In this document: piece by piece, positions 1 to 64,000 of the stretch
How the letters are laid out: the number at the start of each line of letters is the position of its first letter
How positions within the stretch are numbered: position 1 is the first letter of the stretch
Assembly: GCA_965226055.1 (NCBI GenBank)
Contig: CBDDCA010000006.1
Span: forward strand, 258,251 to 322,250
Length of the DNA: 64,000 nucleotides
Reading direction: 5' to 3'
DNA from: Spirochaetia bacterium
GTDB taxonomy: Bacteria > Spirochaetota > Spirochaetia > WTKD01 > G963693115
Notes under the pieces: model-generated
Told to the model about the DNA's origin: nothing
Seen by the model: the letters and a program-made list of their open reading frames with translations, nothing else
Database searches by the model: none
Made by a program: the position numbers and the translations under genes

Positions 1-1596
1 TGCACCAAGCCGTTCATTATCATTATTTATCGAAGCAAAAATATTATTCGCCTGTAGCTTTTGCCTATACTCTTCAGCAACATCTCTATACTGTTCTACA
101 ATAGGAATAATAACTACCTGTTCAGGAGCAAGCCATACAGGAAAAGCTCCCGAGTAATGCTCTATCAATACACCAAAAAATCGTTCCAAAGATCCCAGCA
201 ACGCACGATGAATCATATAAGGACGCTTTTTTTCTCCATCTTTATCAATAAAACTCATGTTAAATCGCTCAGGCAAATTAAAATCAAATTGAATAGTCGT
301 CATTTGCCATTCTCTTCCTAGCGCATCCTTAATTTTAAAATCTATTTTAGGACCATAGAAGGCCCCTCCTCCTTCGTCTATCTCATATTCAATATGTTCT
401 TCTTCTACTGCTTTCTTTAATGCGTCTGTAACCCTTTGCCAGTCATCATCCTTGCCTACCGCTTTTTTTGGTTTTGTTGCCAAAAAAGCCTTAATATCAG
501 AGAATCCTAAATCTTTCCAAATAGAATAAGAAAATCGTAACACTTCTTTTATCTCATTTTCTACTTGATCGGGAGTACAAAAGATATGAGCATCATCCTG
601 TGTAAAACCACGAACACGTAATAATCCATGCAATACTCCTCCTTTCTCATATCGATATACAGTACCAAGCTCTGCCCAACGTAATGGAAGCTCACGATAC
701 GATCGCATCTTATTTTGATATATCAGTATATGAAAAGGACAGTTCATAGGTTTCGCATAATAATCGCTTGCATCTAACTCCATAGGAGAATACATATTCT
801 CTTTGTAAAATTCAAGATGTCCACTTTTTTCCCATAACCAGCTTTTTCCTACATGTGGCGTAAACAGTATATCATAACCATTGTGAAGATGTCTTTCACG
901 CCAATAATCCTCCACAGTCACACGAATGCGAGCTCCTTTTGGATGCCAATAAATCAACCCTGCTCCTGCCTCTTCATGAATACTAAATAAATCAAGCTCT
1001 TTACCAATCTTCCTATGATCTCTTTTTTCTACTTCTTTTAACCACTCTAAATGCTGACGTAGCTCTTTTGGTTGAGTCCATGCAGTAGCGTATATCCTTT
1101 GTAACATAGGACGCTTTTCATCTCCACGCCAATACGCTCCTGCTACAGAAAGTAACTTACACGCCTTTGCATTCAAATACTTAGTACTAGGAACATGAGG
1201 CCCCTTACATACATCAACAAAATCGTATACTGTATAGGTACTCAACTCAGCATCATCATGAAACCCACTGATAAGCTCTTGCTTATATGGTTGCTGTTCA
1301 TACAACTTCATAATATCATCACGAGTATGTACCTGTTTTGTAAATACAGATTCTTCTTTTAGTATCTCACCCATAGTATCTTCTATCCGTACTAAATCAG
1401 CTTCAGTAAGCGAATGAGGGAGATCAAAATCATAGTAAAAGCCATTTTCTATGGGCGGACCAATAGCAGTCTTTGCCTCTGGAAACAGCTGTAGCACTGC
1501 TTTTGCCATAACATGAGCAAAACTATGGCGTATACGATACAATTGTTCTTCTATAGATAATTTTTTATATTCTGATTCATTTATGTTTTCTTCCAT
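1..1596 (-). CDS. thrS: threonyl-tRNA synthetase; the C-terminus runs off the left edge of the window
   Basis: My own translation of the minus strand from the ATG at 1596-1594 gives MEENINESEYKKLSIEEQLYRIRHSFAHVMAKAVLQLFPEAKTAIGPPIENGFYYDFDL. Further on it gives YQNKMRSYRELPLRWAELGTVYRYEKGGVLHGLLRVRGFTQDDAHIFC. These are the ThrRS editing-domain HxxxH and the class II catalytic motifs. The frame stays open to position 1, so it is absent from the ORF track. The protein starts directly at the editing domain, with no TGS domain. Confidence 0.93.
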   Translation of the reverse strand, partial: MEENINESEYKKLSIEEQLYRIRHSFAHVMAKAVLQLFPEAKTAIGPPIENGFYYDFDLPHSLTEADLVRIEDTMGEILKEESVFTKQVHTRDDIMKLYEQQPYKQELISGFHDDAELSTYTVYDFVDVCKGPHVPSTKYLNAKACKLLSVAGAYWRGDEKRPMLQRIYATAWTQPKELRQHLEWLKEVEKRDHRKIGKELDLFSIHEEAGAGLIYWHPKGARIRVTVEDYWRERHLHNGYDILFTPHVGKSWLWEKSGHLEFYKENMYSPMELDASDYYAKPMNCPFHILIYQNKMRSYRELPLRWAELGTVYRYEKGGVLHGLLRVRGFTQDDAHIFCTPDQVENEIKEVLRFSYSIWKDLGFSDIKAFLATKPKKAVGKDDDWQRVTDALKKAVEEEHIEYEIDEGGGAFYGPKIDFKIKDALGREWQMTTIQFDFNLPERFNMSFIDKDGEKKRPYMIHRALLGSLERFFGVLIEHYSGAFPVWLAPEQVVIIPIVEQYRDVAEEYRQKLQANNIFASINNDNERLGA

Positions 1597-1680
1597 AGTA
1601 ACCTCTTCCATTCAATATATATTTATTGTATAGTACTCTTTACAATATTACCATACCCTACTGTTCTATATTGGAAATTA

Positions 1681-1768
1681 TAGACTGATAGTAAATATGT
1701 ATAAAATGTTGTATAATTGAGTAAAGGAGGCTGGGCTAATCTAATTTTGCTTATCCTTGCCAACCCCT
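1681..1768 (+). mobile_element. about 90-bp remnant of the 3' end of an IS1595-family element, a direct repeat of 4841..4930
   Basis: 1681 tagactgatagtaaatatgtataaaatgttgtataattgagtaaaggaggctgggctaatctaattttgcttatccttgccaacccc aligns by eye with 4841 tagaccgatagcaaacatgtatatatgtgttgtaaaattggataaaggaggcagggttagtctaattttgcttatatccatgccaacccc. The second sequence is the tail of the degraded transposase gene at 4396..4930. Confidence 0.7.
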
Positions 1769-1790
1769 AAAATTATTAAAAGAGGTATAT

Positions 1791-4043
1791 ATGAAGTTAA
1801 ATATATTCTATTTATTTTTTATATTTCTTGTGTTTTCACTTTTTACTTGTGAAGATATAAAGGTTAATAGTAAGGAAAAAGCCACCGCACCAGCAGAGGC
1901 ACGCAGTGTTACAGCAAGCCACACCGATACAAGTATAACTATATCATGGCAAGCCCCTACCCTTACAAGCATACACACAAAAGCAAATGGAGAAAGGCTT
2001 ACAACGACAGATGTATCGTACAAAGTATACAGAGTAGCAAAAGGAAGTGATGCCCGAAGTATAGCCCAGATTAAAACAGCAGACACGAACCCGATAGCAG
2101 TAGCAAAAGGAACAACAAGCACAACTATAAGTAACCTTACTGAAAATACCACCTATGAAATAGTAGTACAATCAGTCAATGCAACAGATAGTACACAAGT
2201 CTCTACAGGCATGCGAATAGAAGTTACTACCCTTGCTACTAATCAAGCAACCGCACCAGCAGAGGCACGCAGTGTTACGGGAAGTCCTACCGATACCAGT
2301 ATAGGCATATCATGGCAAGCACCTGCCCTTACAAGCACACACAAAAAAGCAGATGGAGAAAGGCTCACAACAGCAGATGTATCGTACAAAGTATACAGAG
2401 TAGCAAAAGGAAGCAAAGCCCGCACAATAGCCCAGATTAAAACAGCAGACACAAACCCGATAGCAGTAGCAAAAGGAACAACAAGCACAACTATAAGTAA
2501 CCTTACTATAAATACTACCTATGAAATAGTAGTACAATCAGTCAATGCCACTGACCCAACAAAAATCTCTACAGGTACACTAATAGAAGTAACTACCAAT
2601 AGTCAAGCAACTGCACCAGCAGAGGCACGCAGTGTTACAGCAAACCACACCGATACCAGTACAACTATATCATGGCAACCCCCAATACTTACAAGCACAC
2701 ACAAAAAAGCAGATGGAGAAAGGCTCACAACGGCAGATGTATCGTATAAAGTATACAGAGTAGCAAAAGGAAAGAATGCCCGCACAATAGCCCAGATTAA
2801 AACAGCAGACACAAACCCAATAGCAGTTGCAAAAGGAATAACAAGCACAACTATAAGTAACCTTACTGGAAATACTCCCTATGAAATAGTAGTACAATCA
2901 GTCAATGCCACCGACCCAACAAAAACCTCTACAGGAGTACAAATAGAAATAACTACCAATAGTCAAGCAACTGCACCAGACGAGACACACAGTGTTACAG
3001 CAAGCCACACCGATACCAGTACAACTATATCATGGCAAGCCCCTACCCTTACAAGCAGTCACAAGAAAGCAGATGGAAGATGGCTCACAACAGCAGATGT
3101 ATCGTACAAAGTATACAGAGTAGCAAAAGGAAAGAATGCTCGCACAATAGCCCAAATTAAAACAGCAGACACGAACCCGATAGCAGTAGCAAAAGGAACA
3201 ACAAGCACAACTATAAGTAACCTTACTGGAAATACCACCTATGAAATAGTAGTACAATCAGTCAATGCTACCGACCCAACAAAAACCTCTACAGGAGTAC
3301 AAATAGAAATAACCACCCCAAGCCAAGCTACCATACCAGAAGAAATCCGCTTTTTAGGAAGAAGTCGAACCGATGACAGTATATCCCTATCATGGATATA
3401 TATTTATATTACTCCAGGCAAGAAAGCAACTGGACAAAAGCTTACAGCGGCAGATATATCGTATAAAATATATAGAGTAGCAAAAGGAAAGAATGCCCGC
3501 ACAGTAGCCCAGATTAAAACAGCAGACACAAACCCGATAACAGTAGCAAAAGGAATAACAAGCACAACTATAAGTAACCTTACTATAAATACTACCTATG
3601 AAATAGTAGTACAATCAGTCAATGAAACGGACACTACAAAAGTATCTACAGGAGTACGAATAGAAGCAAATACCGATAGTCAGGCAACCGCACCAGAAGA
3701 TACACAAAGTGTTGGAGTAGATACGACCACCGATGACAGTATAAGAATATCATGGGAAGCCCCTACCCTTACAAGCACACACAAAAAAGCAGATGGAGGA
3801 AGGCTCACAACAGCAGATGTATCATATAAAGTATACAGAGTAGCAAAAGGAAGGTATCCCCGCACAATAGCCCAGATTAAAACAGCAGACACGAACCCGA
3901 TAACAGTAGCAAAAGGAATAACCCACGCAACTATAAGTAACCTTAATGGAAATACTACCTATGAAATAGTAATACAATCAGTGAATGCAACGGACACTAC
4001 AAAAGTATCTACAGGAATACGATTAGAAGTAAATACCAAATAA
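1791..4043 (+). CDS. surface lipoprotein made of six tandem fibronectin-type-III-like repeats
   Basis: 750-aa ORF. The signal peptide carries a lipobox (FLVFSLFTC, Cys20). It is followed by six units of about 120 aa, each with the pattern ATAPAEARSVT..DTSxxISWQAP...YKVYRVAKG...TTYEIVVQSVNATD (the W/Y/Y-x-V FN3 pattern). An RBS-like aagagg lies upstream of the ATG. Confidence 0.9.
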   Translation: MKLNIFYLFFIFLVFSLFTCEDIKVNSKEKATAPAEARSVTASHTDTSITISWQAPTLTSIHTKANGERLTTTDVSYKVYRVAKGSDARSIAQIKTADTNPIAVAKGTTSTTISNLTENTTYEIVVQSVNATDSTQVSTGMRIEVTTLATNQATAPAEARSVTGSPTDTSIGISWQAPALTSTHKKADGERLTTADVSYKVYRVAKGSKARTIAQIKTADTNPIAVAKGTTSTTISNLTINTTYEIVVQSVNATDPTKISTGTLIEVTTNSQATAPAEARSVTANHTDTSTTISWQPPILTSTHKKADGERLTTADVSYKVYRVAKGKNARTIAQIKTADTNPIAVAKGITSTTISNLTGNTPYEIVVQSVNATDPTKTSTGVQIEITTNSQATAPDETHSVTASHTDTSTTISWQAPTLTSSHKKADGRWLTTADVSYKVYRVAKGKNARTIAQIKTADTNPIAVAKGTTSTTISNLTGNTTYEIVVQSVNATDPTKTSTGVQIEITTPSQATIPEEIRFLGRSRTDDSISLSWIYIYITPGKKATGQKLTAADISYKIYRVAKGKNARTVAQIKTADTNPITVAKGITSTTISNLTINTTYEIVVQSVNETDTTKVSTGVRIEANTDSQATAPEDTQSVGVDTTTDDSIRISWEAPTLTSTHKKADGGRLTTADVSYKVYRVAKGRYPRTIAQIKTADTNPITVAKGITHATISNLNGNTTYEIVIQSVNATDTTKVSTGIRLEVNTK
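1881..4037 (+). repeat. six tandem coding repeats with a period of about 360 bp and high DNA identity
   Basis: Repeat starts are recognisable at about 1881, 2248, 2608, 2968, 3328 and 3685, each reading gc[ac]ac[ct]gcaccagcagaggcacgcagtgttac or a variant. Unit 5 is the most diverged (WIYIYITPG replaces WQAPTLTSTH). Confidence 0.95.
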
Positions 4044-4395
4044 GTAGGAATAATGAAAATACTAATAAGTAATTGCATAAAGGTAAAATATTCTAAACGA
4101 TATACAGAAAGAACACATCCCAAGAACCATATACCGAGAGTAATATAGTGCGACATTTCACCAGTAAAATATTGAAAGAGGTAGAGTATCAAGTAACCGA
4201 ATACTTAAAAAGTATAGGAGTAAAAAATGATAGAGAAAAAAGACAGTTTTAGAGATGGAATGAAAAAAGCAGATAAAAGCGAAGACACTAAAGTTATAGA
4301 ACAGATATTAAATGAAGTAGGTAACTATTTAGTACAATTCGTTATGTGAAGTAAGTTGAGAAACAGCAACAAAATGGTATCATATATTTCGAGTA

Positions 4396-4930
4396 ATGAT
4401 AGCAAAAAAACTCACAGTATATGAAGTATTGATAAAAAGAGAAATAGATGAAAGTTATTTCGGAGGAAAAAGAAAAGGAAAACGAGGAAGAGGAGCAACA
4501 GAAAAAACAATAGTGCTTAGATTGTATAAAAGGAGTGACCATGTGCATACACTCACAATAAGTAATACAACGACTTGCAACTCTATAGTATCATACAGAA
4601 AAAATAGCTCCTCAGAGTAGTATCTATACAGACACCTCTCCGAGTGATAATATACTTGCTGTATCAGACTTTCAGCACTATCGCATAAATCATGCAAAGG
4701 AATTTGCACACAAGCAAAATCATATAAACGAGATAGAGAATTTTTGGAATCCAATCAAAGAGACATCTGAGAAGATACAATGGAATACAAAAAAACCATT
4801 TTGAATTATACTTAAAAGAATATGAATTTCGGTTTAATTATAGACCGATAGCAAACATGTATATATGTGTTGTAAAATTGGATAAAGGAGGCAGGGTTAG
4901 TCTAATTTTGCTTATATCCATGCCAACCCC
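4396..4930 (+). pseudogene. IS1595-family (ISXO2-like) transposase, C-terminal half, broken by frameshifts and stops
   Basis: Frame 1 reads REIDESYFGGKRKGKRGRGATEKTIVL. A second frame reads YTDTSPSDNILAVSDFQHYRINHAKEFAHKQNHINEIENFWNPIKE. A third frame reads LKEYEFRFNYRP. Together these follow the conserved IS1595 DDE transposase pattern (EIDExYxGG..GKRGRG ... TD ... HxxVNH ... N.IE.FW ... E.EFRFN.R) but need at least two frame changes. Confidence 0.8.
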
Positions 4931-4968
4931 ATATTATATTTTCGCCTATACAGTTATAATTTTTAGCA

Positions 4969-5002
4969 TTTCTGCTTATCTCTTAAAAGAGAAAAGCAGA
5001 AA
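4969..5002 (-). terminator. candidate hairpin downstream of the sugar ABC operon
   Basis: tttctgcttatctctt (4969-4984) pairs with aagagaaaagcagaaa (4987-5002) in a 16-bp stem with one mismatch. There is no clear U-run, so terminator function is uncertain. Confidence 0.35.
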
Positions 5003-5033
5003 CATGTGTATATGCATTAACAATGCATGAGAA

Positions 5034-5993
5034 TTACTGTAATGGGTATAGTAGCTTTTGCACTTCGGGAGTATCGATATTTTCAAGGCTTACATACGTA
5101 GCACCTGTATCGATTCTTGGATTTACGCTTTTTCCTTGTAGAGCATCGTATACTGACATAACGCCTTTATATCCCATTTGAAATGGATTTTGTACAACAA
5201 AGCCATTAATAACTCCACTTTGAAGCAAAGCTATTTCTTGCTCACTAGAATCAAATCCAACAAGAATAATATCCTCTCTTCCAATTTCCTGCAATCCTAA
5301 TGCCGCTCCTACCGCAGAACCTTCGTTTGCTGCAAAAATAGCTTTAAGATCTGGATTAGCTCGTACCATATCAACGATAAGATTAGCAGATTTATCATGA
5401 TCTCCTGCACCGTACACTGGCTCAAGAACAGTTATACCAGAATACTTTTTTAATTCCTGTAAAGCTCCATCTCTTCTGTCTATCCCTGTAGAACTAGTTG
5501 CATCATGAACAATAACGCCTACTTTTCCTTCTTCACCAATAAGAGTAGCAAGCTCTTTTGCTCCTATCGCTGCAGCATTTGCATTATCAGTAGCAACAAA
5601 ACTCAATGGAATGTCACTATCTACTCCAGAATCAAACATAACTACTGGAATACCTGCTGTATTTGCTTTTTCCACATACGGAATAAGAGCTTCCTTATCT
5701 AAAGCAGCAAGCAACAGACCATCAACTCTTGATGTAATAGCATTTTCTACCATATTGATTTGTACATCAATCATTGATTCGGTAGCAGGCCCCTCAAAAG
5801 TAACTCTAATGCCAAGTTCTTCTGCCGCAGTATCAGCTCCCAGCTTTACTGTTTGCCAAAATTCATGCTGAAACCCTTTACTGATAACAGCAATATATGT
5901 GTCATCATCAGACACAGACTCTTGATTTCCACCAGCAAAAAGCATACCAGTGAACACCAACAATAAAATAGTTGAAATAATGATTTTTTTCAT
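5034..5993 (-). CDS. sugar ABC transporter substrate-binding protein (RbsB/type I periplasmic-binding fold)
   Basis: 319 aa with an N-terminal signal peptide. The sequence ISKGFQHEFWQTV...GLLLAALD...IPVVMFDSGV is typical of the ribose/galactose-binding family. It is the first-listed gene of a three-gene operon with a permease and an ATPase. Confidence 0.85.
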   Translation of the reverse strand: MKKIIISTILLLVFTGMLFAGGNQESVSDDDTYIAVISKGFQHEFWQTVKLGADTAAEELGIRVTFEGPATESMIDVQINMVENAITSRVDGLLLAALDKEALIPYVEKANTAGIPVVMFDSGVDSDIPLSFVATDNANAAAIGAKELATLIGEEGKVGVIVHDATSSTGIDRRDGALQELKKYSGITVLEPVYGAGDHDKSANLIVDMVRANPDLKAIFAANEGSAVGAALGLQEIGREDIILVGFDSSEQEIALLQSGVINGFVVQNPFQMGYKGVMSVYDALQGKSVNPRIDTGATYVSLENIDTPEVQKLLYPLQ

Positions 5994-6014
5994 TATAACC
6001 TCCTTATATTATTT

Positions 6015-6998
6015 TTATTTATTGTTCATCCCTCGTTTTATACGCTGATTATCAAGATAGACCGCTAGTATTACTACTAAGCCTATAATAATCTGCTGCC
6101 AAAATTGATTCACCTGCATAAGATTAAGCCCATTCCGTAACACACTCATAATCAAAGCTCCTATGACTGTCCCTAGTATAGTCCCTACTCCTCCCGATAA
6201 ACTTGCTCCTCCTATTACTGCAGCAGCAATTGCATCAAGCTCTAATCCTGTAGCAATAGATGGTTGCCCCGAATTCAAACGTGCAGCCATAATGATCCCT
6301 GCAAATCCACACATAGCTCCTGAGAAAGTATATACAAAAAACTTCACTAATTTTACAGAAATTCCCGAAAGCCTCGCTGCTTCTTCGTTGCTTCCAAGTG
6401 CGAAAATATATCTTCCTACTACCGTTTTTGATAATAGTAAATGAGCTATCACTGCAAACACAGCAAGATAAATAACAGGCATAGGTAATATACCGTACAT
6501 ATCATAATTATATAACAGCTTAAAATTCTGTTGTTGATTAAAATATATTGGTCTGCCACCACTCAACACTAAAGCAAACCCTCTCGCACTTATCATAACC
6601 CCAAGGGTAGCAATAAAAGGAGGCAATTCTAAATGTGCCACTACTACACCGCTAAAAGCACCACATAGTATACCAGATATAACTCCAATGACAAGTGCTG
6701 GAGCTATAGCCATGCCAGATCTTAAAAGAAGAGCTACAATGACCCCCGAAACAGCGACAATAGAACCAACAGAAAGATCAATACCTGCAGTAATAATAAC
6801 TATAGTAATACCAATAGCCACAATACCAGTTACTGCAGTTTGTTTAATTACTGTTATGATATTATCATATTTTAAGAAATAAGGACTTGCAAAAGAGAAA
6901 AATATTACAAGTAACAATAAACTTGCAAATATAGCTAATTTTTGAATAGTACTAGAATTTATCATCGATTTTTTACAGACAATTTCTTTTTGTGACAT
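6015..6998 (-). CDS. sugar ABC transporter permease (RbsC/branched-chain-type, BPD_transp_2)
   Basis: 327 aa and highly hydrophobic with multiple TM segments. GIDLSVGS and ARLNSGQP...GLELDAIAAAVIGGASLSGG are hallmark RbsC-family motifs. Confidence 0.88.
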   Translation of the reverse strand: MSQKEIVCKKSMINSSTIQKLAIFASLLLLVIFFSFASPYFLKYDNIITVIKQTAVTGIVAIGITIVIITAGIDLSVGSIVAVSGVIVALLLRSGMAIAPALVIGVISGILCGAFSGVVVAHLELPPFIATLGVMISARGFALVLSGGRPIYFNQQQNFKLLYNYDMYGILPMPVIYLAVFAVIAHLLLSKTVVGRYIFALGSNEEAARLSGISVKLVKFFVYTFSGAMCGFAGIIMAARLNSGQPSIATGLELDAIAAAVIGGASLSGGVGTILGTVIGALIMSVLRNGLNLMQVNQFWQQIIIGLVVILAVYLDNQRIKRGMNNK

Positions 6999-7026
6999 TA
7001 TAATAACTCCTATTTATAATACATAT

Positions 7027-8547
7027 CTAATTTTCATGTTGCATATGACCAGTAGCATATAACATAATTTTTTCCTGTGTAATATCTTGTTTTTCTAATA
7101 TACCTGATACTTCTCCCGAACACATTACCAATACTCTATCACTCATCCCAACAATTTCACTTAAATCTGAAGATACCATTATGATAGAAAGCCCAGTATC
7201 AGTTAAAGAAGTAATAAGATCGTATATTTCACGTCTTGCTCCAACATCAATACCTCTTGTAGGCTCATCAAAAATCAAAACATCGCATTGCGTACACAAC
7301 CACCGAGCAATAATCACTTTTTGCTGATTTCCTCCACTTAAATAGCGTACAATCTGAGTTAAAGAAGGAGTTTTTATACGTAAAGAATCTACAAATTCTG
7401 TACAATGCTCTCTTGCAATATTTTTGTTAATGATCCCTATCTTTTTAGAATGTTCCTTTATGGTAGCAAGGATTATGTTTTCTTGTACATTGAGATTAAG
7501 AGCAAGTCCATTTTTTTTCCTATCTTCAGTCAGATATCCAATACCATGCCTTATTGCATCACGCGGAGTATTGATAGCAACTTCTTTAGAATGAACAAAT
7601 ACTTTACCACTATCCTTCGGATCTGCACCAAAGATAGCTCTCATTAACTCAGTACGACCAGCTCCCACTAAACCAGACACTCCTAGTATTTCTCCCTTAC
7701 ACAAAGAGAACGATATATTCTTTAAGTCAGGATTACGCTGTATATTTTCTACACGCAAAATTTCCTCTCCTCTATGAGGATGCCTCGTAGGAAACATATC
7801 AGTAAGCTCTCTTCCTACCATAAGATGTATAAGATGTTCAGTAGTAGTATCCGCATAGTGCAAAGTATCAATATACTGACCATCTCGAAATACAGTTACT
7901 CTGTCCGCAATTTCTTCCAGCTCCTTCAATTTATGAGAGATAAAAATAATTCCTTTTCCTTGCTCTTTTAGTCTACGTACTGTACTAAACAATACTTCTG
8001 TTTCTGCTTCACTTAATGTTGCTGTTGGCTCATCCATAATGAGAATATCACAAGACACTGAGATAGCTTTAGCAATCTCTACCATTTGCTGTTCTGCAAC
8101 ACTTAAAGTACTTACTTTTGCATATACATCAATACTATAATTAAGTAACTGCAATATTCTATTTGCTTCTTCATTTAATTTTTTCTCATTAAGCACATAC
8201 CGAGCATAGCGTGGTTCTCTCCCAATAAATATATTTTGTGCAACAGTAAGATGGGAGAAAAGATTGAATTCTTGATGAATAATACTAATACCAATTTCCT
8301 GTGCTACATGAGGATTAAGCACTTCAATTTTCTTACCACGATATATAATATCTCCTTTATCTGGTTGATATACTCCAGTAAGAATTTTCATAAGAGTAGA
8401 TTTGCCTGCCCCATTTTCACCTAAAATAGCATGTACTTCCCCTGCCTTTACATCTAAAGACACATTTTGCAACGCCTTTACTCCAGGAAAAAATTTAGAT
8501 ACATCTTGTACCTTCAACAGCATATCGCTTTTATTTTGTGCCATCAT
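7027..8547 (-). CDS. sugar ABC transporter ATP-binding protein with duplicated ATPase domains (RbsA/MglA-like)
   Basis: 506 aa. Walker A is GENGAGKST, followed by a signature/Walker B ILIMDEPT. A second half carries LSGGNQQK and LIFDEPTRGIDV. Confidence 0.92.
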   Translation of the reverse strand: MMAQNKSDMLLKVQDVSKFFPGVKALQNVSLDVKAGEVHAILGENGAGKSTLMKILTGVYQPDKGDIIYRGKKIEVLNPHVAQEIGISIIHQEFNLFSHLTVAQNIFIGREPRYARYVLNEKKLNEEANRILQLLNYSIDVYAKVSTLSVAEQQMVEIAKAISVSCDILIMDEPTATLSEAETEVLFSTVRRLKEQGKGIIFISHKLKELEEIADRVTVFRDGQYIDTLHYADTTTEHLIHLMVGRELTDMFPTRHPHRGEEILRVENIQRNPDLKNISFSLCKGEILGVSGLVGAGRTELMRAIFGADPKDSGKVFVHSKEVAINTPRDAIRHGIGYLTEDRKKNGLALNLNVQENIILATIKEHSKKIGIINKNIAREHCTEFVDSLRIKTPSLTQIVRYLSGGNQQKVIIARWLCTQCDVLIFDEPTRGIDVGARREIYDLITSLTDTGLSIIMVSSDLSEIVGMSDRVLVMCSGEVSGILEKQDITQEKIMLYATGHMQHEN

Positions 8548-8649
8548 TCATACCTACATACATTATCTCAAGAATACTAAATGAATTACTCTTTTTACAA
8601 TGTTTTAATATAAAAATGCACTGCAAAACAAAGAATATCCTTCCTAATA

Positions 8650-9642
8650 CTATTTACTTGTGTATTTTATAGAAACCCATATCCGAAACGAACTACTTTT
8701 TCCGTTATATTTACCACTTCCTTGAAAGCTAATTGTATACAATTTCTGTAATAGCTTCCCTTTTGCTTTACCACTTATTGTACCAGAGCTAGTATCAAAA
8801 CCTAATCCTGTCTCATCGTTAATATCAGGAGAAATAGCATAGCGACCAGATATATCACTGGGATTTGCATCAAAACTCACCGATATATCAGTATCTTTGT
8901 CAGCAATAGCCATAATGAACGGTAAGCCATTATACGGTTCTATGGTAACAGCATCATTCCCGCTTGGAGTAAATACATAGCTCCAGCCAGGAAGTTTTAC
9001 ACTCGTAACACCTGAATTATCAAATATACCTTCTACTCTAATAGTATCTTGTATATCCCATTCCTCTAAATCATGCTTAAACCCAGTGGCTCCCTTAAAC
9101 ATATTAATCATATTATTGATAGTATTGTTTACTTTCCACGTTGATATATCTTGATTAAACTGTGTCGCTCCTGCAAACATACTGTTCATATTTTTCACTT
9201 TCTCTACTTTCCACACTGATATGTCTTGATCAAACTGTGTTGCTCCTGCAAACATACCACTCATATCGGTAACATTACTGACATTCCAGCTTGATATATC
9301 TCCATTAAAATGAGTATTTCCCTTAAACATATTGCTCATATCGGTAACATTACTGACATTCCAGCTCGATATATCTCCATTAAAATTAGCTAAATCTCCA
9401 TCACTACTAAATAAACCACTCAAATCTGTCATATTACTTATATCTATATTTGAGAGATCTGTTTCCCATCCATGAAATGAAACTTCACGTTTTATATTAT
9501 TAGCTAGTACTTGTTTATCCGATGGATGATAGACAAAAGACAAGTCTGTAGATTCCTGACTACAACTAAAAAGCAGTAGCAATCCCATTCCTATCATCCA
9601 TAGAAAATAATACTTATATGCTTGAGCATTACATTGTCTCAT
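8650..9642 (-). CDS. BspA-family / DUF285 leucine-rich-repeat lipoprotein, single-module paralogue of the giant gene's first module
   Basis: 330 aa. The lipobox is LLLFSCSQ. It contains 23-aa repeats of the form FNGDISSWNVSNVTDMSNMFKG.T., then GLGFDTSSGTISG (putative-Ig/He_PIG-like motif). It is collinear with residues about 25-340 of the 10605..19073 product. Confidence 0.85.
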   Translation of the reverse strand: MRQCNAQAYKYYFLWMIGMGLLLLFSCSQESTDLSFVYHPSDKQVLANNIKREVSFHGWETDLSNIDISNMTDLSGLFSSDGDLANFNGDISSWNVSNVTDMSNMFKGNTHFNGDISSWNVSNVTDMSGMFAGATQFDQDISVWKVEKVKNMNSMFAGATQFNQDISTWKVNNTINNMINMFKGATGFKHDLEEWDIQDTIRVEGIFDNSGVTSVKLPGWSYVFTPSGNDAVTIEPYNGLPFIMAIADKDTDISVSFDANPSDISGRYAISPDINDETGLGFDTSSGTISGKAKGKLLQKLYTISFQGSGKYNGKSSSFRIWVSIKYTSK

Positions 9643-9785
9643 AACTATTACACCAAATATACATTGATTACTACAGCTTGTACTTTAACTATAATTATTT
9701 TTACTAAATCTTACAGAGTAAAAAAACAATATGCTATTATTATACACTATATTAAAAAAATATGCAAAAATAGGTAATAAGTTGC

Positions 9786-9820
9786 CACGAGTTCAAGTAT
9801 TAAATGTGACAAAGGAGCAA
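9786..9820 (+). repeat. solo copy of the IS30-family left inverted repeat (copy A, diverged)
   Basis: cacgagttcaagtattaaatgtgacaaaggagcaa compares with the IRL of the intact element at 54784, cacgagttcaaggattaaatgcgacaaaggagcaa. No transposase gene is adjacent. Confidence 0.75.
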
Positions 9821-9930
9821 AAAAAGCGAAAATATAAAAAATACTGAATGTATCTCTTGCCTTTATTTCTTGAATTTGTAGCAGCTATCTTTTCTGTATA
9901 ACTGTGAGTAAGGTATTTTATAAGTGGCAA

Positions 9931-10536
9931 TTATATTCTACTGAATAAGATACTGAACAAAATACCAAATCCTGACAACATGATAGTCATTTGAATTCCA
10001 AAAAACCAGTACATAATAGTACTGTTTGTTTTTATCGATTCTTTCATAGATTTTATTTCTGTTGTCAAATTTTCCCGTACACTATTTATTTCTGTTGTCA
10101 AATTTTCCCGTACACTGCTTATCTCTGTTGTTAAGTTCTCCCGTATGCTGTTTATTTCTGTTGTTAAGTTCTCCCGTACACTGTTTATTTCTGTTGTTAA
10201 TTTCTTCTCTACACTGTTTATTTCTGTTGTCAAATTTTCCCGTACACTGCTTATCTCTGTTGTCAAATTCTCTCGTACGCTGTTTATTTCTGTTGTCAAA
10301 TTTTCCCGTACACTATTTATTTCTATTGTCAAATTTTCCCGTACACTGCTTATCTCTGCTGTTAAGTTCTCCCGTACACTGCTTATCTCTGCTGTTAAGT
10401 TCTCCCGTACGCTGTTTATTTCTGTTGTTAATTTCTTCTCTACACTGTTTATTTTTTCTAATAAAAAATCATATTGTGTAATTGGAGTTGCAAGCATTCC
10501 ATCTTCATTTGTAATTTTCTCTTGTACTGCTCTCAT
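9931..10536 (-). CDS. tail-anchored coiled-coil protein with 13 tandem 11-aa repeats (Bdr-like architecture)
   Basis: 201 aa. It reads LEKINSVEKKL followed by units of the form TTEINSVRENL, 13 units in total, then a C-terminal hydrophobic segment YWFFGIQMTIMLSGFGILFSILF. Confidence 0.8.
   Translation of the reverse strand: MRAVQEKITNEDGMLATPITQYDFLLEKINSVEKKLTTEINSVRENLTAEISSVRENLTAEISSVRENLTIEINSVRENLTTEINSVRENLTTEISSVRENLTTEINSVEKKLTTEINSVRENLTTEINSIRENLTTEISSVRENLTTEINSVRENLTTEIKSMKESIKTNSTIMYWFFGIQMTIMLSGFGILFSILFSRI
10033..10461 (-). repeat. 33-bp tandem coding repeat, about 13 units
   Basis: Read on the plus strand the unit is ttctgttgtcaaattttcccgtacactatttat, iterated with small variants. 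It encodes the 11-aa units. Confidence 0.95.
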
Positions 10537-10604
10537 AATTTTATTATATCATATTATTATCATTGAGTAAGTATGTAATCATTTGTAAGGTTGCAAATAA
10601 ACAA

Positions 10605-13600
10605 CTAGCGACAATTCCCCGCTGGAAGACACCATCCAGGCAAGTTTTTTACAGCTGTACCCTTAAACATATCTGTTTTTATCACACTGTTTGCTACATT
10701 CCAGTTACTCAAATTCTGATTAAAAACACTAGCATCAGCAAACATACTGCTCATATCGGTAACATTACTTACATTCCAATTCCCTATATCTTGATTAAAA
10801 ACATCAGCATCATAAAACATATACCTCATATTGGCAACATTACTTACATTCCAATTCCCTATATCCTGATTAAAAGCTTCAGCATCATAAAACATACTGT
10901 TCATATTGGTAACTTTACCTACATTCCATTTTGATATATCTCCATTGAAAAATTCTGTTTGATTAAACATATTGCTCATATCGGTAACTTTACTTACATT
11001 CCATAACGATACATCTCCATTAAAGTATTGTTTATCATAAAATAGCCCTCCCATGTCTGTTATGTTACTTGTATCTATCATGTTTAAGTTAGGGGCAAAT
11101 CCTTGTGCTTTTATCTCTGCTTCTATGGCTTCCTCTAACTTTTTTTTGTTTTGAGGAGTGTACTTGTATTCTATCGTAACTGATATTGTTTTTGATCTAC
11201 TGGCATCAGTATATGTATGTATTGCTTTCCCATCGCTCTTTTTACTGGTAAACTCTATAGTATAGGTCTTTGAAGCTGCTTTGGTAGGAGTACCTGATAT
11301 CTTCCCAGTATCAGCATCAAAGCTCAACCCTGTATCTGCTGTTATATCCGGACTTATACTAAAAATTCCTGCTATAGCGGGTGTTTTAGTAAGTGTTACT
11401 TCTTTATCTTTCGTTAATGGTACTCCTACATATGCCTTTACACTACCTCCTATACTAGCTCTACTTGCACTTATATTAAAATACCATGTAGGGAGTATTA
11501 CTACAGCTGTATGCTCAAACATATTTGTTTTACTCACAGTTTTATCCACATTCCATGTTTCAAGTTCTTTATTAAATACACTTGCTCCCTTAAACATATT
11601 GCTCATATCGGTAACTTTACTGACATTCCACCCTGTTATATCTTGATTAAACTTACTTGCATTAATAAACATACTACGCATATCGGTAACTTTACTGACA
11701 TTCCACCCTGTTATATCTTGATTAAACTCACTTGCCTTAAAAAACATACTGCTCATATTGGTAACGCTACTGACATTCCATCTTGATATATTTCCATTAA
11801 AATTAACTTCACTGGAAAATAGACTACTCATATCTTTTATTTTACTTGTATCTATCATAGTGAGATCGGGGGTATTTCCTTGTACAGTTATCTCTGTATT
11901 TATAGCCTGCTGTAATTCTGCTTTATTATTAGGAATATGCTTATACTCTTTAATAGTAACTAACACTTTTATAGTCCGCCTATCATCAATATATTTATGT
12001 ATGAGTGTTTTATCAGCCTCTTCACTTCTAAACTGTATGGTATACTCAGTCTGTGAAGTTACTGTGGTGGGAGTACCTGATATTATGCCAGTACTAGTAT
12101 CAAAGTTCAACCCTGTATTTGTTGTTATATTTGGACTTATACTAAAACTCCCTGTTATAACGGGCGTTTTGGTAAGTATTATTTTTTGACTGTCTAGGAG
12201 TGATAAATCTCTATAGACACTTATAGTAGTACTATTTGCACTTATACTAAAATACCATGTAGGCAACTTTTTTACTGCTGAAGCAAGAAACATATCTGTT
12301 TTTGTCACACCGCTATCTACATTCCAACTTTCAAGATCTTGGTTAAATGCATTTGCGTTATTAAACATAAAAAACATATTCGTAACACTACTGACATTCC
12401 AATTTGATATATCCCCATTAAATTTTTGTGCTCCTGCAAATATACTGCTCATATTGGTAACTTTACTTACATCCCATTTCGATACATTTCCATTAAAATG
12501 ATCTTTACTGGAAAATATATTACTCATATCTGTTATAGCACTCGTATCTATTATGTTTAGATTAGCGGTATTTCCTTGTGCATTTATCTCATCATCTACA
12601 GCCTTCTGTAATTCTGTTTTATCACTGGGCGTATACTTATACTGACTTATAGTTACATGTATCTCTATTGTCCGATCAGTATATGTATGTATTGTTTTCC
12701 CATTCTTTTCACTGGTAAACTGTATAGTATACTTAGTTTGTGAAGCTAATATAGTGGGAGTACCCGATATTGAGCCAGTGTTAGTATCAAAGTTCAACCC
12801 TGTATTTGTTGTTATATTTGGACTTATACTAAAACTCCCTGTTACATTAGACGTTTTAGTGAGTGTTATTGTTTCAGTGTTACTTAGCGATAAATCTTTG
12901 TATCCAGTTATAGTAGTTCTGTTTGCATTTATACTAAAATACCATGTAGGCAACTTCTTTACTACTGTACTTTCAAACATATTTGTTTTTATTACACTGC
13001 TTTTTACATTCCAGTTTTCCAGATTTGCACTAAACTTTGATGCAAAATTGAACATAGTTTCCATATTTGTAACTTTACTTACAGTCCAATTTTTTATATC
13101 TTGGTTAAAGCTTTGTGCAGATAGAAACATAGCTCTCATATTTATAACTTTACTTACAGTCCAATTTTTTATATCTTGGTTAAAGGCATGTGCTCCAGCA
13201 AATAAACTCTCCATATTTGTAACAGCACTTACATTCCATCCTGATATATCTCCATTAAATTTATTCGCATTCAAAAACATATTGCTCATATTTGTAACTT
13301 TACTTACATTCCATTTTGATATATCTCCATTGAAATTAGCTTTATCCTCAAATAGATTACTCATATCTGTTATAACACTTGTGTCTATTATGTTGAGATT
13401 AGCAGTATCTCCTTGTGCAGCTATCTCATCATCTACAGCTTTCTGTAACTCTGTTTTATTACTAGGAGTATGCTTATAACTTGTGGTAACTGATATTTTT
13501 ATTGTTCTATCAGTATATTTATGTGTCGCTGGATTACCTTTACTATCAGTAAAGCTACTGGTAAACTCTATAGTATAATCAGTCTTTGAAGCTGCTTTAG

Positions 13601-16600
13601 TAGGAGTTCCTGATATTGTGCCAGTGCTAGTATTAAAATCTAACCCTGTATTTACTGTTATATCTGGACTTATACTAAAACTTCCTGTTATATCAGGCGT
13701 TTTGGTAAAAGTTATTTCTTTATTTTTTGCAAGTGGAACATTTACATATGTATTTATACTACGATTACTTGCACTTATATTAAAATACCATGTAGGCAAC
13801 TTTGCTACTGCGGTATTCTTAAACATATCTGTTTTTGTCACACCACTTGCTACATTCCAGCTTTCAAGATCTTTTTCAAATGCATTTGCTCCACTGAGCA
13901 TACTACTCATATTGGTGACAGCATTTACATCCCATTCGGATATATCTCCATTGAAAGTAATATTATCCTTAAATAGATCACTCATATCTGTTATTTTACT
14001 TGTATCTATTATGTTGAGATTAGCTTCGTTTCCTTGTACATTTATCTCTGTAGTTATAGCTTGCTTTAATTCTGTTTTATTATTAGGAGTATGCTTATAC
14101 CTACGTATCTCTACCGATATTTTTATTGTCCTATCAGTATCAATATATTTATGTATTACTGTTCCATCTGTCTTTTTACTTGTAAACTGTATGGTATATT
14201 CAGTCTTTGAGATTGCTGTAAGAGGAGTACCCGATATTTTACCAGTGCTAGGATCAAAATCTAAACCTGTATTTTTTGCTATATCTGGACTAACGCTAAA
14301 ACTTCCTGTTATATTAGGTGTTTTGGTAAGGGTTATTTCTTTATCTGTTGCTAATGGTATGTTTTTATATGCAATTATCTTATTATCACTTGCACTTATG
14401 CTAAAATACCATGTAGGCAACTTTGCTACTGCGGTATTCTTAAATATATCTGTTTTTGTCACAGTCCCATCGCTTGCTACATTCCAATCTTCCAGATCTT
14501 GGTTAAATTTTGTCGCTCCCAAGAACATCTTGCCTATATCGGTAACGCTACTTATATTCCAGCTTGATATATCTTGATTAAACGCTGCCGCTGACGAAAA
14601 CATCTGATGCATATTCGTAACTTTTCCTACCTTCCAATTTGATATATCTTTATTAAAAATGGTTGCTCCCGAAAACATAGCTGTCATATTTGTAACTTTT
14701 CTTACATCCCAGCCCGACATATTGCTATTAAAATTTGCTGCTCCTAAAAACATTCGATTCATATCCGTAACTGCCCCTACATTCCACCCCGATATATCTT
14801 TATTGAAACTGGTTGCTCCCGAAAACATATTCCCCATATCATTCACATTTTGTACCTTCCAATTTGATATATCTTGATTAAAACTTGTCGCATTCCAAAA
14901 CATACCATTCATGTTAGTAACACTTTGTACCTTCCAGTTTGATATATCTTGATTAAAACTACCTGCATAATAAAACATACTGCTCATATCAATAACATTA
15001 CTTACATTCCAACCAGAAATATCCCCATTAAATGCAGCAGCTTGATTAAACATATGACTCATATCAGTAACATTACTTACATCCCACTCAGATATTTTAC
15101 CATTAAAAGTAGTATTACTATTAAATAATCCACTCATATCATCAATCTTACTAGTATCAATTATATTTAAGTCAGCAGTATTTCCTTGTAATCCTATCTC
15201 AGTATTTATATTGTTTATTAATTCTAATTTACCAGTAGGAGTATACTTATGCCCTATAGTAACTGTTATCGTTATTGTCCTATCAGTATAGGCATATATT
15301 GTTTTCCCATTCTTTTCACTGGTAAACTGTATGGTGTAAGGAGTTTTTGAAGCTACCTTTGTAGGAGTACCCGATATTGTCCCAGAGCTAGAATCAAAAC
15401 TCAAGCCTGTATTTGTTGTGATACTTGGACTTATACTAAAACTTCCTGCTATACTAGGTGTTTTGGTAACTTTTATTTCTTCACTTGCTCCTAATTTTAT
15501 ACGTGCTTGCCCTGTCAGAGCAGACTTATTTGCACTTATACTAAAATACCATGTAGGTAACTTTGCTACTGCGGTATTCTTAAACATATCTGTTTTTGTC
15601 ACAGTCCCATCGCTTGCCACCTTCCAGCTTTCAAGATCTTTGTCAAATGCACTTGCTCCTAAAAACATGCTACTCATATCAGCAACCTTGCTTACATTCC
15701 ATCCCGATACATTTTGATTGAAACTTGTTGCTCCTGAAAACATATTACTCATATCGGTAACGCTACTTACATCCCATCCCGATATATCTCCATTGAAATT
15801 AGCTTTATTCTCAAATATATTACTCATATCTGTTATATTACTTGTATTTATTATGTTTAAGTTAGCAGTATTTCCTTGTACTTCTATCTCCTTTTTTATG
15901 TTTTCCAATAACTCTGTTTTGTTGTTAGGAGTATAAAGATAAGTATTTATTGCTACTGATAGAGTGATGGATCTAGTATCGACATAAGTATATGTCGCTG
16001 GATTACCTGAGCTATCAGTAAAGCTACTGGTAAACTGTATGGTGTAAGAAGTTTGTGAAGCTGCCTCGGTAGGAGTACCCGATATTGTGCCAGTTCTAGT
16101 ATCAAAATCTAACCCTGTATTTGCTTTGATATCTGGACTTATACTGAAACTTCCTGCTATAAGGGGTGTCCTTGTCAGTATTATATCTGTTATTGGTACT
16201 TTTACTCCCTCATGTATACTATTGCTGCTTGCGCTTATACTAAAATACCATGTAGGTAATTTTGCTACTGCAGTATTCGTAAACATATTTGTTTTTGTCT
16301 TAAGGCTTGCTATATTCCAGTTTTCAATATCTCCATTAAATTTTATCGCCCCACTCAACATATTTTCCATATCAGTGACTTTACTTACATTCCACTCGGA
16401 TATATTTCCATTGAAAGTAGTGTTATCCTTAAATAGATCACTCATATCTGTTATGTTACTTGTATCTATTATGTTGAGATTAGCAGTATTTCCTTGTGCA
16501 TTTATCTCTGTAGTTATAGCTTGCTTTAATTCTGCTATATTATTGGGAGTATGCTTATATTTATGTATCTCTACTGATATTGTTATTGTTCTATCAGTAT

Positions 16601-19073
16601 AGGTATGTGTTGCTAAAGCACCTGTACTACCAGTAAAGCTACTGGTAAACTGTATGGTGTAAGAAGTTTGTGAAACTGCTTTGGTAGGAGTGCCTGATAT
16701 TGTCCCAGTGCTAGTATTAAAACTCAACCCTGTATTTGCTGTTATATCTGGACTAATACTAAAATTTCCTGCTATATCAGGCGTTTTGCTAAGGGTTATT
16801 TCTTCATTTTTTGCTAGCGGTATTCCTCTATATACATCTATACTAGCACTATTTGACTTTATGCTAAAATACCATGTAGGTAATTTTGCTACTGCGGTAT
16901 TCTTAAATATATCTGTTTTTGTCACAGCGATTGCTACATTCCAGCCTTCAAGATCTTGTGTAAACTTAGAAGCACCAGAAAACATGCTACTCATATTGGT
17001 AACCTTGCTTACATTCCATCCCGACACATTTTGATTGAAACTTGTTGCTCCTAAAAACATACTGCTCATATCGGCAACTTTACTTACATTCCATCCCGAT
17101 ACATTTTGATTGAAACTTGTTGCTCCTAAAAACATACTGCTCATATCGGTAACTTTACTTACATTCCATTTCGATATGTCTCCATTAAAACTTGTTGCTC
17201 CTGAAAACATACTGCTCATATCGGTAACTTTACTTACATTCCATTTCGATATATCTCCATTGAAAGTAGTGTTATCCTTAAATAGCCTACTCATATCTGT
17301 TATAAGACTCGTATTTATTATGTTTAGATTAGCAGTATTTCCTTGCAATCCTACCTCTGTTTTTATAGCTTCCAATAATTCTGCTTTATTTTTTGGCTTA
17401 TACTCTATAGTGAGCAATATTTCTATTGTCCTATCAGTATCAGTATAGGTATGTATTTCTGTCCTATCAGAGGAGGTACTTGTAAATGTTATAATATACT
17501 CAGTCTCTGAGGCTACCTTTGTAGGAGTACCTGATATTGTGCCAGTACTAGTATCAAAACTCAACCCTATACTCGTTATATCTGGCTTTATACCAAATTT
17601 TCCTGTTATATCAGGCGTTTTGCTAAGAGTTATTTTTTCATTATCTGCTAGTGATACCCCTTTATATACAGTGAGCTCATCAACATTAGCACTTATGCTA
17701 AAATACCATGTAGGCAATTTTGCTACTGCGGTATTTGTAAACATATCTTTTTTTGTCACAGTGCTTGCTACATTCCAGCCTTCAAGATCTTTATCAAATG
17801 CACTTGCTCCTGAAAACATACCATCCATATCTGTAATATTACTTACCTTCCACTTTGATATGTCTCCATTGAAACTTGTTGCTCCTGCAAACATATTACT
17901 CATATCGGTAACATTGCTTACATCCCACAATGATATATCTCTATTAAAGGTAGTGTCATCCTTAAATAGATCATGCATATCTTTTACAGCACTTGTATTT
18001 ATATAGTTAAAATTATCTACATCAGTATTTTTAATTGCTTCTATTAATTCGTTACGTGTTTTTACTATAGCAGTAAACACCGATACATATATAGAGAACT
18101 GGCTAGACTTTCCTAAGTAACTTCCATCCCCTGTAAAACGAATTGTATATTTTCTTCGTATACCATTTTCTTTATCCTTCAATAACCTTATTGCAGTGCC
18201 ATATATTTCTCCATTATTGTCCTTCATCTCCAATCCTGTATCTTCCGTAAGAGTTGTCGTTTTTCCATCAGTACTATTAAATTCAATACTCCATGTACCA
18301 GTAATTCCTGGAGGGCTTGTTGCAATATTGATTGGCATTAAAGGAACATTCAAGCTCGACTTGATTAACTGTTCATTATCATACCTATCTGTGATAGAGT
18401 TTCCATCACGCACAAGAGTAAATACATAATGCCAACTAGGAATACTTGTTGCAGGTACATTAGCTCCCTTAAATATATCTTGTATATTTACTGAATCTGC
18501 TACCTGCCATTTCTCTAAATCATACTGAAACACTGTTGCTTTATTAAACATGTTACTCATATCGGTAACCTTGCTCACATTCCAGCCTGATATATCTTGA
18601 TTAAAACTTGCTGCGGCTTCAAACATGTTACTCATATCGGTAACCTTGCTCACATTCCAGCCTGATATATTTTGATTAAAACTCGTTGCTCCCTTAAACA
18701 GATTACTCATATTAGTAACATTACTTACATTCCAGCCTGATATATTTCCATTAAAGGTAGTATTTCCTTCAAACATACTGCTCATATCAGTAATATTGCT
18801 TACATCCCAACTTGATATATCACCTGAAAAATTGGAAAATTCACCATCACCTTTGAATAAGCCGCTTATATCTTTTACTTTACTTGTATCTATAGTAGAG
18901 AGATCTGCTGCATTTCCGCGGGAGGCAATTTCTCGCTTAATGTTTTCAATAAGCGATTCTCTACTATCAGGAGAGTAAATAAAGTCTAAACTTAAAGATT
19001 TTTCTGGATCACAACCAGATACCAAAAAAGCGAAACATAAAAATAGCCAAAATATAAAAAATTGATACTTCAT
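10605..19073 (-). CDS. giant modular surface lipoprotein: 11 modules of DUF285/BspA LRR blocks, most followed by a putative-Ig (He_PIG-like) domain
   Basis: 2822-aa uninterrupted ORF. The lipobox is FLVSGCDP. There are eleven module starts of the type GNTANLNIIDTS.ITDMS.LF. Each is followed by 3-11 copies of the 23-aa unit F(N)xDIS.WNVS.VT.M..MF..A..F, then AVAKLPTWYFSISA and GLSFDTSTGTISGTPT. The last module ends with LPGWCLPAGNCR. Confidence 0.9.
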   Translation of the reverse strand: MKYQFFIFWLFLCFAFLVSGCDPEKSLSLDFIYSPDSRESLIENIKREIASRGNAADLSTIDTSKVKDISGLFKGDGEFSNFSGDISSWDVSNITDMSSMFEGNTTFNGNISGWNVSNVTNMSNLFKGATSFNQNISGWNVSKVTDMSNMFEAAASFNQDISGWNVSKVTDMSNMFNKATVFQYDLEKWQVADSVNIQDIFKGANVPATSIPSWHYVFTLVRDGNSITDRYDNEQLIKSSLNVPLMPINIATSPPGITGTWSIEFNSTDGKTTTLTEDTGLEMKDNNGEIYGTAIRLLKDKENGIRRKYTIRFTGDGSYLGKSSQFSIYVSVFTAIVKTRNELIEAIKNTDVDNFNYINTSAVKDMHDLFKDDTTFNRDISLWDVSNVTDMSNMFAGATSFNGDISKWKVSNITDMDGMFSGASAFDKDLEGWNVASTVTKKDMFTNTAVAKLPTWYFSISANVDELTVYKGVSLADNEKITLSKTPDITGKFGIKPDITSIGLSFDTSTGTISGTPTKVASETEYIITFTSTSSDRTEIHTYTDTDRTIEILLTIEYKPKNKAELLEAIKTEVGLQGNTANLNIINTSLITDMSRLFKDNTTFNGDISKWNVSKVTDMSSMFSGATSFNGDISKWNVSKVTDMSSMFLGATSFNQNVSGWNVSKVADMSSMFLGATSFNQNVSGWNVSKVTNMSSMFSGASKFTQDLEGWNVAIAVTKTDIFKNTAVAKLPTWYFSIKSNSASIDVYRGIPLAKNEEITLSKTPDIAGNFSISPDITANTGLSFNTSTGTISGTPTKAVSQTSYTIQFTSSFTGSTGALATHTYTDRTITISVEIHKYKHTPNNIAELKQAITTEINAQGNTANLNIIDTSNITDMSDLFKDNTTFNGNISEWNVSKVTDMENMLSGAIKFNGDIENWNIASLKTKTNMFTNTAVAKLPTWYFSISASSNSIHEGVKVPITDIILTRTPLIAGSFSISPDIKANTGLDFDTRTGTISGTPTEAASQTSYTIQFTSSFTDSSGNPATYTYVDTRSITLSVAINTYLYTPNNKTELLENIKKEIEVQGNTANLNIINTSNITDMSNIFENKANFNGDISGWDVSSVTDMSNMFSGATSFNQNVSGWNVSKVADMSSMFLGASAFDKDLESWKVASDGTVTKTDMFKNTAVAKLPTWYFSISANKSALTGQARIKLGASEEIKVTKTPSIAGSFSISPSITTNTGLSFDSSSGTISGTPTKVASKTPYTIQFTSEKNGKTIYAYTDRTITITVTIGHKYTPTGKLELINNINTEIGLQGNTADLNIIDTSKIDDMSGLFNSNTTFNGKISEWDVSNVTDMSHMFNQAAAFNGDISGWNVSNVIDMSSMFYYAGSFNQDISNWKVQSVTNMNGMFWNATSFNQDISNWKVQNVNDMGNMFSGATSFNKDISGWNVGAVTDMNRMFLGAANFNSNMSGWDVRKVTNMTAMFSGATIFNKDISNWKVGKVTNMHQMFSSAAAFNQDISSWNISSVTDIGKMFLGATKFNQDLEDWNVASDGTVTKTDIFKNTAVAKLPTWYFSISASDNKIIAYKNIPLATDKEITLTKTPNITGSFSVSPDIAKNTGLDFDPSTGKISGTPLTAISKTEYTIQFTSKKTDGTVIHKYIDTDRTIKISVEIRRYKHTPNNKTELKQAITTEINVQGNEANLNIIDTSKITDMSDLFKDNITFNGDISEWDVNAVTNMSSMLSGANAFEKDLESWNVASGVTKTDMFKNTAVAKLPTWYFNISASNRSINTYVNVPLAKNKEITFTKTPDITGSFSISPDITVNTGLDFNTSTGTISGTPTKAASKTDYTIEFTSSFTDSKGNPATHKYTDRTIKISVTTSYKHTPSNKTELQKAVDDEIAAQGDTANLNIIDTSVITDMSNLFEDKANFNGDISKWNVSKVTNMSNMFLNANKFNGDISGWNVSAVTNMESLFAGAHAFNQDIKNWTVSKVINMRAMFLSAQSFNQDIKNWTVSKVTNMETMFNFASKFSANLENWNVKSSVIKTNMFESTVVKKLPTWYFSINANRTTITGYKDLSLSNTETITLTKTSNVTGSFSISPNITTNTGLNFDTNTGSISGTPTILASQTKYTIQFTSEKNGKTIHTYTDRTIEIHVTISQYKYTPSDKTELQKAVDDEINAQGNTANLNIIDTSAITDMSNIFSSKDHFNGNVSKWDVSKVTNMSSIFAGAQKFNGDISNWNVSSVTNMFFMFNNANAFNQDLESWNVDSGVTKTDMFLASAVKKLPTWYFSISANSTTISVYRDLSLLDSQKIILTKTPVITGSFSISPNITTNTGLNFDTSTGIISGTPTTVTSQTEYTIQFRSEEADKTLIHKYIDDRRTIKVLVTIKEYKHIPNNKAELQQAINTEITVQGNTPDLTMIDTSKIKDMSSLFSSEVNFNGNISRWNVSSVTNMSSMFFKASEFNQDITGWNVSKVTDMRSMFINASKFNQDITGWNVSKVTDMSNMFKGASVFNKELETWNVDKTVSKTNMFEHTAVVILPTWYFNISASRASIGGSVKAYVGVPLTKDKEVTLTKTPAIAGIFSISPDITADTGLSFDADTGKISGTPTKAASKTYTIEFTSKKSDGKAIHTYTDASRSKTISVTIEYKYTPQNKKKLEEAIEAEIKAQGFAPNLNMIDTSNITDMGGLFYDKQYFNGDVSLWNVSKVTDMSNMFNQTEFFNGDISKWNVGKVTNMNSMFYDAEAFNQDIGNWNVSNVANMRYMFYDADVFNQDIGNWNVSNVTDMSSMFADASVFNQNLSNWNVANSVIKTDMFKGTAVKNLPGWCLPAGNCR

Positions 19074-19219
19074 ATAAATATATTCAATAATACGTACAAA
19101 AAAATAAATTTACTTAATATAAATTTAGTACATTTATACGATTTTTCAACCTCTTATGTACATAATATATATTACTATATTTTATTGTCAATAATATCAT
19201 TTTCCAATACTCCCAATAT

Positions 19220-19675
19220 TTATTTCTTACGTTTTGCTCGCGTACTCTTGGGTGTATTCTTCTGTTGTGTATCATTCTCATCATTCACCATGATAGTATT
19301 AAAATTGATAGGAGGCAGTAGTATTGGGGAAATGCCAGATTTTGCTGTTAATGAAGAAATATATTCTCTTACATAAGGAAAAAGAACAGCAGGAGCATCT
19401 TTTTTTGAAAATTCTTTCAATAATGCTATATTTGGTTCTTCTGCATCTTCTTGAAACTGTCCTGCACAAATAATTTCAATATGTAACGAGTTTTCTTCAT
19501 TTTGAATTGTAACCTTTAGTTCTACATATAGCATATTATTATCTTCATCTATTGAAGATTTTGCTTCCATCTGCGGATCAATTTCAGATGATTGTATAGT
19601 AGCAGCTCTCTGGAATACTACATGAGGAAATATAATAGAATGTATTCTAATACCAAGTGATTTATTTTTTTGCAT
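19220..19675 (-). CDS. secB: protein-export chaperone SecB-like
   Basis: 151 aa. DAPAVLFPYVREYISSLTAKSGISPILLPPINF matches the conserved SecB C-terminal core (E. coli [32 protein letters not shown], from memory). It has a basic C-terminal tail. Confidence 0.7.
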   Translation of the reverse strand: MQKNKSLGIRIHSIIFPHVVFQRAATIQSSEIDPQMEAKSSIDEDNNMLYVELKVTIQNEENSLHIEIICAGQFQEDAEEPNIALLKEFSKKDAPAVLFPYVREYISSLTAKSGISPILLPPINFNTIMVNDENDTQQKNTPKSTRAKRKK

Positions 19676-19760
19676 AAAACTACCTACTCTCTACTTTACT
19701 ATAAAATGCAATTTATTATTGCATCATAATATACTATTATATATTATCGCAACTGCAGCA

Positions 19761-22331
19761 TTATAACTTTATAGTGAGAAAAAAACTAATTTCTAGCTGA
19801 CGTAGCCATTTGCTCGGACTAAAAGTGTATTCAATTTTTCTATTTGAAGGATCCTTATTACTTGAACCTGCTGTTTCTTTATCTTTTATTTCTTTGTCAT
19901 CTATTTGAAACCAAGCAAGAAAATCTCCTAAACTAAATCGGTATCCTAACACAACATTTTTATTATCAAGGAATTTGCCCGAGAAGGCAGGGACTAAACT
20001 CCATATTGGAGCATAACTACGTGCAGAATTGATCTCTGTTGTATCAAATCCTGTCCGAGGGTACACTGTAAGAGGAAACTCTGGTGATGGATGTTTTTCA
20101 TATACAGTGGGAGTAAATGGAGTATCTATAGTGTATACATTGGTGAGAGAAAAATTAAACGCGGGGTTTACTTTGTACAAATAGCTTAATTTAATGGTGT
20201 GCCGATAATCATTAGAGGCAGGAAGCCATATATCATCCTTTGTCTTAAAATATACAAACCCCAATGTGTATGAAATATCTAATATATGAAAATCGGTGGT
20301 ATACTGATAACGAAATGTTGCTCCTGTACCAAATCCATGTTTTACAGGTAAATACGAAAAGCCTCTTATGTTTGAGTTTGCATAGTCAGGATCTGAAAAA
20401 TCGGGAACGACATTATATTTGTATTGACTAAATATACCTTCAAAACCATAATACCATCCAAAGTAGGGAGATACAGAGAGCTGATGATCGCCAAGCTGTA
20501 TAAGATATTTCGCAAAAGACATTGTTCCATAGCTTGGATTGGTAAATGTTGTTTCATCGTACTGGTACTTAATAGTTTTTTCTAAAATTTTTCTATTGAC
20601 ATATTGTAATTCTTCTAAAAATGCAGGACTCCATCCTGTAAACAGGGAGAGTACATGTATATCGCTAAATGTTAGTGCATAGTCTGCTCGTACAGAAGGA
20701 TACACTTTGCTAGGGTCTTGTGCTATCCAAGATATGCCAGGACTTACAGAAAATGACATTTCTCCTCTATCGTATAGTTCCTCATAATCGTATTGGAAAA
20801 ATGCATAGGCTTTAAGATAGTCTTCGTTAATGGTGTACTTTGGCAGAGCAGCTTCTTTGTCTGTTTTATTCTCAGAATCGTTTGGATCTATATAATAAAA
20901 TATATCTTCGTAATTTGATCTTAAGGTAACATAGTCCACTATTGATCCTATGCTCATAACAACATTATCAAAAAACGACTGTGAATAGATATTTTTTATT
21001 CCTGTATTCCATACATTTGAATTTCCTTTATAGTAATATCCTGTATTATACAGTTCTTGATCGAGTTCTATAATGTTTCTACGCGTTTCTCCTATATTTT
21101 TTCTTCTAAATTCTGAATTAACATTTGCTACATAATAATAACTATAGATATCAAGCTCATTAAATGCACTTGCTCCAATTAATTTTGACCATTGTAGTCC
21201 TCCTCCAACAAAATAAGGGAAATTTTTAGATTCTAAAGTTACATCTTCATTTGAGGCACTTACATCAATAGTATCATAATACGCAAGCGTTAATAGTTTT
21301 ATTCTGTCTGCCCCTTTTGTGTATTCTAATGATAAAAAGAGATCTCCATATAAATAGCGCTCTATGTTTGTTTGTGTTTCTCCTGCAGATTCCGCAATTA
21401 ATTGTATAAGAGGAAACAGCGTATATTGAGAAATAGACTGCTTTGCCATAGTAAATAATGTTGTATGTTCATTTAAGTTAGTACGATAACTCAAAAAAGG
21501 ATCAGTAATGCCTACCCCTATATCTAATTGATGAGATGTTACTGTTTCGGGATACACAACAGTGGTTCCTCCAAGTGATTGTCCGTACCGTCCTGGAGGG
21601 GGACCTTTTAGTGTTTTTACTGAGCTAATTGATTCTTTTGAGAGTATTGGCTTTGTATTATCTGATAAATGAGTGTTTGAAGGAATGGGCAAAAAATCAA
21701 TATATGCTTGATTCCATGCAGAGTCTCCTCCAAATACCGAGAATAAAGAACCATAAGAAAAAAAGGTGCCATTTTGTGGATCAATTAAAAAAGGAGAAGT
21801 AGCATTTTCTTTTTCATTTATAAATACCCCTGCTTCTGTAGTGATAATATTAAATGGATCATTGTCTACTACAGGGAGATTGTCTATAAATTCAGCGTCA
21901 TACTCCTCTTTGTTCGGTTCAATTTGTATCTTTCTTTCTGCGGTAACAATAATCTCTTGTTCAAATTCTTCACTTATATCATCTAGTACAAATAGATACG
22001 GATCACGCTCCGAAGAAGAGACTGTTCCTATTTCAATGGTATAATCAAATTCTTTTTCCTCTATTGTGATGATCTTTACTGTATAGATTCCTGCATCAAT
22101 ATCTTTGAATACAAAGTTGCCTTCTGTATCACTCACTTCAATAGCGTCCAGTTCTATAATAATGATCGTTACATCAGAGAGAGATGCGTCATTTGATGAT
22201 GTACTGGAAACTACTTTTCCATAAAAATCTATTGCAAATACTGGCACACAAAGAAACAGAAACAAAATAGACACTATATACGGTTTCATAAAAATACCCC
22301 TTAGTATTATATATACTATATCATAATACAC
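19761..22331 (-). CDS. outer-membrane beta-barrel protein with an N-terminal carboxypeptidase-regulatory-like domain (TonB-dependent-receptor-like)
   Basis: 856 aa. The likely true start is Met15 (MKPYIVSILFLFLCVPVFA, ATG at 22289). GKVVSS...VSDTEGNFVFKDIDAGIYTVKI is a CarboxypepD_reg-type fold. EIIVTAERK and TLKGPPPGRYGQSLGG are plug-like. The rest is long, aromatic-rich and looks like beta strands. Confidence 0.55.
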   Translation of the reverse strand: MYYDIVYIILRGIFMKPYIVSILFLFLCVPVFAIDFYGKVVSSTSSNDASLSDVTIIIIELDAIEVSDTEGNFVFKDIDAGIYTVKIITIEEKEFDYTIEIGTVSSSERDPYLFVLDDISEEFEQEIIVTAERKIQIEPNKEEYDAEFIDNLPVVDNDPFNIITTEAGVFINEKENATSPFLIDPQNGTFFSYGSLFSVFGGDSAWNQAYIDFLPIPSNTHLSDNTKPILSKESISSVKTLKGPPPGRYGQSLGGTTVVYPETVTSHQLDIGVGITDPFLSYRTNLNEHTTLFTMAKQSISQYTLFPLIQLIAESAGETQTNIERYLYGDLFLSLEYTKGADRIKLLTLAYYDTIDVSASNEDVTLESKNFPYFVGGGLQWSKLIGASAFNELDIYSYYYVANVNSEFRRKNIGETRRNIIELDQELYNTGYYYKGNSNVWNTGIKNIYSQSFFDNVVMSIGSIVDYVTLRSNYEDIFYYIDPNDSENKTDKEAALPKYTINEDYLKAYAFFQYDYEELYDRGEMSFSVSPGISWIAQDPSKVYPSVRADYALTFSDIHVLSLFTGWSPAFLEELQYVNRKILEKTIKYQYDETTFTNPSYGTMSFAKYLIQLGDHQLSVSPYFGWYYGFEGIFSQYKYNVVPDFSDPDYANSNIRGFSYLPVKHGFGTGATFRYQYTTDFHILDISYTLGFVYFKTKDDIWLPASNDYRHTIKLSYLYKVNPAFNFSLTNVYTIDTPFTPTVYEKHPSPEFPLTVYPRTGFDTTEINSARSYAPIWSLVPAFSGKFLDNKNVVLGYRFSLGDFLAWFQIDDKEIKDKETAGSSNKDPSNRKIEYTFSPSKWLRQLEISFFLTIKL

Positions 22332-22364
22332 TATATCATATTTATTTCATTTCCTATTTTATAT

Positions 22365-23216
22365 CTACTTAATTGCTCCGCCTATCATGCCTCTGATGAT
22401 ATATCTTTGTGCAAAAATAAATAAAATAACAATGGGGATAAGTGATAGTAATGCCGCAGTCAAAATGAGTTCCCATTGTTTGACATAGGCTCCTACAAAA
22501 TTAGCAACAGCAAGAGGAATTGTTTGTATTTGATTTCCTTTTCCTAGTACTAGAATAGGTAATAAAAAGTCATTCCATATCCATATACCATTTAATATCA
22601 ATACGGTAACATATACAGGTTTGAGAATAGGAAACACAATATAGAAAAAAGTTTGAAATGGATTGCATCCATCAACCCGTGCAGCGTCTTCTAATTCTAG
22701 TGGTATCGCTTTAATAAATCCATGAAATAAAAATATAGAAAGTGGTGCACCAAATCCAACATATGCAAATATAATGCCAGTATAAGAACGTAGCATCTTA
22801 ATGCCAACAGTAGATCCAAATATTCTAAACCATGATATTAAGGGTAACATCACTACTTGAAAAGGAATGACCATTGCACCAACAAAAATCAAAAATAATA
22901 CTGCAGATATTTTGTTCTTTGTGCGTACTAGTACCCATGCAGCCATAGAAGAACTGGTGGTTATCAATAACAGAGATACTGTGGTAATAATAGAAGAGCT
23001 TATAAAAGAAGATATATACCGTATATTTTTATCACTAAGAATAAAGGCAATATTATCAAAAATATTTGACCAATTTTCAGGAAATGATAAGGGGTTGTTT
23101 GTAATTTGAAAAGAAGATTTCGCTGAATTTATTATTACTAAGCCAAGAGGCAAGAAAACAGCAATACATAGCAGTAGGGTAATAGATTCTAATATACGTA
23201 ATATTACTTTATTCAT
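22365..23216 (-). CDS. carbohydrate ABC transporter permease (MalG-type)
   Basis: 283 aa with six predicted TM segments. It carries the EAA-type loop LELEDAARVDGCNPFQTFFYIVFPILKP. Confidence 0.9.
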   Translation of the reverse strand: MNKVILRILESITLLLCIAVFLPLGLVIINSAKSSFQITNNPLSFPENWSNIFDNIAFILSDKNIRYISSFISSSIITTVSLLLITTSSSMAAWVLVRTKNKISAVLFLIFVGAMVIPFQVVMLPLISWFRIFGSTVGIKMLRSYTGIIFAYVGFGAPLSIFLFHGFIKAIPLELEDAARVDGCNPFQTFFYIVFPILKPVYVTVLILNGIWIWNDFLLPILVLGKGNQIQTIPLAVANFVGAYVKQWELILTAALLSLIPIVILFIFAQRYIIRGMIGGAIK

Positions 23217-24109
23217 TACATTTCTACCTCACGTTTTTTATTAAAATATACTTGAACAAGCGATATTACAAGTAATGCTACAAAAAATAGTACTGATTTA
23301 GATTGAGCTACTGCCATTTGACTTACTCCTTTTACTACTTTCTCTGATTCTTTTATGATATGCATTGATATTAGCTCAGTGCCTTGCATGGCTCTTCCCA
23401 TAAACATGGTGGAAGGCCCTCCGTAAGTGAGGGAATAGTTTACATCGTATTGCTTAAATGAATACAGGAGAGAGATAAATGTACATACTGTAAATGCAGG
23501 GGCTATCATAGGAATAGTAATTTTTCGAAATCTATCCCATGCACTTGCTCCATCAATCATGGCAGCTTCAAATAATGATTCAGGAATGCTCTGTAAGCCC
23601 GTGATATAAATTATCATAAGGTATCCTGCATATTGCCATACTCCCACTATTACCAGTGCTACTGTTGCATAATTTCTATCGGATAACATGAGAAAATCGG
23701 TATTAAAAAAACTAGGAAAAAATCTACTAAAAATAAATTGCCAAATATATCCTAGTATCAATCCTCCTATTAAATTAGGAAGAAAAAATCCTGCTCGATA
23801 AAAATTTCTAAATTTTAGTTTCTGTGTTACCAATAGTGCCAGTGATAAGGCACATACATTCATAAACACAATGTTAAGCGTACTGTATACTACAGTAATA
23901 ATAATTGAGTAAAGAAATCGCGGATCCTCAGAAAACATTTTTCGATAATTTTCAAAGCCAAGAAATTCTTTTACACGAATGCCGTTCCAATCAGTAAACG
24001 AATAAAAGACTCCCATAAAAAATGGGATGATCATAACCATAATAAATGCAATAAGAGCAGGGGCTAAAAATATCCAAAAATACATTGTATCGTTTTTTCT
24101 TCCTCTCAT
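23216..24109 (-). CDS. carbohydrate ABC transporter permease (MalF-type)
   Basis: 297 aa. It carries the EAA loop SLFEAAMIDGASAWDRFRKITIPMIAP. There is a 1-nt overlap with the downstream permease. Confidence 0.9.
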   Translation of the reverse strand: MRGRKNDTMYFWIFLAPALIAFIMVMIIPFFMGVFYSFTDWNGIRVKEFLGFENYRKMFSEDPRFLYSIIITVVYSTLNIVFMNVCALSLALLVTQKLKFRNFYRAGFFLPNLIGGLILGYIWQFIFSRFFPSFFNTDFLMLSDRNYATVALVIVGVWQYAGYLMIIYITGLQSIPESLFEAAMIDGASAWDRFRKITIPMIAPAFTVCTFISLLYSFKQYDVNYSLTYGGPSTMFMGRAMQGTELISMHIIKESEKVVKGVSQMAVAQSKSVLFFVALLVISLVQVYFNKKREVEM

Positions 24110-24130
24110 AGTTTTTTCTCCTCACATATA

Positions 24131-25501
24131 TTATTGTAAATATTCTAAATACTCTTTTTGTACTTCTACCATCACCTCTACATATTCAGAGATATTTCTT
24201 GCTACATCTACTACTGGGTCTACAAGTAGTGCTTGTACTACTGATTGTTTTGATTTACTCATTATTGCATGAGCAGTCATGTCATGAATACCCACTTGAT
24301 TACGCAGTATTCCAGCATACGCAGGGGGTAACGGGGGGAGTGCTATGCCTTGTACTCCATTTTTATTGATACGAGCAGGAACTTCTACTGCAATACATTC
24401 TGGTAACTCGCTTATATATTTTCCTCCATTACCGTCACTATTAGGAATATTCACTGCTGCTTCTATGTAATCTACATCCTGTATGATACCATCGATAATA
24501 ATAGCAATGCGTTCACTTATACGTTTCTCAATTTTATGTTTCTTCTGTAACATATAGCGCTGATAGTACCGATAAAAATCAAGTATTCCACGATGATCGG
24601 CTACATCGTAGGCCCATCCAAGATATTCACCAAAATGACTATCGGAAGTAATGGGCAAAAGCCCAAACTGTTCAAGAATAAACAAAAAAAGCCTGCGTTC
24701 TCCCCAAAAACGTGATGCAGATATATCTGCCATTTCAGTAGCTCCTTCTGTTTCAATAAATTCACCATGTTCCATAAGGTGCATCATATAATCACTATAG
24801 GTAGGGACTGTCTTAAAAAACTCTTTTGCTTTTGCACGAATATCAGGATATACATCTTTTTTACTGTCTTTATAGTGTGCTTCCAGTAACACACTAAAGT
24901 GATTAAGTCCACCAGCTACAAGTTCTAAATTATCAAATGATGTATGAAGCATACTAGGAAGATACCGCTCTAAAGACGCTATTTCATGACACAGTCCAAT
25001 AAATTTTATATCAGGAAATTTTTTATGTACAGTGGTACATATTCTGCTCATAGGATTGCTATAATTAAACACAAACGCATCTGGACAAATACGCTGTATG
25101 TCTTCACACATAGCAAGTATAGGAGGAACAATACGCAAAGAGTGAAACAATCCTCCTGGTCCACCATTTTCTCCATATATTTGACGAATTCCATATTGTT
25201 GGGCAATAGTTCTATCTTGATCCCATAATACAAAACGGTCTCCTATTTCTATGGAAATAATAACAAAATCAGCACCTTGTAATGCTTCCTCTCTATTGGT
25301 AGTTGCTTTAATGGTGAACTGAAGCGAAGTATCTTGTTCAAGAAATGCAAGGGTATGATCGTGCACTTCTTTCAATTTCTTTGCGTTAATATCAAGGAGT
25401 GTAATAGTACTGCCTTGTAGAGAGGGAGTACAAAAAATATCTCCTAAAGTTCCATATCCAAATTGATGACTTCCTGCACCGATAAGCACTATATTAGCCA
25501 T
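24131..25501 (-). CDS. glycoside hydrolase family 4 (NAD/Mn-dependent alpha-glucosidase or alpha-galactosidase)
   Basis: 456 aa. The N-terminal Rossmann motif is IVLIGAGSHQFG. NYSNPM and GLCHE are GH4 hallmarks. Confidence 0.85.
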   Translation of the reverse strand: MANIVLIGAGSHQFGYGTLGDIFCTPSLQGSTITLLDINAKKLKEVHDHTLAFLEQDTSLQFTIKATTNREEALQGADFVIISIEIGDRFVLWDQDRTIAQQYGIRQIYGENGGPGGLFHSLRIVPPILAMCEDIQRICPDAFVFNYSNPMSRICTTVHKKFPDIKFIGLCHEIASLERYLPSMLHTSFDNLELVAGGLNHFSVLLEAHYKDSKKDVYPDIRAKAKEFFKTVPTYSDYMMHLMEHGEFIETEGATEMADISASRFWGERRLFLFILEQFGLLPITSDSHFGEYLGWAYDVADHRGILDFYRYYQRYMLQKKHKIEKRISERIAIIIDGIIQDVDYIEAAVNIPNSDGNGGKYISELPECIAVEVPARINKNGVQGIALPPLPPAYAGILRNQVGIHDMTAHAIMSKSKQSVVQALLVDPVVDVARNISEYVEVMVEVQKEYLEYLQ

Positions 25502-25546
25502 AGTATATTGTTCCTTTCTTTTTATTTTTTCTTATTATATATATTG

Positions 25547-26797
25547 TTACTGTAATGTAGCAAAAGTTTCCGTAAGCTTTACAACAAACTGATCTTCGGT
25601 CAATTCTTTTTTTGCAAACTGTTCAAACAATGGGCCAAGTACATTGTCTCTAAAATCTCCGGGTAAATAGTATTGATTCCATGCATATGTTTTTCCTTCA
25701 TTCACCCATTCCAGTAAAGATGCAGATAATGGCGCTTTTGGAGTAAGACTAACATTAGTAAAGGCAGGTATAGCTTGAATTTTATTTACCATATAATCAT
25801 GGCCCTGTGGTGTTTCAGCCATAAATCGTAAGAACGCTTTTGCTTTACTTGCATTCCCGTACTTGTTGACTACATACCATGTTGGAGGATTCACAAACAC
25901 TCCATCTGTATCTTCAAACGAAGAACCATGTGGAGCATATGCACGAGGAAATGTCACGTTTGCATTTGCTAAGTTTGGTTCAATCCAATTTCCTTGATGA
26001 ATAAATGCTGCTTTCTGAGTAGCAAAGGCATTGACTTGTGCATCATAGTCTCCTGCCACTAGCACTCGTTGATCAGAGTAATCAAATAATAGCTTTACCC
26101 ACATTACATATTCTCTTAATCGTTCTTTTTCTACTTTTCCTTCAAGTGCTTTCTCTACAACAGAAAGATCATTTCTTGCTAAGCCATTCGAAAGGTACGA
26201 GTTTATATTATGATGAGATGTTACCCAATGCATACCAGAACCTGCAGTCATAGATACTACACTGTCAAGACCTAATACTTCTTTCATATCATCAAGCTCT
26301 TCAAACGCAGCCTTGTATGCATGATAATTAGTGAGTAATGCAGGATCAATGCCTGCCATATCAAGTATTTGTGCGTTATACCCCATGCCCCATCCCTCAA
26401 TGGCTATGGGAAAACCAACAATTTTATCATCAACTTCAAATCCTACATCAGTGTATTGAGTCCACGATTCATCAGAAAGATCATCTATGTATTCTGACCA
26501 TGTTTGGTATCCTTCTTTTCCATCAATGACAAATATATCTGGGGCTTCGCCTGCATTGATATCGGCTCGCAACTGAGTAGTGAGACTACAAGAATCACCT
26601 CCACATGTTTTGACCACTACTTTCATTCCTGTAGATTGCCTAAACACTTCAGCAAACTCTTTGAGCTGAGCATCAATTTCAACTTTGTTATGCATAATTA
26701 TAATAGGACGATCTTTAGTATCTTCATTTGATCCTCCTGCCCACGCTACAGTACTGATGTATACTATCAGTAAAAAATATATACCTATTTTCTTCAT
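25547..26797 (-). CDS. sugar ABC transporter extracellular solute-binding protein (family 1)
   Basis: 416 aa with a signal peptide. It is the first gene of the operon that also holds the GH4 gene and two permeases. No ATPase is encoded in the operon. Confidence 0.8.
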   Translation of the reverse strand: MKKIGIYFLLIVYISTVAWAGGSNEDTKDRPIIIMHNKVEIDAQLKEFAEVFRQSTGMKVVVKTCGGDSCSLTTQLRADINAGEAPDIFVIDGKEGYQTWSEYIDDLSDESWTQYTDVGFEVDDKIVGFPIAIEGWGMGYNAQILDMAGIDPALLTNYHAYKAAFEELDDMKEVLGLDSVVSMTAGSGMHWVTSHHNINSYLSNGLARNDLSVVEKALEGKVEKERLREYVMWVKLLFDYSDQRVLVAGDYDAQVNAFATQKAAFIHQGNWIEPNLANANVTFPRAYAPHGSSFEDTDGVFVNPPTWYVVNKYGNASKAKAFLRFMAETPQGHDYMVNKIQAIPAFTNVSLTPKAPLSASLLEWVNEGKTYAWNQYYLPGDFRDNVLGPLFEQFAKKELTEDQFVVKLTETFATLQ

Positions 26798-26866
26798 AAA
26801 TTACTCCTTTAATTATTATTAGTATATCATATATGTACATATTATATTTTTATAACAAGAAAATAT

Positions 26867-27266
26867 CACGAGTTCAAGGATTAAATGCGACAAAGGAGCA
26901 AGAAACATAAAACAAGCATATTTTTTATTAGCTACTACATATAGTGTATATTTAGTATATAATTTTCAATTTAAGCACTAGAGAAATTTGCTTTATTTTT
27001 ATATTAATGCTATACTAAATGCAGAATAATAAGAGAACAATAACATTATGAGTGTACAAGCAAAAACTGATACAAAAGAAACTACTTTAATTTTAAATAA
27101 TACCGATAAGGAAAATTTGGAAAGATGTTTCTCGGAATGGAAATTCAAAGATTATCAAAGCCTTATGAGGTTCGTATCATCTATTTTAATTGAGAGCGAA
27201 GATAAAATAACAATAGGCATTAAGAAAAGTGGAGTGCTAAAAGAATTTTCACCAGCAGATCATTTA
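26867..27266 (+). repeat. about 400-bp dispersed repeat (copy 1), made of an IS30 IRL-like sequence, an AT-rich leader and most of a 77-aa ORF; it matches 54284..54692
   Basis: It starts with cacgagttcaaggattaaatgcgacaaaggagcaa. The stretch gcatatttttt attagctactacatatagtgtatatttagtatataattttcaatttaagcactagagaaatttgctttatttttatattaatg.tatactaaatgcagaataataagagaacaataacattatgagtgtacaag is near-identical in both copies, with only a handful of substitutions and one about 9-bp indel by eye. Confidence 0.9.
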
Positions 27267-27281
27267 CTAAAAGATTCATAA
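27048..27281 (+). CDS. small hypothetical protein (77 aa), duplicated at 54474
   Basis: The ORF is conserved in two copies with almost no substitutions. I recognise no motif. Confidence 0.6.
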   Translation: MSVQAKTDTKETTLILNNTDKENLERCFSEWKFKDYQSLMRFVSSILIESEDKITIGIKKSGVLKEFSPADHLLKDS

Positions 27282-27626
27282 ATGGCAGATAATCAAAACA
27301 ATAAACCTAATGCTGAGTATAGCATTGAACATCAATTAAAGGAGTTAAAGCAAGATATAATTACCCCTCATAAATTTGCAAAGATATTTTCTGATGCTAT
27401 GCGTGAATCAAAAGGTTTAGATGAAAGTATACAAAAATGCTTAAAAGAGCTTATAGCTAAAGATGATGATATTAAAAAGGAAATTTTTGAGAGAATAAAA
27501 GATTACATCAAAGAAGAAAGAAAGTTATTTAATACATCAGTATGGAAAACATCTAAAGACATTATTCTTTTAATTGTAGGTGCTGGAATATCGTTTTTAT
27601 TTACATGGCTAGCAAAGTTTCTTTAA
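27282..27626 (+). CDS. small tail-anchored membrane protein (114 aa), hypothetical
   Basis: Its ATG abuts the stop of the 77-aa ORF (taaatg). The body is a charged helix and the C-terminal TM segment is IILLIVGAGISFLFTWLAKFL. An N-terminally similar fragment lies at 54700. Confidence 0.6.
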   Translation: MADNQNNKPNAEYSIEHQLKELKQDIITPHKFAKIFSDAMRESKGLDESIQKCLKELIAKDDDIKKEIFERIKDYIKEERKLFNTSVWKTSKDIILLIVGAGISFLFTWLAKFL

Positions 27627-27673
27627 GTAGCTAAAAAGAAGCTATACATTTGATACCGCACTTGATACCACGA

Positions 27674-28360
27674 CTACTCTCTCTGTAAGTGCTCTATAAT
27701 CATTTCTTTTGCTTCTGAAATCTCTAATAACGATGTTATAAAATAGTGCATATTCTCTTTTTGATGGAATTTTCTCTCATTGACTATCTCATCATAGTTA
27801 ATACACAGTAAACTACACAGCTCTTCTCCTGTATATGCCTCATACTCATTTATCTTATTCTTGAAGCCTGTCACTATCTGTTTTTTGTCTGTTACATTAA
27901 AAGAACACATCACAGGAGTAACGGTAAACTGTATTTCTCGTGATATAAAATTAATATATTCGTGTAAATGCCGTCTCTCTCCCGCTGATTTTTTAGTATC
28001 AAATTGATCTCCATCTTTTACTTCTATGACATAACAATTCTGCACATTCTGTTTTGTTTTTTGGAATGCTACAAAATCAGGCTCAAAAGATTTCTGAGCT
28101 ATTAAGGATTTTTTTATTTGTTGTTTGTTCGCTACCCATATTCCTTCTGGATAGGAATCTGACTTTAGATAAGAGTCAATATCTGTTATTTGATTACAAC
28201 GCTCCCATATAATCTTTTCTAGTTCATTCCCTGCTGATATTACTGTAGCTTGTAACTTACTTATCAAGTTACCTAGCTTTTCATTCCCTACTATTCTTGT
28301 ATAACCACTTGGAGACTGTTTCGTATCTCTTCCTTTTGCTTCACTGAGAAGAGCATTCAT
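27674..28360 (-). CDS. putative type II restriction endonuclease (PD-(D/E)xK)
   Basis: 228 aa. EPDFVAF...(16 aa)...YVIEVKDGD fits the PD...(D/E)xK pattern. Its start overlaps the stop of the upstream methylase gene by 4 nt. Confidence 0.6.
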
Positions 28361-29070
28361 GTTTCTATTATATCACATCCTAAAAAATTTCTGTTTGATT
28401 TTTTACATGCTTCAAATACAGAAAAACTACCGCTTGCAGGGTCTATTACTATATCATCCTCATTTGTTACTGCTTCAATCAATGCTTTTTGTAGCTCTAT
28501 TGGCTTGTTATGAGCATGATTTCTCTCTACTTTCTCATCCCATACATCTCTTATAGTATGAACAGTCCATACTCCCTTTGCTCTTTTAGGAGCTTTCTGA
28601 ATAACATATACATATTCTGATACTCGCCTTGTTCTATACCCCATCCCTATTCTTTGTTTATTCCATGTTATAAGATCCACTATTTCTAAATGAGTTTCTA
28701 CTAACCACTTACTAATACCATTACACAAAATAAATTTGTCTACCCATAAAAAACAATGCCCCATAGGATGCAATACTCTATCTATCTCTTTTATAAACTT
28801 GTCTATTATTTTATCTGTCATCTGTGGCAAAATAGCTCTCGCTTTTTGCCGCTCCCCTTCATTTCCATATCCTTGCTTATCTAAGATTCCTCTATACTGA
28901 GGATCAAAAAATACTACTGGGAATGTATTACTATCCAACTTAGAAAGAAGATCTAAGCCATCCATCTGCATTTTTGTGTTTAGTGTTAGTCCTTTCGCTA
29001 ATGTTATATCTCCTTGCTTAATATCTCGCTTACTCGAATATACATTATTGGGATTATACTGTGCTTTCAT
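28357..29070 (-). CDS. DNA methyltransferase, beta-class N4/N6 (motif IV before motif I)
   Basis: 237 aa. Motif IV is the variant [31 protein letters not shown] follows. The AdoMet motif is [48 protein letters not shown]. Confidence 0.85.
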
Positions 29071-30632
29071 GATAAGAGAGAATAGTAGCTTTGTAACACT
29101 GGATGAGGATCTCCTTTCAACAAAGTATGTGTTAGTACTTTTCCTAACTGCACCCCTTCTTGATCAAAAGAATTGATGTTCCATAAGAACCCTTGAAACA
29201 TTACTTTATTTTCAAAGTGTGAAAGTAACGCACCAAGTGTGTACGGAGTTGCCATATCAGCATACAATACACTGGAAGGACGATTTCCTATAAACAGCTT
29301 ATGTGCATTATCATTATCCTTTCCCATTGAAAACGCCACTATCTGTGCTGCTAAGTTTGCCAACAGCTTTTGTTGACTTGTAGAGCCTTCATAGGATATA
29401 TCATGTTGCATCTGAGAATGAGTAAACGCTATAAACTGTAATGGTACAATATCAGTTCCCTGATGTAATAGCTGATAAAAACTATGCTGTCCGTTTGTCC
29501 CTGGTTCTCCAAACACTACCGGTCCAGTAGTATAGTCAATACGTTCCCCAAAACGATTTACTTGTTTTCCATTACTCTCCATATCAAGCTGTTGTAAATG
29601 AGCAGGAAAACGAGATAACGCCTGACTATACGGAAGCACTGCAGTGTAAGGATACTTAAGAACATTACGTTCGTACACACCAATAAGAGCATCTATCATT
29701 GCAGGATTTTGCATAACAGGAGCAGTATACGCTATCTTATCACTCTCATGTGTACCACGTAAAAACTCCCGTGTTATATCGCTTCCATAGGCAAGATTTA
29801 AGAGACATACTCCCACCGCACTACTTACCGAATAGCGTCCACCAATATAATCATCAATAAAAAAAGAATCGAGGTAATCTTTTGATTGTGCTAAAGGACT
29901 TGTTTCAGAGGTTACACATACCATATGCTTTTTGGGATGTTTAATACCTGCTTGTTGTAACCATTCTAACGCAAACTGAGCATTGGTAAGCGTTTCTTGT
30001 GTTGTCCCACTCTTTGAAACTAAAATAAACAATGTTGTTTCTGGATTAGCAAACAATAATTGTTCTCCCGTATCATCAGGGTCAACATTACTTATAAACC
30101 CTACTTTTCGTATAGGAATATCTTTTCTTTTTGCGTATACATAGGAACGCAAAGCAAGATATACAGCACGAGGGCCAAGATCTGAACCTCCTATTCCTAT
30201 TTGAATAAAAGTATCAAAAGGTTTTCCTGTTTCTCCTACTATTTCTTGGGCATGTACTTTTTTTGCAAAATTTTCACAAAGGCGTATCTGTTCGGCATAA
30301 AATTCATTATAATTTCTCCCTTCTTTTTGGACTACAGTGTCTAACTGTCCACGAAGAGCATGGTGTAATACCATACGCTGTTCGCCAGTGTTTACTATTT
30401 CCCCATTTACAAGCTGAGAAAACATTTCTTTGAGTTGTTGTTCTTCTGACAGAGCATAGAGTTGCTGAAGTATCTCATCGTTTACTCTTTTTGCAGAAAA
30501 ATTATAGCGGTATCCAGCTCCTGCTACATCATATTGTTGAATACGTTTTGCATCAAATTGTTCATAACTAAACAATGGCATATCACTTAACTTCTTAAAA
30601 TTAGTACAATCATTTAAGTTCTTATTACTCAT
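29067..30632 (-). CDS. pgi: glucose-6-phosphate isomerase
   Basis: 521 aa. Typical PGI blocks are present: [37 protein letters not shown] and [18 protein letters not shown]. Confidence 0.95.
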
Positions 30633-30754
30633 ATATTCAGTATAATAGAATTACTATATTTTATTTCAAATATCCTTTCGCATACCTAGTAACAATACTC
30701 CTATACCAGCTTAACCTATTAAAAAGTAAAAGGCACAGCACTAATACCGTAAAC

Positions 30755-30782
30755 TTAATACTATCTTAACAATTTTTTAATT
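30755..30782 (+). promoter_or_regulatory. candidate Pho-box-like direct repeats upstream of pstS
   Basis: TTAATA (30755), TTAACA (30766) and TTAATT (30777) are spaced exactly 11 bp apart, 48-75 bp upstream of the pstS ATG. A possible -10 tatact sits at 30803 and an RBS aaaggaga at 30818. The region is AT-rich, so chance occurrence is plausible. Confidence 0.3.
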
Positions 30783-30829
30783 ATTATCTCATATAGATAC
30801 TCTATACTGTAAGAAAAAAAGGAGATACT

Positions 30830-31816
30830 ATGAAAAAATTTAGTTTCATATTACTAATAGTGATAAGTACAATCACTATTGTACCCGTTTTTGCCAATGG
30901 CAATAAAGAAGAAGCAGATAGCTCTAATAATTGGGCAATAAAAAGAGAAGCACAGATCCCCGAAGTGAATGCAAGTAATGTACAAGGAAGCATCATTATT
31001 GCAGGAAGTTCTACTGTATTTCCTGTTGCTGAAAAACTTGCAGATATTTTTCGTGAAGACGGATATACAGGAAATATAAAAGTAGACAGTATTGGAAGTG
31101 GTGCTGGGTTTGAACGCTGGACAAAAGGAGAAACAGATATTGCTAATGCAAGTCGCCCTATTAAAGAAAAAGAAATAAACACTGCACAATCAATAGGAAG
31201 AGATCCTATTGGGTTTCTGATAGGAATTGACGCATTAGTAGTGATAGTAAATCCTGAAAACGACTGGCTTAATGATGTGAGCATTGAAATGCTTGCAAAA
31301 ATTTTTAGCTCTGATAAATGGAGTGATGTAAATCCAAGCTGGCCAAATGCTATGATTGAAAAATTTTCACCAGGAACTGATAGCGGTACATTTGATTACT
31401 TCGTAGAAGCTGTATTTGACAAAGATAAAGAACCACTACTCTCTGCAAACTCACTCCAGCTTTCCGAAGATGACAATATTCTCTCAAGGGGGGTACAAAG
31501 CTCTAAATACGGTATTGGGTACTTTGGATATGCATACTACAATGAAGCAAAAGATACACTCAAAGCTATTAGTATTTCAGGAAGCGTGCCTTCCGAAAAA
31601 AGTGTATACGACAATACATACCCATTAGCACGCCCATTGTACATGTATTCTTCTGCTTCAATTATGCAAGAAAAACAACAAATAGCTGCATTTTTAGCGT
31701 ATACATTGAATAATATAGAAAGCGTTATCACAGAAGTAGGATATTTTCCTGCACGTCAGGCTGATTATACTAACAGTAACAAAGCATGGATGCAAGCAAT
31801 GGAAGGAAACTATTAA
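30830..31816 (+). CDS. pstS: phosphate ABC transporter substrate-binding protein
   Basis: 328 aa with a signal peptide. GSSTVFPV, GSGAGF and SRPIKEKE are PstS-family (PBP-like_2) motifs. It is the first gene of a pst operon. Confidence 0.9.
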   Translation: MKKFSFILLIVISTITIVPVFANGNKEEADSSNNWAIKREAQIPEVNASNVQGSIIIAGSSTVFPVAEKLADIFREDGYTGNIKVDSIGSGAGFERWTKGETDIANASRPIKEKEINTAQSIGRDPIGFLIGIDALVVIVNPENDWLNDVSIEMLAKIFSSDKWSDVNPSWPNAMIEKFSPGTDSGTFDYFVEAVFDKDKEPLLSANSLQLSEDDNILSRGVQSSKYGIGYFGYAYYNEAKDTLKAISISGSVPSEKSVYDNTYPLARPLYMYSSASIMQEKQQIAAFLAYTLNNIESVITEVGYFPARQADYTNSNKAWMQAMEGNY

Positions 31817-31837
31817 AATAGTAACTATCGTATAACT

Positions 31838-32764
31838 ATGAAAATGCCACGATTACAAGATAAAAATAAGTACCGTCATATCCCAAGAATACATGAACGA
31901 GGTATTGAATGGGTTCTTACCATATGTGGAGTACTCTCTATAATAATAACAATAGCCATCGTGCTCTTTCTTGGCAAAGACGCTCTCCCGTTCTTTCAAG
32001 ACGAAGAAGTTTCATTATGGGAATTTTTTACTTCGACATCGTGGCAACCTGCATTAGGACAGTTAGGCATACTTCCTTTGTTTAATGCAACATTACTTAC
32101 TAGTTTTATAGCCTTACTTTTTGCTACGCCCATTGGTGTTTTTACTGCTATATACTTAAGCGAGTTTGCCAGTACAAGAATACGAAACATACTAAAACCT
32201 ATATTAGAAATGCTTGCAGGCATTCCTTCAATAGTATACGGGTTTTTTGCAGTAGTATTTGTTACCCCTTTACTTCGAACAATTATTGGAAGTGATGTAG
32301 TGAACATTTATAATAATCTTTCTGCAGGTTTAATGATGGGGGTACTCATACTTCCAATTATTACTTCTATGGTAGAAGATTCTCTTCATGCCATACCAAA
32401 CACATTACGGAGTGGAGCCTACGCCTTAGGAGCAACGAAATTTCAGACTGCAACACAGATCGTACTTCCTGCAGCATTTTCTGGAGTATCAGCAAGTATT
32501 ATTATTGGATTATCGCGTGCCATAGGAGAAACTACTATAGCAGCCTTAGCTGCAGGAGCAGGAGCTAATTTCACCTTTAATCCATTTGAATCTGCCGAAA
32601 CTATGACAGGCTATATTCTACGTATTAGCGGTGGAGATGTAAGCTATAATACTATAGACTATACCAGCATTTTTGCTATTGGCATTACATTATTTTTTAT
32701 TACCCTTGGACTAAATATGTTAGGGCAGTATATCAGTAACAAATATAGAGAGGTATACGATTGA
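31838..32764 (+). CDS. pstC: phosphate ABC transporter permease
   Basis: 308 aa with multiple TM segments. It carries the EAA loop LRSGAYALGATKFQTATQIVLPAA. Confidence 0.9.
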   Translation: MKMPRLQDKNKYRHIPRIHERGIEWVLTICGVLSIIITIAIVLFLGKDALPFFQDEEVSLWEFFTSTSWQPALGQLGILPLFNATLLTSFIALLFATPIGVFTAIYLSEFASTRIRNILKPILEMLAGIPSIVYGFFAVVFVTPLLRTIIGSDVVNIYNNLSAGLMMGVLILPIITSMVEDSLHAIPNTLRSGAYALGATKFQTATQIVLPAAFSGVSASIIIGLSRAIGETTIAALAAGAGANFTFNPFESAETMTGYILRISGGDVSYNTIDYTSIFAIGITLFFITLGLNMLGQYISNKYREVYD

Positions 32765-33921
32765 TGAATCTTAAAACAGTAAAAGAAAAATTTCAAATAC
32801 TCTGCTTATTTGCATCATCACTTTTTTCCATACTCATACTCATTACGCTTTTATTCCAAATTCTCAATGAGAATTTTGGATATGTAATGTACGAATACTC
32901 AATAGAAGAAAAAGAGCTTCTCAGCACACCATTGGAACAAGCCAGCAAAGAAGAGATGATTGTTCTCTTAAAAGAAACATTACGCCCTTCTTTACAACGA
33001 AATTTAACAGAAGACACAGCATTTGAAAACCAAACTATTGACACTTTACGCAACCATGTTCGTCAGTACATTCTGAAAGAAAAAATTGTCAAATCATGGT
33101 CACTCTATGATTCTATTACAAAAAAAGATGAAATCTTTGCACAAGCTACCAGTACTAAAAACCGAATAGTATTTCATTCTTGGCTAAACCCTAACTTCAT
33201 AATTTCAAAACAAAGTACCGAAGCAAGTACAACAGGAATTCGAACTGCTATACTTGGTACATTATGGGTTATTACGATTGCTGCTTTATTTTCTATTCCG
33301 TTTGGTGTTGCAACTGCAATATATCTGGAAGAATACGCAAAAAAAAATATGCTCACAAACATTATTACCACCAATATTTATAATCTTGCAGGAGTTCCCT
33401 CTGTTATATATGGATTACTTGGACTAGCACTCTTTGTTCGTATTTTTGAACCTATCACACAAGGAAGAACAATACTATCTGCTGGACTTACCTTAGGGCT
33501 TATGTGTTTACCTATGATAATCATCAACTCTCAAGAAGCCATTAAAGCTGTCCCTAACACCTTACGTTATTCTAGTTATGCACTTGGAGCAACAAAATGG
33601 CAAACCATCCTGTACCATGTACTTCCCTACTCTTTAGAACGCATTATTACAGGCATTATACTTGCTCTTTCTCGAGCAATAGGAGAAACCGCTCCTCTTG
33701 TTATCATAGGGGCAGCAACATTTATCAGTGTAGATCCCAACAACATCTTTGCCAGCTTTACTGCATTACCCATTCAAATATATCAATGGGCATCACGCCC
33801 TCAACACATTTATTACAACACAAGCTCAGCAGCAATTATCGTATTACTTATTCTCATTTTAATAGTAAACATTATTCCTATTAGTATACGAAATAGGCTG
33901 TCAAAAAAAGTAAAAATATAA
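32761..33921 (+). CDS. pstA: phosphate ABC transporter permease with a long N-terminal extension
   Basis: 386 aa. It carries LRYSSYALGATKWQTILYHVLPYS. About 150 residues lie between the first TM segment and the conserved core. The start may be the TTG at 32761 or the ATG at 32764. Confidence 0.88.
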   Translation: MMNLKTVKEKFQILCLFASSLFSILILITLLFQILNENFGYVMYEYSIEEKELLSTPLEQASKEEMIVLLKETLRPSLQRNLTEDTAFENQTIDTLRNHVRQYILKEKIVKSWSLYDSITKKDEIFAQATSTKNRIVFHSWLNPNFIISKQSTEASTTGIRTAILGTLWVITIAALFSIPFGVATAIYLEEYAKKNMLTNIITTNIYNLAGVPSVIYGLLGLALFVRIFEPITQGRTILSAGLTLGLMCLPMIIINSQEAIKAVPNTLRYSSYALGATKWQTILYHVLPYSLERIITGIILALSRAIGETAPLVIIGAATFISVDPNNIFASFTALPIQIYQWASRPQHIYYNTSSAAIIVLLILILIVNIIPISIRNRLSKKVKI

Positions 33922-33941
33922 GAGAATGAAAGTAGGACATT

Positions 33942-34727
33942 ATGAACACAAAAAATAACACCCTCTTACAAACAAAAAAACTCAATTTTTATTATAACTA
34001 CGATAAAAAGAAACCTTCAAGTATGATACATGCACTTACAGATATTTCTCTTGAAATAGAGCACAACACAATCTGTGCACTTATAGGACCTTCTGGGTGT
34101 GGAAAGAGTACTTTCTTACGTTGTATAAACCGTATGAACGATCTCATCCCTCATACAAAAGCGGAAGGGGAAATTCTTGTAAAAGGAAAAAATATCTTTG
34201 ATTCTGAAGTAGATCCAGTAGAAGTACGAAAAGAGATAGGAATGGTATTTCAAAAGCCCAATCCTTTTCCTAAAAGTATTTATGAAAATATAGCATGGGG
34301 GGCACGTATCAATGGTATCACTAAAAACCTTGATGAACTGGTAGAAAAAAACCTTGTGAATGCTGGACTATGGGATGAAGTAAAAGATAAACTAAAATCA
34401 AGTGCACTCTCTCTATCAGGAGGACAACAACAACGACTTTGCATTGCTCGTACATTAGCAATAAATCCGCAAATAATTCTTATGGATGAACCAACATCGG
34501 CACTTGATCCCATATCAACGTCTGTAATTGAGAACTTGATTATTGAGCTAAGAAAATCTTATACTATAATTATAGTAACTCATAATATGCAACAGGCAGG
34601 AAGAATATCAGACGATACCGCATTTTTCCTTAATGGTGTCCTCATAGAATGCGACAAAACAGCAGACATGTTTGTAAAACCCAAAAACATAAAAACAGAA
34701 GAATATATTACTGGCAAATTCGGATAA
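33942..34727 (+). CDS. pstB: phosphate ABC transporter ATP-binding protein
   Basis: 261 aa. It carries [26 protein letters not shown] and [12 protein letters not shown]. Confidence 0.95.
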
Positions 34728-34743
34728 ATTTATAGGAGATAAT

Positions 34744-35403
34744 ATGACATTAATAAGAGAACATTTTAATCAAGCACAAAATGAAATAGAGAAACGCATC
34801 ATTCGTTTTTCTTCAATGATATCAGATACATTACACAAAGCATTTAATACAGTGCTAGCATTAGATTTATCAGAAGCGAAACAGATTATTGAACACGATA
34901 AACTAATTGATGAAGAACAACGTAAAATTGAAGAAGCATGTGTAAAAATACTTGCAACGGAACAACCAGTGGCATCAGATTTACGGAGTTTAGTAGCATA
35001 CATAAAAGAGCTTTCTCTGTATGAAAAAATTGGAGATTATGCAAAAAGTATGTGCTTAAATACCGAGATGGTAACAAAACAGCTTATTGAAGAATATTCT
35101 CCTCATATCATTGCTCAACGAAAGGTAGTATTTGAAATGCTTGAAAGTACTATTGAAGCTTTAGTAAAAAAAGACGCAAACTTAGCACGCGATACTGCTC
35201 AAAAAGATAATCAACTTGACAAAAATTACCGTGCCACACAAAGAGAGCTCCTTAAAAAACTTGATAACAATGATATACATCATGAAAGTATAGTTGCATT
35301 TATCAATATTATTAAATGTTTTGAAAGAATTGGAGACATGATAAGCATCATTGACGAATTGATAGTATATGCTGTTAATGGCATACATGAAGACCTAAAC
35401 TAA
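34744..35403 (+). CDS. phoU: phosphate signalling complex protein PhoU
   Basis: 219 aa. It has two repeats ending in the E(R/K)IGD motif (YEKIGDYAK and FERIGDMIS), and it lies immediately after pstB. Confidence 0.9.
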   Translation: MTLIREHFNQAQNEIEKRIIRFSSMISDTLHKAFNTVLALDLSEAKQIIEHDKLIDEEQRKIEEACVKILATEQPVASDLRSLVAYIKELSLYEKIGDYAKSMCLNTEMVTKQLIEEYSPHIIAQRKVVFEMLESTIEALVKKDANLARDTAQKDNQLDKNYRATQRELLKKLDNNDIHHESIVAFINIIKCFERIGDMISIIDELIVYAVNGIHEDLN

Positions 35404-35417
35404 AAAGCTATTGTTGT

Positions 35418-36128
35418 ATGTCAGTGTCATCCCTGCCATCTGTTCTTATTGCTGATGATGATAAAGAAATATGTAAGCTTATTGAAATACTTATAAAGCC
35501 CATAAGTAGCACTACCACAATAACAAATACTGGAAAACAAACCTTACAATGTATTGAAACATCTATACCAGATGTTATTATACTTGATCTCAGTTTTCCT
35601 GATCTTGACGGATTTTCAATTTGCTCATGGATTCGCAAGAATGAAACAATACCACAACCTATCATTATAGTACTTACCGCAAGAAATTCGGACAAAGATA
35701 AAATAAACAGCTTTGATATTGGTGCAGATGAATACATAAGCAAACCGTTTAGTCCAGCATTTCTTAGTAAAAGAATACATATGCTATGGCAACAAAAAAA
35801 TAGTAGCAACAGTGCCACAACCAACACTACAAAGATTCAGTTTAATGAAATCGTGCTTGATATAGAACAAAAAAGAGCATTTATCGAAGAGAGTGAAATA
35901 TATCTTACCTTTATGGAATGGCAGATACTTTTATTATTTATGAAACATCCCGGAAAAGTATTATCACGTTCTTTCATTATCCAACATGTAAAAGGAGATA
36001 ACTTTATTATATATGATAGAGTAATTGATGTTCATATTGTAGCATTACGAAAAAAATTAGGACACTTAAAATCATATATCTGCACAAAACGAAGTATGGG
36101 ATATTATCTTGATAATACAAAAAAATAA
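35418..36128 (+). CDS. OmpR/PhoB-family response regulator
   Basis: 236 aa. The receiver domain reads VLIADDD...ILDLSFPDLDG...LTAR...KPF. The C-terminal winged-helix domain reads LTFMEWQILLLFMKHPGKVLSR...VIDVHIVALRKKL. Confidence 0.88.
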   Translation: MSVSSLPSVLIADDDKEICKLIEILIKPISSTTTITNTGKQTLQCIETSIPDVIILDLSFPDLDGFSICSWIRKNETIPQPIIIVLTARNSDKDKINSFDIGADEYISKPFSPAFLSKRIHMLWQQKNSSNSATTNTTKIQFNEIVLDIEQKRAFIEESEIYLTFMEWQILLLFMKHPGKVLSRSFIIQHVKGDNFIIYDRVIDVHIVALRKKLGHLKSYICTKRSMGYYLDNTKK

Positions 36129-37161
36129 TAACAATACCCTCGATTATACAAACTATCTCAGCTTATTAAAAGCATCAAACTTTTTATCACCTTGGTGTAT
36201 AATAAATAAAAATCTCACTATTGTAGAAGCACATCAAAAAATAACATCATTTTCAAAGTTTGATACTGTAGTAGGACTTCATATTCTTCAAGCGTTTCTC
36301 AGTCATATATTAGAAGAACATCTTGAACAATTTCTTCTCACTGAAGAAAGAAGCAACACTATCGTAGTTCCAATCCATGAACAGCAATATCATATTGAAA
36401 TATCAAAAATACAAAATAGCCCCTATATATTGCTTATATTTATGAAGCTACAAGACAGTACACTTGATAAGAATGAAAAAACAGAGGAAATATTTATTCA
36501 AAATATATCACATGAATTACGTACTCCCCTTACTATTATATTAGGCTATATTGAACACATTACCACCAATCAAACTACTGATACATTTAAGGAAGAACTG
36601 TACTGTATTCAACAACAAGGACATCGACTGCACAATATTATTGATGCTCTTACATACCTATACTTTCCTAAACATTTTCAACAACAAACACCTGACACAT
36701 ATGAAAACATTAACAATATCATTACAGAATTCTTAGGCACACAAATTACCAAAAAAAAGAAATCATATATTTCCTTTATTCAGTGTCAAAAAAACACACA
36801 CATAAACATAAACAAAGTACTCTTATATATCGTTCTCTACAACCTTATTGATAATGCTATAAAATTTTCTTCAAACGAACCGCATATCATCATTACTGCC
36901 AAAGATAAAAAAGATACCATAGTAGTATCAATACAAGACCAAGGAATGGGCATTCCAGAACATCTTCACGAAAAAATATTTGAACGATTTTATCGTGTTA
37001 CTAGCACCGATCACCAAACAACACAAGGCTCAGGACTTGGACTGACAATAACAAAAAAAATCATACAGACAATGAACAGTAGCATACAGCTACAGAGTGC
37101 TGTACACAAAGGAACTACTGTAATACTCACCTTTCCGAAAGACACTCATAAAAATGTATAG
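36109..37161 (+). CDS. sensor histidine kinase (PhoR-like by context) with no evident transmembrane segment
   Basis: 350 aa. The HisKA H-box is ISHELRTPLT. HATPase motifs are DNAIKFS, DQGMGIP and GSGLGLTI. The start is uncertain (TTG at 36109). No hydrophobic stretch of 18 aa or more precedes the H-box. Confidence 0.85.
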   Translation: MIIQKNNNNTLDYTNYLSLLKASNFLSPWCIINKNLTIVEAHQKITSFSKFDTVVGLHILQAFLSHILEEHLEQFLLTEERSNTIVVPIHEQQYHIEISKIQNSPYILLIFMKLQDSTLDKNEKTEEIFIQNISHELRTPLTIILGYIEHITTNQTTDTFKEELYCIQQQGHRLHNIIDALTYLYFPKHFQQQTPDTYENINNIITEFLGTQITKKKKSYISFIQCQKNTHININKVLLYIVLYNLIDNAIKFSSNEPHIIITAKDKKDTIVVSIQDQGMGIPEHLHEKIFERFYRVTSTDHQTTQGSGLGLTITKKIIQTMNSSIQLQSAVHKGTTVILTFPKDTHKNV

Positions 37162-37179
37162 CTATCATTTTCTGTAGTG

Positions 37180-38484
37180 CTAAGGAATAATGTTACTTAC
37201 AAGATAGTCTCTATTATACATGATAACTCTACCCAACTTATACTCTCTCCATTTCACAAGAATAGGTTGAGGAACAATATTCTTTTCTTGCTCCAACTGT
37301 GTTACAGTGAACATCGTACTATCATATATAGTAGCTATTTCTAAACGCTCTTTGAGCATTGTTACTAAATTACCATCAACAGACCATAATTTTATTCTTG
37401 CATCCTTTCCTGCACTTGCAATACTATTGCTCTTTCCATTAAAAGCAACTGTCCATATACGATCATTATTATCCTTAATACTTCGTTCTAAAGTAGCATT
37501 TTTTACATTCCATATATTTATACTCTCATCAGCACTACTACTAATAATATACTTTGAATCAGCACTAAACCCAACAGCATATATATTTGAAGCATGTCCT
37601 TTTAGTACACGACTTGCTCGCAGTCCTTCTTTAGACGACTTTGCCTGTGCTAAGTCATCCAACGAGTATACTATTATCGTACAATCATCACTAGCACTTG
37701 CAAGATATTTTCCATCTGCACTAAACGCCAACGCATTGACATCTCCGTAATGTCTTCTAAAGCTCTGTAAAGCAGTTATGTTTCTGTCTTGCTTTGCCAT
37801 TTCTGTATTAAAAGGAACATTCCAAAATCGTACAATATTATCTGTACCACCACTTGCAAGATATGTTCCGTCAGAACTATATGCTATAACATGTATCTCC
37901 TGTTGTGTCTGTAGCTCATCTATAAGCTGTGCATTCTCTACATCCCATATACGAATACTTCCATCTTTTCCCGCACTTGCAAGAGTATTTTCACTAGGAT
38001 GAAATGCTATAGTATACCCCTCGTTCTGTGAGATAGTATGATTTTGTGACTTATCCTGAAATTGAGCTTGAATTTGAGTAAGGATATTCCCTTTATTTGT
38101 TAGATCCCAAATAGTAATAGTACCATCAACACTCACACTTGCTACCAACGTTCCACTAGGACTATATAGTACTTGAGAAATAGCAGAGCTATGTCCTTCT
38201 AAACTACGAATAATCTGATAACTGTTTAGGTCCCATAGTTTGACTGTATTATCTTTTGATCCACTCACAAGAAAATTACCACTAGGAGAAAATGCAATGC
38301 TAACAACATCATCACTATGAATGGGCTGTGGCTCTAACCTTTCTAAGCCTACTTGTTGCATAAAATCAAGGGCTGACCCCTTCGCTACTTCCTGCTCTTC
38401 CTTATATGATGTACAGCTTGTTGCTACCAAGAGAACATAAAAAAAAGAGATTATAAATATACACTGTAATAATTGCTGTTTCAT
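37180..38484 (-). CDS. WD40-repeat lipoprotein (seven-bladed propeller predicted)
   Basis: 434 aa. The lipobox is LLVATSCTS. There are seven units of the type FSPSGNFLVSGSKDNTVKLWDL. Confidence 0.85.
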   Translation of the reverse strand: MKQQLLQCIFIISFFYVLLVATSCTSYKEEQEVAKGSALDFMQQVGLERLEPQPIHSDDVVSIAFSPSGNFLVSGSKDNTVKLWDLNSYQIIRSLEGHSSAISQVLYSPSGTLVASVSVDGTITIWDLTNKGNILTQIQAQFQDKSQNHTISQNEGYTIAFHPSENTLASAGKDGSIRIWDVENAQLIDELQTQQEIHVIAYSSDGTYLASGGTDNIVRFWNVPFNTEMAKQDRNITALQSFRRHYGDVNALAFSADGKYLASASDDCTIIVYSLDDLAQAKSSKEGLRASRVLKGHASNIYAVGFSADSKYIISSSADESINIWNVKNATLERSIKDNNDRIWTVAFNGKSNSIASAGKDARIKLWSVDGNLVTMLKERLEIATIYDSTMFTVTQLEQEKNIVPQPILVKWREYKLGRVIMYNRDYLVSNIIP

Positions 38485-38668
38485 GTAAATACACTATGAG
38501 TGTATTCTTATTATCTGCAATTTTAATCAAAAATTTTACTACTTTGATAAATATATTAGTATTTATTTTCCTGCATGTATACAACATAAGTACTAGATAC
38601 TCCTCTATAGCAGATACTTGCACCAATAATACAGATTTTATCAAATGTTCATTATAAAACTCCTATTA

Positions 38669-41116
38669 TCAAATTCCCAGTGCATTCAACCTCAGTCTCT
38701 CTGTTGTAGTTTGTACAGTCTTTGCTTGATACCCCTTAAGCGGAATAAGATTTTGGTGAATAGCATCCAATATAGTATGTTTAGTAGGAAAATACTCCAA
38801 TTCCAAATCAGCAGGAGGCGTAATAAGATTTTTTGCACCAACAACAAAAGGAGGAGCATCTAAATAATCAAATACCACTGTACTAAGATTACTTGCTACA
38901 GTATGCATAAATGAACCTCTTTCCACTGCATCACTTACTAATAGTACCTTTCCTGTTTTTTTTACCGATTCTATAAGAATATCATATTGTAATGGATTTA
39001 TAAAACGAAGATCAATAACATCTGATTCTATACCATGTTTTGTCGAGAGATACTGTGATGCTTCCAATGCTGGATACAGAGTTGGCCCTACTGTAATAAT
39101 ACTAAGATGCTTTCCGTTTCTCCGCTGTACAGGAACACCCAATTCTACTGTATAATGCTCCTGTGGTACTCCCTGTGAATAAAACAGCTCTCCTTTACTA
39201 TACAATTTTTGACTTTCAAAAAATATCACAGGGTTACTTGCACTCAATGCTGTAGCAAGCATCCCTTTTGCATCATAGGGAGTGACAGGATACATGACTT
39301 GTAACCCAGGTATGTGTGCCACAAGAGATGTCCAATCTTGTGAATGCTGTGGCCCATACTTAGTTCCCACTGATACACGCAGCACTAATGGCATTTGTAA
39401 TGCTAACGCACTCATGCCTTGCCACTTTGACATCTGATTAAATACTTCATCTCCAGCCCTCCCAAGAAAATCACAATACATAAGCTCCACTAATGCCCGT
39501 CCTCCACTGAGAGCATACCCTATAGCTGTACCAACAATAGCACTTTCTGCAATAGGAGGGTTAAACAATCTATGATATGGCAACGACTCAGTTAAGCCAC
39601 GATAACACGCAAACGCTCCTCCCCAATCTCTATTTTCTTCTCCATATAATATCAACTTTGAATCAGTATATGCACTATGTAGCACAGCTTCAAATATCCC
39701 ATCACGCAATGTATACACCTGAGATTCTGGATATGGTTTTTTTTGTTCATCAAAAGCATAGCGTTTTTTACTTAATAGCTGTTTTACACGAGAATTTTCC
39801 TCTTGTGGAATACGTACTTCTGGTATATCATTTGTAGTGTATGCTTTTTGAGAAAACATTCTATTCTCAATAGCAGCAACAGTAACAAAAGGATTTTCCT
39901 CTGTACGAATAACAAGCTCAAGTGTCTTCTTTATTTTTATCATAACATCTTCATGAAAAGAAGAACATGCTTCTTCACTTACAATAGCATGAGATAGCAA
40001 ATAATTAGCATACTCTATAATTGGATCTTTTTCCTTAAAGCTATCAATTTCCTCTTTTGTTCTATATGAAGAAACATCAGAAGAAGAATGACCTGAAATT
40101 CTATATGTAATCGTATCAAGCAAAACAGGCCCACGCCCTTGTAATAGAATTTCTTTTTTTCTCCGCGTAGCATCAGCCACCGCTAATGGATTAAAGCCAT
40201 CGACTCTTTCTGCATACATAGCATTTGCATTCACCCCCGATGCAATACGAGCCATAACCCCTATCCCCATAGTTTCCCCAACAGTTTGCCCTCCCATACC
40301 ATAAAAATTATTAAAGATATTCATCAGATATGGCGGAGCTCCCTCTTTATCCCAAAGACTATAGTACTGTTCCATTGAAGAAAACATAAGAGCTTCCCAT
40401 ACTGCTCCACATGCCATAGCAGCATCCCCTATATTTGCAATTACTATGCCCGGTGTATTATGTATTTTTTTATACAAAGCAGCCCCCAATGCAATAGTAG
40501 CACTGCCTCCCACTATAGCATTATTTGGCATACTTCCCAACGGAAAAAAGAATGCATGCATTGATCCTCCGATCCCTGCATTAAATCCATTTTCTCTTGC
40601 AAAAATTTCCGAAAGCAACCCATACAATACACAATATTCCGCAACATCATACATATTTTTTGCGAGCTTATGCTTTTCAACAATATGTAGCAGAGTACCT
40701 TCTCTATAATTCAAGAACAATGTATATAAATCATTTTCATTTAAGCCTCGAATAGCCGAAAAACATTTTGCTATAATCTCACCATGACTACGATGAGAAC
40801 CAAAAATAATATCATTTTTTTCTAAAGCAAGACATTGTCCTACAGCAGCTGATTCCTGTCCAATAGATAAATGTACTGCCCCTCTATGAGTGTAGCGTAT
40901 GTTCTGATATTCTCCCTTTGTTTTTATAGCACTAAGCATTTGCTCAAATTCTCGAATTATGAGCATATCATAATATACTCTTCTTAACCTTTCTCTCCCG
41001 TACCGTTCCAGTTCTCTATAAAAATGAGGTTGATACGCATTTATTGGAATAGACGCAGACTCTAACACATCTGCTTTGCGTATTTCATCTTTTTGTAACA
41101 ATATACTCTTTGGCAT
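38669..41116 (-). CDS. fused alpha/beta E1 component of a thiamine-diphosphate-dependent 2-oxoacid (pyruvate/acetoin/branched-chain) dehydrogenase
   Basis: 815 aa. The N-terminal half carries the E1-alpha TPP motif region (GDAAMACGAVWEALMFSS...NNFYGMG). The C-terminal half is a transketolase-like E1-beta (GEENRDWGGAFACYRGL...FNPPIAESAIVGTAIGYAL). Confidence 0.8.
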   Translation of the reverse strand: MPKSILLQKDEIRKADVLESASIPINAYQPHFYRELERYGRERLRRVYYDMLIIREFEQMLSAIKTKGEYQNIRYTHRGAVHLSIGQESAAVGQCLALEKNDIIFGSHRSHGEIIAKCFSAIRGLNENDLYTLFLNYREGTLLHIVEKHKLAKNMYDVAEYCVLYGLLSEIFARENGFNAGIGGSMHAFFFPLGSMPNNAIVGGSATIALGAALYKKIHNTPGIVIANIGDAAMACGAVWEALMFSSMEQYYSLWDKEGAPPYLMNIFNNFYGMGGQTVGETMGIGVMARIASGVNANAMYAERVDGFNPLAVADATRRKKEILLQGRGPVLLDTITYRISGHSSSDVSSYRTKEEIDSFKEKDPIIEYANYLLSHAIVSEEACSSFHEDVMIKIKKTLELVIRTEENPFVTVAAIENRMFSQKAYTTNDIPEVRIPQEENSRVKQLLSKKRYAFDEQKKPYPESQVYTLRDGIFEAVLHSAYTDSKLILYGEENRDWGGAFACYRGLTESLPYHRLFNPPIAESAIVGTAIGYALSGGRALVELMYCDFLGRAGDEVFNQMSKWQGMSALALQMPLVLRVSVGTKYGPQHSQDWTSLVAHIPGLQVMYPVTPYDAKGMLATALSASNPVIFFESQKLYSKGELFYSQGVPQEHYTVELGVPVQRRNGKHLSIITVGPTLYPALEASQYLSTKHGIESDVIDLRFINPLQYDILIESVKKTGKVLLVSDAVERGSFMHTVASNLSTVVFDYLDAPPFVVGAKNLITPPADLELEYFPTKHTILDAIHQNLIPLKGYQAKTVQTTTERLRLNALGI

Positions 41117-41222
41117 ACTTATTTATAGTGTATCATGTATTTTTATTGAAAAAAACTACTACTTGCACTCAATCTTCAATATTGTTAGGATACATACATT
41201 TTCACTTTCTTTTTGGCATCTC

Positions 41223-42032
41223 TCATACTACAGATGAAGGCGAAAAGTGAGCTATGGCTAACGATACTTTGTGTAAAAATCCAGCTGCTTGTACTTCATT
41301 ATATGCTCTACTATCAAAAGAAAATGATAATGTCACATACGGCTTAAAAGATACTCCCCCATCAGCTGTATATCTTGCCTGTGGCACAATAGGACTTATT
41401 CCTAATATGCCCGTCTGTGGAATAGTGAGAACAGGAGTATAGTGTTCTATCCCATATGATCCAAAATTACTTATAGTAAATGTAGCTCCTTTAAGGGACT
41501 GTGCATCTATACTATTGTTTCTACACTTATGTATAAGAATTTTTGCATTCTGTGATATTTCGTTAAGAGACTGTGTATGTGCATTTCGTAACACTGGCAT
41601 TAGTACCCCAGAAGGACTATTTACCATAAAAGAAAGATGTACCGAACTATGCTCAACAATTTGGTTTCCATCTTCTCGCAAAGAATTTATAAAAGTACAC
41701 TCTGCAAGCACACGAGAACAAATATACAAAAACATATCATTTAGAGTAATAGTTTTATTCTGTGTTTTATATTGCTTATGGGATCGCTGAACAGATCTTG
41801 CATCTGCTGACATTGTTATTGTGCGCTGCTCAATGCTCCTTACCTGTTCTTGTTGCAATAAAAACGAACGAATAGTAGCTTCTTCTATCCTTAACAAAGA
41901 GTTCTGTTCAATATACAAGTGAAACAATGGGTAAAGGGAAACAAACTGTTCAAAACTCCACCCTCTTTGTGTAAGATAGCGTTTTGCTCGGGGACTTAGA
42001 TGCACAGAAGGAAGAGTAGCTATTTCTGTCAT
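41223..42032 (-). CDS. 2-oxoacid dehydrogenase E2-like acyltransferase catalytic domain only, with the catalytic His replaced
   Basis: 269 aa. FTISNFGSYGIEHYTPVLTIPQTGILGI aligns with the E2 core. The canonical DHRxxDG is DSRAYNE here (LSFSFDSRAYNEVQAAGFL). There is no lipoyl or E1/E3-binding domain. Confidence 0.65.
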   Translation of the reverse strand: MTEIATLPSVHLSPRAKRYLTQRGWSFEQFVSLYPLFHLYIEQNSLLRIEEATIRSFLLQQEQVRSIEQRTITMSADARSVQRSHKQYKTQNKTITLNDMFLYICSRVLAECTFINSLREDGNQIVEHSSVHLSFMVNSPSGVLMPVLRNAHTQSLNEISQNAKILIHKCRNNSIDAQSLKGATFTISNFGSYGIEHYTPVLTIPQTGILGISPIVPQARYTADGGVSFKPYVTLSFSFDSRAYNEVQAAGFLHKVSLAIAHFSPSSVV

Positions 42033-42087
42033 ATATATTTGCTATTATACATTACTTTCACTTTCATATGTCTCTCTCCATTTATTA

Positions 42088-43044
42088 TCATATTGGTATC
42101 TTAATCCATGCTTGAGGCACATCTGTATCATTGATACTGTATCCTTCTTTTTCTTTAGAACTAATATACGGTAAAATTACTATCTTATCTTTATTTGTAT
42201 TAAGCCATGCTCCCCACCAACTAAATGTACTACTTGCAATTATTTGATGCTTACATTTACTTAGCAAATATAAATCTTCATGTCCTTTTGAAAGTGAATT
42301 TCCGTCCATAATAGTAAAGGATATATGAGAGAAACGATGAGCTTGCCTTTTAACCCATGCAGGATCATCACTAAAGAAAAAATAATGTGGATGCTGTAAT
42401 TTTTTCTGCATAATATGTATTGCAGCAAGATAATAATCTATACCTACCAAATTGCCTATAGTAACAACATCTGTCCTACGAATATGAACTCCCACTGATT
42501 GCTTTTTACTCAATATGATGTTTTCGTATTTTAAAGAATAGCTGCCAAGTGGATTACGAAGGGTACATTGCTGAAGAATATCACTTCGATACTCTTCAAA
42601 AAATGTATGACATTGAAACCAACCATCAAGGTACACATTATTCCCCAGACGAAATAAAGATTGTACATACTCATCTGGATACCCATATTTAACATGATGA
42701 TTATTAAACGTTTTCAAACAATATATCTTTGTAAGATACCGTTTAAGAAATAATGCTACTTTCATAGGAACATTCATTTTCCTTATAAGAGATAATAAAG
42801 CATGCACTCTCCTATAATATTTGTAAGAAGGTATTAGTAAGCAACCATATTGAGCAATAATATTATATTCATCAAGAAAAAGAATACGAGCTTTTATACT
42901 GTTACCAGCAGAATCTTTCACAAAATAATCATAATCTAAAAAATCAAGAACAACATAGGTATTATTTTTTCTTGCTAAGGCATAGGCTGTAGCGTATTGA
43001 AATAACTGATTACCAAGTCTCCCTTGTACTTTAACAGCTATCAT
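42088..43044 (-). CDS. glycosyltransferase family 11 (alpha-1,2-fucosyltransferase-like)
   Basis: 318 aa. GRLGNQLFQYATAYALA, VGVHIRRTD and IIASSTFSWWGAWL match the FutC-type motifs GGLGNQMFQYA, HIRRGD and STYSWW. Confidence 0.85.
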   Translation of the reverse strand: MIAVKVQGRLGNQLFQYATAYALARKNNTYVVLDFLDYDYFVKDSAGNSIKARILFLDEYNIIAQYGCLLIPSYKYYRRVHALLSLIRKMNVPMKVALFLKRYLTKIYCLKTFNNHHVKYGYPDEYVQSLFRLGNNVYLDGWFQCHTFFEEYRSDILQQCTLRNPLGSYSLKYENIILSKKQSVGVHIRRTDVVTIGNLVGIDYYLAAIHIMQKKLQHPHYFFFSDDPAWVKRQAHRFSHISFTIMDGNSLSKGHEDLYLLSKCKHQIIASSTFSWWGAWLNTNKDKIVILPYISSKEKEGYSINDTDVPQAWIKIPI

Positions 43045-43990
43045 ATCTTATACCATATTTATCCCTTCCATTGAGGACGTACCCCCCCCCCCCCAATTTC
43101 CACAGCATGCCTTTTACAATATTCTTAAAAGATTGATATAACGAAGGTTTCATTTTTTTCTGTAATAATTTCTCTGGTAAAAAATATTGATGAAAATAAA
43201 ACCATACATCAAAAGGATGAGGAGGATCAATCATATGAAAATATTCGGGATATCCAATGGCAAGACGAGCATATATATTTTGTTCTACTCCAATAAATGT
43301 ACCATGAGAAGACATGTTATCCTTCAATGTATAGTAAAGATTATGTATTTTTAAGAGAATAGAGCTATGAATAAGAAATAAGCCTCCAACATGTTCTCTT
43401 GTTCGCAAGGTCAATGTAGCTATATTTTCTTTCTCCTTCGCATATTGTTGAACATCAAACCTTTGTTCTGTTTTTGTCATTACTACTTTATGGGGAGACA
43501 TAGTAGTTACTTTTTCTACATCAGGCCACTGTCTAATTTCTCTTGGTTTCAAATCGTAATCATACCTACGCTTTCTTCCTCTAAACGCTCCAATATCCAT
43601 CCACATAAACCACTGCGACCGAAACACATTTAACTCATACGCTTCTTTTACAAAATGTAATTTTTCGTTCCATATAATATACAGCTCAGGATCATGTATA
43701 TCTTTTTCTTTATTTTTTGCATGATGTTCTTGATACAATGCATAATGAGCATACTCATGAAGCTGATGAAATTCTTTTATAATAACAACAGTATTTTCTT
43801 GATACTTTTTCCTTAATCGTAAAAAATAGGGAGCATGCTCTTTATCAGTAAATATAACGAGCGGGAGTTTCATATTACAGAGAAAATTTTTTATCCACTG
43901 TTTATACATATCATCACTATGTTTTGATTTCTTAAGACGATAATATGCAGTCACTATTGTGAGACTATTCTTAACAATACTTTCCTCCAA
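43031..43990 (-). CDS. HtrL/YibB-like glycosyltransferase, tandem copy 1, with a G13 tract near the 3' end
   Basis: 319 aa. A TTG start is inferred because no in-frame ATG precedes the conserved N-terminus. TIVTAYYRLKKSKH...W..N.L......VIFTD resembles the HtrL_YibB family, from memory. The C-terminal tail after GGGG is YVLNGRDKYGIRYDSC. It overlaps the GT11 start by 14 nt. Confidence 0.7.
   Translation of the reverse strand: MEESIVKNSLTIVTAYYRLKKSKHSDDMYKQWIKNFLCNMKLPLVIFTDKEHAPYFLRLRKKYQENTVVIIKEFHQLHEYAHYALYQEHHAKNKEKDIHDPELYIIWNEKLHFVKEAYELNVFRSQWFMWMDIGAFRGRKRRYDYDLKPREIRQWPDVEKVTTMSPHKVVMTKTEQRFDVQQYAKEKENIATLTLRTREHVGGLFLIHSSILLKIHNLYYTLKDNMSSHGTFIGVEQNIYARLAIGYPEYFHMIDPPHPFDVWFYFHQYFLPEKLLQKKMKPSLYQSFKNIVKGMLWKLGGGGYVLNGRDKYGIRYDSC
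43082..43094 (-). repeat. homopolymer C13 on the plus strand (G13 in the coding strand)
   Basis: Counted directly: 9 C at 43082-43090 and 4 C at 43091-43094. Confidence 0.95.
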
Positions 43991-44047
43991 ACACTAGTAC
44001 AAGTATATCATACTAGTACTATTTTTATTTAAGTCAACAATAACGAT

Positions 44048-44082
44048 CACGAGTTCAAGGAGTAACTGCGACAAAGGAGCAA
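44048..44082 (+). repeat. solo IS30-family IRL (copy C, diverged)
   Basis: cacgagttcaaggagtaactgcgacaaaggagcaa lies exactly at the end of duplication unit 1. Confidence 0.75.
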
Positions 44083-44114
44083 AAAACATACTGTTACCTA
44101 ATTTATGTGATCTA

Positions 44115-45119
44115 TCAAAAATAAGACAAGATGCCATTAGTATACAACAAAAATTCTATTTTATAAGCAAACTCTCTTTCCTTCCTTATTATTATTCCAT
44201 TGGGGTGTACCCCCCCCCCCCCCAATTTCCACAGCATGCCTTTTACAATATTCTTAAAAGATTGATACAACGAAGGCTTTATTTTTTTCTGTAATAATTT
44301 CTCTGGTAAAAAATATTGATGAAAATAAAACCATACATCAAAAGCATGAGAAGGATCAATCATATGAAAATATTCAGGATATCCAATGGCAAGACGAGCA
44401 TATATATTTTGGTCTACTCCAATAAATGTACCATGAGAAAACATATTATCCTTCAATGTATAATAAAGATTATGTATTTTTAAGAGAATAGAGCTATGAA
44501 TAAGAAATAAGCCTCCAACATGTTCTCTTGTTCGCAAGGTCAATGTAGCTATATTTTCTTTCTCTTTCGCATATTGTTGAACATCAAACTCTTCCTCTGT
44601 TTTTATCATTACTGCTTTATGGGGAGACATAGTAGTTACTTTTTCTACATCAGGCCACTGTCTAATTTCTCTTGGTTTCAAATCGTAATCATACCTACGC
44701 TTTCTTCCTCTAAACGCTCCAATATCCATCCACATAAACCACTGCGACCGAAACACATTTAACTCATACGCTTCTTTTACAAAATGTAATTTTTCGTTCC
44801 ATATAATATACAGCTCAGGATCATGTATATCTTTTTGTATATCTTTTGCATGATGTTCTTGATACAATGCATAATGAGCATACTCATGAAGCTGATGAAA
44901 TTCTTTTATAATAACAACAGTATTTTCTTGATACTTTTTCCTTAATCGTAAAAAATAGGGAGCATGCTCTTTATCAGTAAATATAACGAGCGGGAGTTTC
45001 ATATTACAGAGAAAATTTTTTATCCACTGTTTATACATATCATCACTATGTTTTGATTTCTTAAGACGATAATATGCAGTCACTATTGTGAGACTATTCT
45101 TAGCAATACTTTCCTCCAA
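44115..45119 (-). CDS. HtrL/YibB-like glycosyltransferase, tandem copy 2, with a G14 tract near the 3' end
   Basis: 334 aa and near-identical to copy 1 up to ...WKLGGGG. After that it has a different tail, VHPNGIIIRKEREFAYKIEFLLYTNGILSYF, because of the extra G and different downstream DNA. Confidence 0.7.
   Translation of the reverse strand: MEESIAKNSLTIVTAYYRLKKSKHSDDMYKQWIKNFLCNMKLPLVIFTDKEHAPYFLRLRKKYQENTVVIIKEFHQLHEYAHYALYQEHHAKDIQKDIHDPELYIIWNEKLHFVKEAYELNVFRSQWFMWMDIGAFRGRKRRYDYDLKPREIRQWPDVEKVTTMSPHKAVMIKTEEEFDVQQYAKEKENIATLTLRTREHVGGLFLIHSSILLKIHNLYYTLKDNMFSHGTFIGVDQNIYARLAIGYPEYFHMIDPSHAFDVWFYFHQYFLPEKLLQKKIKPSLYQSFKNIVKGMLWKLGGGGVHPNGIIIRKEREFAYKIEFLLYTNGILSYF
44210..44223 (-). 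repeat. homopolymer C14 on the plus strand (G14 in the coding strand)
   Basis: Counted directly: 1 C at 44210, 10 C at 44211-44220 and 3 C at 44221-44223. Confidence 0.95.
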
Positions 45120-45183
45120 ACACTAGTACAAGTATATCATACTAGTACTATTTTTATTTAAGTCAACAATAACGATACTATAC

Positions 45184-45211
45184 CAATAGCCCAAAATTAT
45201 AAGGGCTATTG
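45184..45211 (-). terminator. candidate hairpin after the ABC/GldG/DUF4340 cluster
   Basis: caatagccc (45184-45192) pairs with gggctattg (45203-45211) in a perfect 9-bp stem with a 10-nt loop, 14 nt downstream of the stop at 45225. There is no U-run. Confidence 0.35.
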
Positions 45212-45224
45212 ATATATGCAAGTA

Positions 45225-46250
45225 TTACTCTTCCACTAATACAGGAGGTGGTGTTTGTTCTGAGTCTTGAAACATAGCTTCTTCATTTTCTTCAGGTTCT
45301 TGAGCAAAAAAGTGATCATCATCAACAAGGAAACGATCTTCTACTGTCGAGTTATTAAGAATAAATGCAACAGTATCGCGTCCTCCTTTTGTTTTTGCAT
45401 AATAGGTATCAGCAAAAAAGTATATATCTAATTCAAGAGCATCTCCTGATTTTTGAGTTACTTTTATACTGATACTTTTTGTTTCTTCTTGCAATGCTAC
45501 AGATGTAAGATCTTTCGCTTCTAAGAAAAACATATCTGTGAGATACTTTTCTGCAAGCACAGCATCAATCTTTTTATCAGAACCTACTAAACTCCATCCC
45601 TCATCGTTTCTTTCTAGTAGCATAGTACTTGACAACACTTTTGTCTTATCATCATATCGTTGTATTTGATACTGAGATACATTTTCTACAGCATTATTAC
45701 TAGGAAACAAACGAAGGTCTGCCCAATCCAGATAATCATACTGTAGGTAAGACACCATAGTATCATCTATTTGATATACAGAGGGACTATCATCAATTTG
45801 AGCAAAACTATTTGCTCCTGAAGCATCGCTCACTCGCAATGAAATCAGCTGGGATCCATCCTCTGCTGAAAGAACTAAGGAATACGCAGTATCGCCTAAC
45901 TGATACTGTGATACATCTTTTGGATCTTTCGATACGAGCCTTCCTTTTTTTACCTTTGCTACTGTATTGAGGAACGATTGCACTATATCTTGATTTACAG
46001 GATAATTTTTTACATCCACATCCTCTTCTTCTCTTGTGAGCGTCCATATATTGTTCAATTTTTTGAGAACAAATTTTTCGCTCGTACCAATTCCTTCTAC
46101 ATTAGCTATATCAACAGTACCAATAAGTGGCTGTGATACTTTTTTTCTCTGCTGTGATTGAGGCTTTGTTACTGTAGCTATGGTATACACTAGCACTAAT
46201 ATCACAAATATCACAGTGAGTATTACAATATTTTTTGTATTTTTAGTCAC
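45225..46250 (-). CDS. membrane-anchored protein, DUF4340-like by context (follows the GldG-type gene)
   Basis: 341 aa. The N-terminal TM segment is IVILTVIFVILVLVYTIATV and the tail is acidic. The family assignment comes from memory of conserved gene order, not from a motif. Confidence 0.45.
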   Translation of the reverse strand: MTKNTKNIVILTVIFVILVLVYTIATVTKPQSQQRKKVSQPLIGTVDIANVEGIGTSEKFVLKKLNNIWTLTREEEDVDVKNYPVNQDIVQSFLNTVAKVKKGRLVSKDPKDVSQYQLGDTAYSLVLSAEDGSQLISLRVSDASGANSFAQIDDSPSVYQIDDTMVSYLQYDYLDWADLRLFPSNNAVENVSQYQIQRYDDKTKVLSSTMLLERNDEGWSLVGSDKKIDAVLAEKYLTDMFFLEAKDLTSVALQEETKSISIKVTQKSGDALELDIYFFADTYYAKTKGGRDTVAFILNNSTVEDRFLVDDDHFFAQEPEENEEAMFQDSEQTPPPVLVEE

Positions 46251-46267
46251 AATTATTCTCCTTTATT

Positions 46268-48013
46268 TTAATATCGTCTCCGAGAAAGATTTCTTCTCAT
46301 AAAAAGTACTACTGCCCCAACAATAACTATAAGTAAAGGGACAAAAAAGTTATTGATCAACTGAACAACAAACATATACCCTTCTTTTTTTGCTTCGTCT
46401 TGAATCTTATTTAACTGAAGATTACGTACATTCTTTGACTTTATCTGTAATAACTCTACATCAGCACTTAACCATTCTGTTGAGTTAGATACAAAAGAAA
46501 TATTATACTGTGCATTAGAAAATTGATAGAGAGGACTTATAAAATAATGACTTCCCGCAGCAAGAAACCTTGCCTGTTCGGTACTTGATATATACTCTTC
46601 TATACTCTCCTCTGGGGTACTTATAATCCCTGCTTCTACTGCACTTGATAATGGGCCATTAAATACAGAGATAAGATTATATTGTTTTGTATTCTCTTCA
46701 TTTTTAGAAGTAAAAAATCCAGTGTTATCAGGAACTACATTAAAGCCGTTTCCTTGTGCATTAGGCCCTACTGTCCATCCATCTTCTGTAGTTTTCACTA
46801 TATTTGTTACATAGTCTGCAACATCATCGCGAACAACTATTGGGCTTGTCCAATACATATCCAAGCCTGCAAAACGGTTTGTAATAGGATGATCTAAGGC
46901 AACATTTTGCTGAGCAATGGTAGGCCACATTGGATAACTTTGAAAAATACTTACTCCTGCACCACCACTTAAAGGAATCTGCTTATTAAGAGAATCAAGT
47001 GCTATTTCATCTTTTATAGTAAGCCCATAACTCTCTATCATTTTATTAAGGACTGTGTCATTGGCTGTTGCAAATAAGCCTCTTTGTAAATCAACATTCG
47101 CTCTATCAACTGCAAAAAACACTCCTTTTCCTTGCATAACAAATTGGTCTATACGATATGCTAACTCATTGGACACATCCTGATTTCCTAAAATATACAA
47201 CACATCCACATCATCAGGAAACGGAGCATCATCTTTTTCTATTATTTTGACTTCAAAATCTTGCTCAAGTATTTGTTGTATCACTTGCCTATTCTGTTGA
47301 TCATCATAGTATGTATCAAGAAACAACACTCCAACAACACGTGCATCATCATTATATGTTTCTACTATTTTTGATACTACTTGATACTCAATAATGGATG
47401 GTTCTAATGTAAAAGGGATAACACTGTTTCGTTCTTGATAAGAAATAACAATGCCTGAATATACCACCGCAAAAGATGCCTCGTTCTTTTCAACAAACTG
47501 TATCTGTCTTGGTTCTAAGCCTTTTCCACGTAATTCTTCTTCGCTCAATGTTTCTGGATCAATCTCCTCTACAATAATACTCCCAGAACTCCGTGCTGCT
47601 ATTTCTTGTAATGTATCAAGAATTTGCTGTGTTCCTTGTGCTTGCAGTTTTAATTTAGGACTAATATAATAATCTATGTATACAATATCCTCAAGGTCTC
47701 TTAGTATATCAATGGTCACCTGAGAGATTGAATATACTTTATTTTCTGTAGTATCAATACGAAAGGGAAATACCAACGAGTTTATTAGCACTAACACGAT
47801 TACTGCAAAGAATACAATAGAAACAAACTGTTCCTTTGCTTTTTTCTGCCATATCCCCCCTCCCTTAGCTCCTTTCTTTACTTTCTTCTGAGATACAGTA
47901 GAACTTTCTCCTTGAGATGCTGTATCTTTCTGAGTATCATCCTGTTGTGCTGGCACAGATGATACATTTTTTATATCTTCATTTCTTTCATCATTACTCA
48001 TGTCTACCTCCAT
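46268..48013 (-). CDS. GldG-like ABC-transport-system accessory protein
   Basis: 581 aa with N- and C-terminal TM anchors (FFAVIVLVLINSLVF and FFVPLLIVIVGAVVLF) around a large extracytoplasmic domain. It lies after an ABC-2 permease and an ATPase. Confidence 0.55.
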   Translation of the reverse strand: MEVDMSNDERNEDIKNVSSVPAQQDDTQKDTASQGESSTVSQKKVKKGAKGGGIWQKKAKEQFVSIVFFAVIVLVLINSLVFPFRIDTTENKVYSISQVTIDILRDLEDIVYIDYYISPKLKLQAQGTQQILDTLQEIAARSSGSIIVEEIDPETLSEEELRGKGLEPRQIQFVEKNEASFAVVYSGIVISYQERNSVIPFTLEPSIIEYQVVSKIVETYNDDARVVGVLFLDTYYDDQQNRQVIQQILEQDFEVKIIEKDDAPFPDDVDVLYILGNQDVSNELAYRIDQFVMQGKGVFFAVDRANVDLQRGLFATANDTVLNKMIESYGLTIKDEIALDSLNKQIPLSGGAGVSIFQSYPMWPTIAQQNVALDHPITNRFAGLDMYWTSPIVVRDDVADYVTNIVKTTEDGWTVGPNAQGNGFNVVPDNTGFFTSKNEENTKQYNLISVFNGPLSSAVEAGIISTPEESIEEYISSTEQARFLAAGSHYFISPLYQFSNAQYNISFVSNSTEWLSADVELLQIKSKNVRNLQLNKIQDEAKKEGYMFVVQLINNFFVPLLIVIVGAVVLFMRRNLSRRRY

Positions 48014-48765
48014 TTTCTGTTAATAAGTACTTGTCTATTTAAAAATAAGAATAGAGCCGATACTGCAAGATAATATATAACATCTCTCGTATCAATAAGC
48101 CCTTTTACAAAACTGTCAAGATGTGTGGGCAAAGCAATATAGTCTATAAGCTGTGCTAAAAAACGTGGCAAGGCAGGCAAATTTGGAAGATATGCTATAA
48201 GGGTAAGCAAAAAAAGCACAAGTGCAGTTAAAAGGAAATTAGATATTTGATTTTTCGAAAGCGATGAGAGAAAACACCCAAGACTCACTTCGGTAGTAGT
48301 AAGCAGTATAATACCCAGATAGTTTGCAAAAAGTACGCCTAGCTCAAAATCACCAAACGGCAACAACGATAGCGTAAGAATAGTATTTATTACAATCATC
48401 ACAAGAAACAAGCTCAATGCCCCTAAAAACTTTCCTAACACTAACTGCCATTCAGTAAAAGGAAGGGTAAGTAGTAATTCATCTGAACCCGTTTTTTTCT
48501 CTTCTGACCATGTACGCATCGTTACCGCTGGTACTACTATAATAAAAAATATAGGAATAATACTAAAAATAGTGCGAAAATCTGCCCTATTTTGCACAAA
48601 AAATGCTTGAAATTGAAATGTCCATAAAGAGACAATCAATGTAAAAAAGAAAATAAGAATATATGCAATGGGAGAGCTAAAATATTGTTTTAACTCTTTT
48701 TTTACTAATATAAATGTCATGCTACTCTCCTGATTGTTTAGTAATTTTTTCAAAAATGGATTCAA
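48004..48765 (-). CDS. ABC-2 type permease (GldF-like)
   Basis: This polytopic membrane protein is 253 aa as listed in the ORF track. The probable true start is Met16 (ATG 48720), one nt after the ATPase stop codon. Confidence 0.75.
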   Translation of the reverse strand: MNPFLKKLLNNQESSMTFILVKKELKQYFSSPIAYILIFFFTLIVSLWTFQFQAFFVQNRADFRTIFSIIPIFFIIVVPAVTMRTWSEEKKTGSDELLLTLPFTEWQLVLGKFLGALSLFLVMIVINTILTLSLLPFGDFELGVLFANYLGIILLTTTEVSLGCFLSSLSKNQISNFLLTALVLFLLTLIAYLPNLPALPRFLAQLIDYIALPTHLDSFVKGLIDTRDVIYYLAVSALFLFLNRQVLINRKWR

Positions 48766-49663
48766 GGCTGGTACTTTTTTGACTTAATTCCCGTAATCGG
48801 ATACGCTCTTTACTTGCCCAATCAAAAAATATCTCACCTTTCATATACTCAGATAAACCAGTGATAATAACCTTCGTGGAATCATCTTTTTCTTCAACAA
48901 TGTCTACTTTATTCACTCCCTCAACATTTCCTAGAGAAAGCACTGTTTCTTTAGGAACATTGCCTACCAACTCTAAGGAAAATATATCTTCTCCTTTTAG
49001 CTGATGAGATATTTCCTCACTTGTTCCTTCTGCTACAATTTTTCCTTCATTTACAATAAGCACACGCTTACATAACACTTCAACTTCTTGTAGTATGTGA
49101 GTAGAGAGAATAACTGTTTTTGTTTCTCCTAGTTCTTGAATAACTTTCCGTATTTCTTTAATCTGATTTGGGTCTAGTCCTGATGTAGGTTCATCTAAAA
49201 TAACTACTGCAGGATCATGGATAATAGCCTGTGCAAGCCCTACCCTTTGCCTCATTCCTTTTGAAAGACTGGAAATAGGTTTGTACACAAAATCACTAAT
49301 ACCACAACGCTGTATTCCCTTATCTATTGCAGCACCTAAGTCTACCGAACTAATGCCTCTCGCTCTTCCAATAAACTGCAAGTACTCATACACGAGAAGA
49401 TCTTCGTACAGTGGAGTAGTTTCGGGCAAATATCCGACTTGCGATTTTGTAAAAACAGTGTCTTCCACCACACTTTTTCCTGCTATCTTTACTGTTCCAC
49501 TATGTGGATTATGATAGCCTGTTATCATTTTCATAATAGTAGTTTTTCCTGCCCCATTAGGACCAAGGAGACCCACTATTTCTCCTTCAGGTACAAAAAA
49601 ACTTACATCTCTTACTGCTGTAAATGTATCATACCTTTTTGTTACATTTTTTAATTCAATCAT
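48722..49663 (-). CDS. ABC transporter ATP-binding protein (GldA-like)
   Basis: 313 aa. It carries GPNGAGKTT, LSKGMRQRVGLAQA and ILDEPTSGLDP. Confidence 0.92.
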   Translation of the reverse strand: MIELKNVTKRYDTFTAVRDVSFFVPEGEIVGLLGPNGAGKTTIMKMITGYHNPHSGTVKIAGKSVVEDTVFTKSQVGYLPETTPLYEDLLVYEYLQFIGRARGISSVDLGAAIDKGIQRCGISDFVYKPISSLSKGMRQRVGLAQAIIHDPAVVILDEPTSGLDPNQIKEIRKVIQELGETKTVILSTHILQEVEVLCKRVLIVNEGKIVAEGTSEEISHQLKGEDIFSLELVGNVPKETVLSLGNVEGVNKVDIVEEKDDSTKVIITGLSEYMKGEIFFDWASKERIRLRELSQKSTSLESIFEKITKQSGE

Positions 49664-49835
49664 ATGATAGAAATCCTCCTAGTCAATAGAGTTAATATTG
49701 TGTAATGATCAACTATTTATTTAAACTTTACTCCAGTATACAAATATACTAAACACTATGCAAGAGTTACGGGGAATAATTTTTGGGGAAATTAGAGGGT
49801 ACATTAGATAGTAGAACCATAAGTTTGTACTGTTT

Positions 49836-50699
49836 TTAATGAGAGATACTATTAACTTTTAAACTATCTTTGAAAAATAATATTTCTTTTCCATTCTTAG
49901 TTTTATTAGCAAAATGTTTTAGAATAAAAGGTTTTCTATTTTTTACCCAAGAAAAATTTTCATTTATTTCCTCTTTATCATCATAAGAAACAATCCAAGA
50001 AAATTTTTTAATATTTTTAATTTTTTCACTTAAGATTTTATGCTGATCTTGTTTATAAAAGTTTAAGTATAAATCTTTTCCTTTATTAAAATAGGGAGGA
50101 TCAAAATAAAATATTGTCTGCTTATTTTTTTCTTCTTTTTGAATTTTATCAATTAGTTCTAAAACATCTAGATTATGCAGAGTTATTTGTTCTTTATACC
50201 TTGCTATTAATTTGATTTTTTTTATTATTGTATCTTTATTGAATCTACAATTTAATTTATATTTTCCTTTTTGTTTTAAGCCTCCAATAGGACCTCCTTT
50301 TAAAATTCCTGAAAAATTTGCCCTATTTAAAAATAATGTAGAAAAGCCTACCTCTAATGATGAAAAATTTTGTATCTCTTTTTGTATTTCTTTTTGTTTT
50401 TTCCAATTTTCTATACTTATTTCTGTATCATGTATGAGTGTGCATAACTCATCAGTTTTATTCAAAACACAATACCAAAAAGAATAAATAGATTTGTCTA
50501 AATCATTTAAAGTTATTTTTTTAAATTTATTTTCTAATAAAAGATATAAACCAACTGAAGCTCCTCCACAAAAAGGCTCTACATAATGATCATTTATTTT
50601 ATTATCAGTGCAAATTTGAGAAATAAATTTTGAAAGCCTATTCTTTCCTCCTGGATATCTTAATGGTGAATAAAATTTATTTTTAATCATTTTTACCAT
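49836..50699 (-). CDS. Dam-type (D12 class, alpha) N6-adenine DNA methyltransferase
   Basis: 287 aa. LRYPGGKNRL and EPFCGGASV (AdoMet motifs) precede FYFDPPY (motif IV), the order seen in E. coli Dam. The local G+C is very low. Confidence 0.88.
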   Translation of the reverse strand: MVKMIKNKFYSPLRYPGGKNRLSKFISQICTDNKINDHYVEPFCGGASVGLYLLLENKFKKITLNDLDKSIYSFWYCVLNKTDELCTLIHDTEISIENWKKQKEIQKEIQNFSSLEVGFSTLFLNRANFSGILKGGPIGGLKQKGKYKLNCRFNKDTIIKKIKLIARYKEQITLHNLDVLELIDKIQKEEKNKQTIFYFDPPYFNKGKDLYLNFYKQDQHKILSEKIKNIKKFSWIVSYDDKEEINENFSWVKNRKPFILKHFANKTKNGKEILFFKDSLKVNSISH

Positions 50700-51969
50700 A
50701 GTAATGCTTTAATATTTTCCCTACAATTTTAGAACACTGTAAAATATTTGTTTTATCATATTCAATATTTGCGTGAGCATATTTTGCTAATAACGATTCA
50801 AAATCAGAATTTTTTTTCAAAATGTCTGTGCCAATACTATTGAAATTTAATTCTTTTTGATCTAACATATCAGATGCTTTAATTTCTTTCATAAATTCTC
50901 CAAAAACAGCATCATCACTTGCTCGTTTATCTCCCTCATTTTCAAAATATTTTCTTCCAGCAGCCTCCATTATTAGTCTCAAAGACATACCTATAATAGG
51001 TAAGATATTTTTATCTCTTTTAAATGTTTCATAAATTTCATCTAGTATACTATACAAATCATTAACTTTTCCTTTTTTTAGTTCTAATTTTTCTCCAAAT
51101 AAAGTATCTACGATTGCTTTATCTCTAGGAGTTTTTCTTAGTTTTTTTTGTAAATTATTATCTTTTATCACATTCTTGCTACTCTGTTCTGTAAAATTTC
51201 TAATATTTAATTCTTTATCATCAATTAAAGGTTTTATTGATCCTCTATTTTTTCTTGTACTTATTTGTTTACTTTGAATCAATTGTATTAATTTTTCAAA
51301 AATTAATTGTAATTTTTCATCCTTTTCATATGAAGGATAAACACTCTCTAATTTATTATTTGAATCAAAATAAAAACCTAATTTGTAAAAATTATCTACA
51401 GTCAAAATTTCTGTTTTAATAAAATTTTGATCTAGTGCTTTATAATTCTCACTTATTAAATGTGTTGCTTCTTCAATTTTTAAAAATAAACTTTTTTCCT
51501 TTTTCAAATGATAATGATCAAAATAATCTTGTTGTAAAGCAGACCAAGTATTATTTCTTATATTATCTGCTTGTATAATTGTTAATGCTGTTTTCTCATT
51601 ACATAAAACACAAGAAATTTCTTTTAAGTTTACTAAATTTTTTGGTGGACTAGATGGAAATAATTTTTTTTCTATTACAACAGACCATTGTGGATTTTGT
51701 AAATATTTTAATACTACTATTCTTTTATTACCATCATAAACAATATGTTTTTTATTTTTAAAAACAACAATTGGTAATTTATTAAGATGATAGAAATCTC
51801 CCATTTCTTCAATTAGCTTTGGAATATTCCATTTATCTCTATCATCCTTTATGGCTTTTTTTATTATTTCTAAATCTCCAATATCTTCTCCAATTGGATC
51901 TCTTGGATTTTCAGTCCATAAATGTAATTCCGATATTTTTATCTCTTTGATTTTTTGATCATCACCCAT
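50683..51969 (-). CDS. ParB N-terminal (ParB/Srx nuclease-like) domain protein with an uncharacterised helical extension of about 330 aa
   Basis: 428 aa. IKISELHLWTENPRD and VYDGNKRIVVLKYL correspond to the ParB-N box (..NPR.. and DG.RR). I could not assign the remainder by eye. Its 3' end overlaps the methylase start by 17 nt. Confidence 0.65.
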   Translation of the reverse strand: MGDDQKIKEIKISELHLWTENPRDPIGEDIGDLEIIKKAIKDDRDKWNIPKLIEEMGDFYHLNKLPIVVFKNKKHIVYDGNKRIVVLKYLQNPQWSVVIEKKLFPSSPPKNLVNLKEISCVLCNEKTALTIIQADNIRNNTWSALQQDYFDHYHLKKEKSLFLKIEEATHLISENYKALDQNFIKTEILTVDNFYKLGFYFDSNNKLESVYPSYEKDEKLQLIFEKLIQLIQSKQISTRKNRGSIKPLIDDKELNIRNFTEQSSKNVIKDNNLQKKLRKTPRDKAIVDTLFGEKLELKKGKVNDLYSILDEIYETFKRDKNILPIIGMSLRLIMEAAGRKYFENEGDKRASDDAVFGEFMKEIKASDMLDQKELNFNSIGTDILKKNSDFESLLAKYAHANIEYDKTNILQCSKIVGKILKHYYGKND

Positions 51970-52016
51970 ATATTTAATTCCTCCACCTCTCTTGCTTAAT
52001 CTACTTAATAAGTATA

Positions 52017-52958
52017 CTAATCTTTCAATGGAATTGTAAACACTTGCCTTTCTCTACAACATACGAGTGAGTCGAATATATTTTTTGCTTCTTTTTCAAT
52101 TTCTCCAATATCATTTAATGTATAACGAGGGCTAAAATGCAATAATGCAGCTTGGGTAACACCTCCACTTTCTTTCACCATTTGTGCAGCTTCCACCCCT
52201 GTTAAGTGTAATTTTTCTTTTGCTGCCTCCAAGTGTTCTTGCTTAAACATTCCTTCAATAAACACTAAGTCTGAACCTGCCATTTCTTGCACAATATCGG
52301 GCGTTGGACGTGTATCGGTAACATATACAATTTTTCTTCCGCTCCGTGAAGCCCCTAATACTTGATGAGGATAGTATGTTTTTTCGTCAATGGTAATTGT
52401 TTCTCCTCGCTGTAATGTTGCCCAGTGGGGACCTCGCGGTATGTTCAGCTGCACTGCCTTTTCTACATCAAATCGGCCTGGCCTCTCATGTTCAATAAAA
52501 GAAAAACCCCATACTTTACGGGTATGTTTTCCGAGAAATGTTTTGATATGAAATTCATTTTTTTTGTGACAATATACTACAGACTGATTATCCAGTTCTT
52601 CTAAAATAACATACTCTATATCAAAGTTAATGTACATACCAAGACTACGCCTTGTAGCTTCAATAAACTCTCTCACTGCTGCAGGACATACAATAGTAAG
52701 AGGAATATCACGCCCTACCTGTGAAGAGAGCATCAACAGACCAGGCAATCCCGTAACATGATCAGCATGAGAATGACTAATACATACTACATTGATTTTT
52801 TTCCAGCTTACAGAAGCCTTACGTAAACTCAACTGCAAGCCTTCACCACAATCAAACAATATCTCATCAGATCCACGTCTCAGCAATACAGACGACAAAT
52901 GCCTTCGAGGAAGAGGCAGAGACCCACTTGTTCCCATTACAATAGCTTCGAGAATCAT
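52017..52958 (-). CDS. rnz: ribonuclease Z (metallo-beta-lactamase fold)
   Basis: 313 aa. It carries GTSGSLPLPRRHLSSVLL, FDCGEG and the ISHSHADHVTGLPGLL (HxHxDH) motif. Confidence 0.85.
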   Translation of the reverse strand: MILEAIVMGTSGSLPLPRRHLSSVLLRRGSDEILFDCGEGLQLSLRKASVSWKKINVVCISHSHADHVTGLPGLLMLSSQVGRDIPLTIVCPAAVREFIEATRRSLGMYINFDIEYVILEELDNQSVVYCHKKNEFHIKTFLGKHTRKVWGFSFIEHERPGRFDVEKAVQLNIPRGPHWATLQRGETITIDEKTYYPHQVLGASRSGRKIVYVTDTRPTPDIVQEMAGSDLVFIEGMFKQEHLEAAKEKLHLTGVEAAQMVKESGGVTQAALLHFSPRYTLNDIGEIEKEAKNIFDSLVCCRERQVFTIPLKD

Positions 52959-52974
52959 ATATATGTAACTATGA

Positions 52975-54195
52975 CTATACTTCTACTTCTTTTGAATAGT
53001 CTACAGAGTCCCACATAAAACCATGAATAGTATAAAATTCCTTGCGAAATCCATGTATGTCTGTTTTTTCTTCAAGGTTAGTTTCATCTATTTGATTCCA
53101 AATATCCGCTACTTTCTTCTGAATATCGTCTCGCATTTCCCAATCATCCATACGAATACGCTGATGTTCATCAGTACGAATACCTACATTAGTCGCATGC
53201 TCACTTCCGTATATTCTTTCACTAAAGAGTCTCCCCATTTGTTCTATGCATCCTTCATGAATGCCTTCTTCTTTCATCACCTTATATAATATAGCAAGAT
53301 ACAAGGGAACGACAGGAATGACACTACTAGCTCGCGTTACTAACGCTTTATTTACCGAAACATATGCTCGACCGAGTCCTGCTGACTGCATTGCAGTATC
53401 AAGCTCATGTGCAGTAGCTTCTAAATCTTCTTTTGCTTTGCCTATTGTTCCGCTTCTATATAGCTCCTTTGTTAGTTCAGGACCGATATATGAAAACGCA
53501 ATATTGAAGGAATTTTCAGCCAATACCCCAGCTTTCATCAATGCCTCTGTCCATAGCTTCCAATCTTCTCCTCCCATCACTTTCACAGTGTGAGCAATCT
53601 CTTCCTCACTTGCAGGAGCAACATCAATATCATATAAAGAAGAATCAACTATATTGATTGACTTTCCTACAAAATTGTTTCCTATCGGTTTTAATACCGA
53701 ATTATATACTTCCCCTGTAGTAGGATCAATACGCTTTGGTGAAGCAAGGCTATAAATAACAAGATCTATCTTTCCCATTTCTTGCTGTATTACATCAATA
53801 CACTGCTGTTTTATTTCATTACTAAATGCGTCACCATAAATGGAGTTACACCAGAGCCCTGCTTGTTTTGCTTCCGCTTCAAAGGCATGCGTGTTATACC
53901 AGCCTACAGTAGCAGTTCGCTTTTTTGCAGGATTAGCAGGAGCTTCAAAGGCAACACTCAGTGTCTTTGCTCCATATCCAAATGCAGCAACAATACGCGA
54001 GGCTAAGCCATATCCTGCAGATCCTCCAAGAATCAGTACATTTTTCGGAGCATTACTGCTCTTATCTTGAATACTTTGTATGTGTTTTTTGACATACTCA
54101 ATTTGTGATTGCACTAATTTTGTACACCCAGTTGGATGTGCATTTATACAGACATTTTTCATTATTTTTGGTGATACTATCATACTTTCTGCCAT
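52975..54195 (-). CDS. fabV: trans-2-enoyl-CoA/ACP reductase (FabV/Ter family)
   Basis: 406 aa. MIVSPKIMKNVCINAHPTGC..QIEYVKK...KNVLILGGSAGYGLASRI..AFGYGA and KVMGGEDW...GTIGKAKEDLEATAH...VNKALVTRASSVIPVVPLYL...HEGCIEQ parallel the T. denticola Ter sequence as I remember it. Confidence 0.9.
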   Translation of the reverse strand: MAESMIVSPKIMKNVCINAHPTGCTKLVQSQIEYVKKHIQSIQDKSSNAPKNVLILGGSAGYGLASRIVAAFGYGAKTLSVAFEAPANPAKKRTATVGWYNTHAFEAEAKQAGLWCNSIYGDAFSNEIKQQCIDVIQQEMGKIDLVIYSLASPKRIDPTTGEVYNSVLKPIGNNFVGKSINIVDSSLYDIDVAPASEEEIAHTVKVMGGEDWKLWTEALMKAGVLAENSFNIAFSYIGPELTKELYRSGTIGKAKEDLEATAHELDTAMQSAGLGRAYVSVNKALVTRASSVIPVVPLYLAILYKVMKEEGIHEGCIEQMGRLFSERIYGSEHATNVGIRTDEHQRIRMDDWEMRDDIQKKVADIWNQIDETNLEEKTDIHGFRKEFYTIHGFMWDSVDYSKEVEV

Positions 54196-54283
54196 ACTTA
54201 CTCCTATTGATTAAAATATATTACATGGTATTTTACATTATATTAAAACAATGGTATTGTTGCAGTAACTTATTATTGGGGAT

Positions 54284-54692
54284 CACGAGTTCAAGGATTA
54301 AATGCGACAAAGGAGCAAAAAAAGTAAGAAAAATAAAACAAAGCATATTTTTATTAGCTACTACATATAGTGTATATTTAGTATATAATTTTCAATTTAA
54401 GCACTAGAGAAATTTGCTTTATTTTTATATTAATGTTATACTAAATGCAGAATAATAAGAGAACAATAACATTATGAGTGTACAAGTAAAAACTGATACA
54501 AAAGAAACTACTTTAATTTTAAATAATACCGATAAGGAAAATTTGGAAAGATGTTTCTCGGAATGGAAATTCAAAGATTATCAAAGTCTTATGAGGTTCG
54601 TATCATCTATTTTAATTGAGAGCGAAGATAAAATAACAATAGGCATTAAGAAAAGTGGAGTGCTAAAAGAATTTTCACCAGCAGACCATTTA
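54284..54692 (+). repeat. about 400-bp dispersed repeat (copy 2): IS30 IRL-like sequence, leader and small ORF; it matches 26867..27266
   Basis: See copy 1. The first 55 nt or so (gatcacgagttcaaggattaaatgcgacaaaggagcaaaaaaagtaagaaaaa) are identical to the left end of the intact IS30 element 500 bp downstream. Confidence 0.9.
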
Positions 54693-54731
54693 GTAAACGA
54701 TGTCAGAACCTCAGAACAACCAAAAAAGTAG
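54474..54731 (+). CDS. small hypothetical protein (85 aa), paralogue of 27048..27281 with a different C-terminal tail
   Basis: It is identical to the 77-aa protein except A5V, up to ...EFSPADHL. It then reads VNDVRTSEQPKK in place of LKDS. Confidence 0.55.
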   Translation: MSVQVKTDTKETTLILNNTDKENLERCFSEWKFKDYQSLMRFVSSILIESEDKITIGIKKSGVLKEFSPADHLVNDVRTSEQPKK

Positions 54732-54783
54732 TGATAATTATATCACCGATCAACAGTTAAAGGAATTTAATTATGTCACCGAT
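54700..54783 (+). pseudogene. 5' fragment of a paralogue of the 114-aa tail-anchored protein gene, interrupted by IS30
   Basis: MSEPQNNQKSSDNYITDQQLKEFNYVTD compares with MADNQNNKPNAEYSIEHQLKELKQDIITP (27282). The frame runs straight into the IS30 IRL. Confidence 0.5.
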
Positions 54784-55866
54784 CACGAGTTCAAGGATTA
54801 AATGCGACAAAGGAGCAAAAAAAGTAAGAAAAAATAAAAAAAGGAGACACTCTATAATTGTATAAACGAAACAAATTAGGAGGTCTCCTTTATGAGTATA
54901 CCAAAAAACTCATTTCGTCATCTGACAGAGAAAGATCGTACTATTATCGCTACGCTCCGTCATGCAAAGTACAGTGTCAATGCTATAGCCAAACGCCTCA
55001 GTGTCCATCGCAGCACTGTCTATCGTGAAATACAACGCAATGGGGGCAAACGTGTCTATAATGAAGTCATTGCTCACAGACGGGCAAGAAAACGATGGGA
55101 ACAGAGTCATACAAAACACTCTGTTCTTTCTCATACTATTCGTACCTATATCGTTTTTCACCTTATTTTCGATGGCTGGTCGCCCGAACAAATAGCAGGA
55201 AGGCTCAGTATTGATATGCCTCAGTATGCTATCAGTCATGAGACGATATATCACTTTATTTACCGTTTCGCTCCTCATTTGACACAGTATCTGCGAAAAC
55301 AGCACCAAACACGCAAAAAAAGAACCATATCTCACTCTTTTTCTGTTTCTCGTATCCCTCATCGTGTCTCAGTACACGAACGAGGCGATGTTTCTAATGA
55401 ATATGGCCACTGGGAAGTAGATCTTGTTGGCTCTTCTTCAAAAGCTACTGTGCTTGCTTTAGTGGAAAAACATACCCGTTATGTTCTTTTTCATAAGATA
55501 CCTGACAAAACTGCTCATACCGTACAGTATGGCATGCTCTTTGCTCTAAGGAACATACCACGCCATTTATGTAACAGTTTCACTTATGATAATGGGAGTG
55601 AATTTATGCTCCATACTGAAATAAATACACGCTTGAATGCTCGTTCTTATTTTTGTACTCCTTACTGTGCTTGGGAAAAAGGATTAGTCGAACATTCTAT
55701 TGGATTATTACGTCAGTACTTTCCTAAGAAGACTTTGTTTCATAGAGTCAAGCAAAGTGATATACTACAAGTACAAACGCTTATCAATCATAGACCACGA
55801 AAATGTCTTCATTTTTTGACCCCTGCTGAAGCCTTTTCTGTCGCATTTAGTCCTTGAATCCGCACT
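54784..55866 (+). mobile_element. intact IS30-family insertion sequence, about 1.08 kb
   Basis: The IRL is cacgagttcaaggattaaatgcgacaaaggagc. The reverse complement of the right end (55833-55866) is gtgcggattcaaggactaaatgcgacagaaaagg, sharing the core TTCAAGGAyTAAATGCGACA. There is a single transposase ORF inside. The exact termini are uncertain by a few nt. Confidence 0.85.
54892..55857 (+). CDS. IS30-family DDE transposase
   Basis: 321 aa. The N-terminal HTH reads LTEKDRTIIATLRHAKYSVNAIAKRLSVHRSTVYREIQRN. GHWEVDLV, TYDNGSEF and EHSIGLLRQYFPK are the D, D and E blocks typical of IS30 transposases. An RBS aggagg lies 8 nt upstream. Confidence 0.92.
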   Translation: MSIPKNSFRHLTEKDRTIIATLRHAKYSVNAIAKRLSVHRSTVYREIQRNGGKRVYNEVIAHRRARKRWEQSHTKHSVLSHTIRTYIVFHLIFDGWSPEQIAGRLSIDMPQYAISHETIYHFIYRFAPHLTQYLRKQHQTRKKRTISHSFSVSRIPHRVSVHERGDVSNEYGHWEVDLVGSSSKATVLALVEKHTRYVLFHKIPDKTAHTVQYGMLFALRNIPRHLCNSFTYDNGSEFMLHTEINTRLNARSYFCTPYCAWEKGLVEHSIGLLRQYFPKKTLFHRVKQSDILQVQTLINHRPRKCLHFLTPAEAFSVAFSP

Positions 55867-55888
55867 TAGTACAGAAAATAATAAGGAA

Positions 55889-55969
55889 ATGATAATTACT
55901 CTTATGGCTGATAAATTTGAAATTGCTAAAGACGCAATGACTTATCGTCTGGGATTACAAAATAAATAG
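55889..55969 (+). pseudogene. possible 3' fragment of the gene interrupted by IS30
   Basis: MIITLMADKFEIAKDAMTYRLGLQNK shows patchy similarity to DIITPHKFAKIFSDAMRESKGL of the 27282 product. It has no TM tail. The assignment is tentative. Confidence 0.3.
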
Positions 55970-56137
55970 CTTTTTTATGATAGCCTAAAAAACTCTCTGT
56001 AATTGCCCATCATAGCAATACTACAAAAATTTTAATTTTTTACTATAATACTAGTGTATGATGATAACATACAATAATGAAACAAAAGGAGTATTTCTAT
56101 GAATGAAAATAGAGAGCTACAAAGTATGAAAAAAATC

Positions 56138-56152
56138 GGGGGGGGGGGGGGG
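56138..56152 (+). repeat. homopolymer G15 inside the 5' end of the surface lipoprotein gene
   Basis: Counted directly: 3 G at 56138-56140, 10 G at 56141-56150 and 2 G at 56151-56152. Confidence 0.95.
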
Positions 56153-56190
56153 TACACTCTCGATATAAGCAAAACCTAACTATACTAGTA

Positions 56191-59100
56191 GTGCTAGCAA
56201 TGACTACCCTCGTACTTGTAGGATGTGCAGAGAGTAGCAACAATTCCTCATCAGGCGGAGGGGGAAAACAGGTAACCCCGACACTCGCATCAGTGTCCAA
56301 TGTGCAGATACAAGCAGCAAGCAACGATGGGACGCTCTCGTTACGCTGGCAAGCTCCCAGCGAAGCCACGCATGTAGTAGTAAAAGCTACATCAACTGCG
56401 CCAGCACAATCTATACAGGTGCGTGTTCCTGCAATAGAATATCGTGCATTGTTTCAACAAAACAGACCCTACACCCTCAGAGGCTTGCATGCCACTACCG
56501 ATTATACAGTAGAGATAGAAGCACAAAAATCAGACTCAGAAGTATCACCAAAAACAACACGCTCTGTGACAACACTGATCGATGAAACTGCACCACAGGA
56601 CACTTTTACACGGGTAGCAGTAGAGAAAGCACAAAACGATAGTATAAAGCTAACATGGGACAAAGCACTGCTATCGTCAGGCAAGACAGACATAGCCGAA
56701 GCCACAATACAGGTGATAGAAAGAACTACTAATGTAAGGGCAGAAGTATCAGTACAAGATGTAACACAAGGAGAGGTGAGCATTGCTGTCCCCACTATAG
56801 ACGGCATAAGCTATGATATAGTAGTAGTATACAAAGATAGCAACGGTAACGAAAGCACAGCAAAGCAAGCACTCAGAGGCATAGTGCCATCAGCACTCTC
56901 ACAAACAGTAACGCCACTTTCCGCATCAGACCTTACAGTAACAGCAAACGATAAAAGCAATAGCCCAGCCGATGAAAGCCTGCTTATTATGTGGGATGAT
57001 AAAGATGACAGCTTTGACTTTTCAAACAAAAGCCTCCAAGTACGCGTTATAGCAACCGCAACAAATACAGTAGTAGCAGAGGAGACAATAGACAAAGATA
57101 CAAGTGCAACAAATGTCAGCGGAGCAAGTGCAGACAACCAAGAGTACGCCACTGTGTATGTAGCAAAAGATGGCATAGCACTCACAAAACTCTATGGCAC
57201 GCTTACCTACAAAGTAGAAGTGTATGTTTCTCAAAACGGAAAGTACTCCACTGCAGTGTCAAAAGAACAAGCAACAACAGACAAAAGCACAGAGCCTGTA
57301 AGCAATGTAAGTGCCGTAGGAGGAGCAACAAGCATAGTAGTAGGCTGGCAAGCCCCCGATGTACGAGATTATGCAGGAGTGACTATAACAGTAACAGAAA
57401 AGGACAGCACAACAGCAGCAAAGACAGTGACAATAACAGAGAGAACAGTACGCAACACACAGATAACAGACCTCAAAGCAACCACCGAGTATACAGTGGC
57501 AGTCGTATCAATGGACAGTGCAGGCAACAAAGGAACAGAAGCAACAGCCACAGTCAGCACATCAGCAGATAGCACCGCCCCCGATGCAGTAACAAGCATA
57601 CAAGCAAGCTATCCTTTTGTATCAGCAGCAAAGATAGGCACACAGATAACATGGACAGCACCCGATGCAGCAAAAGCAAAGAACAAAGACATAAAAGAAT
57701 ACAGCGTAAGCATAGCAGAAAAAGGCACAAGCACCACAGTACTGAGCGAGAAGAAAATACCCTATCCCACAAAGTCACTCTCTGTAGAAGAACTTGTGCA
57801 AGGCAAAACATATACCATAACAATACTCACGCTTGATTACTCAGAAAACAAAAGTAGCCAAGCCACAAAAGACATAACAACCCCCAACTCACTCACAGCT
57901 CCCTCAGAAGATCTCTTTCAAAGCAAGCCTACCCTTGACAAAACAGGAGCTATACAGATAAAAGCAACTTTTAAGAATGCTCCAAGCATAGGACGATACT
58001 ACACCTTGCGTATGAAAGAGGGAGCTACCTTAATAGCAGAAAAAAGCATAACAAACACAGCAATCACCATTAGCTTTGGGATAGCAGATGGCTTAGAAGT
58101 ACCTAAGAGCCAAGCAAATGCCAAGAATTATCGCTTTGATTTTCTGCAAATAGCAAATAACAGAGTAAGTCCAGTAACCGCACTGAGTGATGCAGTAGCA
58201 GTATACGATAGCACCTCGACAGCACCGCCCGCTCCCAAAGATGCAAAGCTCTCCGTAGAGTCAGTAACCCAAACAACTGCAAAAGCAGTCTATACATTTA
58301 GTGCAGGAGACATTACTGATACCAACAAAGCACCCAGCGGAAGCAAACTCACACAGGCACAAATACAATACAAAGTATACATAGCAGCAGGAGACCACAG
58401 CACAAAAACACTAGACGAAATAAAAGCCCTTGCAGGAGTACAAACAAGAGAGCTAGCAGGAAACAGCACTCCATTAAAAGCAACATTTATAGGAACGAAA
58501 GGAGCAGACTATACCGCAGGGGTAGAAGCAATAAACAGCCTCAATCCATCATATAGTACAGGAGCATCAGTAACAATAAAGAAAGCAACACTTACTGCTC
58601 CCCCAAGCACACCAAAAGTAACAACCTACACTAACAGTAATGCAGTGGTATTTGCAGTGCCTACCACAGGAAGTAACAGCGGGAAAAAAGTCATAACAGT
58701 ACAACTCAATGCCTCAGACATAGCAGGAGTGAGCAAGGCAAATGGCAATGCCCTTGAAGCGACAGACCTTGCCTACTATGTGCTATACCTCAAGAAAGAA
58801 GATAGCACAGGAAAGCCTGCCAGCGTATCAGCACTATGGGCAACAGAAAAGAGCAGTACAAGAGTGGCAAAATACACAAAAGCAACAGGAACAACTCAAG
58901 ACACAATATCCATAGCAATAGTAGACAGCACCAGTGGAAGCAATGCAGGAGCCACACCCATAGAAACAGCAAAAGACTACTACATAGGAGTAAGGATAGT
59001 CAACACAACATCCCCCAATTACGATGCAACAAATAGCGACAAGCTCTTTCCTGCAGGCTTTTACACCGATGTAACAGAAATAAAGGAAATCTATACTTCC

Positions 59101-60906
59101 AAAGCAGTAGCACCCAGCCAGTCATTACTCACAGGAAAGCTGGTAGTATCACAGTCAACAAATACTACAGGCACAATAAAGCTGGTACTTACCGAGCTAA
59201 ATACATTTACAGGAGCAAAAGACTACGATGGCACAAACATAACAGCAAATGACAAGCTAGTATACACAGTGTATGGCTTACAGAAAGACACCACTCCTAC
59301 AGTAGCAGAAGTACTTGCAGGCAGAAAAGTAAACCTAGGCAGTGCAAGTAGCGGAGTGTACACAGTACCAGCTCTTGCCAGTTTAGGCTTATCTTCAGAC
59401 ACAGCACCAGTAGTAGCAATAAAAGGAGCGACAAAGTATTACTTTGTGGTAGAGGTAGCAATAAAAACAGACCCTAGCAAGAAAGTAGCATCCTCAACAG
59501 TAGCAAGCGTAACAACCGCATCGCAGGCGACCGCCCCCGCAGAAGTAAGCAGTATACAGACAAGAGTAGCCCAGACAGGCATGAGAGTATCGTGGACAGC
59601 CCCCAGCCTCAGTGCAAGCCACAAAGCAAATACAGGCGATGCCCTAACAGTAGCACAAGTATCGTACAAGGTATACAAAGTAGCTAAGGGAGGCAGTGCA
59701 AAAAGTGTAGCAGCAATAAAACAAGCAGACTCAAGTCCTACAACAGTAGCAGCAGGAACAACAAACACTACCCTGACAGGATTGACAAACGGAACGACCT
59801 ACGAAATAGTAGTGCAAGCAGTAAACAGCACCGATGATACAAAAGCATCCACTGGACTACGCCACGAGTTTGAAGCAAGAGGAATAGCTATAGGAAACAC
59901 TAGCATAGTCTCAGCAGAAGTAGGCAAAACGCCAGCAATAAATATTACAAGAGTACTTACCAGTAACTCTGCCTTTACCTGTGATGCAAACATACTAGAG
60001 GCAGATGCAAAGAAGATAAAACAAGAAACAGGGCTAGCAGTATCGTTTGATCAGAGTAGCAAAACAGTTACTATAACAGGCATAGCAAATAAGTCTAATA
60101 TACGAGATACAGCCATTACTGAGTATAACTATGCTGTAGCACAGTGTACAATAACCGCTTCAAAGAAAAAAGTGCCAGCCACCATCGTGATACAGACAGA
60201 GCTAAGAACAGCACCATCAGGAAAAGCAGAAGCCTATTACAGACCAACAACAAAGGCACAGCTTCAAACTATTATCAGTGAAGAAAAGACAAGGCAAGGT
60301 TCAGGAGGAAACAGTAACCCTAGCCCCAACCTCAACATGATAGACACCAGTGCTATTACTGATATGAGCCAATTATTTCAGAATGATACTACTTTTAATG
60401 GAGATCTAACACAGTGGAATACCAGTAATGTAACGAGAATGAATGGTATGTTTACTGATGCAAGTGTTTTTAATCAAAATATAGGAGATTGGGATACAGG
60501 AGAAGTTATACATATAGGTAGTATGTTTTTTAGAGCAAGTGTTTTTAATCAAAATATAGGAAGCTGGAATATAAGTAAAGTTAAAAATATTGATAGTATG
60601 TTTGCTAGTGCCAGTGCTTTTAATCAAGACATAGGAAATTGGGACACAAGCAATGTTATTAATATGAGTACTACATTTTTGAGTGCAAGTGCCTTTAATC
60701 AAGACATAGGAAACTGGAATGTAAAGAATGTCGATTCTATAACTGGTATGTTTAACGGAGCTTCTACATTTGATCAAGATTTATCATCATGGATATTGTG
60801 TAAAGCAAGTCTCACTTTTTTGGAGTTCGAAAATTCGGCTATGGATGGAAAAACAGCAAAGTACCCGACAGTAAAGCGTCAAAGTGATCCAGCATGTACA
60901 TCGTAA
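56191..60906 (+). CDS. large surface lipoprotein with multiple FN3-like domains and a C-terminal DUF285/BspA LRR block; the 5' end is out of frame with its probable true start at 56099
   Basis: 1571-aa ORF as listed (GTG start). The lipobox is TLVLVGCAES. Numerous FN3-like units are present, for example VSNVSAVGGATSIVVGWQAPD...TEYTVAVVSMDSAGN. One unit at 59518..59877 is homologous to the 1791..4043 repeats. The C-terminus reads NLNMIDTSAITDMSQLF followed by six 23-aa DUF285 units. The upstream ATG 56099 with RBS aaaggag is separated from this frame by the G15 tract. Confidence 0.85.
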   Translation: MLAMTTLVLVGCAESSNNSSSGGGGKQVTPTLASVSNVQIQAASNDGTLSLRWQAPSEATHVVVKATSTAPAQSIQVRVPAIEYRALFQQNRPYTLRGLHATTDYTVEIEAQKSDSEVSPKTTRSVTTLIDETAPQDTFTRVAVEKAQNDSIKLTWDKALLSSGKTDIAEATIQVIERTTNVRAEVSVQDVTQGEVSIAVPTIDGISYDIVVVYKDSNGNESTAKQALRGIVPSALSQTVTPLSASDLTVTANDKSNSPADESLLIMWDDKDDSFDFSNKSLQVRVIATATNTVVAEETIDKDTSATNVSGASADNQEYATVYVAKDGIALTKLYGTLTYKVEVYVSQNGKYSTAVSKEQATTDKSTEPVSNVSAVGGATSIVVGWQAPDVRDYAGVTITVTEKDSTTAAKTVTITERTVRNTQITDLKATTEYTVAVVSMDSAGNKGTEATATVSTSADSTAPDAVTSIQASYPFVSAAKIGTQITWTAPDAAKAKNKDIKEYSVSIAEKGTSTTVLSEKKIPYPTKSLSVEELVQGKTYTITILTLDYSENKSSQATKDITTPNSLTAPSEDLFQSKPTLDKTGAIQIKATFKNAPSIGRYYTLRMKEGATLIAEKSITNTAITISFGIADGLEVPKSQANAKNYRFDFLQIANNRVSPVTALSDAVAVYDSTSTAPPAPKDAKLSVESVTQTTAKAVYTFSAGDITDTNKAPSGSKLTQAQIQYKVYIAAGDHSTKTLDEIKALAGVQTRELAGNSTPLKATFIGTKGADYTAGVEAINSLNPSYSTGASVTIKKATLTAPPSTPKVTTYTNSNAVVFAVPTTGSNSGKKVITVQLNASDIAGVSKANGNALEATDLAYYVLYLKKEDSTGKPASVSALWATEKSSTRVAKYTKATGTTQDTISIAIVDSTSGSNAGATPIETAKDYYIGVRIVNTTSPNYDATNSDKLFPAGFYTDVTEIKEIYTSKAVAPSQSLLTGKLVVSQSTNTTGTIKLVLTELNTFTGAKDYDGTNITANDKLVYTVYGLQKDTTPTVAEVLAGRKVNLGSASSGVYTVPALASLGLSSDTAPVVAIKGATKYYFVVEVAIKTDPSKKVASSTVASVTTASQATAPAEVSSIQTRVAQTGMRVSWTAPSLSASHKANTGDALTVAQVSYKVYKVAKGGSAKSVAAIKQADSSPTTVAAGTTNTTLTGLTNGTTYEIVVQAVNSTDDTKASTGLRHEFEARGIAIGNTSIVSAEVGKTPAINITRVLTSNSAFTCDANILEADAKKIKQETGLAVSFDQSSKTVTITGIANKSNIRDTAITEYNYAVAQCTITASKKKVPATIVIQTELRTAPSGKAEAYYRPTTKAQLQTIISEEKTRQGSGGNSNPSPNLNMIDTSAITDMSQLFQNDTTFNGDLTQWNTSNVTRMNGMFTDASVFNQNIGDWDTGEVIHIGSMFFRASVFNQNIGSWNISKVKNIDSMFASASAFNQDIGNWDTSNVINMSTTFLSASAFNQDIGNWNVKNVDSITGMFNGASTFDQDLSSWILCKASLTFLEFENSAMDGKTAKYPTVKRQSDPACTS

Positions 60907-60924
60907 CATAGAGAGAGATACATA

Positions 60925-60963
60925 CTTATGGCAAGAAAGGAAATACTCTTTTCTTGCCATAAG
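60925..60963 (+). terminator. candidate intrinsic terminator hairpin after the surface lipoprotein gene
   Basis: cttatggcaagaaa (60925-60938) pairs with tttcttgccataag (60950-60963) in a perfect 14-bp stem with an 11-nt loop, 19 nt after the stop. There is no strong U-run. Confidence 0.45.
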
Positions 60964-61084
60964 AGTATAAAATTCATAAAAACAAGCATCATCAATTTCT
61001 CCATACATGAAATTATAGACAATAATAAGGAATTATATGGTATACTAAAAAATATACACTGCAATTAGTTTATACCTATTATTT

Positions 61085-61657
61085 ATGCAACAGAAAGCAT
61101 CTGCCACAGACACACAAGAACTACAGGACATTATCTCAGCATTAGATAACGAACAATATAGAAATAGCTTTGGTCGTATAGTACGTAATCTTGAAGACAT
61201 TAAAACATACACAAAAAAACTATATCTCAAAAATATGCTACAGATAGCACTTTCACAAAACTATACATGCATAGATGAAGAAACATTTGCTCTTGCAGAA
61301 ACACAAGAACACGATACACTGTCTTTAGCAATACGTTCTGGATCAGAATGTGGTGGCGTATACTATGCCCTGTTTCTAAAAAGCAAAAACTATACTCTCC
61401 CTGCATATCTTACACTAAAATCTTTCTGTGATACGACTATTCCTCGTATTATTGGCTGTCATAGTCCCGAACAAATACCTTTCTTTTGGAATTACTTTAA
61501 TCCCGCCATTAACTTTCTGTTCTTCTCCGATAACAACACTCTCTCCCTTCTTCATACACAATCACGACAAAAAATAGTTACGCAGCACTGGAAACAGTTA
61601 CATCAGTTCTTACACACTATTACCGATGAAGTAAAGAAACATTTCACTCTATTGTAA
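61085..61657 (+). CDS. hypothetical protein
   Basis: 190-aa ORF in an otherwise empty interval. I recognise no motif. Confidence 0.45.
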   Translation: MQQKASATDTQELQDIISALDNEQYRNSFGRIVRNLEDIKTYTKKLYLKNMLQIALSQNYTCIDEETFALAETQEHDTLSLAIRSGSECGGVYYALFLKSKNYTLPAYLTLKSFCDTTIPRIIGCHSPEQIPFFWNYFNPAINFLFFSDNNTLSLLHTQSRQKIVTQHWKQLHQFLHTITDEVKKHFTLL

Positions 61658-61690
61658 GATTGTAAGCATAGCCTCTTATTATTCCTCATA

Positions 61691-62458
61691 TTAGTTATTA
61701 TTAAACTCACGAAAAGAATCTATTTCTTTTTGAGTATATAATTCAGACAGAGGAGATATTTCTTCAATTTCAATAAAAGGGACTTTATATTGTAATTGCT
61801 CACGCCATACTCTCATATCCTTTACTGTTTCAAAATCTATGGTACGAACAATCTTCATATGCTTTTTTTTATTTTGCTGTTCAAACTCCACCACTGCAAA
61901 TTTTCCGCCCCCTATATACTGTATTTCTTGTCCTTCCTGTATGTCTTCACAGGCTTGTACATATGCTATTGCCTCATCAAAACTCACATACTCATCGCTT
62001 GCTCCCTTGTTAAAGGCAGTCAATACTTCAGATATGGGCTTACCACTATCACTAGACACTAGCTGTAAAGAAGTATCAGGAGACACAACATGAGGCACAG
62101 CTCCCTTAGGATAACTACGCGACTGAGGCACAGAAACAGGATTATCTTTTTGATACATTGTTTCGCTTGATATATGAGTAGCTTTTATCTTTGTCATACG
62201 TAACCCTGTTTGTACACCAGCAAGAACAATAGTAGTTTCCTTATTATGAGATTGATTGCCGTGTGTACTTTTTGAATCTATCTTTTTATCTCCCTTTTTT
62301 GCTTTTTTTGTCAGCGACTGAGAAGACTGTTTGTTATATGCCGTAGCATTACTATGCTGTTGCTTTGTATCATCATGTTTAGCAACATGCTTGCCTACAC
62401 TTTTTTGGGTATTCTTCTTTTTTCCAAAAAAGCTATTGCGTATATGCTTTTTTTCCAT
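61691..62458 (-). CDS. hypothetical protein with a lysine-rich, low-complexity N-terminus
   Basis: 255-aa ORF divergent from polA. The N-terminal 80 aa or so are K/S/Q-rich. I recognise no motif in the C-terminal half. Confidence 0.5.
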   Translation of the reverse strand: MEKKHIRNSFFGKKKNTQKSVGKHVAKHDDTKQQHSNATAYNKQSSQSLTKKAKKGDKKIDSKSTHGNQSHNKETTIVLAGVQTGLRMTKIKATHISSETMYQKDNPVSVPQSRSYPKGAVPHVVSPDTSLQLVSSDSGKPISEVLTAFNKGASDEYVSFDEAIAYVQACEDIQEGQEIQYIGGGKFAVVEFEQQNKKKHMKIVRTIDFETVKDMRVWREQLQYKVPFIEIEEISPLSELYTQKEIDSFREFNNN

Positions 62459-62483
62459 GTATATAGTATAATTAAAATATACA

Positions 62484-64000
62484 ATGAGTACAACTCTATT
62501 TTTAGTTGATGGACATGGGCTTATTTTTCGTTCCTATTATGCTCATATTAAAAATCCATTACGAAATTCACAGGGACATAACACTTCAGCTATTTATGGT
62601 TTTTTTCAAAGCATAAAAAAAATCTTTACTGACTATGCTCCTTCAGATATCGTAATTGCATTGGATTCACATGAGGCAGAACTTGAACGTAAAAAAGTAT
62701 ATCCAAACTACAAAGCAAATCGACAAAAAACTCCCGAAGATCTTAAAACACAAATCGCTATTATCATAGACATCATTAAAGCTATGGAAATTCCTCATTT
62801 AAGCGTACTTGGACATGAAGCCGATGATATTATAGCTACCTTATCAAGAAAAAAGAGCAAAGACAACATAGCAAGTACCATAGTAAGCTCTGATAAAGAT
62901 CTCTTTCAATTACTTGGAGATAATGTTTCTATATTACGTCCTACAAGTAAAAGCAGCGATTGGATACCGATAACTCCAGCATGGATTCAAGAAAACTATA
63001 ATATTGAATATTCCCAAATTCATGACTATCTTGCTATTATTGGAGATAGTAGCGACAATATTCCGGGTGTTGCAGGATTAGGACCAAAAACAGCAGCAGC
63101 ATTATTACAAAATTACAAAAATCTCGATGAAATATTTGCTAACATTAGCAACTTAAAAGAAAGCTGGCGAAAAAAACTCGTGGATGCCAAAGAAATAGCA
63201 CAATTAAGCTATGCACTTATTGCCTTACACTATGATGTTCCTATCCCTGACAATTTTACTACCGCATATCCCGAATTATTATGGCATAAAGCTCATAGTA
63301 TTTTTGAAAATAATGATATATCCAGTTTTCCCACAAAAAACCCACACGGTAGCACTTCCACACAAAACACCACTACTGCTTCGCCTAACGATACCGAAAC
63401 ACATAGTTCCACAGCATCATGTTCCGTTAGCATTATTGAAAAAACTGAACAATTACAAGCAATAGTAAACACTGCGTTAGACAAAAACATCATAAGCATA
63501 TATCCTGTGTATACAGGACATACCCCACATACTACCCTTACTGGACTTGCTCTTGCTTGTAGTGAACATCAAGCCTACTATCTTCCTTTCTCTTCATCAA
63601 CAGGAGATAACGATACCAAGAAAGAGGAGCATGTTTCATATAACACATTGATGGAAGATAGCACATCAAGAAAAACATGTATAGACCTATTACAATCGTT
63701 ATTCAAAAGTAAGAAATGCGTACTTCTATTTCATGATGCAAAGCAAGCACTCAATATACTGTACAGAGAAGGCTTTGAAAAAGCACATAATTACTTTCAT
63801 CCAAAAAAGCACAGTTTTGCTATAGTAGATTGCATCATTGCAGCATGGCTTATTTCACCCGAAAATAATCAGTACGATATAGCATCATTATGTAACAAAT
63901 ACCTCCCTCAGCATCCTCTTACGAACTCTATACATACACTGTCTTTTCTGACAGACAATACAGACGCTTCATCACTCGTACATAGTGCTGGCATTCATAG
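62484..64000 (+). CDS. polA: DNA polymerase I; the N-terminal 5'-3' exonuclease domain and the start of the 3'-5' exo-like domain are present, and the gene runs off the right edge
   Basis: My own translation from the ATG at 62484 gives MSTTLFLVDGHGLIFRSYYA...YKANRQKTPEDL...GHEADDIIATL...AIIGDSSDNIPGVAGLGPKTAAALL, the classic Pol I 5' nuclease motifs. The frame is open to position 64000. Confidence 0.93.
   Translation, partial: MSTTLFLVDGHGLIFRSYYAHIKNPLRNSQGHNTSAIYGFFQSIKKIFTDYAPSDIVIALDSHEAELERKKVYPNYKANRQKTPEDLKTQIAIIIDIIKAMEIPHLSVLGHEADDIIATLSRKKSKDNIASTIVSSDKDLFQLLGDNVSILRPTSKSSDWIPITPAWIQENYNIEYSQIHDYLAIIGDSSDNIPGVAGLGPKTAAALLQNYKNLDEIFANISNLKESWRKKLVDAKEIAQLSYALIALHYDVPIPDNFTTAYPELLWHKAHSIFENNDISSFPTKNPHGSTSTQNTTTASPNDTETHSSTASCSVSIIEKTEQLQAIVNTALDKNIISIYPVYTGHTPHTTLTGLALACSEHQAYYLPFSSSTGDNDTKKEEHVSYNTLMEDSTSRKTCIDLLQSLFKSKKCVLLFHDAKQALNILYREGFEKAHNYFHPKKHSFAIVDCIIAAWLISPENNQYDIASLCNKYLPQHPLTNSIHTLSFLTDNTDASSLVHSAGIH

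Follow-up and report, generated by a model that had tools for sequence, protein, structure and literature searches.

Two dead copies of an insertion sequence (IS), in the same orientation, flank a gene for a lipoprotein made of FN3 repeats, and the best reading of the locus, to which we give roughly three chances in four, is that two IS insertions occurred independently beside a resident FN3 gene, both before the split from the close genome compared, and then decayed. The arrangement is real and old; it has the look of routine genome wear and not of a novel type of mobile unit.

Two IS right ends beside an FN3 gene

The window, meaning the whole 64-kb stretch of DNA analysed, opens on the minus strand with the first 532 codons of thrS (1..1596; threonyl-tRNA synthetase; Pfam tRNA-synt_2b, tRNA_SAD and HGTP_anticodon), the left boundary gene. 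Native intergenic DNA left over between thrS and the FN3 gene (1597..1670) leads to the upstream IS remnant, scar A (1676..1767, plus strand), which is followed by a native 23-nt leader (1768..1790) that carries the ribosome-binding site AAGAGG (1780-1785, by sequence reading) and is identical in the close relative L082 (9978-10000). The FN3 gene (1791..4043, plus strand) and native 3' intergenic DNA reaching from its stop codon to the second IS (4044..4216, of which 4044-4153 is collinear with L082) come next, and then the downstream element, copy B (4217..4930, plus strand), full length at about 714 bp but dead, with a left boundary accurate to a few bp. Copy B thus lies between the FN3 stop codon and a strong hairpin (4966..5007; −17.5 / −18.6 kcal/mol; z −4.3 / −5.6; 0 of 200 shuffles as good). 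Beyond the hairpin ends the right boundary gene, rbsB (5034..5993, minus strand), which encodes a ribose-type periplasmic binding protein (Pfam Peripla_BP_4, 2e-60), is collinear with L082 at 94.6% and is the last gene of an ABC operon (8547..5034). The hairpin probably terminates both the FN3 and the rbs transcription units, which converge on it; as it has no T-run, we infer the terminator function. The stretch 4044..4216 contains no hairpin and folds no better than shuffles (z +0.8), and Rfam and tRNA scans of the whole window gave no match.

The original prediction, that two sequences of about 90 bp here are right ends of an IS1595-family element in the same orientation, was borne out. Scar A (92 nt) and the tail of copy B (4836-4930, 95 nt) are 83-84% identical with two small indels, so the formal alignment that could have refuted the prediction found significant similarity: in a blastn search of scar A against the whole window, copy B was hit at E = 1e-23, the next best match had E = 0.05, and no third copy of the tail was found elsewhere in the 64 kb. 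The motif TGCCAACCCC preceded directly by TCTAATTTTGCTTAT occurs at two places only in the window, the two tails. The location given earlier was roughly right, except that the similarity begins 5 nt further upstream in each copy (1676 and 4836); likewise, the first tail does end just before the FN3 start codon, at a distance of 23 nt and not 22. Each tail covers the 3' end of a short IS1595-family element, namely its final 22 transposase codons, the stop codon and the terminal repeat on the right. Scar A holds transposase codons at 1676-1741, TAA at 1742-1744 and a right inverted repeat that closes with TGCCAACCCC at 1767. Its translation, NYRLIVNMYKMLYN*VKEAGLI, in which a tryptophan has become a stop at a TGA inside the last 22 codons, matches the C-terminal ends of P0001 and P0002, two intact transposases (tblastn E 8e-6 to 2e-5) that score 162 and 135 bits with NCBIfam transpos_IS1595 (NF033547; cut-off 75). 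The second tail, as had been claimed, ends a frameshifted transposase pseudogene (about 4260-4907) in which the frame changes at least three times and several stops lie in frame; its stitched translation matches Pfam DDE_Tnp_IS1595 (PF12762) at 1.1e-18, with 68 bits against a cut-off of 27. Both tails can be aligned with the right terminus of the intact 727-bp IS described below. A chance likeness in AT-rich DNA, or a native repeated regulatory element unconnected with any IS, therefore deserves practically no credence: AT-richness is the sole point for it, and it is refuted by the E value of 1e-23, by the transposase C-terminus that both tails encode in frame, by the contiguity of copy B with the pseudogene and by the alignment to the intact element. 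The tail sequence is also absent upstream of the other FN3 genes checked, which counts against a native regulatory element.

Class and ends of the element

Within the IS1595 family, the element falls into the IS1016 subgroup, whose members are about 700-745 bp long and have a transposase of about 215 aa with no zinc-ribbon N-terminus. The intact relative of the window copies (L081, 9954-10680) is 727 bp long, encodes a 218-aa transposase with PF12762 only, and has the inverted repeat GGGGCTGACCCA at both ends (12/14 match); copy B is 85.5% identical to it at the nucleotide level over 551 bp. The left inverted repeat of copy B is degenerate (GGAGTAAAAAATGATAGAG, 7/14 match), whereas the right ends are preserved as GGGGTTGGCA(A/T)GGA in the window and as GGGGCTGGCATGGA in the L082 scars. 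An IS1595-type DDE transposase, a short element and inverted repeats beginning GGGGCTG (GGGGTTG in the window) are thus all present. The intact element agrees with published ISApl4, an IS1016-subgroup element that is 712 bp long with a 654-bp tnp gene and the inverted repeat GGGGCTGTACTAGA, makes 8-bp AT-rich target duplications and inserts mostly into intergenic DNA (PMC12561309).

Target duplications are degraded at this locus. The 8-bp flanks match at 6/8 positions both for the upstream scar in L082 (TAAAAAAA / TAAAATTA) and for copy B in the window (AAAGTATA / ATATTATA), in AT-rich DNA and with left boundaries uncertain by 1-2 bp; at a fixed boundary, the background probability of each such match is about 0.012. 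The flanks of the intact L081 copy match at 3/8, that is, without a duplication.

A lipoprotein gene with a variable number of repeats

The gene between the tails had been described as a six-repeat FN3 lipoprotein gene, and this description holds, with a putative lipobox. It encodes 750 aa with six Pfam fn3 stretches (6.7e-28), and its DNA from 1879 to 4039 is a tandem array of 360 bp x 6.0 with 84% match (TRF), in units of about 120 aa. Read from the sequence, the N-terminus, MKLNIFYLFFIFLVFSLFTC followed by ED, is a signal peptide with a probable lipobox, LFTC, and Cys20; the signals of paralogues end in ISAC followed by E. The FN3 unit and protein found no match among PDB sequences or NCBIfam models.

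Variation in the number of repeats, also anticipated, was confirmed in one close relative: the L082 orthologue, P0121, has nine FN3 units against six here, and its array includes a two-unit duplication that is 95-99% identical. Between the genomes, the best unit matches are W5-L8 (90%), W6-L9 (89%) and W1-L1 (86%), so that the DNA of orthologous units has diverged by 10-14% (86-90% identity), whereas within L082 the internal units L3-L5 and L3-L4 are 99% and 96% identical. Unequal recombination between the 360-bp units probably shifts the repeat number, and all length changes are in frame. The gene evolves at a dN/dS of about 0.7 with its frame intact in both genomes, compared with 0.02-0.1 for its housekeeping neighbours; weak constraint is also compatible with the value of 0.7. 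In contrast to the 650-bp transposase gene with its at least three frame changes, the FN3 gene has none, and since it is open and in frame in both lineages it is presumably still expressed. A lipoprotein built in this manner could plausibly be a variable surface antigen or adhesin.

Composition and divergence are those of a native gene. Third-position GC is 0.26, equal to that of the neighbours, and dS is 0.13-0.17, near that of the flanking genes (0.11). We considered a foreign origin because the overall GC is 0.40 against 0.35, and rejected it; with third-position GC equal to that of the neighbours, the higher overall value reflects amino-acid content. The FN3 module also occurs in a resident 1571-aa protein (56191-60906), and both genomes hold many FN3 paralogues; the two examined have no IS nearby.

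Scars shared with a close relative

One close genome, L082, at a synonymous divergence of about 0.11, was available for comparison at the locus. It has the same order of thrS, scar, FN3 gene, scar and rbsB, and the right junctions are identical in both genomes (CCCC followed by TAAAATTATTAAAAGAGG at one scar and by ATATTATAT at the other), which indicates that both insertions predate the split. With the block kept in place and the scars at the same junctions, the bracket is old and vertically inherited. The four flanking genes have dS of 0.105-0.113; the thrS region is 97.5% identical to L082 7967-9637 (thrS dN/dS 0.04, dS 0.113), and collinearity runs on to window position 1670 (L082 9637), where homology breaks. 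Orthologous scars share 88-92% identity, as expected of neutral DNA at this dS. The 12% divergence of scar A from its positional counterpart was at first read as too high for orthology; this reading was dropped because the dS of the flanking genes is 0.11.

Decay has proceeded by point mutations, frameshifts and deletions that differ between the lineages. In the window, the upstream copy is down to its last 92 bp, all 5' sequence and about 35 bp of the native flank having been deleted, and its downstream counterpart is dead at full length; in L082, the upstream scar (9673-9977, 305 bp) retains its two ends around three internal deletions, and the left end of the downstream scar is gone. The two L082 tails are identical at 92/92 positions, are 95% identical over 212 bp and carry the same 234-bp deletion, against 84% identity for the window pair. 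The identical tails and the common deletion point to sequence exchange between scars by gene conversion, in which the partners may have been the two scars mutually or other IS copies in the genome. The filler TTGGA (1671-1675) beside scar A is similar to L082 sequence just past the junction of the 234-bp deletion, but with about 6 nt in common the likeness is too short to interpret.

A relative with an empty site was not found in a ThrS scan of species-representative genomes (best amino-acid identity 66%) and JGI metagenomes (64%), which showed no synteny. The best named ThrS relatives were Spirochaetaceae metagenome-assembled genomes (66%), and no rbs or FN3 neighbour lay beside the ThrS matches at the first 80 loci (tblastn). 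In a relative with a 77% identical RbsB (L163, 1.18-Mb contig), thrS and FN3 are not adjacent to it. Exact-sequence look-ups with RbsB and the FN3 protein of the window, and with P0002, P0013 and P0126 from contigs of 957 kb and 727 kb presumed to belong to the source genome, gave no match. The proposed search for relatives that lack the block between thrS and the rbs operon therefore yielded only the close relative, which keeps the whole block in place.

Independent insertion or capture as a unit

The 3.2-kb segment had been predicted to be a unit that arose through IS-mediated capture or through recombination of two IS copies, and our data did not support this. As a pseudo-compound (composite) transposon, two direct IS copies would have captured the FN3 gene and delivered it as a 3.2-kb block, of which the scars would be the remnant. 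The geometry fits, since two same-orientation IS1016-type elements with homologous 3' halves enclose a single passenger gene, and no empty-site relative turned up in the genome and metagenome collections to exclude it; elements of this subgroup are moreover documented to form such structures (Tn7560, PMC12561309). Against this stand the position of the block, whose chromosomal site is identical in the two genomes and which has no other context among 22 homologues, the third-position GC and dS that the gene shares with its flanking genes, and the native FN3 module with many paralogues, those examined being free of IS. Nor can the two bracketing elements be aligned in their 5' parts: the 5' 120 bp of the upstream scar in L082 is 92-96% identical to the L081-type IS and has no blastn match to copy B, although later conversion by other IS copies, instead of different founders, could account for this. 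Finally, the outer flanks of the pair match at 3-4/8 positions, whereas each IS matches at 6/8 with its own flanks; given the degenerate state of these duplications, the AT-rich DNA, the doubt of 1-2 bp about the left boundaries and the 3/8 match of the L081 copy, this is weak evidence for independent insertion. We consider delivery of the block as a transposon quite unlikely. The block in place, the native GC and dS, the paralogues without IS, the unlike 5' parts and the separate duplications together make two independent insertions the better reading.

Under two independent insertions, a fast-evolving surface lipoprotein gene of tandem FN3 modules would have resided between thrS and the ribose-type ABC operon, a prior state inferred with only one close relative for comparison. 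Before the two genomes diverged, two IS1016-subgroup elements of about 715-727 bp, whose transposase measures about 215 aa and whose ends have the form GGGG(C/T)TG, would have entered AT-rich intergenic DNA on each side of the gene, both in its orientation and most likely independently. One would have landed 23 bp upstream of the start codon and the other between the FN3 stop codon and the hairpin common with the convergent rbs operon.

Transcription of the FN3 gene

Because scar A abuts the ribosome-binding site, transcription of the gene must begin in the scar or pass through it, in agreement with the earlier suggestion that it may start in or cross the IS remnant. The FN3 mRNA would thus start either inside the upstream scar or at a native promoter beside thrS with read-through. 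A candidate for the latter is the −10-like TATAGT at about 1628-1633 (plus strand) in the thrS-FN3 intergenic DNA; a promoter scan reported TTTCCA-18-TATAGT on the plus strand of L082 (9572-9601), its window equivalent falling below the scan threshold. On the plus strand upstream of the FN3 gene, no terminator-like site was found and the scan returned no sigma-70 consensus site between 1500 and 1790; the leader forms no stable structure (z +1.5). Read-through from the native promoter into the FN3 gene appears feasible.

Alternatively, the 92-bp tail may have been kept as the promoter of the lipoprotein gene, with trimming deletions selected for register. It is the sole IS-derived segment retained upstream in both lineages, ending 23 nt from the start codon, and the gene has remained intact despite an IS separating it from its native upstream region. 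The scar holds a perfect, outward-facing TATAAT (1712-1717) 74 nt before the ATG, a motif present in 3/4 IS tails, and TTGTATAAT also lies about 60 nt ahead of the ATG of an FN3 paralogue in the close relative (L165); a hybrid candidate spans the junction, with a −35 TTGCTT in the IS end, a 15-nt spacer and a −10 TAAAAT in the flank. Yet the best −35 for the TATAAT matches at 3/6, the hybrid spacer is short at 15 nt, the plus-strand scan is empty, and the IS end has no outward sigma-70-like −35/−10 pair at 16-18 nt spacing. The TATAAT simply corresponds to conserved Tyr-Asn codons of the transposase, the native TATAGT beside thrS is conserved in both genomes with nothing to block read-through, and a 92-bp scar needs no selection to persist over a dS of about 0.1, as the downstream scar has persisted too, with no gene to drive. 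We regard selection for promoter function as possible but doubtful.

In a further extension, which we judge a long shot, the upstream tail would have been exapted as promoter and 5' leader, and the direct-repeat pair, kept alike by gene conversion, would serve as recombination handles for the FN3 cassette. If so, the cassette could be cut out, multiplied or swapped through these handles, which would put an on/off or copy-number layer on top of the variation by repeat expansion.

Significance and known systems

The scar-gene-scar locus opens no new mechanism. It documents an IS1016-subgroup element in an uncultured spirochaete lineage, in two variants of which one is intact in a relative, and gives a dated example of IS decay, with differing deletions in two lineages and scars that undergo gene conversion with one another. 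The FN3 gene, with its 6 versus 9 repeats and dN/dS of about 0.7, is of note to students of this organism.

Several known systems share parts of this picture. Like ISApl4 of Actinobacillus pleuropneumoniae, IS1016 of Neisseria and ISMha3 of Mannheimia, the element here has a DDE_Tnp_IS1595 transposase of about 215 aa without the N-terminal zinc ribbon, a length of about 715-727 bp, a transposase gene that reaches almost to the right end, the GGGGCTG-type termini and AT-rich intergenic targets. Unlike them, it is found in a spirochaete host, both window copies are dead, the clean 8-bp target duplication is gone, and amino-acid identity to the named Neisseria and Pasteurellaceae elements is only 45-50%.

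Outward or hybrid promoters of IS1, IS2, IS10 and ISAba1 drive adjacent genes. Here, similarly, an IS end in read-out orientation lies directly upstream of the ribosome-binding site of an intact gene, but the consensus scan of the strand concerned came up empty and native read-through is equally possible.

Repeat number varies between strains in the streptococcal alpha C/Rib and mycoplasma Vsa surface proteins. The FN3 lipoprotein likewise consists mostly of long (360-bp), highly similar in-frame repeats whose copy number differs between close relatives, with internal units evolving in concert and edge units stable; it differs in that the repeat is an FN3 domain, and its copy number is known from two genomes only.

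The closest structural parallel to the bracket itself is Tn7560, a pseudo-compound transposon with two directly oriented ISApl4 copies that lack individual target duplications (PMC12561309). In both, passenger DNA lies between two same-orientation IS1016-type elements; however, the IS copies of Tn7560 are intact, near-identical and active, its passengers are foreign resistance genes and its movement has been shown (PMC12561309), whereas here both copies are degraded and have unlike 5' parts, the passenger is native in composition and has paralogues, and the block has stayed at a single chromosomal site in the two genomes.

Two IS tails bracket the FN3 gene

The six-repeat FN3 lipoprotein gene (1791-4043, plus strand; 750 aa; six Pfam fn3 matches, 6.7e-28) carries a tandem array of 6.0 copies of a 360-bp unit (84% match). 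Its neighbours, both on the minus strand, are thrS on the left (1596..1) and a ribose-type binding-protein gene at the end of an ABC operon on the right (5993..5034). Alignment of the upstream insertion sequence tail (copy A, 1676-1767) with that of the downstream element (copy B, 4836-4930) gave 83-84% identity with two small indels. When copy A was searched against the whole 64-kb window by blastn, copy B was recovered at E = 1e-23 and the next match at E = 0.05, and the terminal motif TGCCAACCCC with its preceding sequence occurs in the window only at these two sites. The paired similarity of about 90 bp in the original prediction is thus real and was described correctly, except that its starts shift by 5 nt and copy A ends 23 nt, not 22 nt, before the FN3 ATG, the ribosome-binding site AAGAGG lying between the two.

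The downstream tail lies directly 3′ of a transposase pseudogene, as predicted: its stitched translation matches DDE_Tnp_IS1595 at 1e-18, and its frame has at least three changes plus in-frame stops. With just 209-218 aa, the closest intact proteins are short; they match NCBIfam transpos_IS1595 and are 72% (P0002) and 66% (P0001) identical to copy B; their C-termini read ...EFRFNYRPI(A/T)NMYKVLYNW(I/V)(K/Q)EAGLV. The in-frame translation of copy A is NYRLIVNMYKMLYN*VKEAGLI, with TAA as the next codon (tblastn E about 1e-5), and so the repeat of about 90 bp corresponds to the last 22 transposase codons, the natural stop and a right terminal repeat of about 23 nt. In a close relative, locus L081 contains an intact 727-bp element (9954-10680) with GGGGCTGACCCA... 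as the inverted repeat at either end and a transposase gene reaching to within 25 nt of its right end; over 551 bp, copy B and this element share 85.5% identity. Copy B is complete in length (about 4217-4930) and can be aligned with the intact element in its 5′ untranslated region and at its start codon (ATG near 4260), but its outermost left 12 nt are badly degenerate and its left boundary is therefore accurate to a few bases only. Copy A is a stump that has lost everything 5′ of the EFRFN motif.

Within the window's own genome, the best transposase match to copy B is P0002, encoded on a 957-kb contig. This protein lacks 8-9 residues of a conserved GKRGRGAxxK stretch present in P0001 and copy B and may be defective as well. 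The cluster of P0001 comprises four sequences, a sign that several near-identical copies may be active. The intact element in L081 adjoins a DNA methyltransferase gene (8584-9858), beyond which lies a longer, zinc-ribbon-type IS1595-family transposase gene (7548-8429; 293 aa), making 7548-10680 an IS-rich spot.

Both insertions predate the split from a close relative

A protein search with the FN3 sequence matched P0122 at 100% identity, on the 957-kb contig of the window's own genome. On the same 2.36-Mb contig as the intact element, the relative encodes an FN3 orthologue (P0121; 1111 aa, 80% identical) at a locus, L082, that is collinear with the window (97.5% nucleotide identity in thrS, 94.6% in the rbs operon; synonymous divergence 0.105-0.113 across four flanking genes). 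The order there is thrS, IS remnant, FN3 gene, IS remnant, rbsB, and the right-hand IS junctions, in which ...CCCC is followed by TAAAATTATTAAAAGAGGTATATATG and ...CCCC by ATATTATAT..., are the same as in the window. Both insertions are therefore older than the divergence of these genomes. Compared between genomes, the A scars are 88% identical and the B scars 92%, as expected for neutral DNA at dS ~0.11. Scans with ThrS for a relative with an empty site returned best identities of 66% among species-representative genomes and 64% among JGI metagenomes, with no synteny, and an RbsB relative at 77% was not syntenic.

Decay of the elements has been lineage-specific. In L082 the upstream remnant (9673-9977; 305 bp) still has its two ends and the beginning of the transposase gene, with three internal deletions, whereas the window copy has a single deletion running from 35 bp of native flank through to the EFRFN codons. 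In the downstream remnant of L082, a deletion between two GCGA tetranucleotides has removed the left end, and a further 234 bp are missing internally; window copy B retains both regions.

The two L082 scars resemble each other more than those of the window do. Their tails are identical at 92 of 92 positions, compared with only 84% for window A versus B. Over 212 bp the L082 remnants agree at 95%, and the 234-bp internal deletion is common to both. Because window copy B lacks this deletion, two possibilities arise: the deletion could have been copied from one L082 scar onto the other, or window copy B could have been repaired from another genomic copy. Under either, we infer gene conversion among IS copies. 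Identical, independent 234-bp deletions were considered as an alternative and judged unlikely.

Probable independent insertions beside a resident gene

The original prediction read the 3.2-kb segment as a likely unit made through IS-mediated capture or through recombination of two IS copies. Although the geometry resembles that of a pseudo-compound transposon such as Tn7560, movement as a unit, the defining evidence of such an element, was tested for and not found, and several features point away from capture. Third-position GC of the FN3 gene (0.26) falls within the range of its neighbours (0.21-0.26), its higher overall GC being due to a Thr/Ala-rich protein, and dS of orthologous edge units (0.13-0.17) is near the flanking genes' value. 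A resident 1571-aa FN3+DUF285 protein (56191-60906) contains the same FN3 module, and these genomes hold about twenty FN3 paralogues; IS sequence is absent around the two that were checked in the relative. As preserved in L082, the opening 120 bp of the upstream element are 92-96% identical to the L081-type IS, and blastn found no counterpart to them in copy B, so that the bracketing elements are probably different variants. The 8-mers flanking each IS match at 6 of 8 positions (background P ~0.012 each), compared with 3-4 of 8 for the outer flanks of the pair. These last two points are each weak: conversion could also explain the 5′ difference, and the 8-mers lie in AT-rich DNA at uncertain boundaries, the intact L081 copy having no target duplication either. 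Taken together, the evidence better supports two independent insertions beside a resident gene, and capture as a unit is unlikely.

The 1571-aa ORF has a lipoprotein-like N-terminus and combines numerous FN3-like modules with DUF285 repeats at its C-terminal end. At about 59520-59819, one of its modules shares 62-71% DNA identity with the 360-bp unit, suggesting that the genome's own FN3 repertoire was the source of the unit.

Variation in the FN3 array

The N-terminus of the FN3 protein, MKLNIFYLFFIFLVFSLFTC followed by ED, looks like a spirochaetal lipoprotein signal when read by eye. The idea that repeat number varies was borne out between genomes, with six units in the window (W1-W6) and nine in the relative (L1-L9). 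Edge units are orthologous (W1/L1, 86% DNA identity; W5/L8, 90%; W6/L9, 89%), and internal units evolve in concert (L3/L4, 96%). L3 and L5 are 99% identical, the product of a recent two-unit (720-bp) duplication that marks a very recent expansion of the relative's array; this tandem duplication was placed at L082 10823-12262 (units L3-L6). Edge-unit dN/dS is 0.67-0.75, compared with 0.02-0.10 in flanking genes. Every length change in the FN3 gene preserves the reading frame, in contrast to the several frameshifts of the adjacent 650-bp transposase gene; selection thus appears to keep the FN3 gene open, while being relaxed or diversifying at the level of its sequence. Searches of PDB and NCBIfam with the unit gave no sequence match.

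Transcription around the scars

With an IS inserted 23 nt before its ATG, the FN3 mRNA must begin in the IS or cross it. Three candidate promoters were found: a -10-like TATAGT in native sequence beside thrS (about 1628-1633), whose L082 counterpart is TTTCCA-18-TATAGT in a promoter scan and whose window version falls below the scan threshold; a perfect TATAAT (1712-1717) in conserved transposase Tyr-Asn codons, with a poor -35; and TTGCTT-15 nt-TAAAAT spanning the IS junction. The TTGTATAAT of the second candidate recurs in the relative, some 60 nt ahead of the ATG of an FN3 paralogue. The FN3 leader contains no terminator-like site or stable structure, making read-through feasible. That the upstream tail was exapted as the FN3 promoter, with converted direct repeats acting as recombination handles for the cassette, is unlikely.

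The best promoter-like match of the region lies on the minus strand inside scar A (1705-1677; TTTATA-17-TATAAT, 10/12) and points to thrS, about 80 nt from the thrS ATG; the same site in the L082 scar (9915-9887) is about 325 nt from thrS.

A strong hairpin at 4966-5007 (-17.5/-18.6 kcal/mol; z -4.3/-5.6) separates the right end of copy B from the rbsB stop. Kept in L082 with a few substitutions and without a T-run, it is likely a bidirectional terminator. Copy B sits between this hairpin and the FN3 stop codon; before the insertion, the hairpin would probably have terminated both convergent transcription units.

Other repeats in the window

A 63-nt direct-repeat family (GATCACGAGTTCAAGGATTAAATGCGACAAAGGAGCAAAAAA...; no Rfam match) has five plus-strand copies at 75-95% identity (9783-9845, 26864-26926, 44045-44107, 54281-54343 and 54781-54843). 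All are intergenic and lie upstream of nearby gene starts of either orientation (minus strand, 9642, 26797, 43990 and 54195; plus strand, 54892), and two lie within longer duplications (26883-27182 versus 54309-54608, 94%; 43066-43365 versus 44195-44494, 95%). A TTCAAG..TTA motif loosely like this family lies upstream of FN3 paralogues at two of the relative's loci (L164 and L165). A minus-strand cluster of DUF285 (BspA-like leucine-rich repeat) genes (8650-19073), an arrangement also present in the relative (L082 17579-23336), includes a 2822-aa ORF (10605-19073) with many 75-nt and about 620-850-nt repeat families, and a separate 201-aa ORF (9931-10536) with about 12 copies of a 33-bp tandem repeat (9954-10514).

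Comparison with known systems

ISApl4, of the IS1016 subgroup of the IS1595 family, is 712 bp long with a 654-bp tnp and inverted repeat GGGGCTGTACTAGA, makes 8-bp AT-rich duplications and inserts mostly in intergenic sites (PMC12561309). In length, transposase and inverted repeats, the element described here agrees with that subgroup as described for ISApl4 (PMC12561309). Named Neisseria and Mannheimia members share 45-50% protein identity with its transposase. The elements add new, unnamed members to a known IS subgroup. IS scars beside genes are a familiar kind of feature, as are tandem-repeat surface proteins of variable copy number, and the bracket around the FN3 gene is similar in geometry to the pseudo-compound transposon Tn7560.

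Follow-up and report, generated by a model that had tools for sequence, protein, structure and literature searches.

Architecture of the giant lipoprotein gene

The DNA analysed here, a stretch of 64,000 nt referred to as the window, comes from an uncultured Spirochaetia bacterium. According to the ORF list and translation, a single, uninterrupted open reading frame on the minus strand (10605..19073) encodes a protein of 2822 aa, hereafter the giant, with the same sequence as the database protein P0001. The giant is an intact modular lipoprotein combining DUF285 leucine-rich repeats (LRRs) with Ig-like domains, and it belongs to a known, very common repeat family. An earlier reading made from the letters alone (the sequence-only reading) had described the same 8.5-kb frame and protein length, leaving the strand unstated. 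In Pfam searches at E ≤ 0.01, no family besides DUF285 (PF03382; E = 0, 1553 bits, 18 stretches) and the Ig-like He_PIG (E 2.5e-38, 8 stretches) matched the giant. The NCBIfam model of the PARCEL repeat, TIGR02167, matched 20 stretches (1.9e-132). NF045896 (Mbov_0838 family, curated cut-off 500 bits) reached 1056 bits, a score summed over 17 partial stretches (approximately positions 235–381 of the 433 in the profile), so the match is to the repeat and not to the whole protein.

The protein contains 11 DUF285/PARCEL LRR blocks with 57 LRR units of 25 aa in total (6, 4, 6, 3, 4, 10, 3, 6, 4, 5, and 6 in modules 1–11, both caps counted). An Ig-like domain lies behind the LRR block in ten of the 11 modules (modules 1–10), the one in module 1 being divergent. 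The motifs NLNIIDTS, LPTWYF, and G.ISGTP are each present in nine of the 11 blocks. The eleven iterations proposed earlier thus stand as LRR blocks with their quoted motifs, but the Ig-like domain assigned to every module is found in ten only, and the estimate of about 3–11 units per block became 3–10 on counting. The features of the locus are as follows (ω, dN/dS relative to the sister-strain orthologue described below).

10605..19073, minus: giant lipoprotein gene (ORF list, Pfam, NCBIfam)
19164..19191, minus: sigma-70-like promoter match, TTGACA-16-TATATT, 11/12 (consensus scan, pattern match only)
19011..19073, minus: signal peptide with lipobox L-V-S-G-C, Cys21 (translation)
18096..19010, minus: module 1, mature part, 6 units and divergent Ig-like domain (collinear with the 330-aa paralogue)
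17412..18095, minus: module 2, 4 units and Ig-like domain
16563..17411, minus: module 3, 6 units and Ig-like domain (most similar adjacent units; module modelled)
15945..16562, minus: module 4, 3 units and Ig-like domain
15255..15944, minus: module 5, 4 units and Ig-like domain (ω 0.91)
14103..15254, minus: module 6, 10 units and Ig-like domain
13482..14102, minus: module 7, 3 units and Ig-like domain
12645..13481, minus: module 8, 6 units and Ig-like domain
11949..12644, minus: module 9, 4 units and Ig-like domain
11172..11948, minus: module 10, 5 units and Ig-like domain (ω 1.16)
10608..11171, minus: module 11, 6 units without Ig-like domain, C-terminus LPGWCLPAGNCR
12754..13479 and 13618..14577, plus: antisense ORFs over the giant gene
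8650..9642, minus: single-module paralogue, 330 aa, lipobox LFSC
60200..60906, plus: DUF285 block, C-terminus of a 1571-aa fn3-rich protein (ORF 56191..60906)

The N-terminus of the giant, MKYQFFIFWLFLCFAFLVSGC, carries the lipobox VSGC, with Cys21 as the predicted lipidation site, and has the n-region, h-region, and lipobox of a Sec/SPII signal (MK-YQFFIFWLFLCFAFL-VSG-C21), in line with the lipobox noted before. Lipoboxes were called by eye and with a regular expression ([LVI][ASTVI][GAS]C in the N-terminal ~30 residues). The N-terminal signal is identical in the sister-strain orthologue, and a lipobox is present in 13 of the 13 giant family members examined. The lipidated Cys is followed at +2 by Asp, and acidic residues also stand at +2/+3 in the paralogues. 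Such residues favour inner-membrane retention of lipoproteins in E. coli; the sorting rules of spirochaetes differ. We infer both the surface exposure of the giant and its function, which is considered below. The promoter-like match sits in the 146-nt gap behind a SecB-like gene, and an Rfam search of the window returned no RNA family.

Repeat unit and similarity within the gene

Tandem Repeats Finder gave a period of 75 nt for the giant gene, and the unit register is 25 aa (75 bp), which replaces the 23 aa and 69 bp given earlier. W5 and F23 do not vary among 35 internal units, and I2, V7, V10, M13, M16, F17, and A20 are kept in 83–97%. Positions 4, 6, 9, 12, 14, 15, 18, 19, 21, and 22 are variable, with entropy above 2 bits at 4, 14, 15, 18, 19, 21, and 22. 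As in PARCEL repeats, conserved hydrophobic residues recur periodically with hydrophilic variable positions between them. No dyad symmetry was found in the 75-nt consensus unit: the best circular shift gave 32 of 75 matches to the reverse complement, against 34.5 ± 2.4 in shuffles, by a method that differs from the MEME palindrome mode of PMC2996958. We therefore rejected the 'palindromic' repeat idea attached to PARCEL for this gene, as the matches were no higher than in the shuffled controls. Codon composition largely accounts for the antisense ORFs as well (open frames of up to 332 codons, compared with 207 ± 50 after codon shuffling).

Units are on average 56% nt identical. Three adjacent units of module 3 (17031–17105, 17106–17180, and 17181–17255) are 92–93% nt identical, and exact direct repeats of 41–50 nt spaced by 75 nt occur in modules 1, 3, 8, and 10, among them a 41-nt repeat in adjacent units of module 8 (13070–13110 and 13145–13185) and a 50-nt repeat in module 10. 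The longest exact repeat in the gene, 63 nt, is shared by module 8 (12782–12844) and module 9 (12095–12157). Both pairs of near-identical units quoted in the sequence-only reading do exist, but such pairs are few, and the description is overstated given the 56% average and the 92–93% reached by the best adjacent pairs. Self-alignment of the gene, suggested there as a check, gave 60–89% nt and 32–72% aa identity between whole modules.

Predicted fold of a module

An AF2 model of module 3, for which the alignment was shallow (18 modules, paralogues and orthologues), showed a helical cap followed by an LRR solenoid and an Ig-like sandwich (pLDDT 90.1, pTM 0.79), which supplies the one-module prediction proposed earlier as a further check. 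The pTM fell to 0.49 in a two-module model. For the module 3 model, Foldseek matches were confined to the C-terminal ~110 residues and were all Ig, cadherin, or Rib domains, and a PDB sequence search returned no solved DUF285 relative. A single module is predicted to resemble an internalin, with a helical cap, an LRR solenoid, and a fused Ig-like domain.

A dispersed family of giants

The 330-aa paralogue is collinear with module 1, signal peptide and lipobox included, as had been proposed (41% identity over 326 aa, E 2e-84). The LRR block reported at the C-terminus of the 1571-aa protein was also recovered, as a linker plus DUF285 block with 37% identity, which makes this protein a distant family member; its gene adjoins an IS30-like transposase gene (54892..55857). 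No DUF285 gene beyond these three was found in the 64-kb window. The three-member family described earlier therefore holds for the window, but the genome carries more giants of like build: a dispersed family of at least seven giants accounts for about 2% of the 2.36-Mb chromosome in the sister strain, and at least seven paralogues of 1800–2900 aa are all intact. A lipobox and about 7–11 modules were found in each of 13 giants, where modules were counted from N-cap motifs and divergent first modules were missed. Other giants lie at 0.17, 0.56, and 1.05 Mb; their neighbours are unrelated, with none in common and no sugar-uptake genes. On account of these unrelated neighbours, we rejected the idea that the SecB-like gene, the giant, and the sugar transporter form a conserved operon. 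The GC content of the giant gene (0.333, compared with 0.347 for the window) matches that of the genome, and no transposase or integrase was found beside it.

A protein search with the giant yielded 3268 matches at E ≤ 1e-20. The best 120 of the 3268 are all 1800–4900 aa long, so the size of the giant is not unusual, and the data do not support the sequence-only reading in calling a protein of such size and regularity so. The name 'BspA family leucine-rich repeat surface protein' is given to many of these 120, and several further ones are encoded in the same genomes. Outside the two strains compared here, identity of the giant to its relatives is below 40%.

Comparison with a sister strain

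The sister strain is represented by OZ244590.1 ('MAG: Spirochaetia bacterium'), a circular 2.36-Mb contig at 14x whose name format we take to be that of a long-read metagenome assembler. It carries a syntenic orthologue of 2860 aa with an intact ORF and 11 modules in unchanged order. In both strains, the locus comprises the SecB-like gene, the giant, an 11-mer-repeat protein, the small paralogue, and the ABC transporter, and the genes flanking the giant are 96–97% nt and 97–99% aa identical. A contig search with the 856-aa upstream protein matched the sister strain only. A metagenome search anchored on the SecB-like protein returned no further alleles, and one with module 1 returned 80 loci, all of them DUF285 proteins of unrelated organisms (36–53% identical) and no alleles, so the evidence for strain variation comes from two genomes only.

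The two giants share 78.5% aa identity, with dN 0.130, dS 0.208, and ω 0.63. For ten flanking genes, dN was 0.0025–0.0155, dS 0.088–0.19, and ω 0.02–0.14. Nonsynonymous change in the giant is thus 10–50-fold above that of neighbouring genes at similar dS. The 330-aa paralogue is also fast-evolving (78.5% aa identity to its orthologue, ω 0.68). When columns were separated, the conserved ones gave ω 0.16–0.20 at dS 0.16–0.23 and the paralogue-variable ones ω 1.4–1.8. The excess over 1 at variable columns was significant for the Ig-domain columns only; for the LRR and linker variable columns, the bootstrap interval of ω includes 1. These values come from two sequences only, and dN and dS are both raised by inter-module conversion, which can thereby mimic positive selection. 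Purifying selection preserves the fold-determining positions of the giant, and its exposed positions evolve at the neutral rate or faster.

The nonsynonymous excess is the strongest signal at the locus and is absent from the sequence-only reading.

Modules correspond 1:1 between the strains (71–85% aa identity on the diagonal, 32–72% off it). The strain comparison of module numbers proposed earlier gave 11 in both, with unit counts differing in modules 6 and 11. Module 6 has 10 units compared with 6 in the sister strain, where units 5–8 (14574–14873, 300 nt) are absent, and module 11 has 6 units compared with 9. All interstrain indels in the giant are multiples of 75 nt, in register and in frame, and these differences of four and three units bear out the unit gain and loss that had been anticipated. 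Furthermore, some 90-nt windows match a different module of their own strain at 90–95% identity and their positional orthologue at only 67–83%, and the Ig-loop cassette type is switched between strains at four of nine module positions. Whole 75-nt units have been gained or lost in register, and short patches have been copied from module to module. Of the exchange within the family suggested earlier, it is the movement of segments between modules of the giant that these patches and switches document.

Interpretation and rival explanations

We consider it fairly probable that the giant is a rapidly diversifying multivalent binding lipoprotein, a chain of internalin-like modules from a known repeat family. 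It would be exported, lipidated at Cys21, and so anchored in a membrane, as the lipobox suggests, and would fold into 11 internalin-like modules, each with a short helical cap and a solenoid of 3–10 coils of 25 residues, followed in modules 1–10 by an Ig-like domain. The joints between modules are predicted not to be fixed, and a fully extended chain would span tens of nanometres, judging from typical domain sizes. The solenoids would put variable polar positions on display over a conserved hydrophobic scaffold. Most likely, the giant would bind multivalently to ligands outside the cell, for instance the surface of a host, a particle, or another cell. Binding is suggested by the fold and by DUF285 proteins studied in Mycoplasma and Lactococcus. 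In L. lactis IBB477, deleting a DUF285 and Big_3 protein lowered adhesion (PMC5071367), MbovP0145, a DUF285 lipoprotein of M. bovis, binds beta-actin (PMC8707762), and PARCEL lipoproteins of the M. mycoides cluster are expressed, variable surface proteins (PMC2996958).

The high dN/dS might instead reflect relaxed constraint on a dispensable, decaying gene rather than selected diversity, in keeping with an overall ω below 1 (0.63) and with intervals that include 1 at the variable LRR and linker columns. We find this rather unlikely, as both strains keep an intact 8.5-kb ORF in which every indel is in frame, the scaffold columns are clearly purified (ω 0.16–0.20 at dS 0.16–0.23), and at least seven paralogues of 1800–2900 aa are likewise intact. 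It is also unlikely that the locus is programmed for size or antigenic variation, with slippage or conversion making variants within a population as in vlsE and tprK. The host is a spirochaete, and the exact repeats of 41–50 nt at 75-nt spacing, the 63-nt repeat linking modules 8 and 9, the in-register indels in multiples of 75 nt, and the patchy inter-module conversion, with loop cassettes switched at four of nine positions, would all suit such a locus. Nevertheless, unit identity averages only 56% nt, unit number differs in only two of 11 modules at 3–4% genome divergence, and module order is fully conserved with 1:1 orthology. The gene and its immediate surroundings contain neither a promoterless donor-cassette array nor a simple-sequence tract, and no silent donor array was found in the 64-kb window. 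Given so few unit-number differences and the conserved module order, the changes look slow and evolutionary rather than like switching, and the gene does not appear 'primed for slippage' in the sense of a fast switch.

A further reading takes the giant for a surface glycan-binding partner of neighbouring sugar-uptake genes, as in the polysaccharide-utilisation loci of Bacteroidota. The giant gene has a ribose-type ABC transporter on one side and SBP_bac_8, GH4, and permease genes clustered on the other, with a predicted outer-membrane protein with a CarboxypepD_reg-like N-terminus upstream, and this setting points that way; we regard the reading as very unlikely, given that giants at 0.17, 0.56, and 1.05 Mb lack sugar-uptake neighbours, that this one has a promoter-like site of its own (by pattern match), and that Pfam detected no carbohydrate-binding module. 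Finally, unit number or module order could be wrong through collapsed or expanded repeats, the gene being repetitive and its source a metagenome-assembled genome. Such an artefact is very improbable, because modules are 60–89% nt identical, the longest exact repeat (63 nt) is shorter than any current read, the independent circular sister assembly has 11 modules in matching order, and strain differences are clean in-register unit indels. The mis-assembly or frameshifts that the sequence-only reading named as grounds for refutation are accordingly unlikely, with the sister strain carrying an intact ORF and the same 11 modules.

A more far-reaching version of the diversification proposed for the giant would have its own modules, and maybe the 330-aa paralogue and at least six other giants, act as donors in frequent segmental conversion which, together with unit slippage, would keep generating mosaic surface variants within a single spirochaete population. 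We regard such self-templated diversification as distinctly unlikely; if true, spirochaetes would have a third conversion-based variation system of independent origin, next to vlsE and tprK, and this one would be built on an LRR scaffold.

Relation to known systems

In bacteria, marine algae, and giant viruses, DUF285/PARCEL repeats rank with the most common surface repeats that lack characterisation; functional studies are few, and about 2% of this 2.36-Mb uncultured spirochaete genome is devoted to giants made of them. Two strains that are 96–97% identical around the giant, with the protein 21% diverged and its modules all in place, constitute a clean natural experiment that separates scaffold positions from freely variable ones, both in the repeat and in the Ig-like domain. 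The locus also gives evidence of unit-number and loop-cassette exchange within a gene, and a confidently predicted internalin-like module fold. These findings overturn no current view and fit what is expected of a surface-binding or antigen family.

The giant has its 25-residue repeat in common with the PARCEL/DUF285 lipoproteins of Mollicutes (LppQ, LppC, the Mbov_0838 family, and MbovP0145), as well as the lipoprotein signal and the hydrophobic periodicity with variable polar positions. PARCEL repeat numbers vary among related strains (PMC2996958). The Mollicutes proteins have one tract and a few hundred residues, whereas the giant has 11 tracts with an Ig-like partner in ten, and it belongs to a spirochaete; PMC2996958 makes no mention of this group. 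Mobile-element association or signs of horizontal transfer are described for PARCEL proteins of some taxa; the giant gene has no mobile-element neighbour, and its consensus unit showed no dyad symmetry.

With the internalins of Listeria (InlA, InlB, InlH, and InlF), the giant would share the predicted cap-LRR-Ig fold. However, the internalin families LRR_4, LRR_8, and LRR_adjacent had no Pfam match in the giant; internalins have a 22-residue repeat, one cap-LRR-Ig unit, and an LPXTG or GW anchor, whereas the giant has 25-residue repeats, 11 such units in tandem, an N-terminal lipid anchor, and the C-terminus LPGWCLPAGNCR. As with vlsE (Borrelia) and tprK (Treponema pallidum), a gene for a spirochaete surface protein, as we infer the giant to be, appears to be altered by segmental conversion. 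The apparent donors here are modules of the same gene instead of a silent cassette array, there is no sequence relationship, and the conversion patches in the giant were seen on comparing strains.

BspA of Tannerella forsythia and LrrA of Treponema denticola have 23-residue repeats of the LRR_5 type (PF13306), and BspA also has Big_2; adhesin or invasin activity, through binding of fibronectin or fibrinogen, is a further mark of BspA. They resemble the giant as LRR surface proteins, and the NCBI 'BspA family' name covers DUF285 proteins, but neither LRR_5 nor Big_2 matched the giant in Pfam and its repeat period is 25. The tie to BspA of oral pathogens drawn in the sequence-only reading is thus one of name, with Pfam matches confined to DUF285 and He_PIG and a repeat of 25 instead of 23 residues. 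Closer in build are the giant 'BspA family' proteins, so named by automatic annotation, of Bacteroidota, marine algae, and metagenomes, which intersperse several DUF285 tracts with Ig-like domains over 1800–4900 aa. In most of these, the spacers are of the PKD, fn3, or cadherin-like type and the C-terminal domain is that of the T9SS (PF18911, PF00801, PF18962), whereas the lineage of the giant has He_PIG spacers, a helical cap ahead of each tract, and a lipid anchor.

Architecture of the giant lipoprotein gene

The giant gene at 10605..19073 is a single unbroken frame of 2822 aa, as the sequence-only reading had described it, and the ORF list places it on the minus strand with an ATG start. 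Its N-terminus, MKYQFFIFWLFLCFAFLVSGC, is a lipoprotein signal with the lipobox VSGC and the cysteine at position 21. Pfam assigned DUF285 (PF03382; E=0, 18 stretches) and He_PIG 'putative Ig' (PF05345; 2.5e-38, 8 stretches) and no other family to the protein, and NCBIfam names its repeat 'PARCEL repeat' (TIGR02167, 20 stretches; also NF045896). The repeat unit is 25 residues or 75 nt (Tandem Repeats Finder period 75), which replaces the 23 aa and 69 bp read earlier. Motif and register analysis revealed 11 LRR blocks with 6, 4, 6, 3, 4, 10, 3, 6, 4, 5 and 6 units from block 1 to block 11 (57 in total, N-cap and C-cap included). The eleven modules proposed earlier therefore hold for the LRR blocks, while an Ig-like domain follows blocks 1-10 only, is divergent in module 1 and is missing from module 11.

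Internal similarity of the giant is real and far above chance. The self-alignment proposed in the sequence-only reading placed identity between whole modules at 60-89% (nt) and 32-72% (aa). Its claim of near-identical DNA units applied to a handful of units, the most similar adjacent ones (17031-17105, 17106-17180 and 17181-17255) being 92-93% identical, and failed as a general statement, given a mean of 56% nt identity over all unit pairs. The longest exact direct repeat (63 nt) is shared by modules 8 and 9, and exact direct repeats of 41-50 nt join adjacent units in modules 1, 3, 8 and 10.

At 10608..10650 (-), the C-terminus reads LPGWCLPAGNCR in both strains compared below and contains two cysteines at a distance of five residues. 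The tail conserved in the remaining family giants is a different one, (I/V)PDWAGG(S/T)YTGP, and neither tail matches a sorting signal known to us. Antisense to the giant are long ORFs at 12754..13479 (+, 241 aa) and 13618..14577 (+, 319 aa). The longest stop-free antisense run across the gene is 332 codons versus 207 ± 50 in codon-shuffled controls (95th percentile 295), and these ORFs are mostly a by-product of codon composition; opposite-strand ORFs of this kind are mentioned in the PARCEL paper (PMC2996958).

Paralogues, neighbouring genes and the wider family

Genes of interest in the window
1791..4043 (+): 750-aa ORF with six 360-nt (120-aa) tandem repeats, 84% identity
8650..9642 (-): small paralogue, 330-aa single-module DUF285 ORF
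9931..10536 (-): 201-aa protein between the giant and the small paralogue, with ~13 tandem 11-residue repeats, then a C-terminal transmembrane helix
19220..19675 (-): SecB-like gene, directly upstream of the giant in both strains
19761..22331 (-): 856-aa protein
37180..38484 (-): 434-aa protein with strong eukaryote-type WD40 beta-propeller matches (WD40, 5.6e-64)
54892..55857 (+): IS30-like transposase gene (HTH_38 + rve), immediately upstream of the next
56191..60906 (+): 1571-aa fn3 + DUF285 protein; GC of fn3 part 0.44 vs 0.35 in the window

As the sequence-only reading had noticed, the small paralogue is collinear with module 1 of the giant, over 326 residues including the signal peptide (41% identity, E 2e-84), and the C-terminal end of the 1571-aa protein carries a linker and DUF285 block (37% identity). 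No further DUF285 gene was found in the 64-kb window, so the proposed three-member family stands there; beyond it, the genome holds more giants. Besides the giant's own entry (P0001, 957-kb contig), a protein search retrieved a single close relative, P0002 (2860 aa), on OZ244590.1 ('MAG: Spirochaetia bacterium', chromosome 1, 2,360,799 bp), hereafter the sister strain. At E<=1e-20 there were 3268 matches. Because every one of the best 120 of these is 1800-4900 aa long, the size of the giant, earlier called unusual, is ordinary for its family; many among those 120 carry the name 'BspA family leucine-rich repeat surface protein', and Bacteroidota, archaea and the alga Bathycoccus are represented. 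Further giants of identical build occur in the window and sister genomes and two related genomes. All have a lipobox and repeat the series linker, DUF285 and He_PIG some 7-11 times, a count that relies on the N-cap motif and overlooks first modules that are divergent. Seven of these giants, in the 2.36-Mb sister genome, sum to 16,846 aa (~50.5 kb, ~2.1% of the chromosome) and are dispersed (0.17, 0.56, 1.05 and 1.92 Mb), without common neighbours.

The SecB-like gene matches Pfam SecB (2.2e-12), yet lies far under NCBIfam equivalog cut-offs. It might encode a dedicated export chaperone for the giant; the other giants have no adjoining SecB-like gene. The 856-aa protein, possibly an outer-membrane protein, weakly resembles CarboxypepD_reg at its N-terminus and matched no further family; it is 98% identical between strains and appears lineage-specific, since a single relative was found among genomes of 185,579 species. 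The repeat of the 201-aa protein (ENLTTEINSVR; 33-nt period, 12 copies, 86% matches) gave only weak coiled-coil-type Pfam matches, and its build recalls Bdr (Borrelia direct repeat) proteins. Its repeat number differs between strains, as the sister-strain copy has 226 aa. The 750-aa ORF has high GC (0.40) and strong AT skew; its syntenic sister-strain gene encodes 1111 aa with weak fn3 matches, so repeat copy number probably differs as well (about 6 vs 9). The giant P0010 of the sister strain adjoins a further fn3 + DUF285 protein (1839 aa), and an HTH_38 fragment lies close by. With its WD40, fn3 and LRR proteins, the window is rich in 'eukaryote-like' repeat proteins.

Divergence between two strains

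The giant locus is fully syntenic in the sister strain, in the order sugar-uptake cluster, 846/856-aa outer-membrane-like protein, SecB-like gene, giant, 11-mer-repeat protein, small DUF285 paralogue and ribose-type ABC transporter. Flanks are 96-97% identical in DNA and 97-99% in protein, and identity drops to 81-92% nt from ~19100 down to ~8550. As dS of the giant is close to that of its neighbours, its excess divergence is mostly nonsynonymous and import of an old allele is not the cause. Single modules of the giant reach ω values of 1.16 (module 10) and 0.91 (module 5).

Substitution rates between the window and the sister strain (Nei-Gojobori)
Gene; dN; dS; ω
Giant; 0.130; 0.208; 0.63
Small paralogue; 0.110; 0.163; 0.68
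Ten flanking genes; 0.0025-0.0155; 0.088-0.19; 0.02-0.14

ω in columns conserved or variable among paralogous modules of the window strain (bootstrap intervals in brackets)
Columns; conserved; variable
LRR; 0.20; 1.42 (0.80-2.65)
Ig-like domain; 0.16; 1.49 (1.05-2.50)
Linker; 0.54; 1.84 (0.94-3.51)

Low ω in conserved columns and high ω in variable ones indicate that the fold is kept and that exposed positions change at least as fast as expected under neutrality (the intervals include 1 for LRR and linker). Within the 25-residue unit, substitutions are concentrated at positions 4, 6, 9, 12 and 18 (37-44% of orthologous unit pairs differ), while W5, S8, V10, M13, M16, F17, A20 and F23 differ in <=7%. 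Divergence above that of the housekeeping genes was also found in further family pairs (P0015 vs P0010, 90% identical; P0022, best match 72-78%).

Comparing module numbers, as the sequence-only reading had suggested, gave 11 in both strains. They correspond 1:1, with aa identity of 71-85% between positional counterparts and 32-72% between all other pairs; thus the 11-module architecture is older than the strain split and wholesale homogenisation is absent. Units were gained or lost within modules: module 6 has 10 units in the window versus 6 in the sister strain, the surplus being units 5-8 (14574-14873, exactly 300 nt), and module 11 has 6 and 9, respectively. Conversion between modules can be seen in patches. 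Over several 90-nt windows, a module shares 90-95% identity with a second module of its own strain and just 67-83% with its positional orthologue (for example, sister-strain module 6 and its own module 3). An Ig-loop cassette that is either long (SSFTDSSGNPATH) or short (SKKTDGT--VIH) switched type at 4/9 module positions.

Predicted fold

No solved structure related to the giant was detectable by sequence. A single-module prediction, also suggested earlier, was run with AlphaFold2 on module 3 (alignment of 18 modules; pLDDT 90.1, pTM 0.79) and modelled a helix (residues 9-23), a solenoid and a beta-sandwich (residues 183-282). Foldseek matched the module model to Ig, cadherin and Rib domains only. 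Domain folds were retained in a model of modules 4-5, with pTM down to 0.49, so the prediction does not fix inter-module geometry. Each predicted module resembles an internalin (cap, LRR and Ig-like domain), and the protein would be a tandem string of eleven.

Interpretation and known systems

The best-supported reading is that the giant is a lipid-anchored multivalent binding protein of a lineage-specific family, whose exposed surface is diversifying quickly. We infer that it is exported, lipidated and surface-exposed. Residue +2 after the lipidated Cys is Asp, which in E. coli would tend to keep a lipoprotein in the inner membrane; spirochaetes sort by different rules. That it binds a ligand is suggested by three precedents: deletion of a DUF285 + Big_3 protein lowered adhesion of Lactococcus lactis (PMC5071367), MbovP0145, a DUF285 lipoprotein of M. 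bovis, binds beta-actin (PMC8707762), and PARCEL lipoproteins of the M. mycoides cluster are expressed and variable (PMC2996958). Less probable rivals are mis-assembly, a fast programmed variation system, relaxed constraint, and glycan capture together with the neighbouring transporters.

Worth recording, in our opinion, are the iteration of cap, LRR and He_PIG and the pattern of divergence between the two strains, neither of them surprising for a surface-protein family. The modules are like internalins in fold only. The link to BspA of Tannerella is nominal, because Pfam finds DUF285 and He_PIG only. The consensus unit of the giant was not palindromic in our own test, a property ascribed to PARCEL repeats. 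Its repeat is the PARCEL/DUF285 unit, described in 2010 in a paper that does not mention spirochaetes (PMC2996958).

What the first reader, a model, noticed from the sequence alone, without database searches (positions are those of the whole stretch)
26867..27626. Duplicated two-gene cassette (77-aa protein plus tail-anchored membrane protein) fused behind an IS30 IRL; one copy abuts a type II R-M system and the other is hit by IS30
About 400 bp are present twice, 27 kb apart (26867..27266 and 54284..54692), with only a few substitutions. The repeat consists of an IS30 IRL-like sequence, an AT-rich leader and a 77/85-aa ORF.

In copy 1 the ORF is followed, stop abutting start, by a 114-aa protein with a C-terminal TM helix. 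The pair converges on a restriction endonuclease and methylase operon. In copy 2 the homologous second gene (MSEPQNNQKSSDNYITDQQLKEF...) is interrupted after 28 codons by the intact IS30 element.

I recognise no motif in either protein. A small soluble protein translationally coupled to a small tail-anchored membrane protein recalls toxin/antitoxin, holin-like or abortive-infection pairs. Its location next to an R-M system, and its near-perfect conservation between copies (implying recent mobility or gene conversion), make it a candidate accessory or defence or addiction module of unknown type.
Basis: partly seen in the sequence, partly recalled or inferred. Interest (0 to 1): 0.6.

Follow-up and report, generated by a model that had tools for sequence, protein, structure and literature searches.

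The report
Phage-type gene pair behind IS30 stub
This spirochaete genome holds two copies of a small undescribed two-gene module (a 77-aa soluble protein plus a 114-aa membrane protein anchored by its C-terminal tail), each joined to the leftover left end of an IS30 insertion sequence; elsewhere the same pair sits in prophage lysis regions or alone in chromosomes, and here one copy is intact, the other is broken, and the function is unknown.

Summary
A unit of about 400 bp occurs twice (26867-27266 and 54284-54692): the first 56-65 nt of an IS30 element, a 125-nt leader and a 77/85-aa gene (g1). Leader plus g1 are 98.8% identical. Copy 1 continues into an intact 114-aa tail-anchored protein (g2). 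Copy 2 has a diverged g2' cut after codon 28 by an intact IS30. That IS30 has no target-site duplication, and the rest of g2' is not on its far side.

Neither protein matches Pfam, NCBIfam, PHROGs, PADLOC or PDB. An exhaustive HMMER search found a small g2 family. In all 12 other allele contexts examined, a g1 homologue lies directly upstream with touching or overlapping stop and start. These pairs sit in prophage lysis or accessory regions, or alone between housekeeping genes, where dN/dS is 0.09-0.17.

A sister genome has deleted g1, g2 and the restriction enzyme at the copy-1 locus, leaving only the IS30 stub. Adjacency to restriction-modification is not general. There is no right inverted repeat, so this is not a two-ended IS30 cassette.

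My best reading is a phage-derived accessory module in which a membrane effector is held in check by a cytoplasmic partner (toxin-antitoxin or abortive-infection-like, or holin/antiholin-like). That mechanism is inferred, not shown.

The parts
26867..26922 (+). IS30 left-end stub of copy 1: the IRL plus about 30 nt of sub-terminal sequence. There is no transposase gene and no IRR.
   Evidence: It matches the left end of the intact IS30. The orthologous stub is present in the sister genome at L034.
26923..27047 (+). Cassette-specific AT-rich leader, not derived from IS30. It holds a candidate extended -10 promoter: TTGCTT (26988-26993), 17 nt, then TGcTATACT (27008-27016).
   Evidence: It is 124/125 identical to copy 2 and diverges from IS30 after about nt 57-65. 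The promoter was read by eye; the scan tool did not flag it. Rfam gives no hit and the fold has z = -0.44.
27048..27281 (+). g1: a 77-aa soluble protein and a member of an undescribed family. It always lies directly upstream of a g2 homologue.
   Evidence: Alignment A4 shows 30-42% identity over the full length. A profile built from A4 finds five further, independent upstream genes at E 1e-22 to 1e-38. There is no Pfam, NCBIfam, PHROG, PADLOC or PDB match.
27282..27626 (+). g2: a 114-aa tail-anchored membrane protein. It has a helical cytoplasmic domain with the motif P-x-K-F-A-x-x-F and a C-terminal TM helix (about residues 94-111; nt 27561-27614).
   Evidence: Exhaustive phmmer found 19 proteins with E<=0.001 including the query itself, most of them 96-121 aa and aligned over their full length. 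See also alignment A2, the leave-one-out profile score of 94 bits, the hydropathy of family members and an all-helical AF2 model of low confidence.
27674..28360 (-). Type II restriction endonuclease gene, convergent with g2. It is a neighbour, not shown to be part of the module.
   Evidence: PADLOC REase_II, 2.5e-52. It is deleted together with g1 and g2 in the sister genome.
28357..29070 (-). DNA methyltransferase of the same R-M operon. Its start overlaps the pgi stop.
   Evidence: Pfam N6_N4_Mtase 5.6e-19; PADLOC MTase_II 1.4e-84. It is C-terminally truncated in the sister genome.
54284..54348 (+). IS30 left-end stub of copy 2.
   Evidence: It is 95% identical to the left 65 nt of the adjacent intact IS30.
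54349..54473 (+). Leader of copy 2.
54474..54731 (+). g1', the 85-aa variant. It matches g1 through codon 72 (one change, A5V); L73V follows and the C-terminal tail then differs. It is intact.
   Evidence: The A4 profile scores it 108 bits.
54700..54783 (+). g2': the first 28 codons of a diverged g2 homologue. It overlaps the g1' stop by 32 nt and is cut exactly at the IS30 tip.
   Evidence: Similarity to the g2 N-terminus is reached by only 5 of 5000 shuffles. The leave-one-out profile gives 8.4 bits.
54784..55864 (+). Intact 1081-bp IS30-family element: IRL, transposase gene 54892-55857, IRR. It has no target-site duplication.
   Evidence: NCBIfam transpos_IS30 4.4e-70.
55865..55969 (+). Short ORF tail right of the IS30. 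It is in frame with g2' but not demonstrably related to it, so its origin is unknown.
   Evidence: not significant; no Pfam match.
9786..9845 (+). A further solo IS30 IRL stub with no cassette.
44048..44095 (+). A further solo IS30 IRL stub, lying between two tandem paralogous genes, with no cassette.

Best explanation
What it is (high confidence, about 0.9): g1-g2 is a member of a rare, previously undescribed, horizontally mobile two-gene module of phage origin. It comprises a small cytoplasmic protein of about 77 aa, translationally coupled to a protein of about 110 aa. The second protein has a helical cytoplasmic domain tethered to the inner membrane by a C-terminal TM helix.

In this spirochaete the module lies on the inner side of a decayed IS30 left end. 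The stub-to-leader junction arose once. The unit now exists as two old paralogues whose leader and g1 were recently homogenised, most simply by gene conversion. Copy 1 is intact. Copy 2 has lost g2' through an IS30 insertion followed by an IS-associated rearrangement.

How it works (inferred, about 0.4): g2 is a membrane-acting effector. Its TM helix is rich in small residues (G/A/S), which fits oligomerisation. g1 is its stoichiometric cytoplasmic partner and keeps it inactive. The pair would then behave like a toxin-antitoxin or abortive-infection/superinfection-exclusion cassette, carried by prophages as an accessory gene unit (moron) and able to persist alone in chromosomes.

Shown: anatomy, conservation of the pair, genomic contexts, purifying selection, and loss in a sister genome. 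Inferred: the g1-g2 interaction, membrane activity, and any addiction or defence phenotype.
For: - Pair conservation: all 12 g2 alleles examined outside the window have a g1 homologue directly upstream, with spacing from -23 to +6 nt.
- Contexts: downstream of prophage endolysin and Rz/Rz1-like genes (L001-L008); among lysis genes and near an integrase in a Termititenax prophage (L011); between membrane proteins and an M15 endolysin (L019); an IMG/VR contig between Erf-like and YqaJ-like genes (L038). The pair also stands alone between gidB and deoC (L012-18, L043, L046), next to fmt/def (L020), next to an IS1595 transposase (L047) and near a type I R-M (L044).
- Both genes are under purifying selection at a stable stand-alone locus: dN/dS 0.13-0.17 for g1 and 0.09-0.10 for g2, at dS 0.2-0.5.
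- Distribution is patchy across distant taxa and the family is tiny: 21 clusters among 5.8 billion proteins.
- The cassette has 25-29% GC against 34-40% in its flanks.
- It is accessory: the sister genome (96% identical flanks) has deleted about 26972-28409, leaving the stub and 65 nt of leader, and no g2 was found in that genome.
- In copy 2 the membrane protein is destroyed while g1' stays intact. This is the decay order typical of toxin-antitoxin pairs, though that reading is an inference.
Against: - There is no sequence, profile or fold link to any known toxin, antitoxin, holin, antiholin or defence protein.
- The structure models are of low confidence: pLDDT 67 for g1 and 58 for g2.
- g2, at about 110 aa with a large cytoplasmic domain, is unlike the usual short membrane toxins.
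- Stable vertical inheritance under purifying selection also fits an ordinary housekeeping-like membrane function.
- Three phage lineages place the pair inside lysis modules, which favours the lysis-timing rival.
- Nothing here tests toxicity, neutralisation or phage defence.
Confidence: 0.4

Rival explanations
1. Lysis-timing accessory pair. g2 is a tail-anchored holin-like or holin-helper protein, with the same topology as XhlA of PBSX and gp24.1 of SPP1. g1 is a cytoplasmic antiholin-like regulator, by analogy with T4 RIII acting on holin T (own knowledge). The copies in this genome would be remnants of a degraded prophage.
For: - The pair lies within or next to lysis genes in three different prophage lineages: L001-8 after lysozyme and Rz/Rz1-like genes, L011 after an M15 peptidase and among TM proteins, and L019 between a TM protein and a u-spanin-like gene plus M15 endolysin.
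- One family member (P0011) matches phrog_937 'hemolysin' at 2.6e-5 over its full length. SPP1 gp24.1 also matches that PHROG, at 1.2e-3.
- XhlA and gp24.1 have a C-terminal TM helix and act only together with a second holin (PMC6316719; PMC5589764).
Against: - Profile-profile comparison of the g2 family with XhlA/gp24.1 gives a probability of only 3.7-9.6%, and 16 of the 17 members scanned (window g2 included) have no such PHROG hit.
- At least six lineages carry the pair with no lysis genes nearby. These include a locus kept under purifying selection and both copies in this window.
- In L038 the pair sits in the recombination module.
Confidence: 0.25
2. A currently mobile, non-autonomous IS30 derivative (a mobile insertion cassette or single-ended transposon). 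The passenger genes g1-g2 would be moved in trans by the IS30 transposase, which would explain why both copies start exactly at the IRL tip.
For: - The left boundary of the repeat coincides to the base with the IS30 outer end.
- An intact IS30 transposase is present in the window.
- IS30-family elements are known to mobilise adjacent DNA and then decay to terminal remnants, as with ISApl1 and mcr-1 (PMC5821093).
Against: - No IRR-like sequence exists on the right of either copy: the only IRR in the window, allowing up to 3 mismatches, belongs to the intact IS, and local alignment of the copy-1 right flank to the IS30 right end is at chance level.
- The two copies are not uniformly similar (99% for leader and g1, about 71% for g2), and the stubs differ by indels. 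That is a gene-conversion pattern, not a recent-transposition pattern.
- Solo IRL and IRR stubs of 33-75 nt without passengers are common in this lineage.
- The cassette sits on the inner side of the IRL, unlike the flank of a composite transposon.
Confidence: 0.12
3. An accessory of the adjacent type II R-M system, for example a controller or a membrane-linked regulator.
For: - g2 ends 47 nt from the REase stop.
- The sister genome lost the cassette and the REase in a single deletion.
- L044 and L006 have methylase or R-M genes within 2-3 kb.
Against: - Copy 2 and most homologous pairs have no R-M nearby.
- The orientation is convergent, so the genes do not form an operon.
- g1 shows no HTH or controller-protein signature.
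Confidence: 0.05
4. The ORFs are spurious and the repeat is simply duplicated non-coding AT-rich DNA next to an IS stub.
For: Word-index searches found only the sequences themselves. The region is very AT-rich.
Against: Both ORFs have full-length homologues at 25-42% identity in unrelated genomes, always as a pair. dN/dS is about 0.1-0.17.
Confidence: 0.02

Closest known systems
XhlA (PBSX) / gp24.1 (SPP1) tail-anchored holin-type lysis proteins
   Same: Small phage proteins of about 80-110 aa with a helical or coiled cytoplasmic N-terminal part and a single C-terminal TM helix. They are encoded in lysis modules and are not toxic alone (PMC6316719). One g2 relative hits the same PHROG (937) as gp24.1.
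   Different: There is no profile-level homology (hhalign 3.7-9.6%). XhlA is paired with a two-TM holin and an endolysin, not with an upstream soluble protein of about 77 aa. g1-g2 also occurs far from any lysis gene.
Type II toxin-antitoxin operons
   Same: A compact two-gene operon with touching or overlapping stop and start and a small soluble first gene. Carried by phages or found stand-alone in variable regions, patchily distributed, lost in a sister strain, and with one copy retaining only the first gene.
   Different: Neither protein resembles any known toxin or antitoxin family. Classical type II toxins are cytoplasmic enzymes, not tail-anchored membrane proteins. No DNA-binding domain is detectable in g1.
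Prophage membrane-effector exclusion or abortive-infection pairs (e.g. lambda RexA/RexB; own knowledge)
   Same: A prophage-borne accessory pair made of one soluble and one membrane protein, placed in accessory-gene (moron) positions.
   Different: RexB is a four-TM channel and RexA is about 280 aa, with no homology to g1 or g2. No defence phenotype was tested, and PADLOC gives no hit.
Decay of IS30-family elements to terminal remnants (ISApl1-mcr-1, Tn6330; PMC5821093)
   Same: The element belongs to the IS30 family. IS copies are lost by deletion, leaving short terminal-IR remnants next to cargo genes, and target-site duplications are short (a 3-bp AAC duplication flanks the sister-genome copy in L031).
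   Different: Here the cargo lies on the inner side of a left-end stub rather than between two IS copies. No second end is present, and transposition of the unit is not demonstrated.
Mobile insertion cassettes (MICs) and transporter IS elements (own knowledge)
   Same: IS ends associated with passenger genes and no transposase gene of their own.
   Different: MICs have two inverted repeats and target-site duplications. This unit has only an IRL.

Membership tests
IS30 family insertion sequence (element 54784-55864) | DDE transposase of the IS30 type with an N-terminal HTH | tested here: met
   NCBIfam transpos_IS30 4.4e-70; Pfam HTH_38 and rve.
IS30 family insertion sequence (element 54784-55864) | Terminal inverted repeats | tested here: met
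   IRL and IRR match at 21 of 26 positions, including a 20-nt core with one mismatch.
IS30 family insertion sequence (element 54784-55864) | Short (2-3 bp) target-site duplication | tested here: not met
   The flanks are GAT and CTT. The sister-genome copy in L031 does have AAC on both sides. This implies a rearrangement at the window copy; it is not evidence against the IS30 assignment.
Two-ended non-autonomous IS derivative (MIC or MITE with passengers) | An IRR at the far end of the passenger genes | tested here: not met
   No IRR within 3 mismatches other than that of the intact IS. Alignment of the copy-1 right flank to the IS30 right end is at chance level (144/1000 and 751/1000 shuffles).
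Two-ended non-autonomous IS derivative (MIC or MITE with passengers) | Target-site duplication around the unit | tested here: inconclusive
   With no right end defined, no duplication can be assessed.
Type II toxin-antitoxin system | Two adjacent, co-oriented small genes with coupled translation, conserved as a pair | tested here: met
   12 of 12 contexts outside the window, with spacing from -23 to +6 nt.
Type II toxin-antitoxin system | Homology of either partner to a known toxin or antitoxin family | tested here: not met
   Pfam, NCBIfam, PADLOC, PHROGs and PDB profiles give nothing consistent.
Type II toxin-antitoxin system | Toxicity of one partner, neutralised by direct binding of the other | not testable with these tools
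   This needs expression experiments or a reliable model of the complex.
XhlA-type (PF10779-like) tail-anchored holin | Single C-terminal TM helix after a helical N-terminal part; length about 80-110 aa | tested here: met
   Hydropathy of g2 and relatives; AF2 secondary structure.
XhlA-type (PF10779-like) tail-anchored holin | Sequence or profile homology to XhlA/gp24.1 | tested here: not met
   hhalign probability 3.7% against gp24.1 and 9.6% against a 4-sequence XhlA alignment. Only 1 of the 17 members scanned (window g2 included) hits phrog_937.
XhlA-type (PF10779-like) tail-anchored holin | Encoded next to a canonical holin and an endolysin | tested here: not met
   Not met in the window. 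Endolysin genes lie next to the pair in some phage relatives (L001-8, L011, L019).
Known anti-phage defence systems (PADLOC-DB v2) | A match of any component to a PADLOC model | tested here: not met
   g1 has no hit. g2 has only LmuA at E 0.004, 14.5 bits, which is not credible.
Ribbon-helix-helix regulator (considered for g1) | RHH sequence signature or fold | tested here: inconclusive
   No member of the g1 family hits an RHH Pfam model. The single-sequence AF2 model (pLDDT 67) shows beta-beta-alpha-alpha-beta-beta, and Foldseek finds no significant match.

The most novel reading that the evidence does not exclude
g1-g2 defines a new family of phage-borne membrane effector plus inhibitor modules. 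A tail-anchored protein would permeabilise or depolarise the inner membrane unless restrained by its small cytoplasmic partner. The module would act as an abortive-infection/superinfection-exclusion system or an addiction system that can survive as a stand-alone chromosomal cassette in several phyla.
Probability: 0.35. Interest if true: 0.55.

Novelty: new variant of a known kind. Interest (0 to 1): 0.42.

Why it matters
It matters in three modest ways.
- It defines two linked protein families with no entry in Pfam, NCBIfam, PHROGs or PADLOC. They are always found as a coupled pair, in prophage lysis or accessory regions and as selected stand-alone cassettes. That makes a concrete, cheap candidate for a new small membrane-acting toxin-antitoxin, abortive-infection or lysis-control module: two genes, about 600 bp.
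- It gives a clean natural example of IS30 decay to terminal stubs in a spirochaete lineage. It also shows cargo genes riding on the inner side of such a stub, with gene conversion between copies and a documented deletion in a sister genome.

None of this overturns current concepts.

Tried and rejected
- Ribbon-helix-helix idea for g1, from the pattern beta-strand / NGD / helix / FKD / helix. There is no RHH hit in Pfam for any of the 8 members, no PDB profile hit, the AF2 single-sequence model shows a beta-hairpin where helix B would lie, and Foldseek gives nothing with E<=0.001 (best 0.05). Left open and not claimed.
- XhlA membership of g2: rejected at the profile level.
- A right inverted repeat or MIC structure: none found.
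- The 55865-55969 fragment as the continuation of g2'. It is in frame and contains DKF-EI, but it is not significant by BLOSUM shuffles (493/2000) or by profile (0.3 bits), and the IS lacks a target-site duplication. Rejected as unproven. No Pfam hit supports my ImmA-like impression either.
- The word-index protein searches returned only the query itself. Exact look-up of the window proteins found no contig on record.
- Close relatives in species-representative genomes: none.
- GenBank phages by tblastn with g2 and P0011: none.
- IMG/VR: a single locus.
The g2 model was too poor for a fold search.
- An RNA element or structured leader: no Rfam hit, z = -0.44.
- The promoter/terminator scan gave fewer hits than shuffles and no terminator.
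- Literature searches for tail-anchored toxins or solo IS30 ends in treponemes found nothing directly relevant.
Full report
OBSERVATION. The repeat finder reports a 300-nt pair 26883-27182 / 54309-54608 and a five-member family of a roughly 40-63-nt motif. Alignments show one continuous unit that starts to the base at CACGAG, the outer tip of an IS30 left inverted repeat.

Identity by segment:
- IS30-derived stub (26867-26922 vs 54284-54348): 54/55 aligned bases, plus a 9-bp and a 1-2-bp indel.
- Leader: 124/125.
- g1 codons 1-73: 216/219.
- After that, about 71% with gaps in the first 23-28 codons of the second gene.

The two 28-aa N-termini are still significantly alike (5 of 5000 shuffles). 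The IRL core occurs five times on the + strand of the window (9792, 26873, 44054, 54290, 54790), plus one IRR (55858), against 0.01 expected. Only the 54784-55864 element is complete; its transposase scores NCBIfam transpos_IS30 4.4e-70. The neighbours of copy 1 are a type II restriction enzyme and a methylase (PADLOC 2.5e-52 and 1.4e-84; Pfam N6_N4_Mtase).

ARE THE ORFS GENES? Library scans (Pfam, NCBIfam, PADLOC, PHROGs) gave nothing credible for either protein. The word-index search of 5.8 billion proteins returned only the sequences themselves.

The exhaustive phmmer search with g2 found a small family of proteins. Most are 96-121 aa and align over their full length at 25-41% identity. They share the motif P-D/H-K-F-A-x-x-F-C-x-A-A and a C-terminal hydrophobic helix. 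A profile search added more, for 21 clusters in all, none with a Pfam domain or an informative name.

I then fetched the DNA around these proteins. In every case a gene of 75-92 aa lies immediately upstream, with its stop touching or overlapping the start of the g2 homologue. These upstream proteins align with window g1 over their full length at 30-42% identity. Five further metagenome loci and one IMG/VR contig, none used to build the profiles, show the same pair. Their g1 profile E-values are 1e-22 to 1e-38.

At one stand-alone locus, sampled in several related genomes, dN/dS is 0.13-0.17 for g1 and 0.09-0.10 for g2, at dS 0.2-0.5. Both ORFs are therefore real, selected protein-coding genes, and the pair is the conserved unit.

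WHERE THE PAIR LIVES. In prophages it lies:
- after a lysozyme and an Rz/Rz1-like spanin pair, with its own intergenic gaps on both sides (L001-L008);
- after an M15 peptidase, among small membrane proteins and 2 kb from an integrase, in Candidatus Termititenax persephonae (L011);
- between a C-terminal-TM protein plus HNH gene and a u-spanin-like lipoprotein plus M15 endolysin (L019);
- in one IMG/VR contig, between an Erf-like and a YqaJ-like gene.

Elsewhere it stands alone:
- between gidB and deoC in a group of 32-34% GC genomes (L012-18, L043, L046);
- next to fmt/def in an alphaproteobacterial MAG (L020);
- next to an IS1595 transposase and ruvC (L047);
- 1.8 kb from a type I-like methylase and specificity gene pair (L044).

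R-M or methylase genes lie within 3 kb in only 3 of about 13 contexts, so the R-M adjacency in the window is not a family trait. In the window the cassette has 25-29% GC against 34-40% in its flanks. No phage genes surround either copy.

THE IS30 SIDE. The cassette lies on the inner side of the IRL. Similarity to IS30 stops about 57-65 nt in, before the IS's own TATAAT and the transposase gene. No IRR exists to the right of either copy (chance-level alignment). This is therefore neither a two-ended cassette nor a composite transposon.

A sister genome (MAG Spirochaetia bacterium OZ244590.1) is 96% identical over the pgi-pst flank. It contains many solo IRL and solo IRR stubs of 33-75 nt and only two degenerate full copies. 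Decay of this IS to terminal stubs is thus routine in the lineage. The same has been described for the IS30-family element ISApl1 around mcr-1 (PMC5821093).

Locus L034 of that genome is the orthologue of the copy-1 locus. The stub and the first 65 nt or so of leader are there, with the same 9-bp deletion as copy 1, but they are fused directly to a C-terminally truncated methylase. Window positions of about 26972-28409 are missing: the rest of the leader, g1, g2, the REase and the last 18 or so methylase codons. The junction lies in a short stretch of ambiguous microhomology. The stub-cassette junction therefore predates the split of the two genomes, and the cassette is dispensable. The DNA to the left of the IRL also differs between the two genomes, so the IS end has been a rearrangement breakpoint.

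RELATION OF THE TWO COPIES. The identity profile runs from a stub that differs by indels, through leader and g1 at about 99%, to g2 at about 71%. The copy-2 stub is closer to the neighbouring intact IS30 (95%) than the copy-1 stub is (91%). This fits two old paralogous units partly homogenised by a gene-conversion tract of about 345 bp. It does not fit a recent transposition of the whole unit. Because homology between the loci begins at the IRL tip, a conversion tract ending there needs no transposase. This step is an inference; only the complete genome can settle it.

COPY 2 IS BROKEN. IS30 begins exactly after codon 28 of g2'. The element has no target-site duplication (GAT on the left, CTT on the right), whereas the L031 copy in the sister genome has AAC on both sides. 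The ORF tail to the right of the IS is in frame, but it is not significantly related to g2 or its family. No other g2 fragment is present in the window. So an insertion was followed by an IS-associated deletion or exchange. g1' (85 aa, with an altered C-terminal tail) is intact.

FUNCTION. Nothing links either protein to a known family. The leads were:
- One relative (P0011) matches phrog_937 'hemolysin' at 2.6e-5. SPP1 gp24.1, an XhlA-type tail-anchored holin, also hits this PHROG (PMC6316719). However, profile-profile comparison of the g2 family with XhlA/gp24.1 gives a probability of only 3.7-9.6%. I treat this as an analogy of topology, not as membership.
- The AF2 models are weak: g1 has pLDDT 67, with mixed alpha/beta structure and no significant Foldseek match; g2 has pLDDT 58 and is all-helical.
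- The leader has no Rfam match and no unusual fold.
- A possible extended -10 promoter (TGcTATACT, 27008-27016) is conserved in both copies, but the scan tool did not flag it.

From the anatomy and the contexts I favour a membrane effector (g2) restrained by a co-translated cytoplasmic partner (g1). It would be carried by phages as an accessory unit and could persist alone. This amounts to a toxin-antitoxin, abortive-infection or exclusion-like module (about 0.4). The main rival is a lysis-timing holin-helper/antiholin pair (about 0.25). The stand-alone loci kept under purifying selection, with no lysis genes, argue against lysis as the only role. Active IS30-mediated mobility of the unit (about 0.12), an R-M accessory role (about 0.05) and spurious ORFs (about 0.02) are less likely.

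VERDICT. What is new is a pair of linked, undescribed small-protein families with a clear phage and mobile association. The IS30 stub, the duplication and the R-M neighbour are ordinary consequences of IS decay and recombination. I rate it a new variant of a known kind, of moderate interest (0.42).

Noticed in passing
window 56130-56143; 43081-43095; 44209-44224: Long homopolymer tracts. G14 lies at the start region of the 1571-aa surface-protein gene (56191-60906). C15 and C16 lie at the equivalent position of two tandem, 95%-identical paralogous minus-strand genes (43031-43990, 44115-45119). These look like slipped-strand phase-variation switches.
   Followed up: no
window 44048-44095 and 9786-9845: Two more solo IS30 left-end stubs without any cassette. 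One sits exactly between the two tandem paralogues. All four solo stubs lie 60-140 nt upstream of a minus-strand gene start and point away from it.
   Followed up: partly
window 10605-19073 (minus strand): A 2822-aa ORF built from 75-nt (25-aa, leucine-rich-repeat-like) units nested within 620-850-nt higher-order repeats. The adjacent ORF 9931-10536 holds a 33-nt tandem repeat in 12 copies.
   Followed up: no
window 1791-4043 and 59520-59819: A repeat of about 360 nt, present six times in one ORF, with a diverged copy inside the 1571-aa surface-protein gene.
   Followed up: no
window 29067-29070: The stop codon of pgi overlaps the start codon of the methylase. The R-M operon is therefore read straight on from a housekeeping gene, and the same arrangement is kept in the sister genome (L034).
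   Followed up: partly
L031:1577-3724 and L036 (sister genome OZ244590.1): The full-length IS30 copy in L031 carries a second, nested IS30-family element whose transposase is only about 30% identical, and it has a 3-bp target-site duplication (AAC). The copy in L036 is frameshifted and lies next to the same second element type.
   Followed up: partly
window 26841-26869 (minus strand): A promoter-like GTGATA-N17-TATAAT whose -35 hexamer is formed partly by the outer tip of the IS30 IRL. It faces the ABC-transporter binding-protein gene (25547-26797). It is only a consensus match.
   Followed up: no
L034:3317-5896: In the sister genome the gene to the left of the stub is an 859-aa protein with no Pfam match, in place of the ABC-transporter gene seen in the window. 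The chromosome is therefore rearranged exactly at the IS end.
   Followed up: partly
L044:7157-10100; L047:5326-6240: Stand-alone g1-g2 pairs lie 1.8 kb from an N6_Mtase plus Methylase_S pair (L044) and directly beside an IS1595 transposase (L047). This suggests the pair tends to sit in variable or mobile islands.
   Followed up: partly
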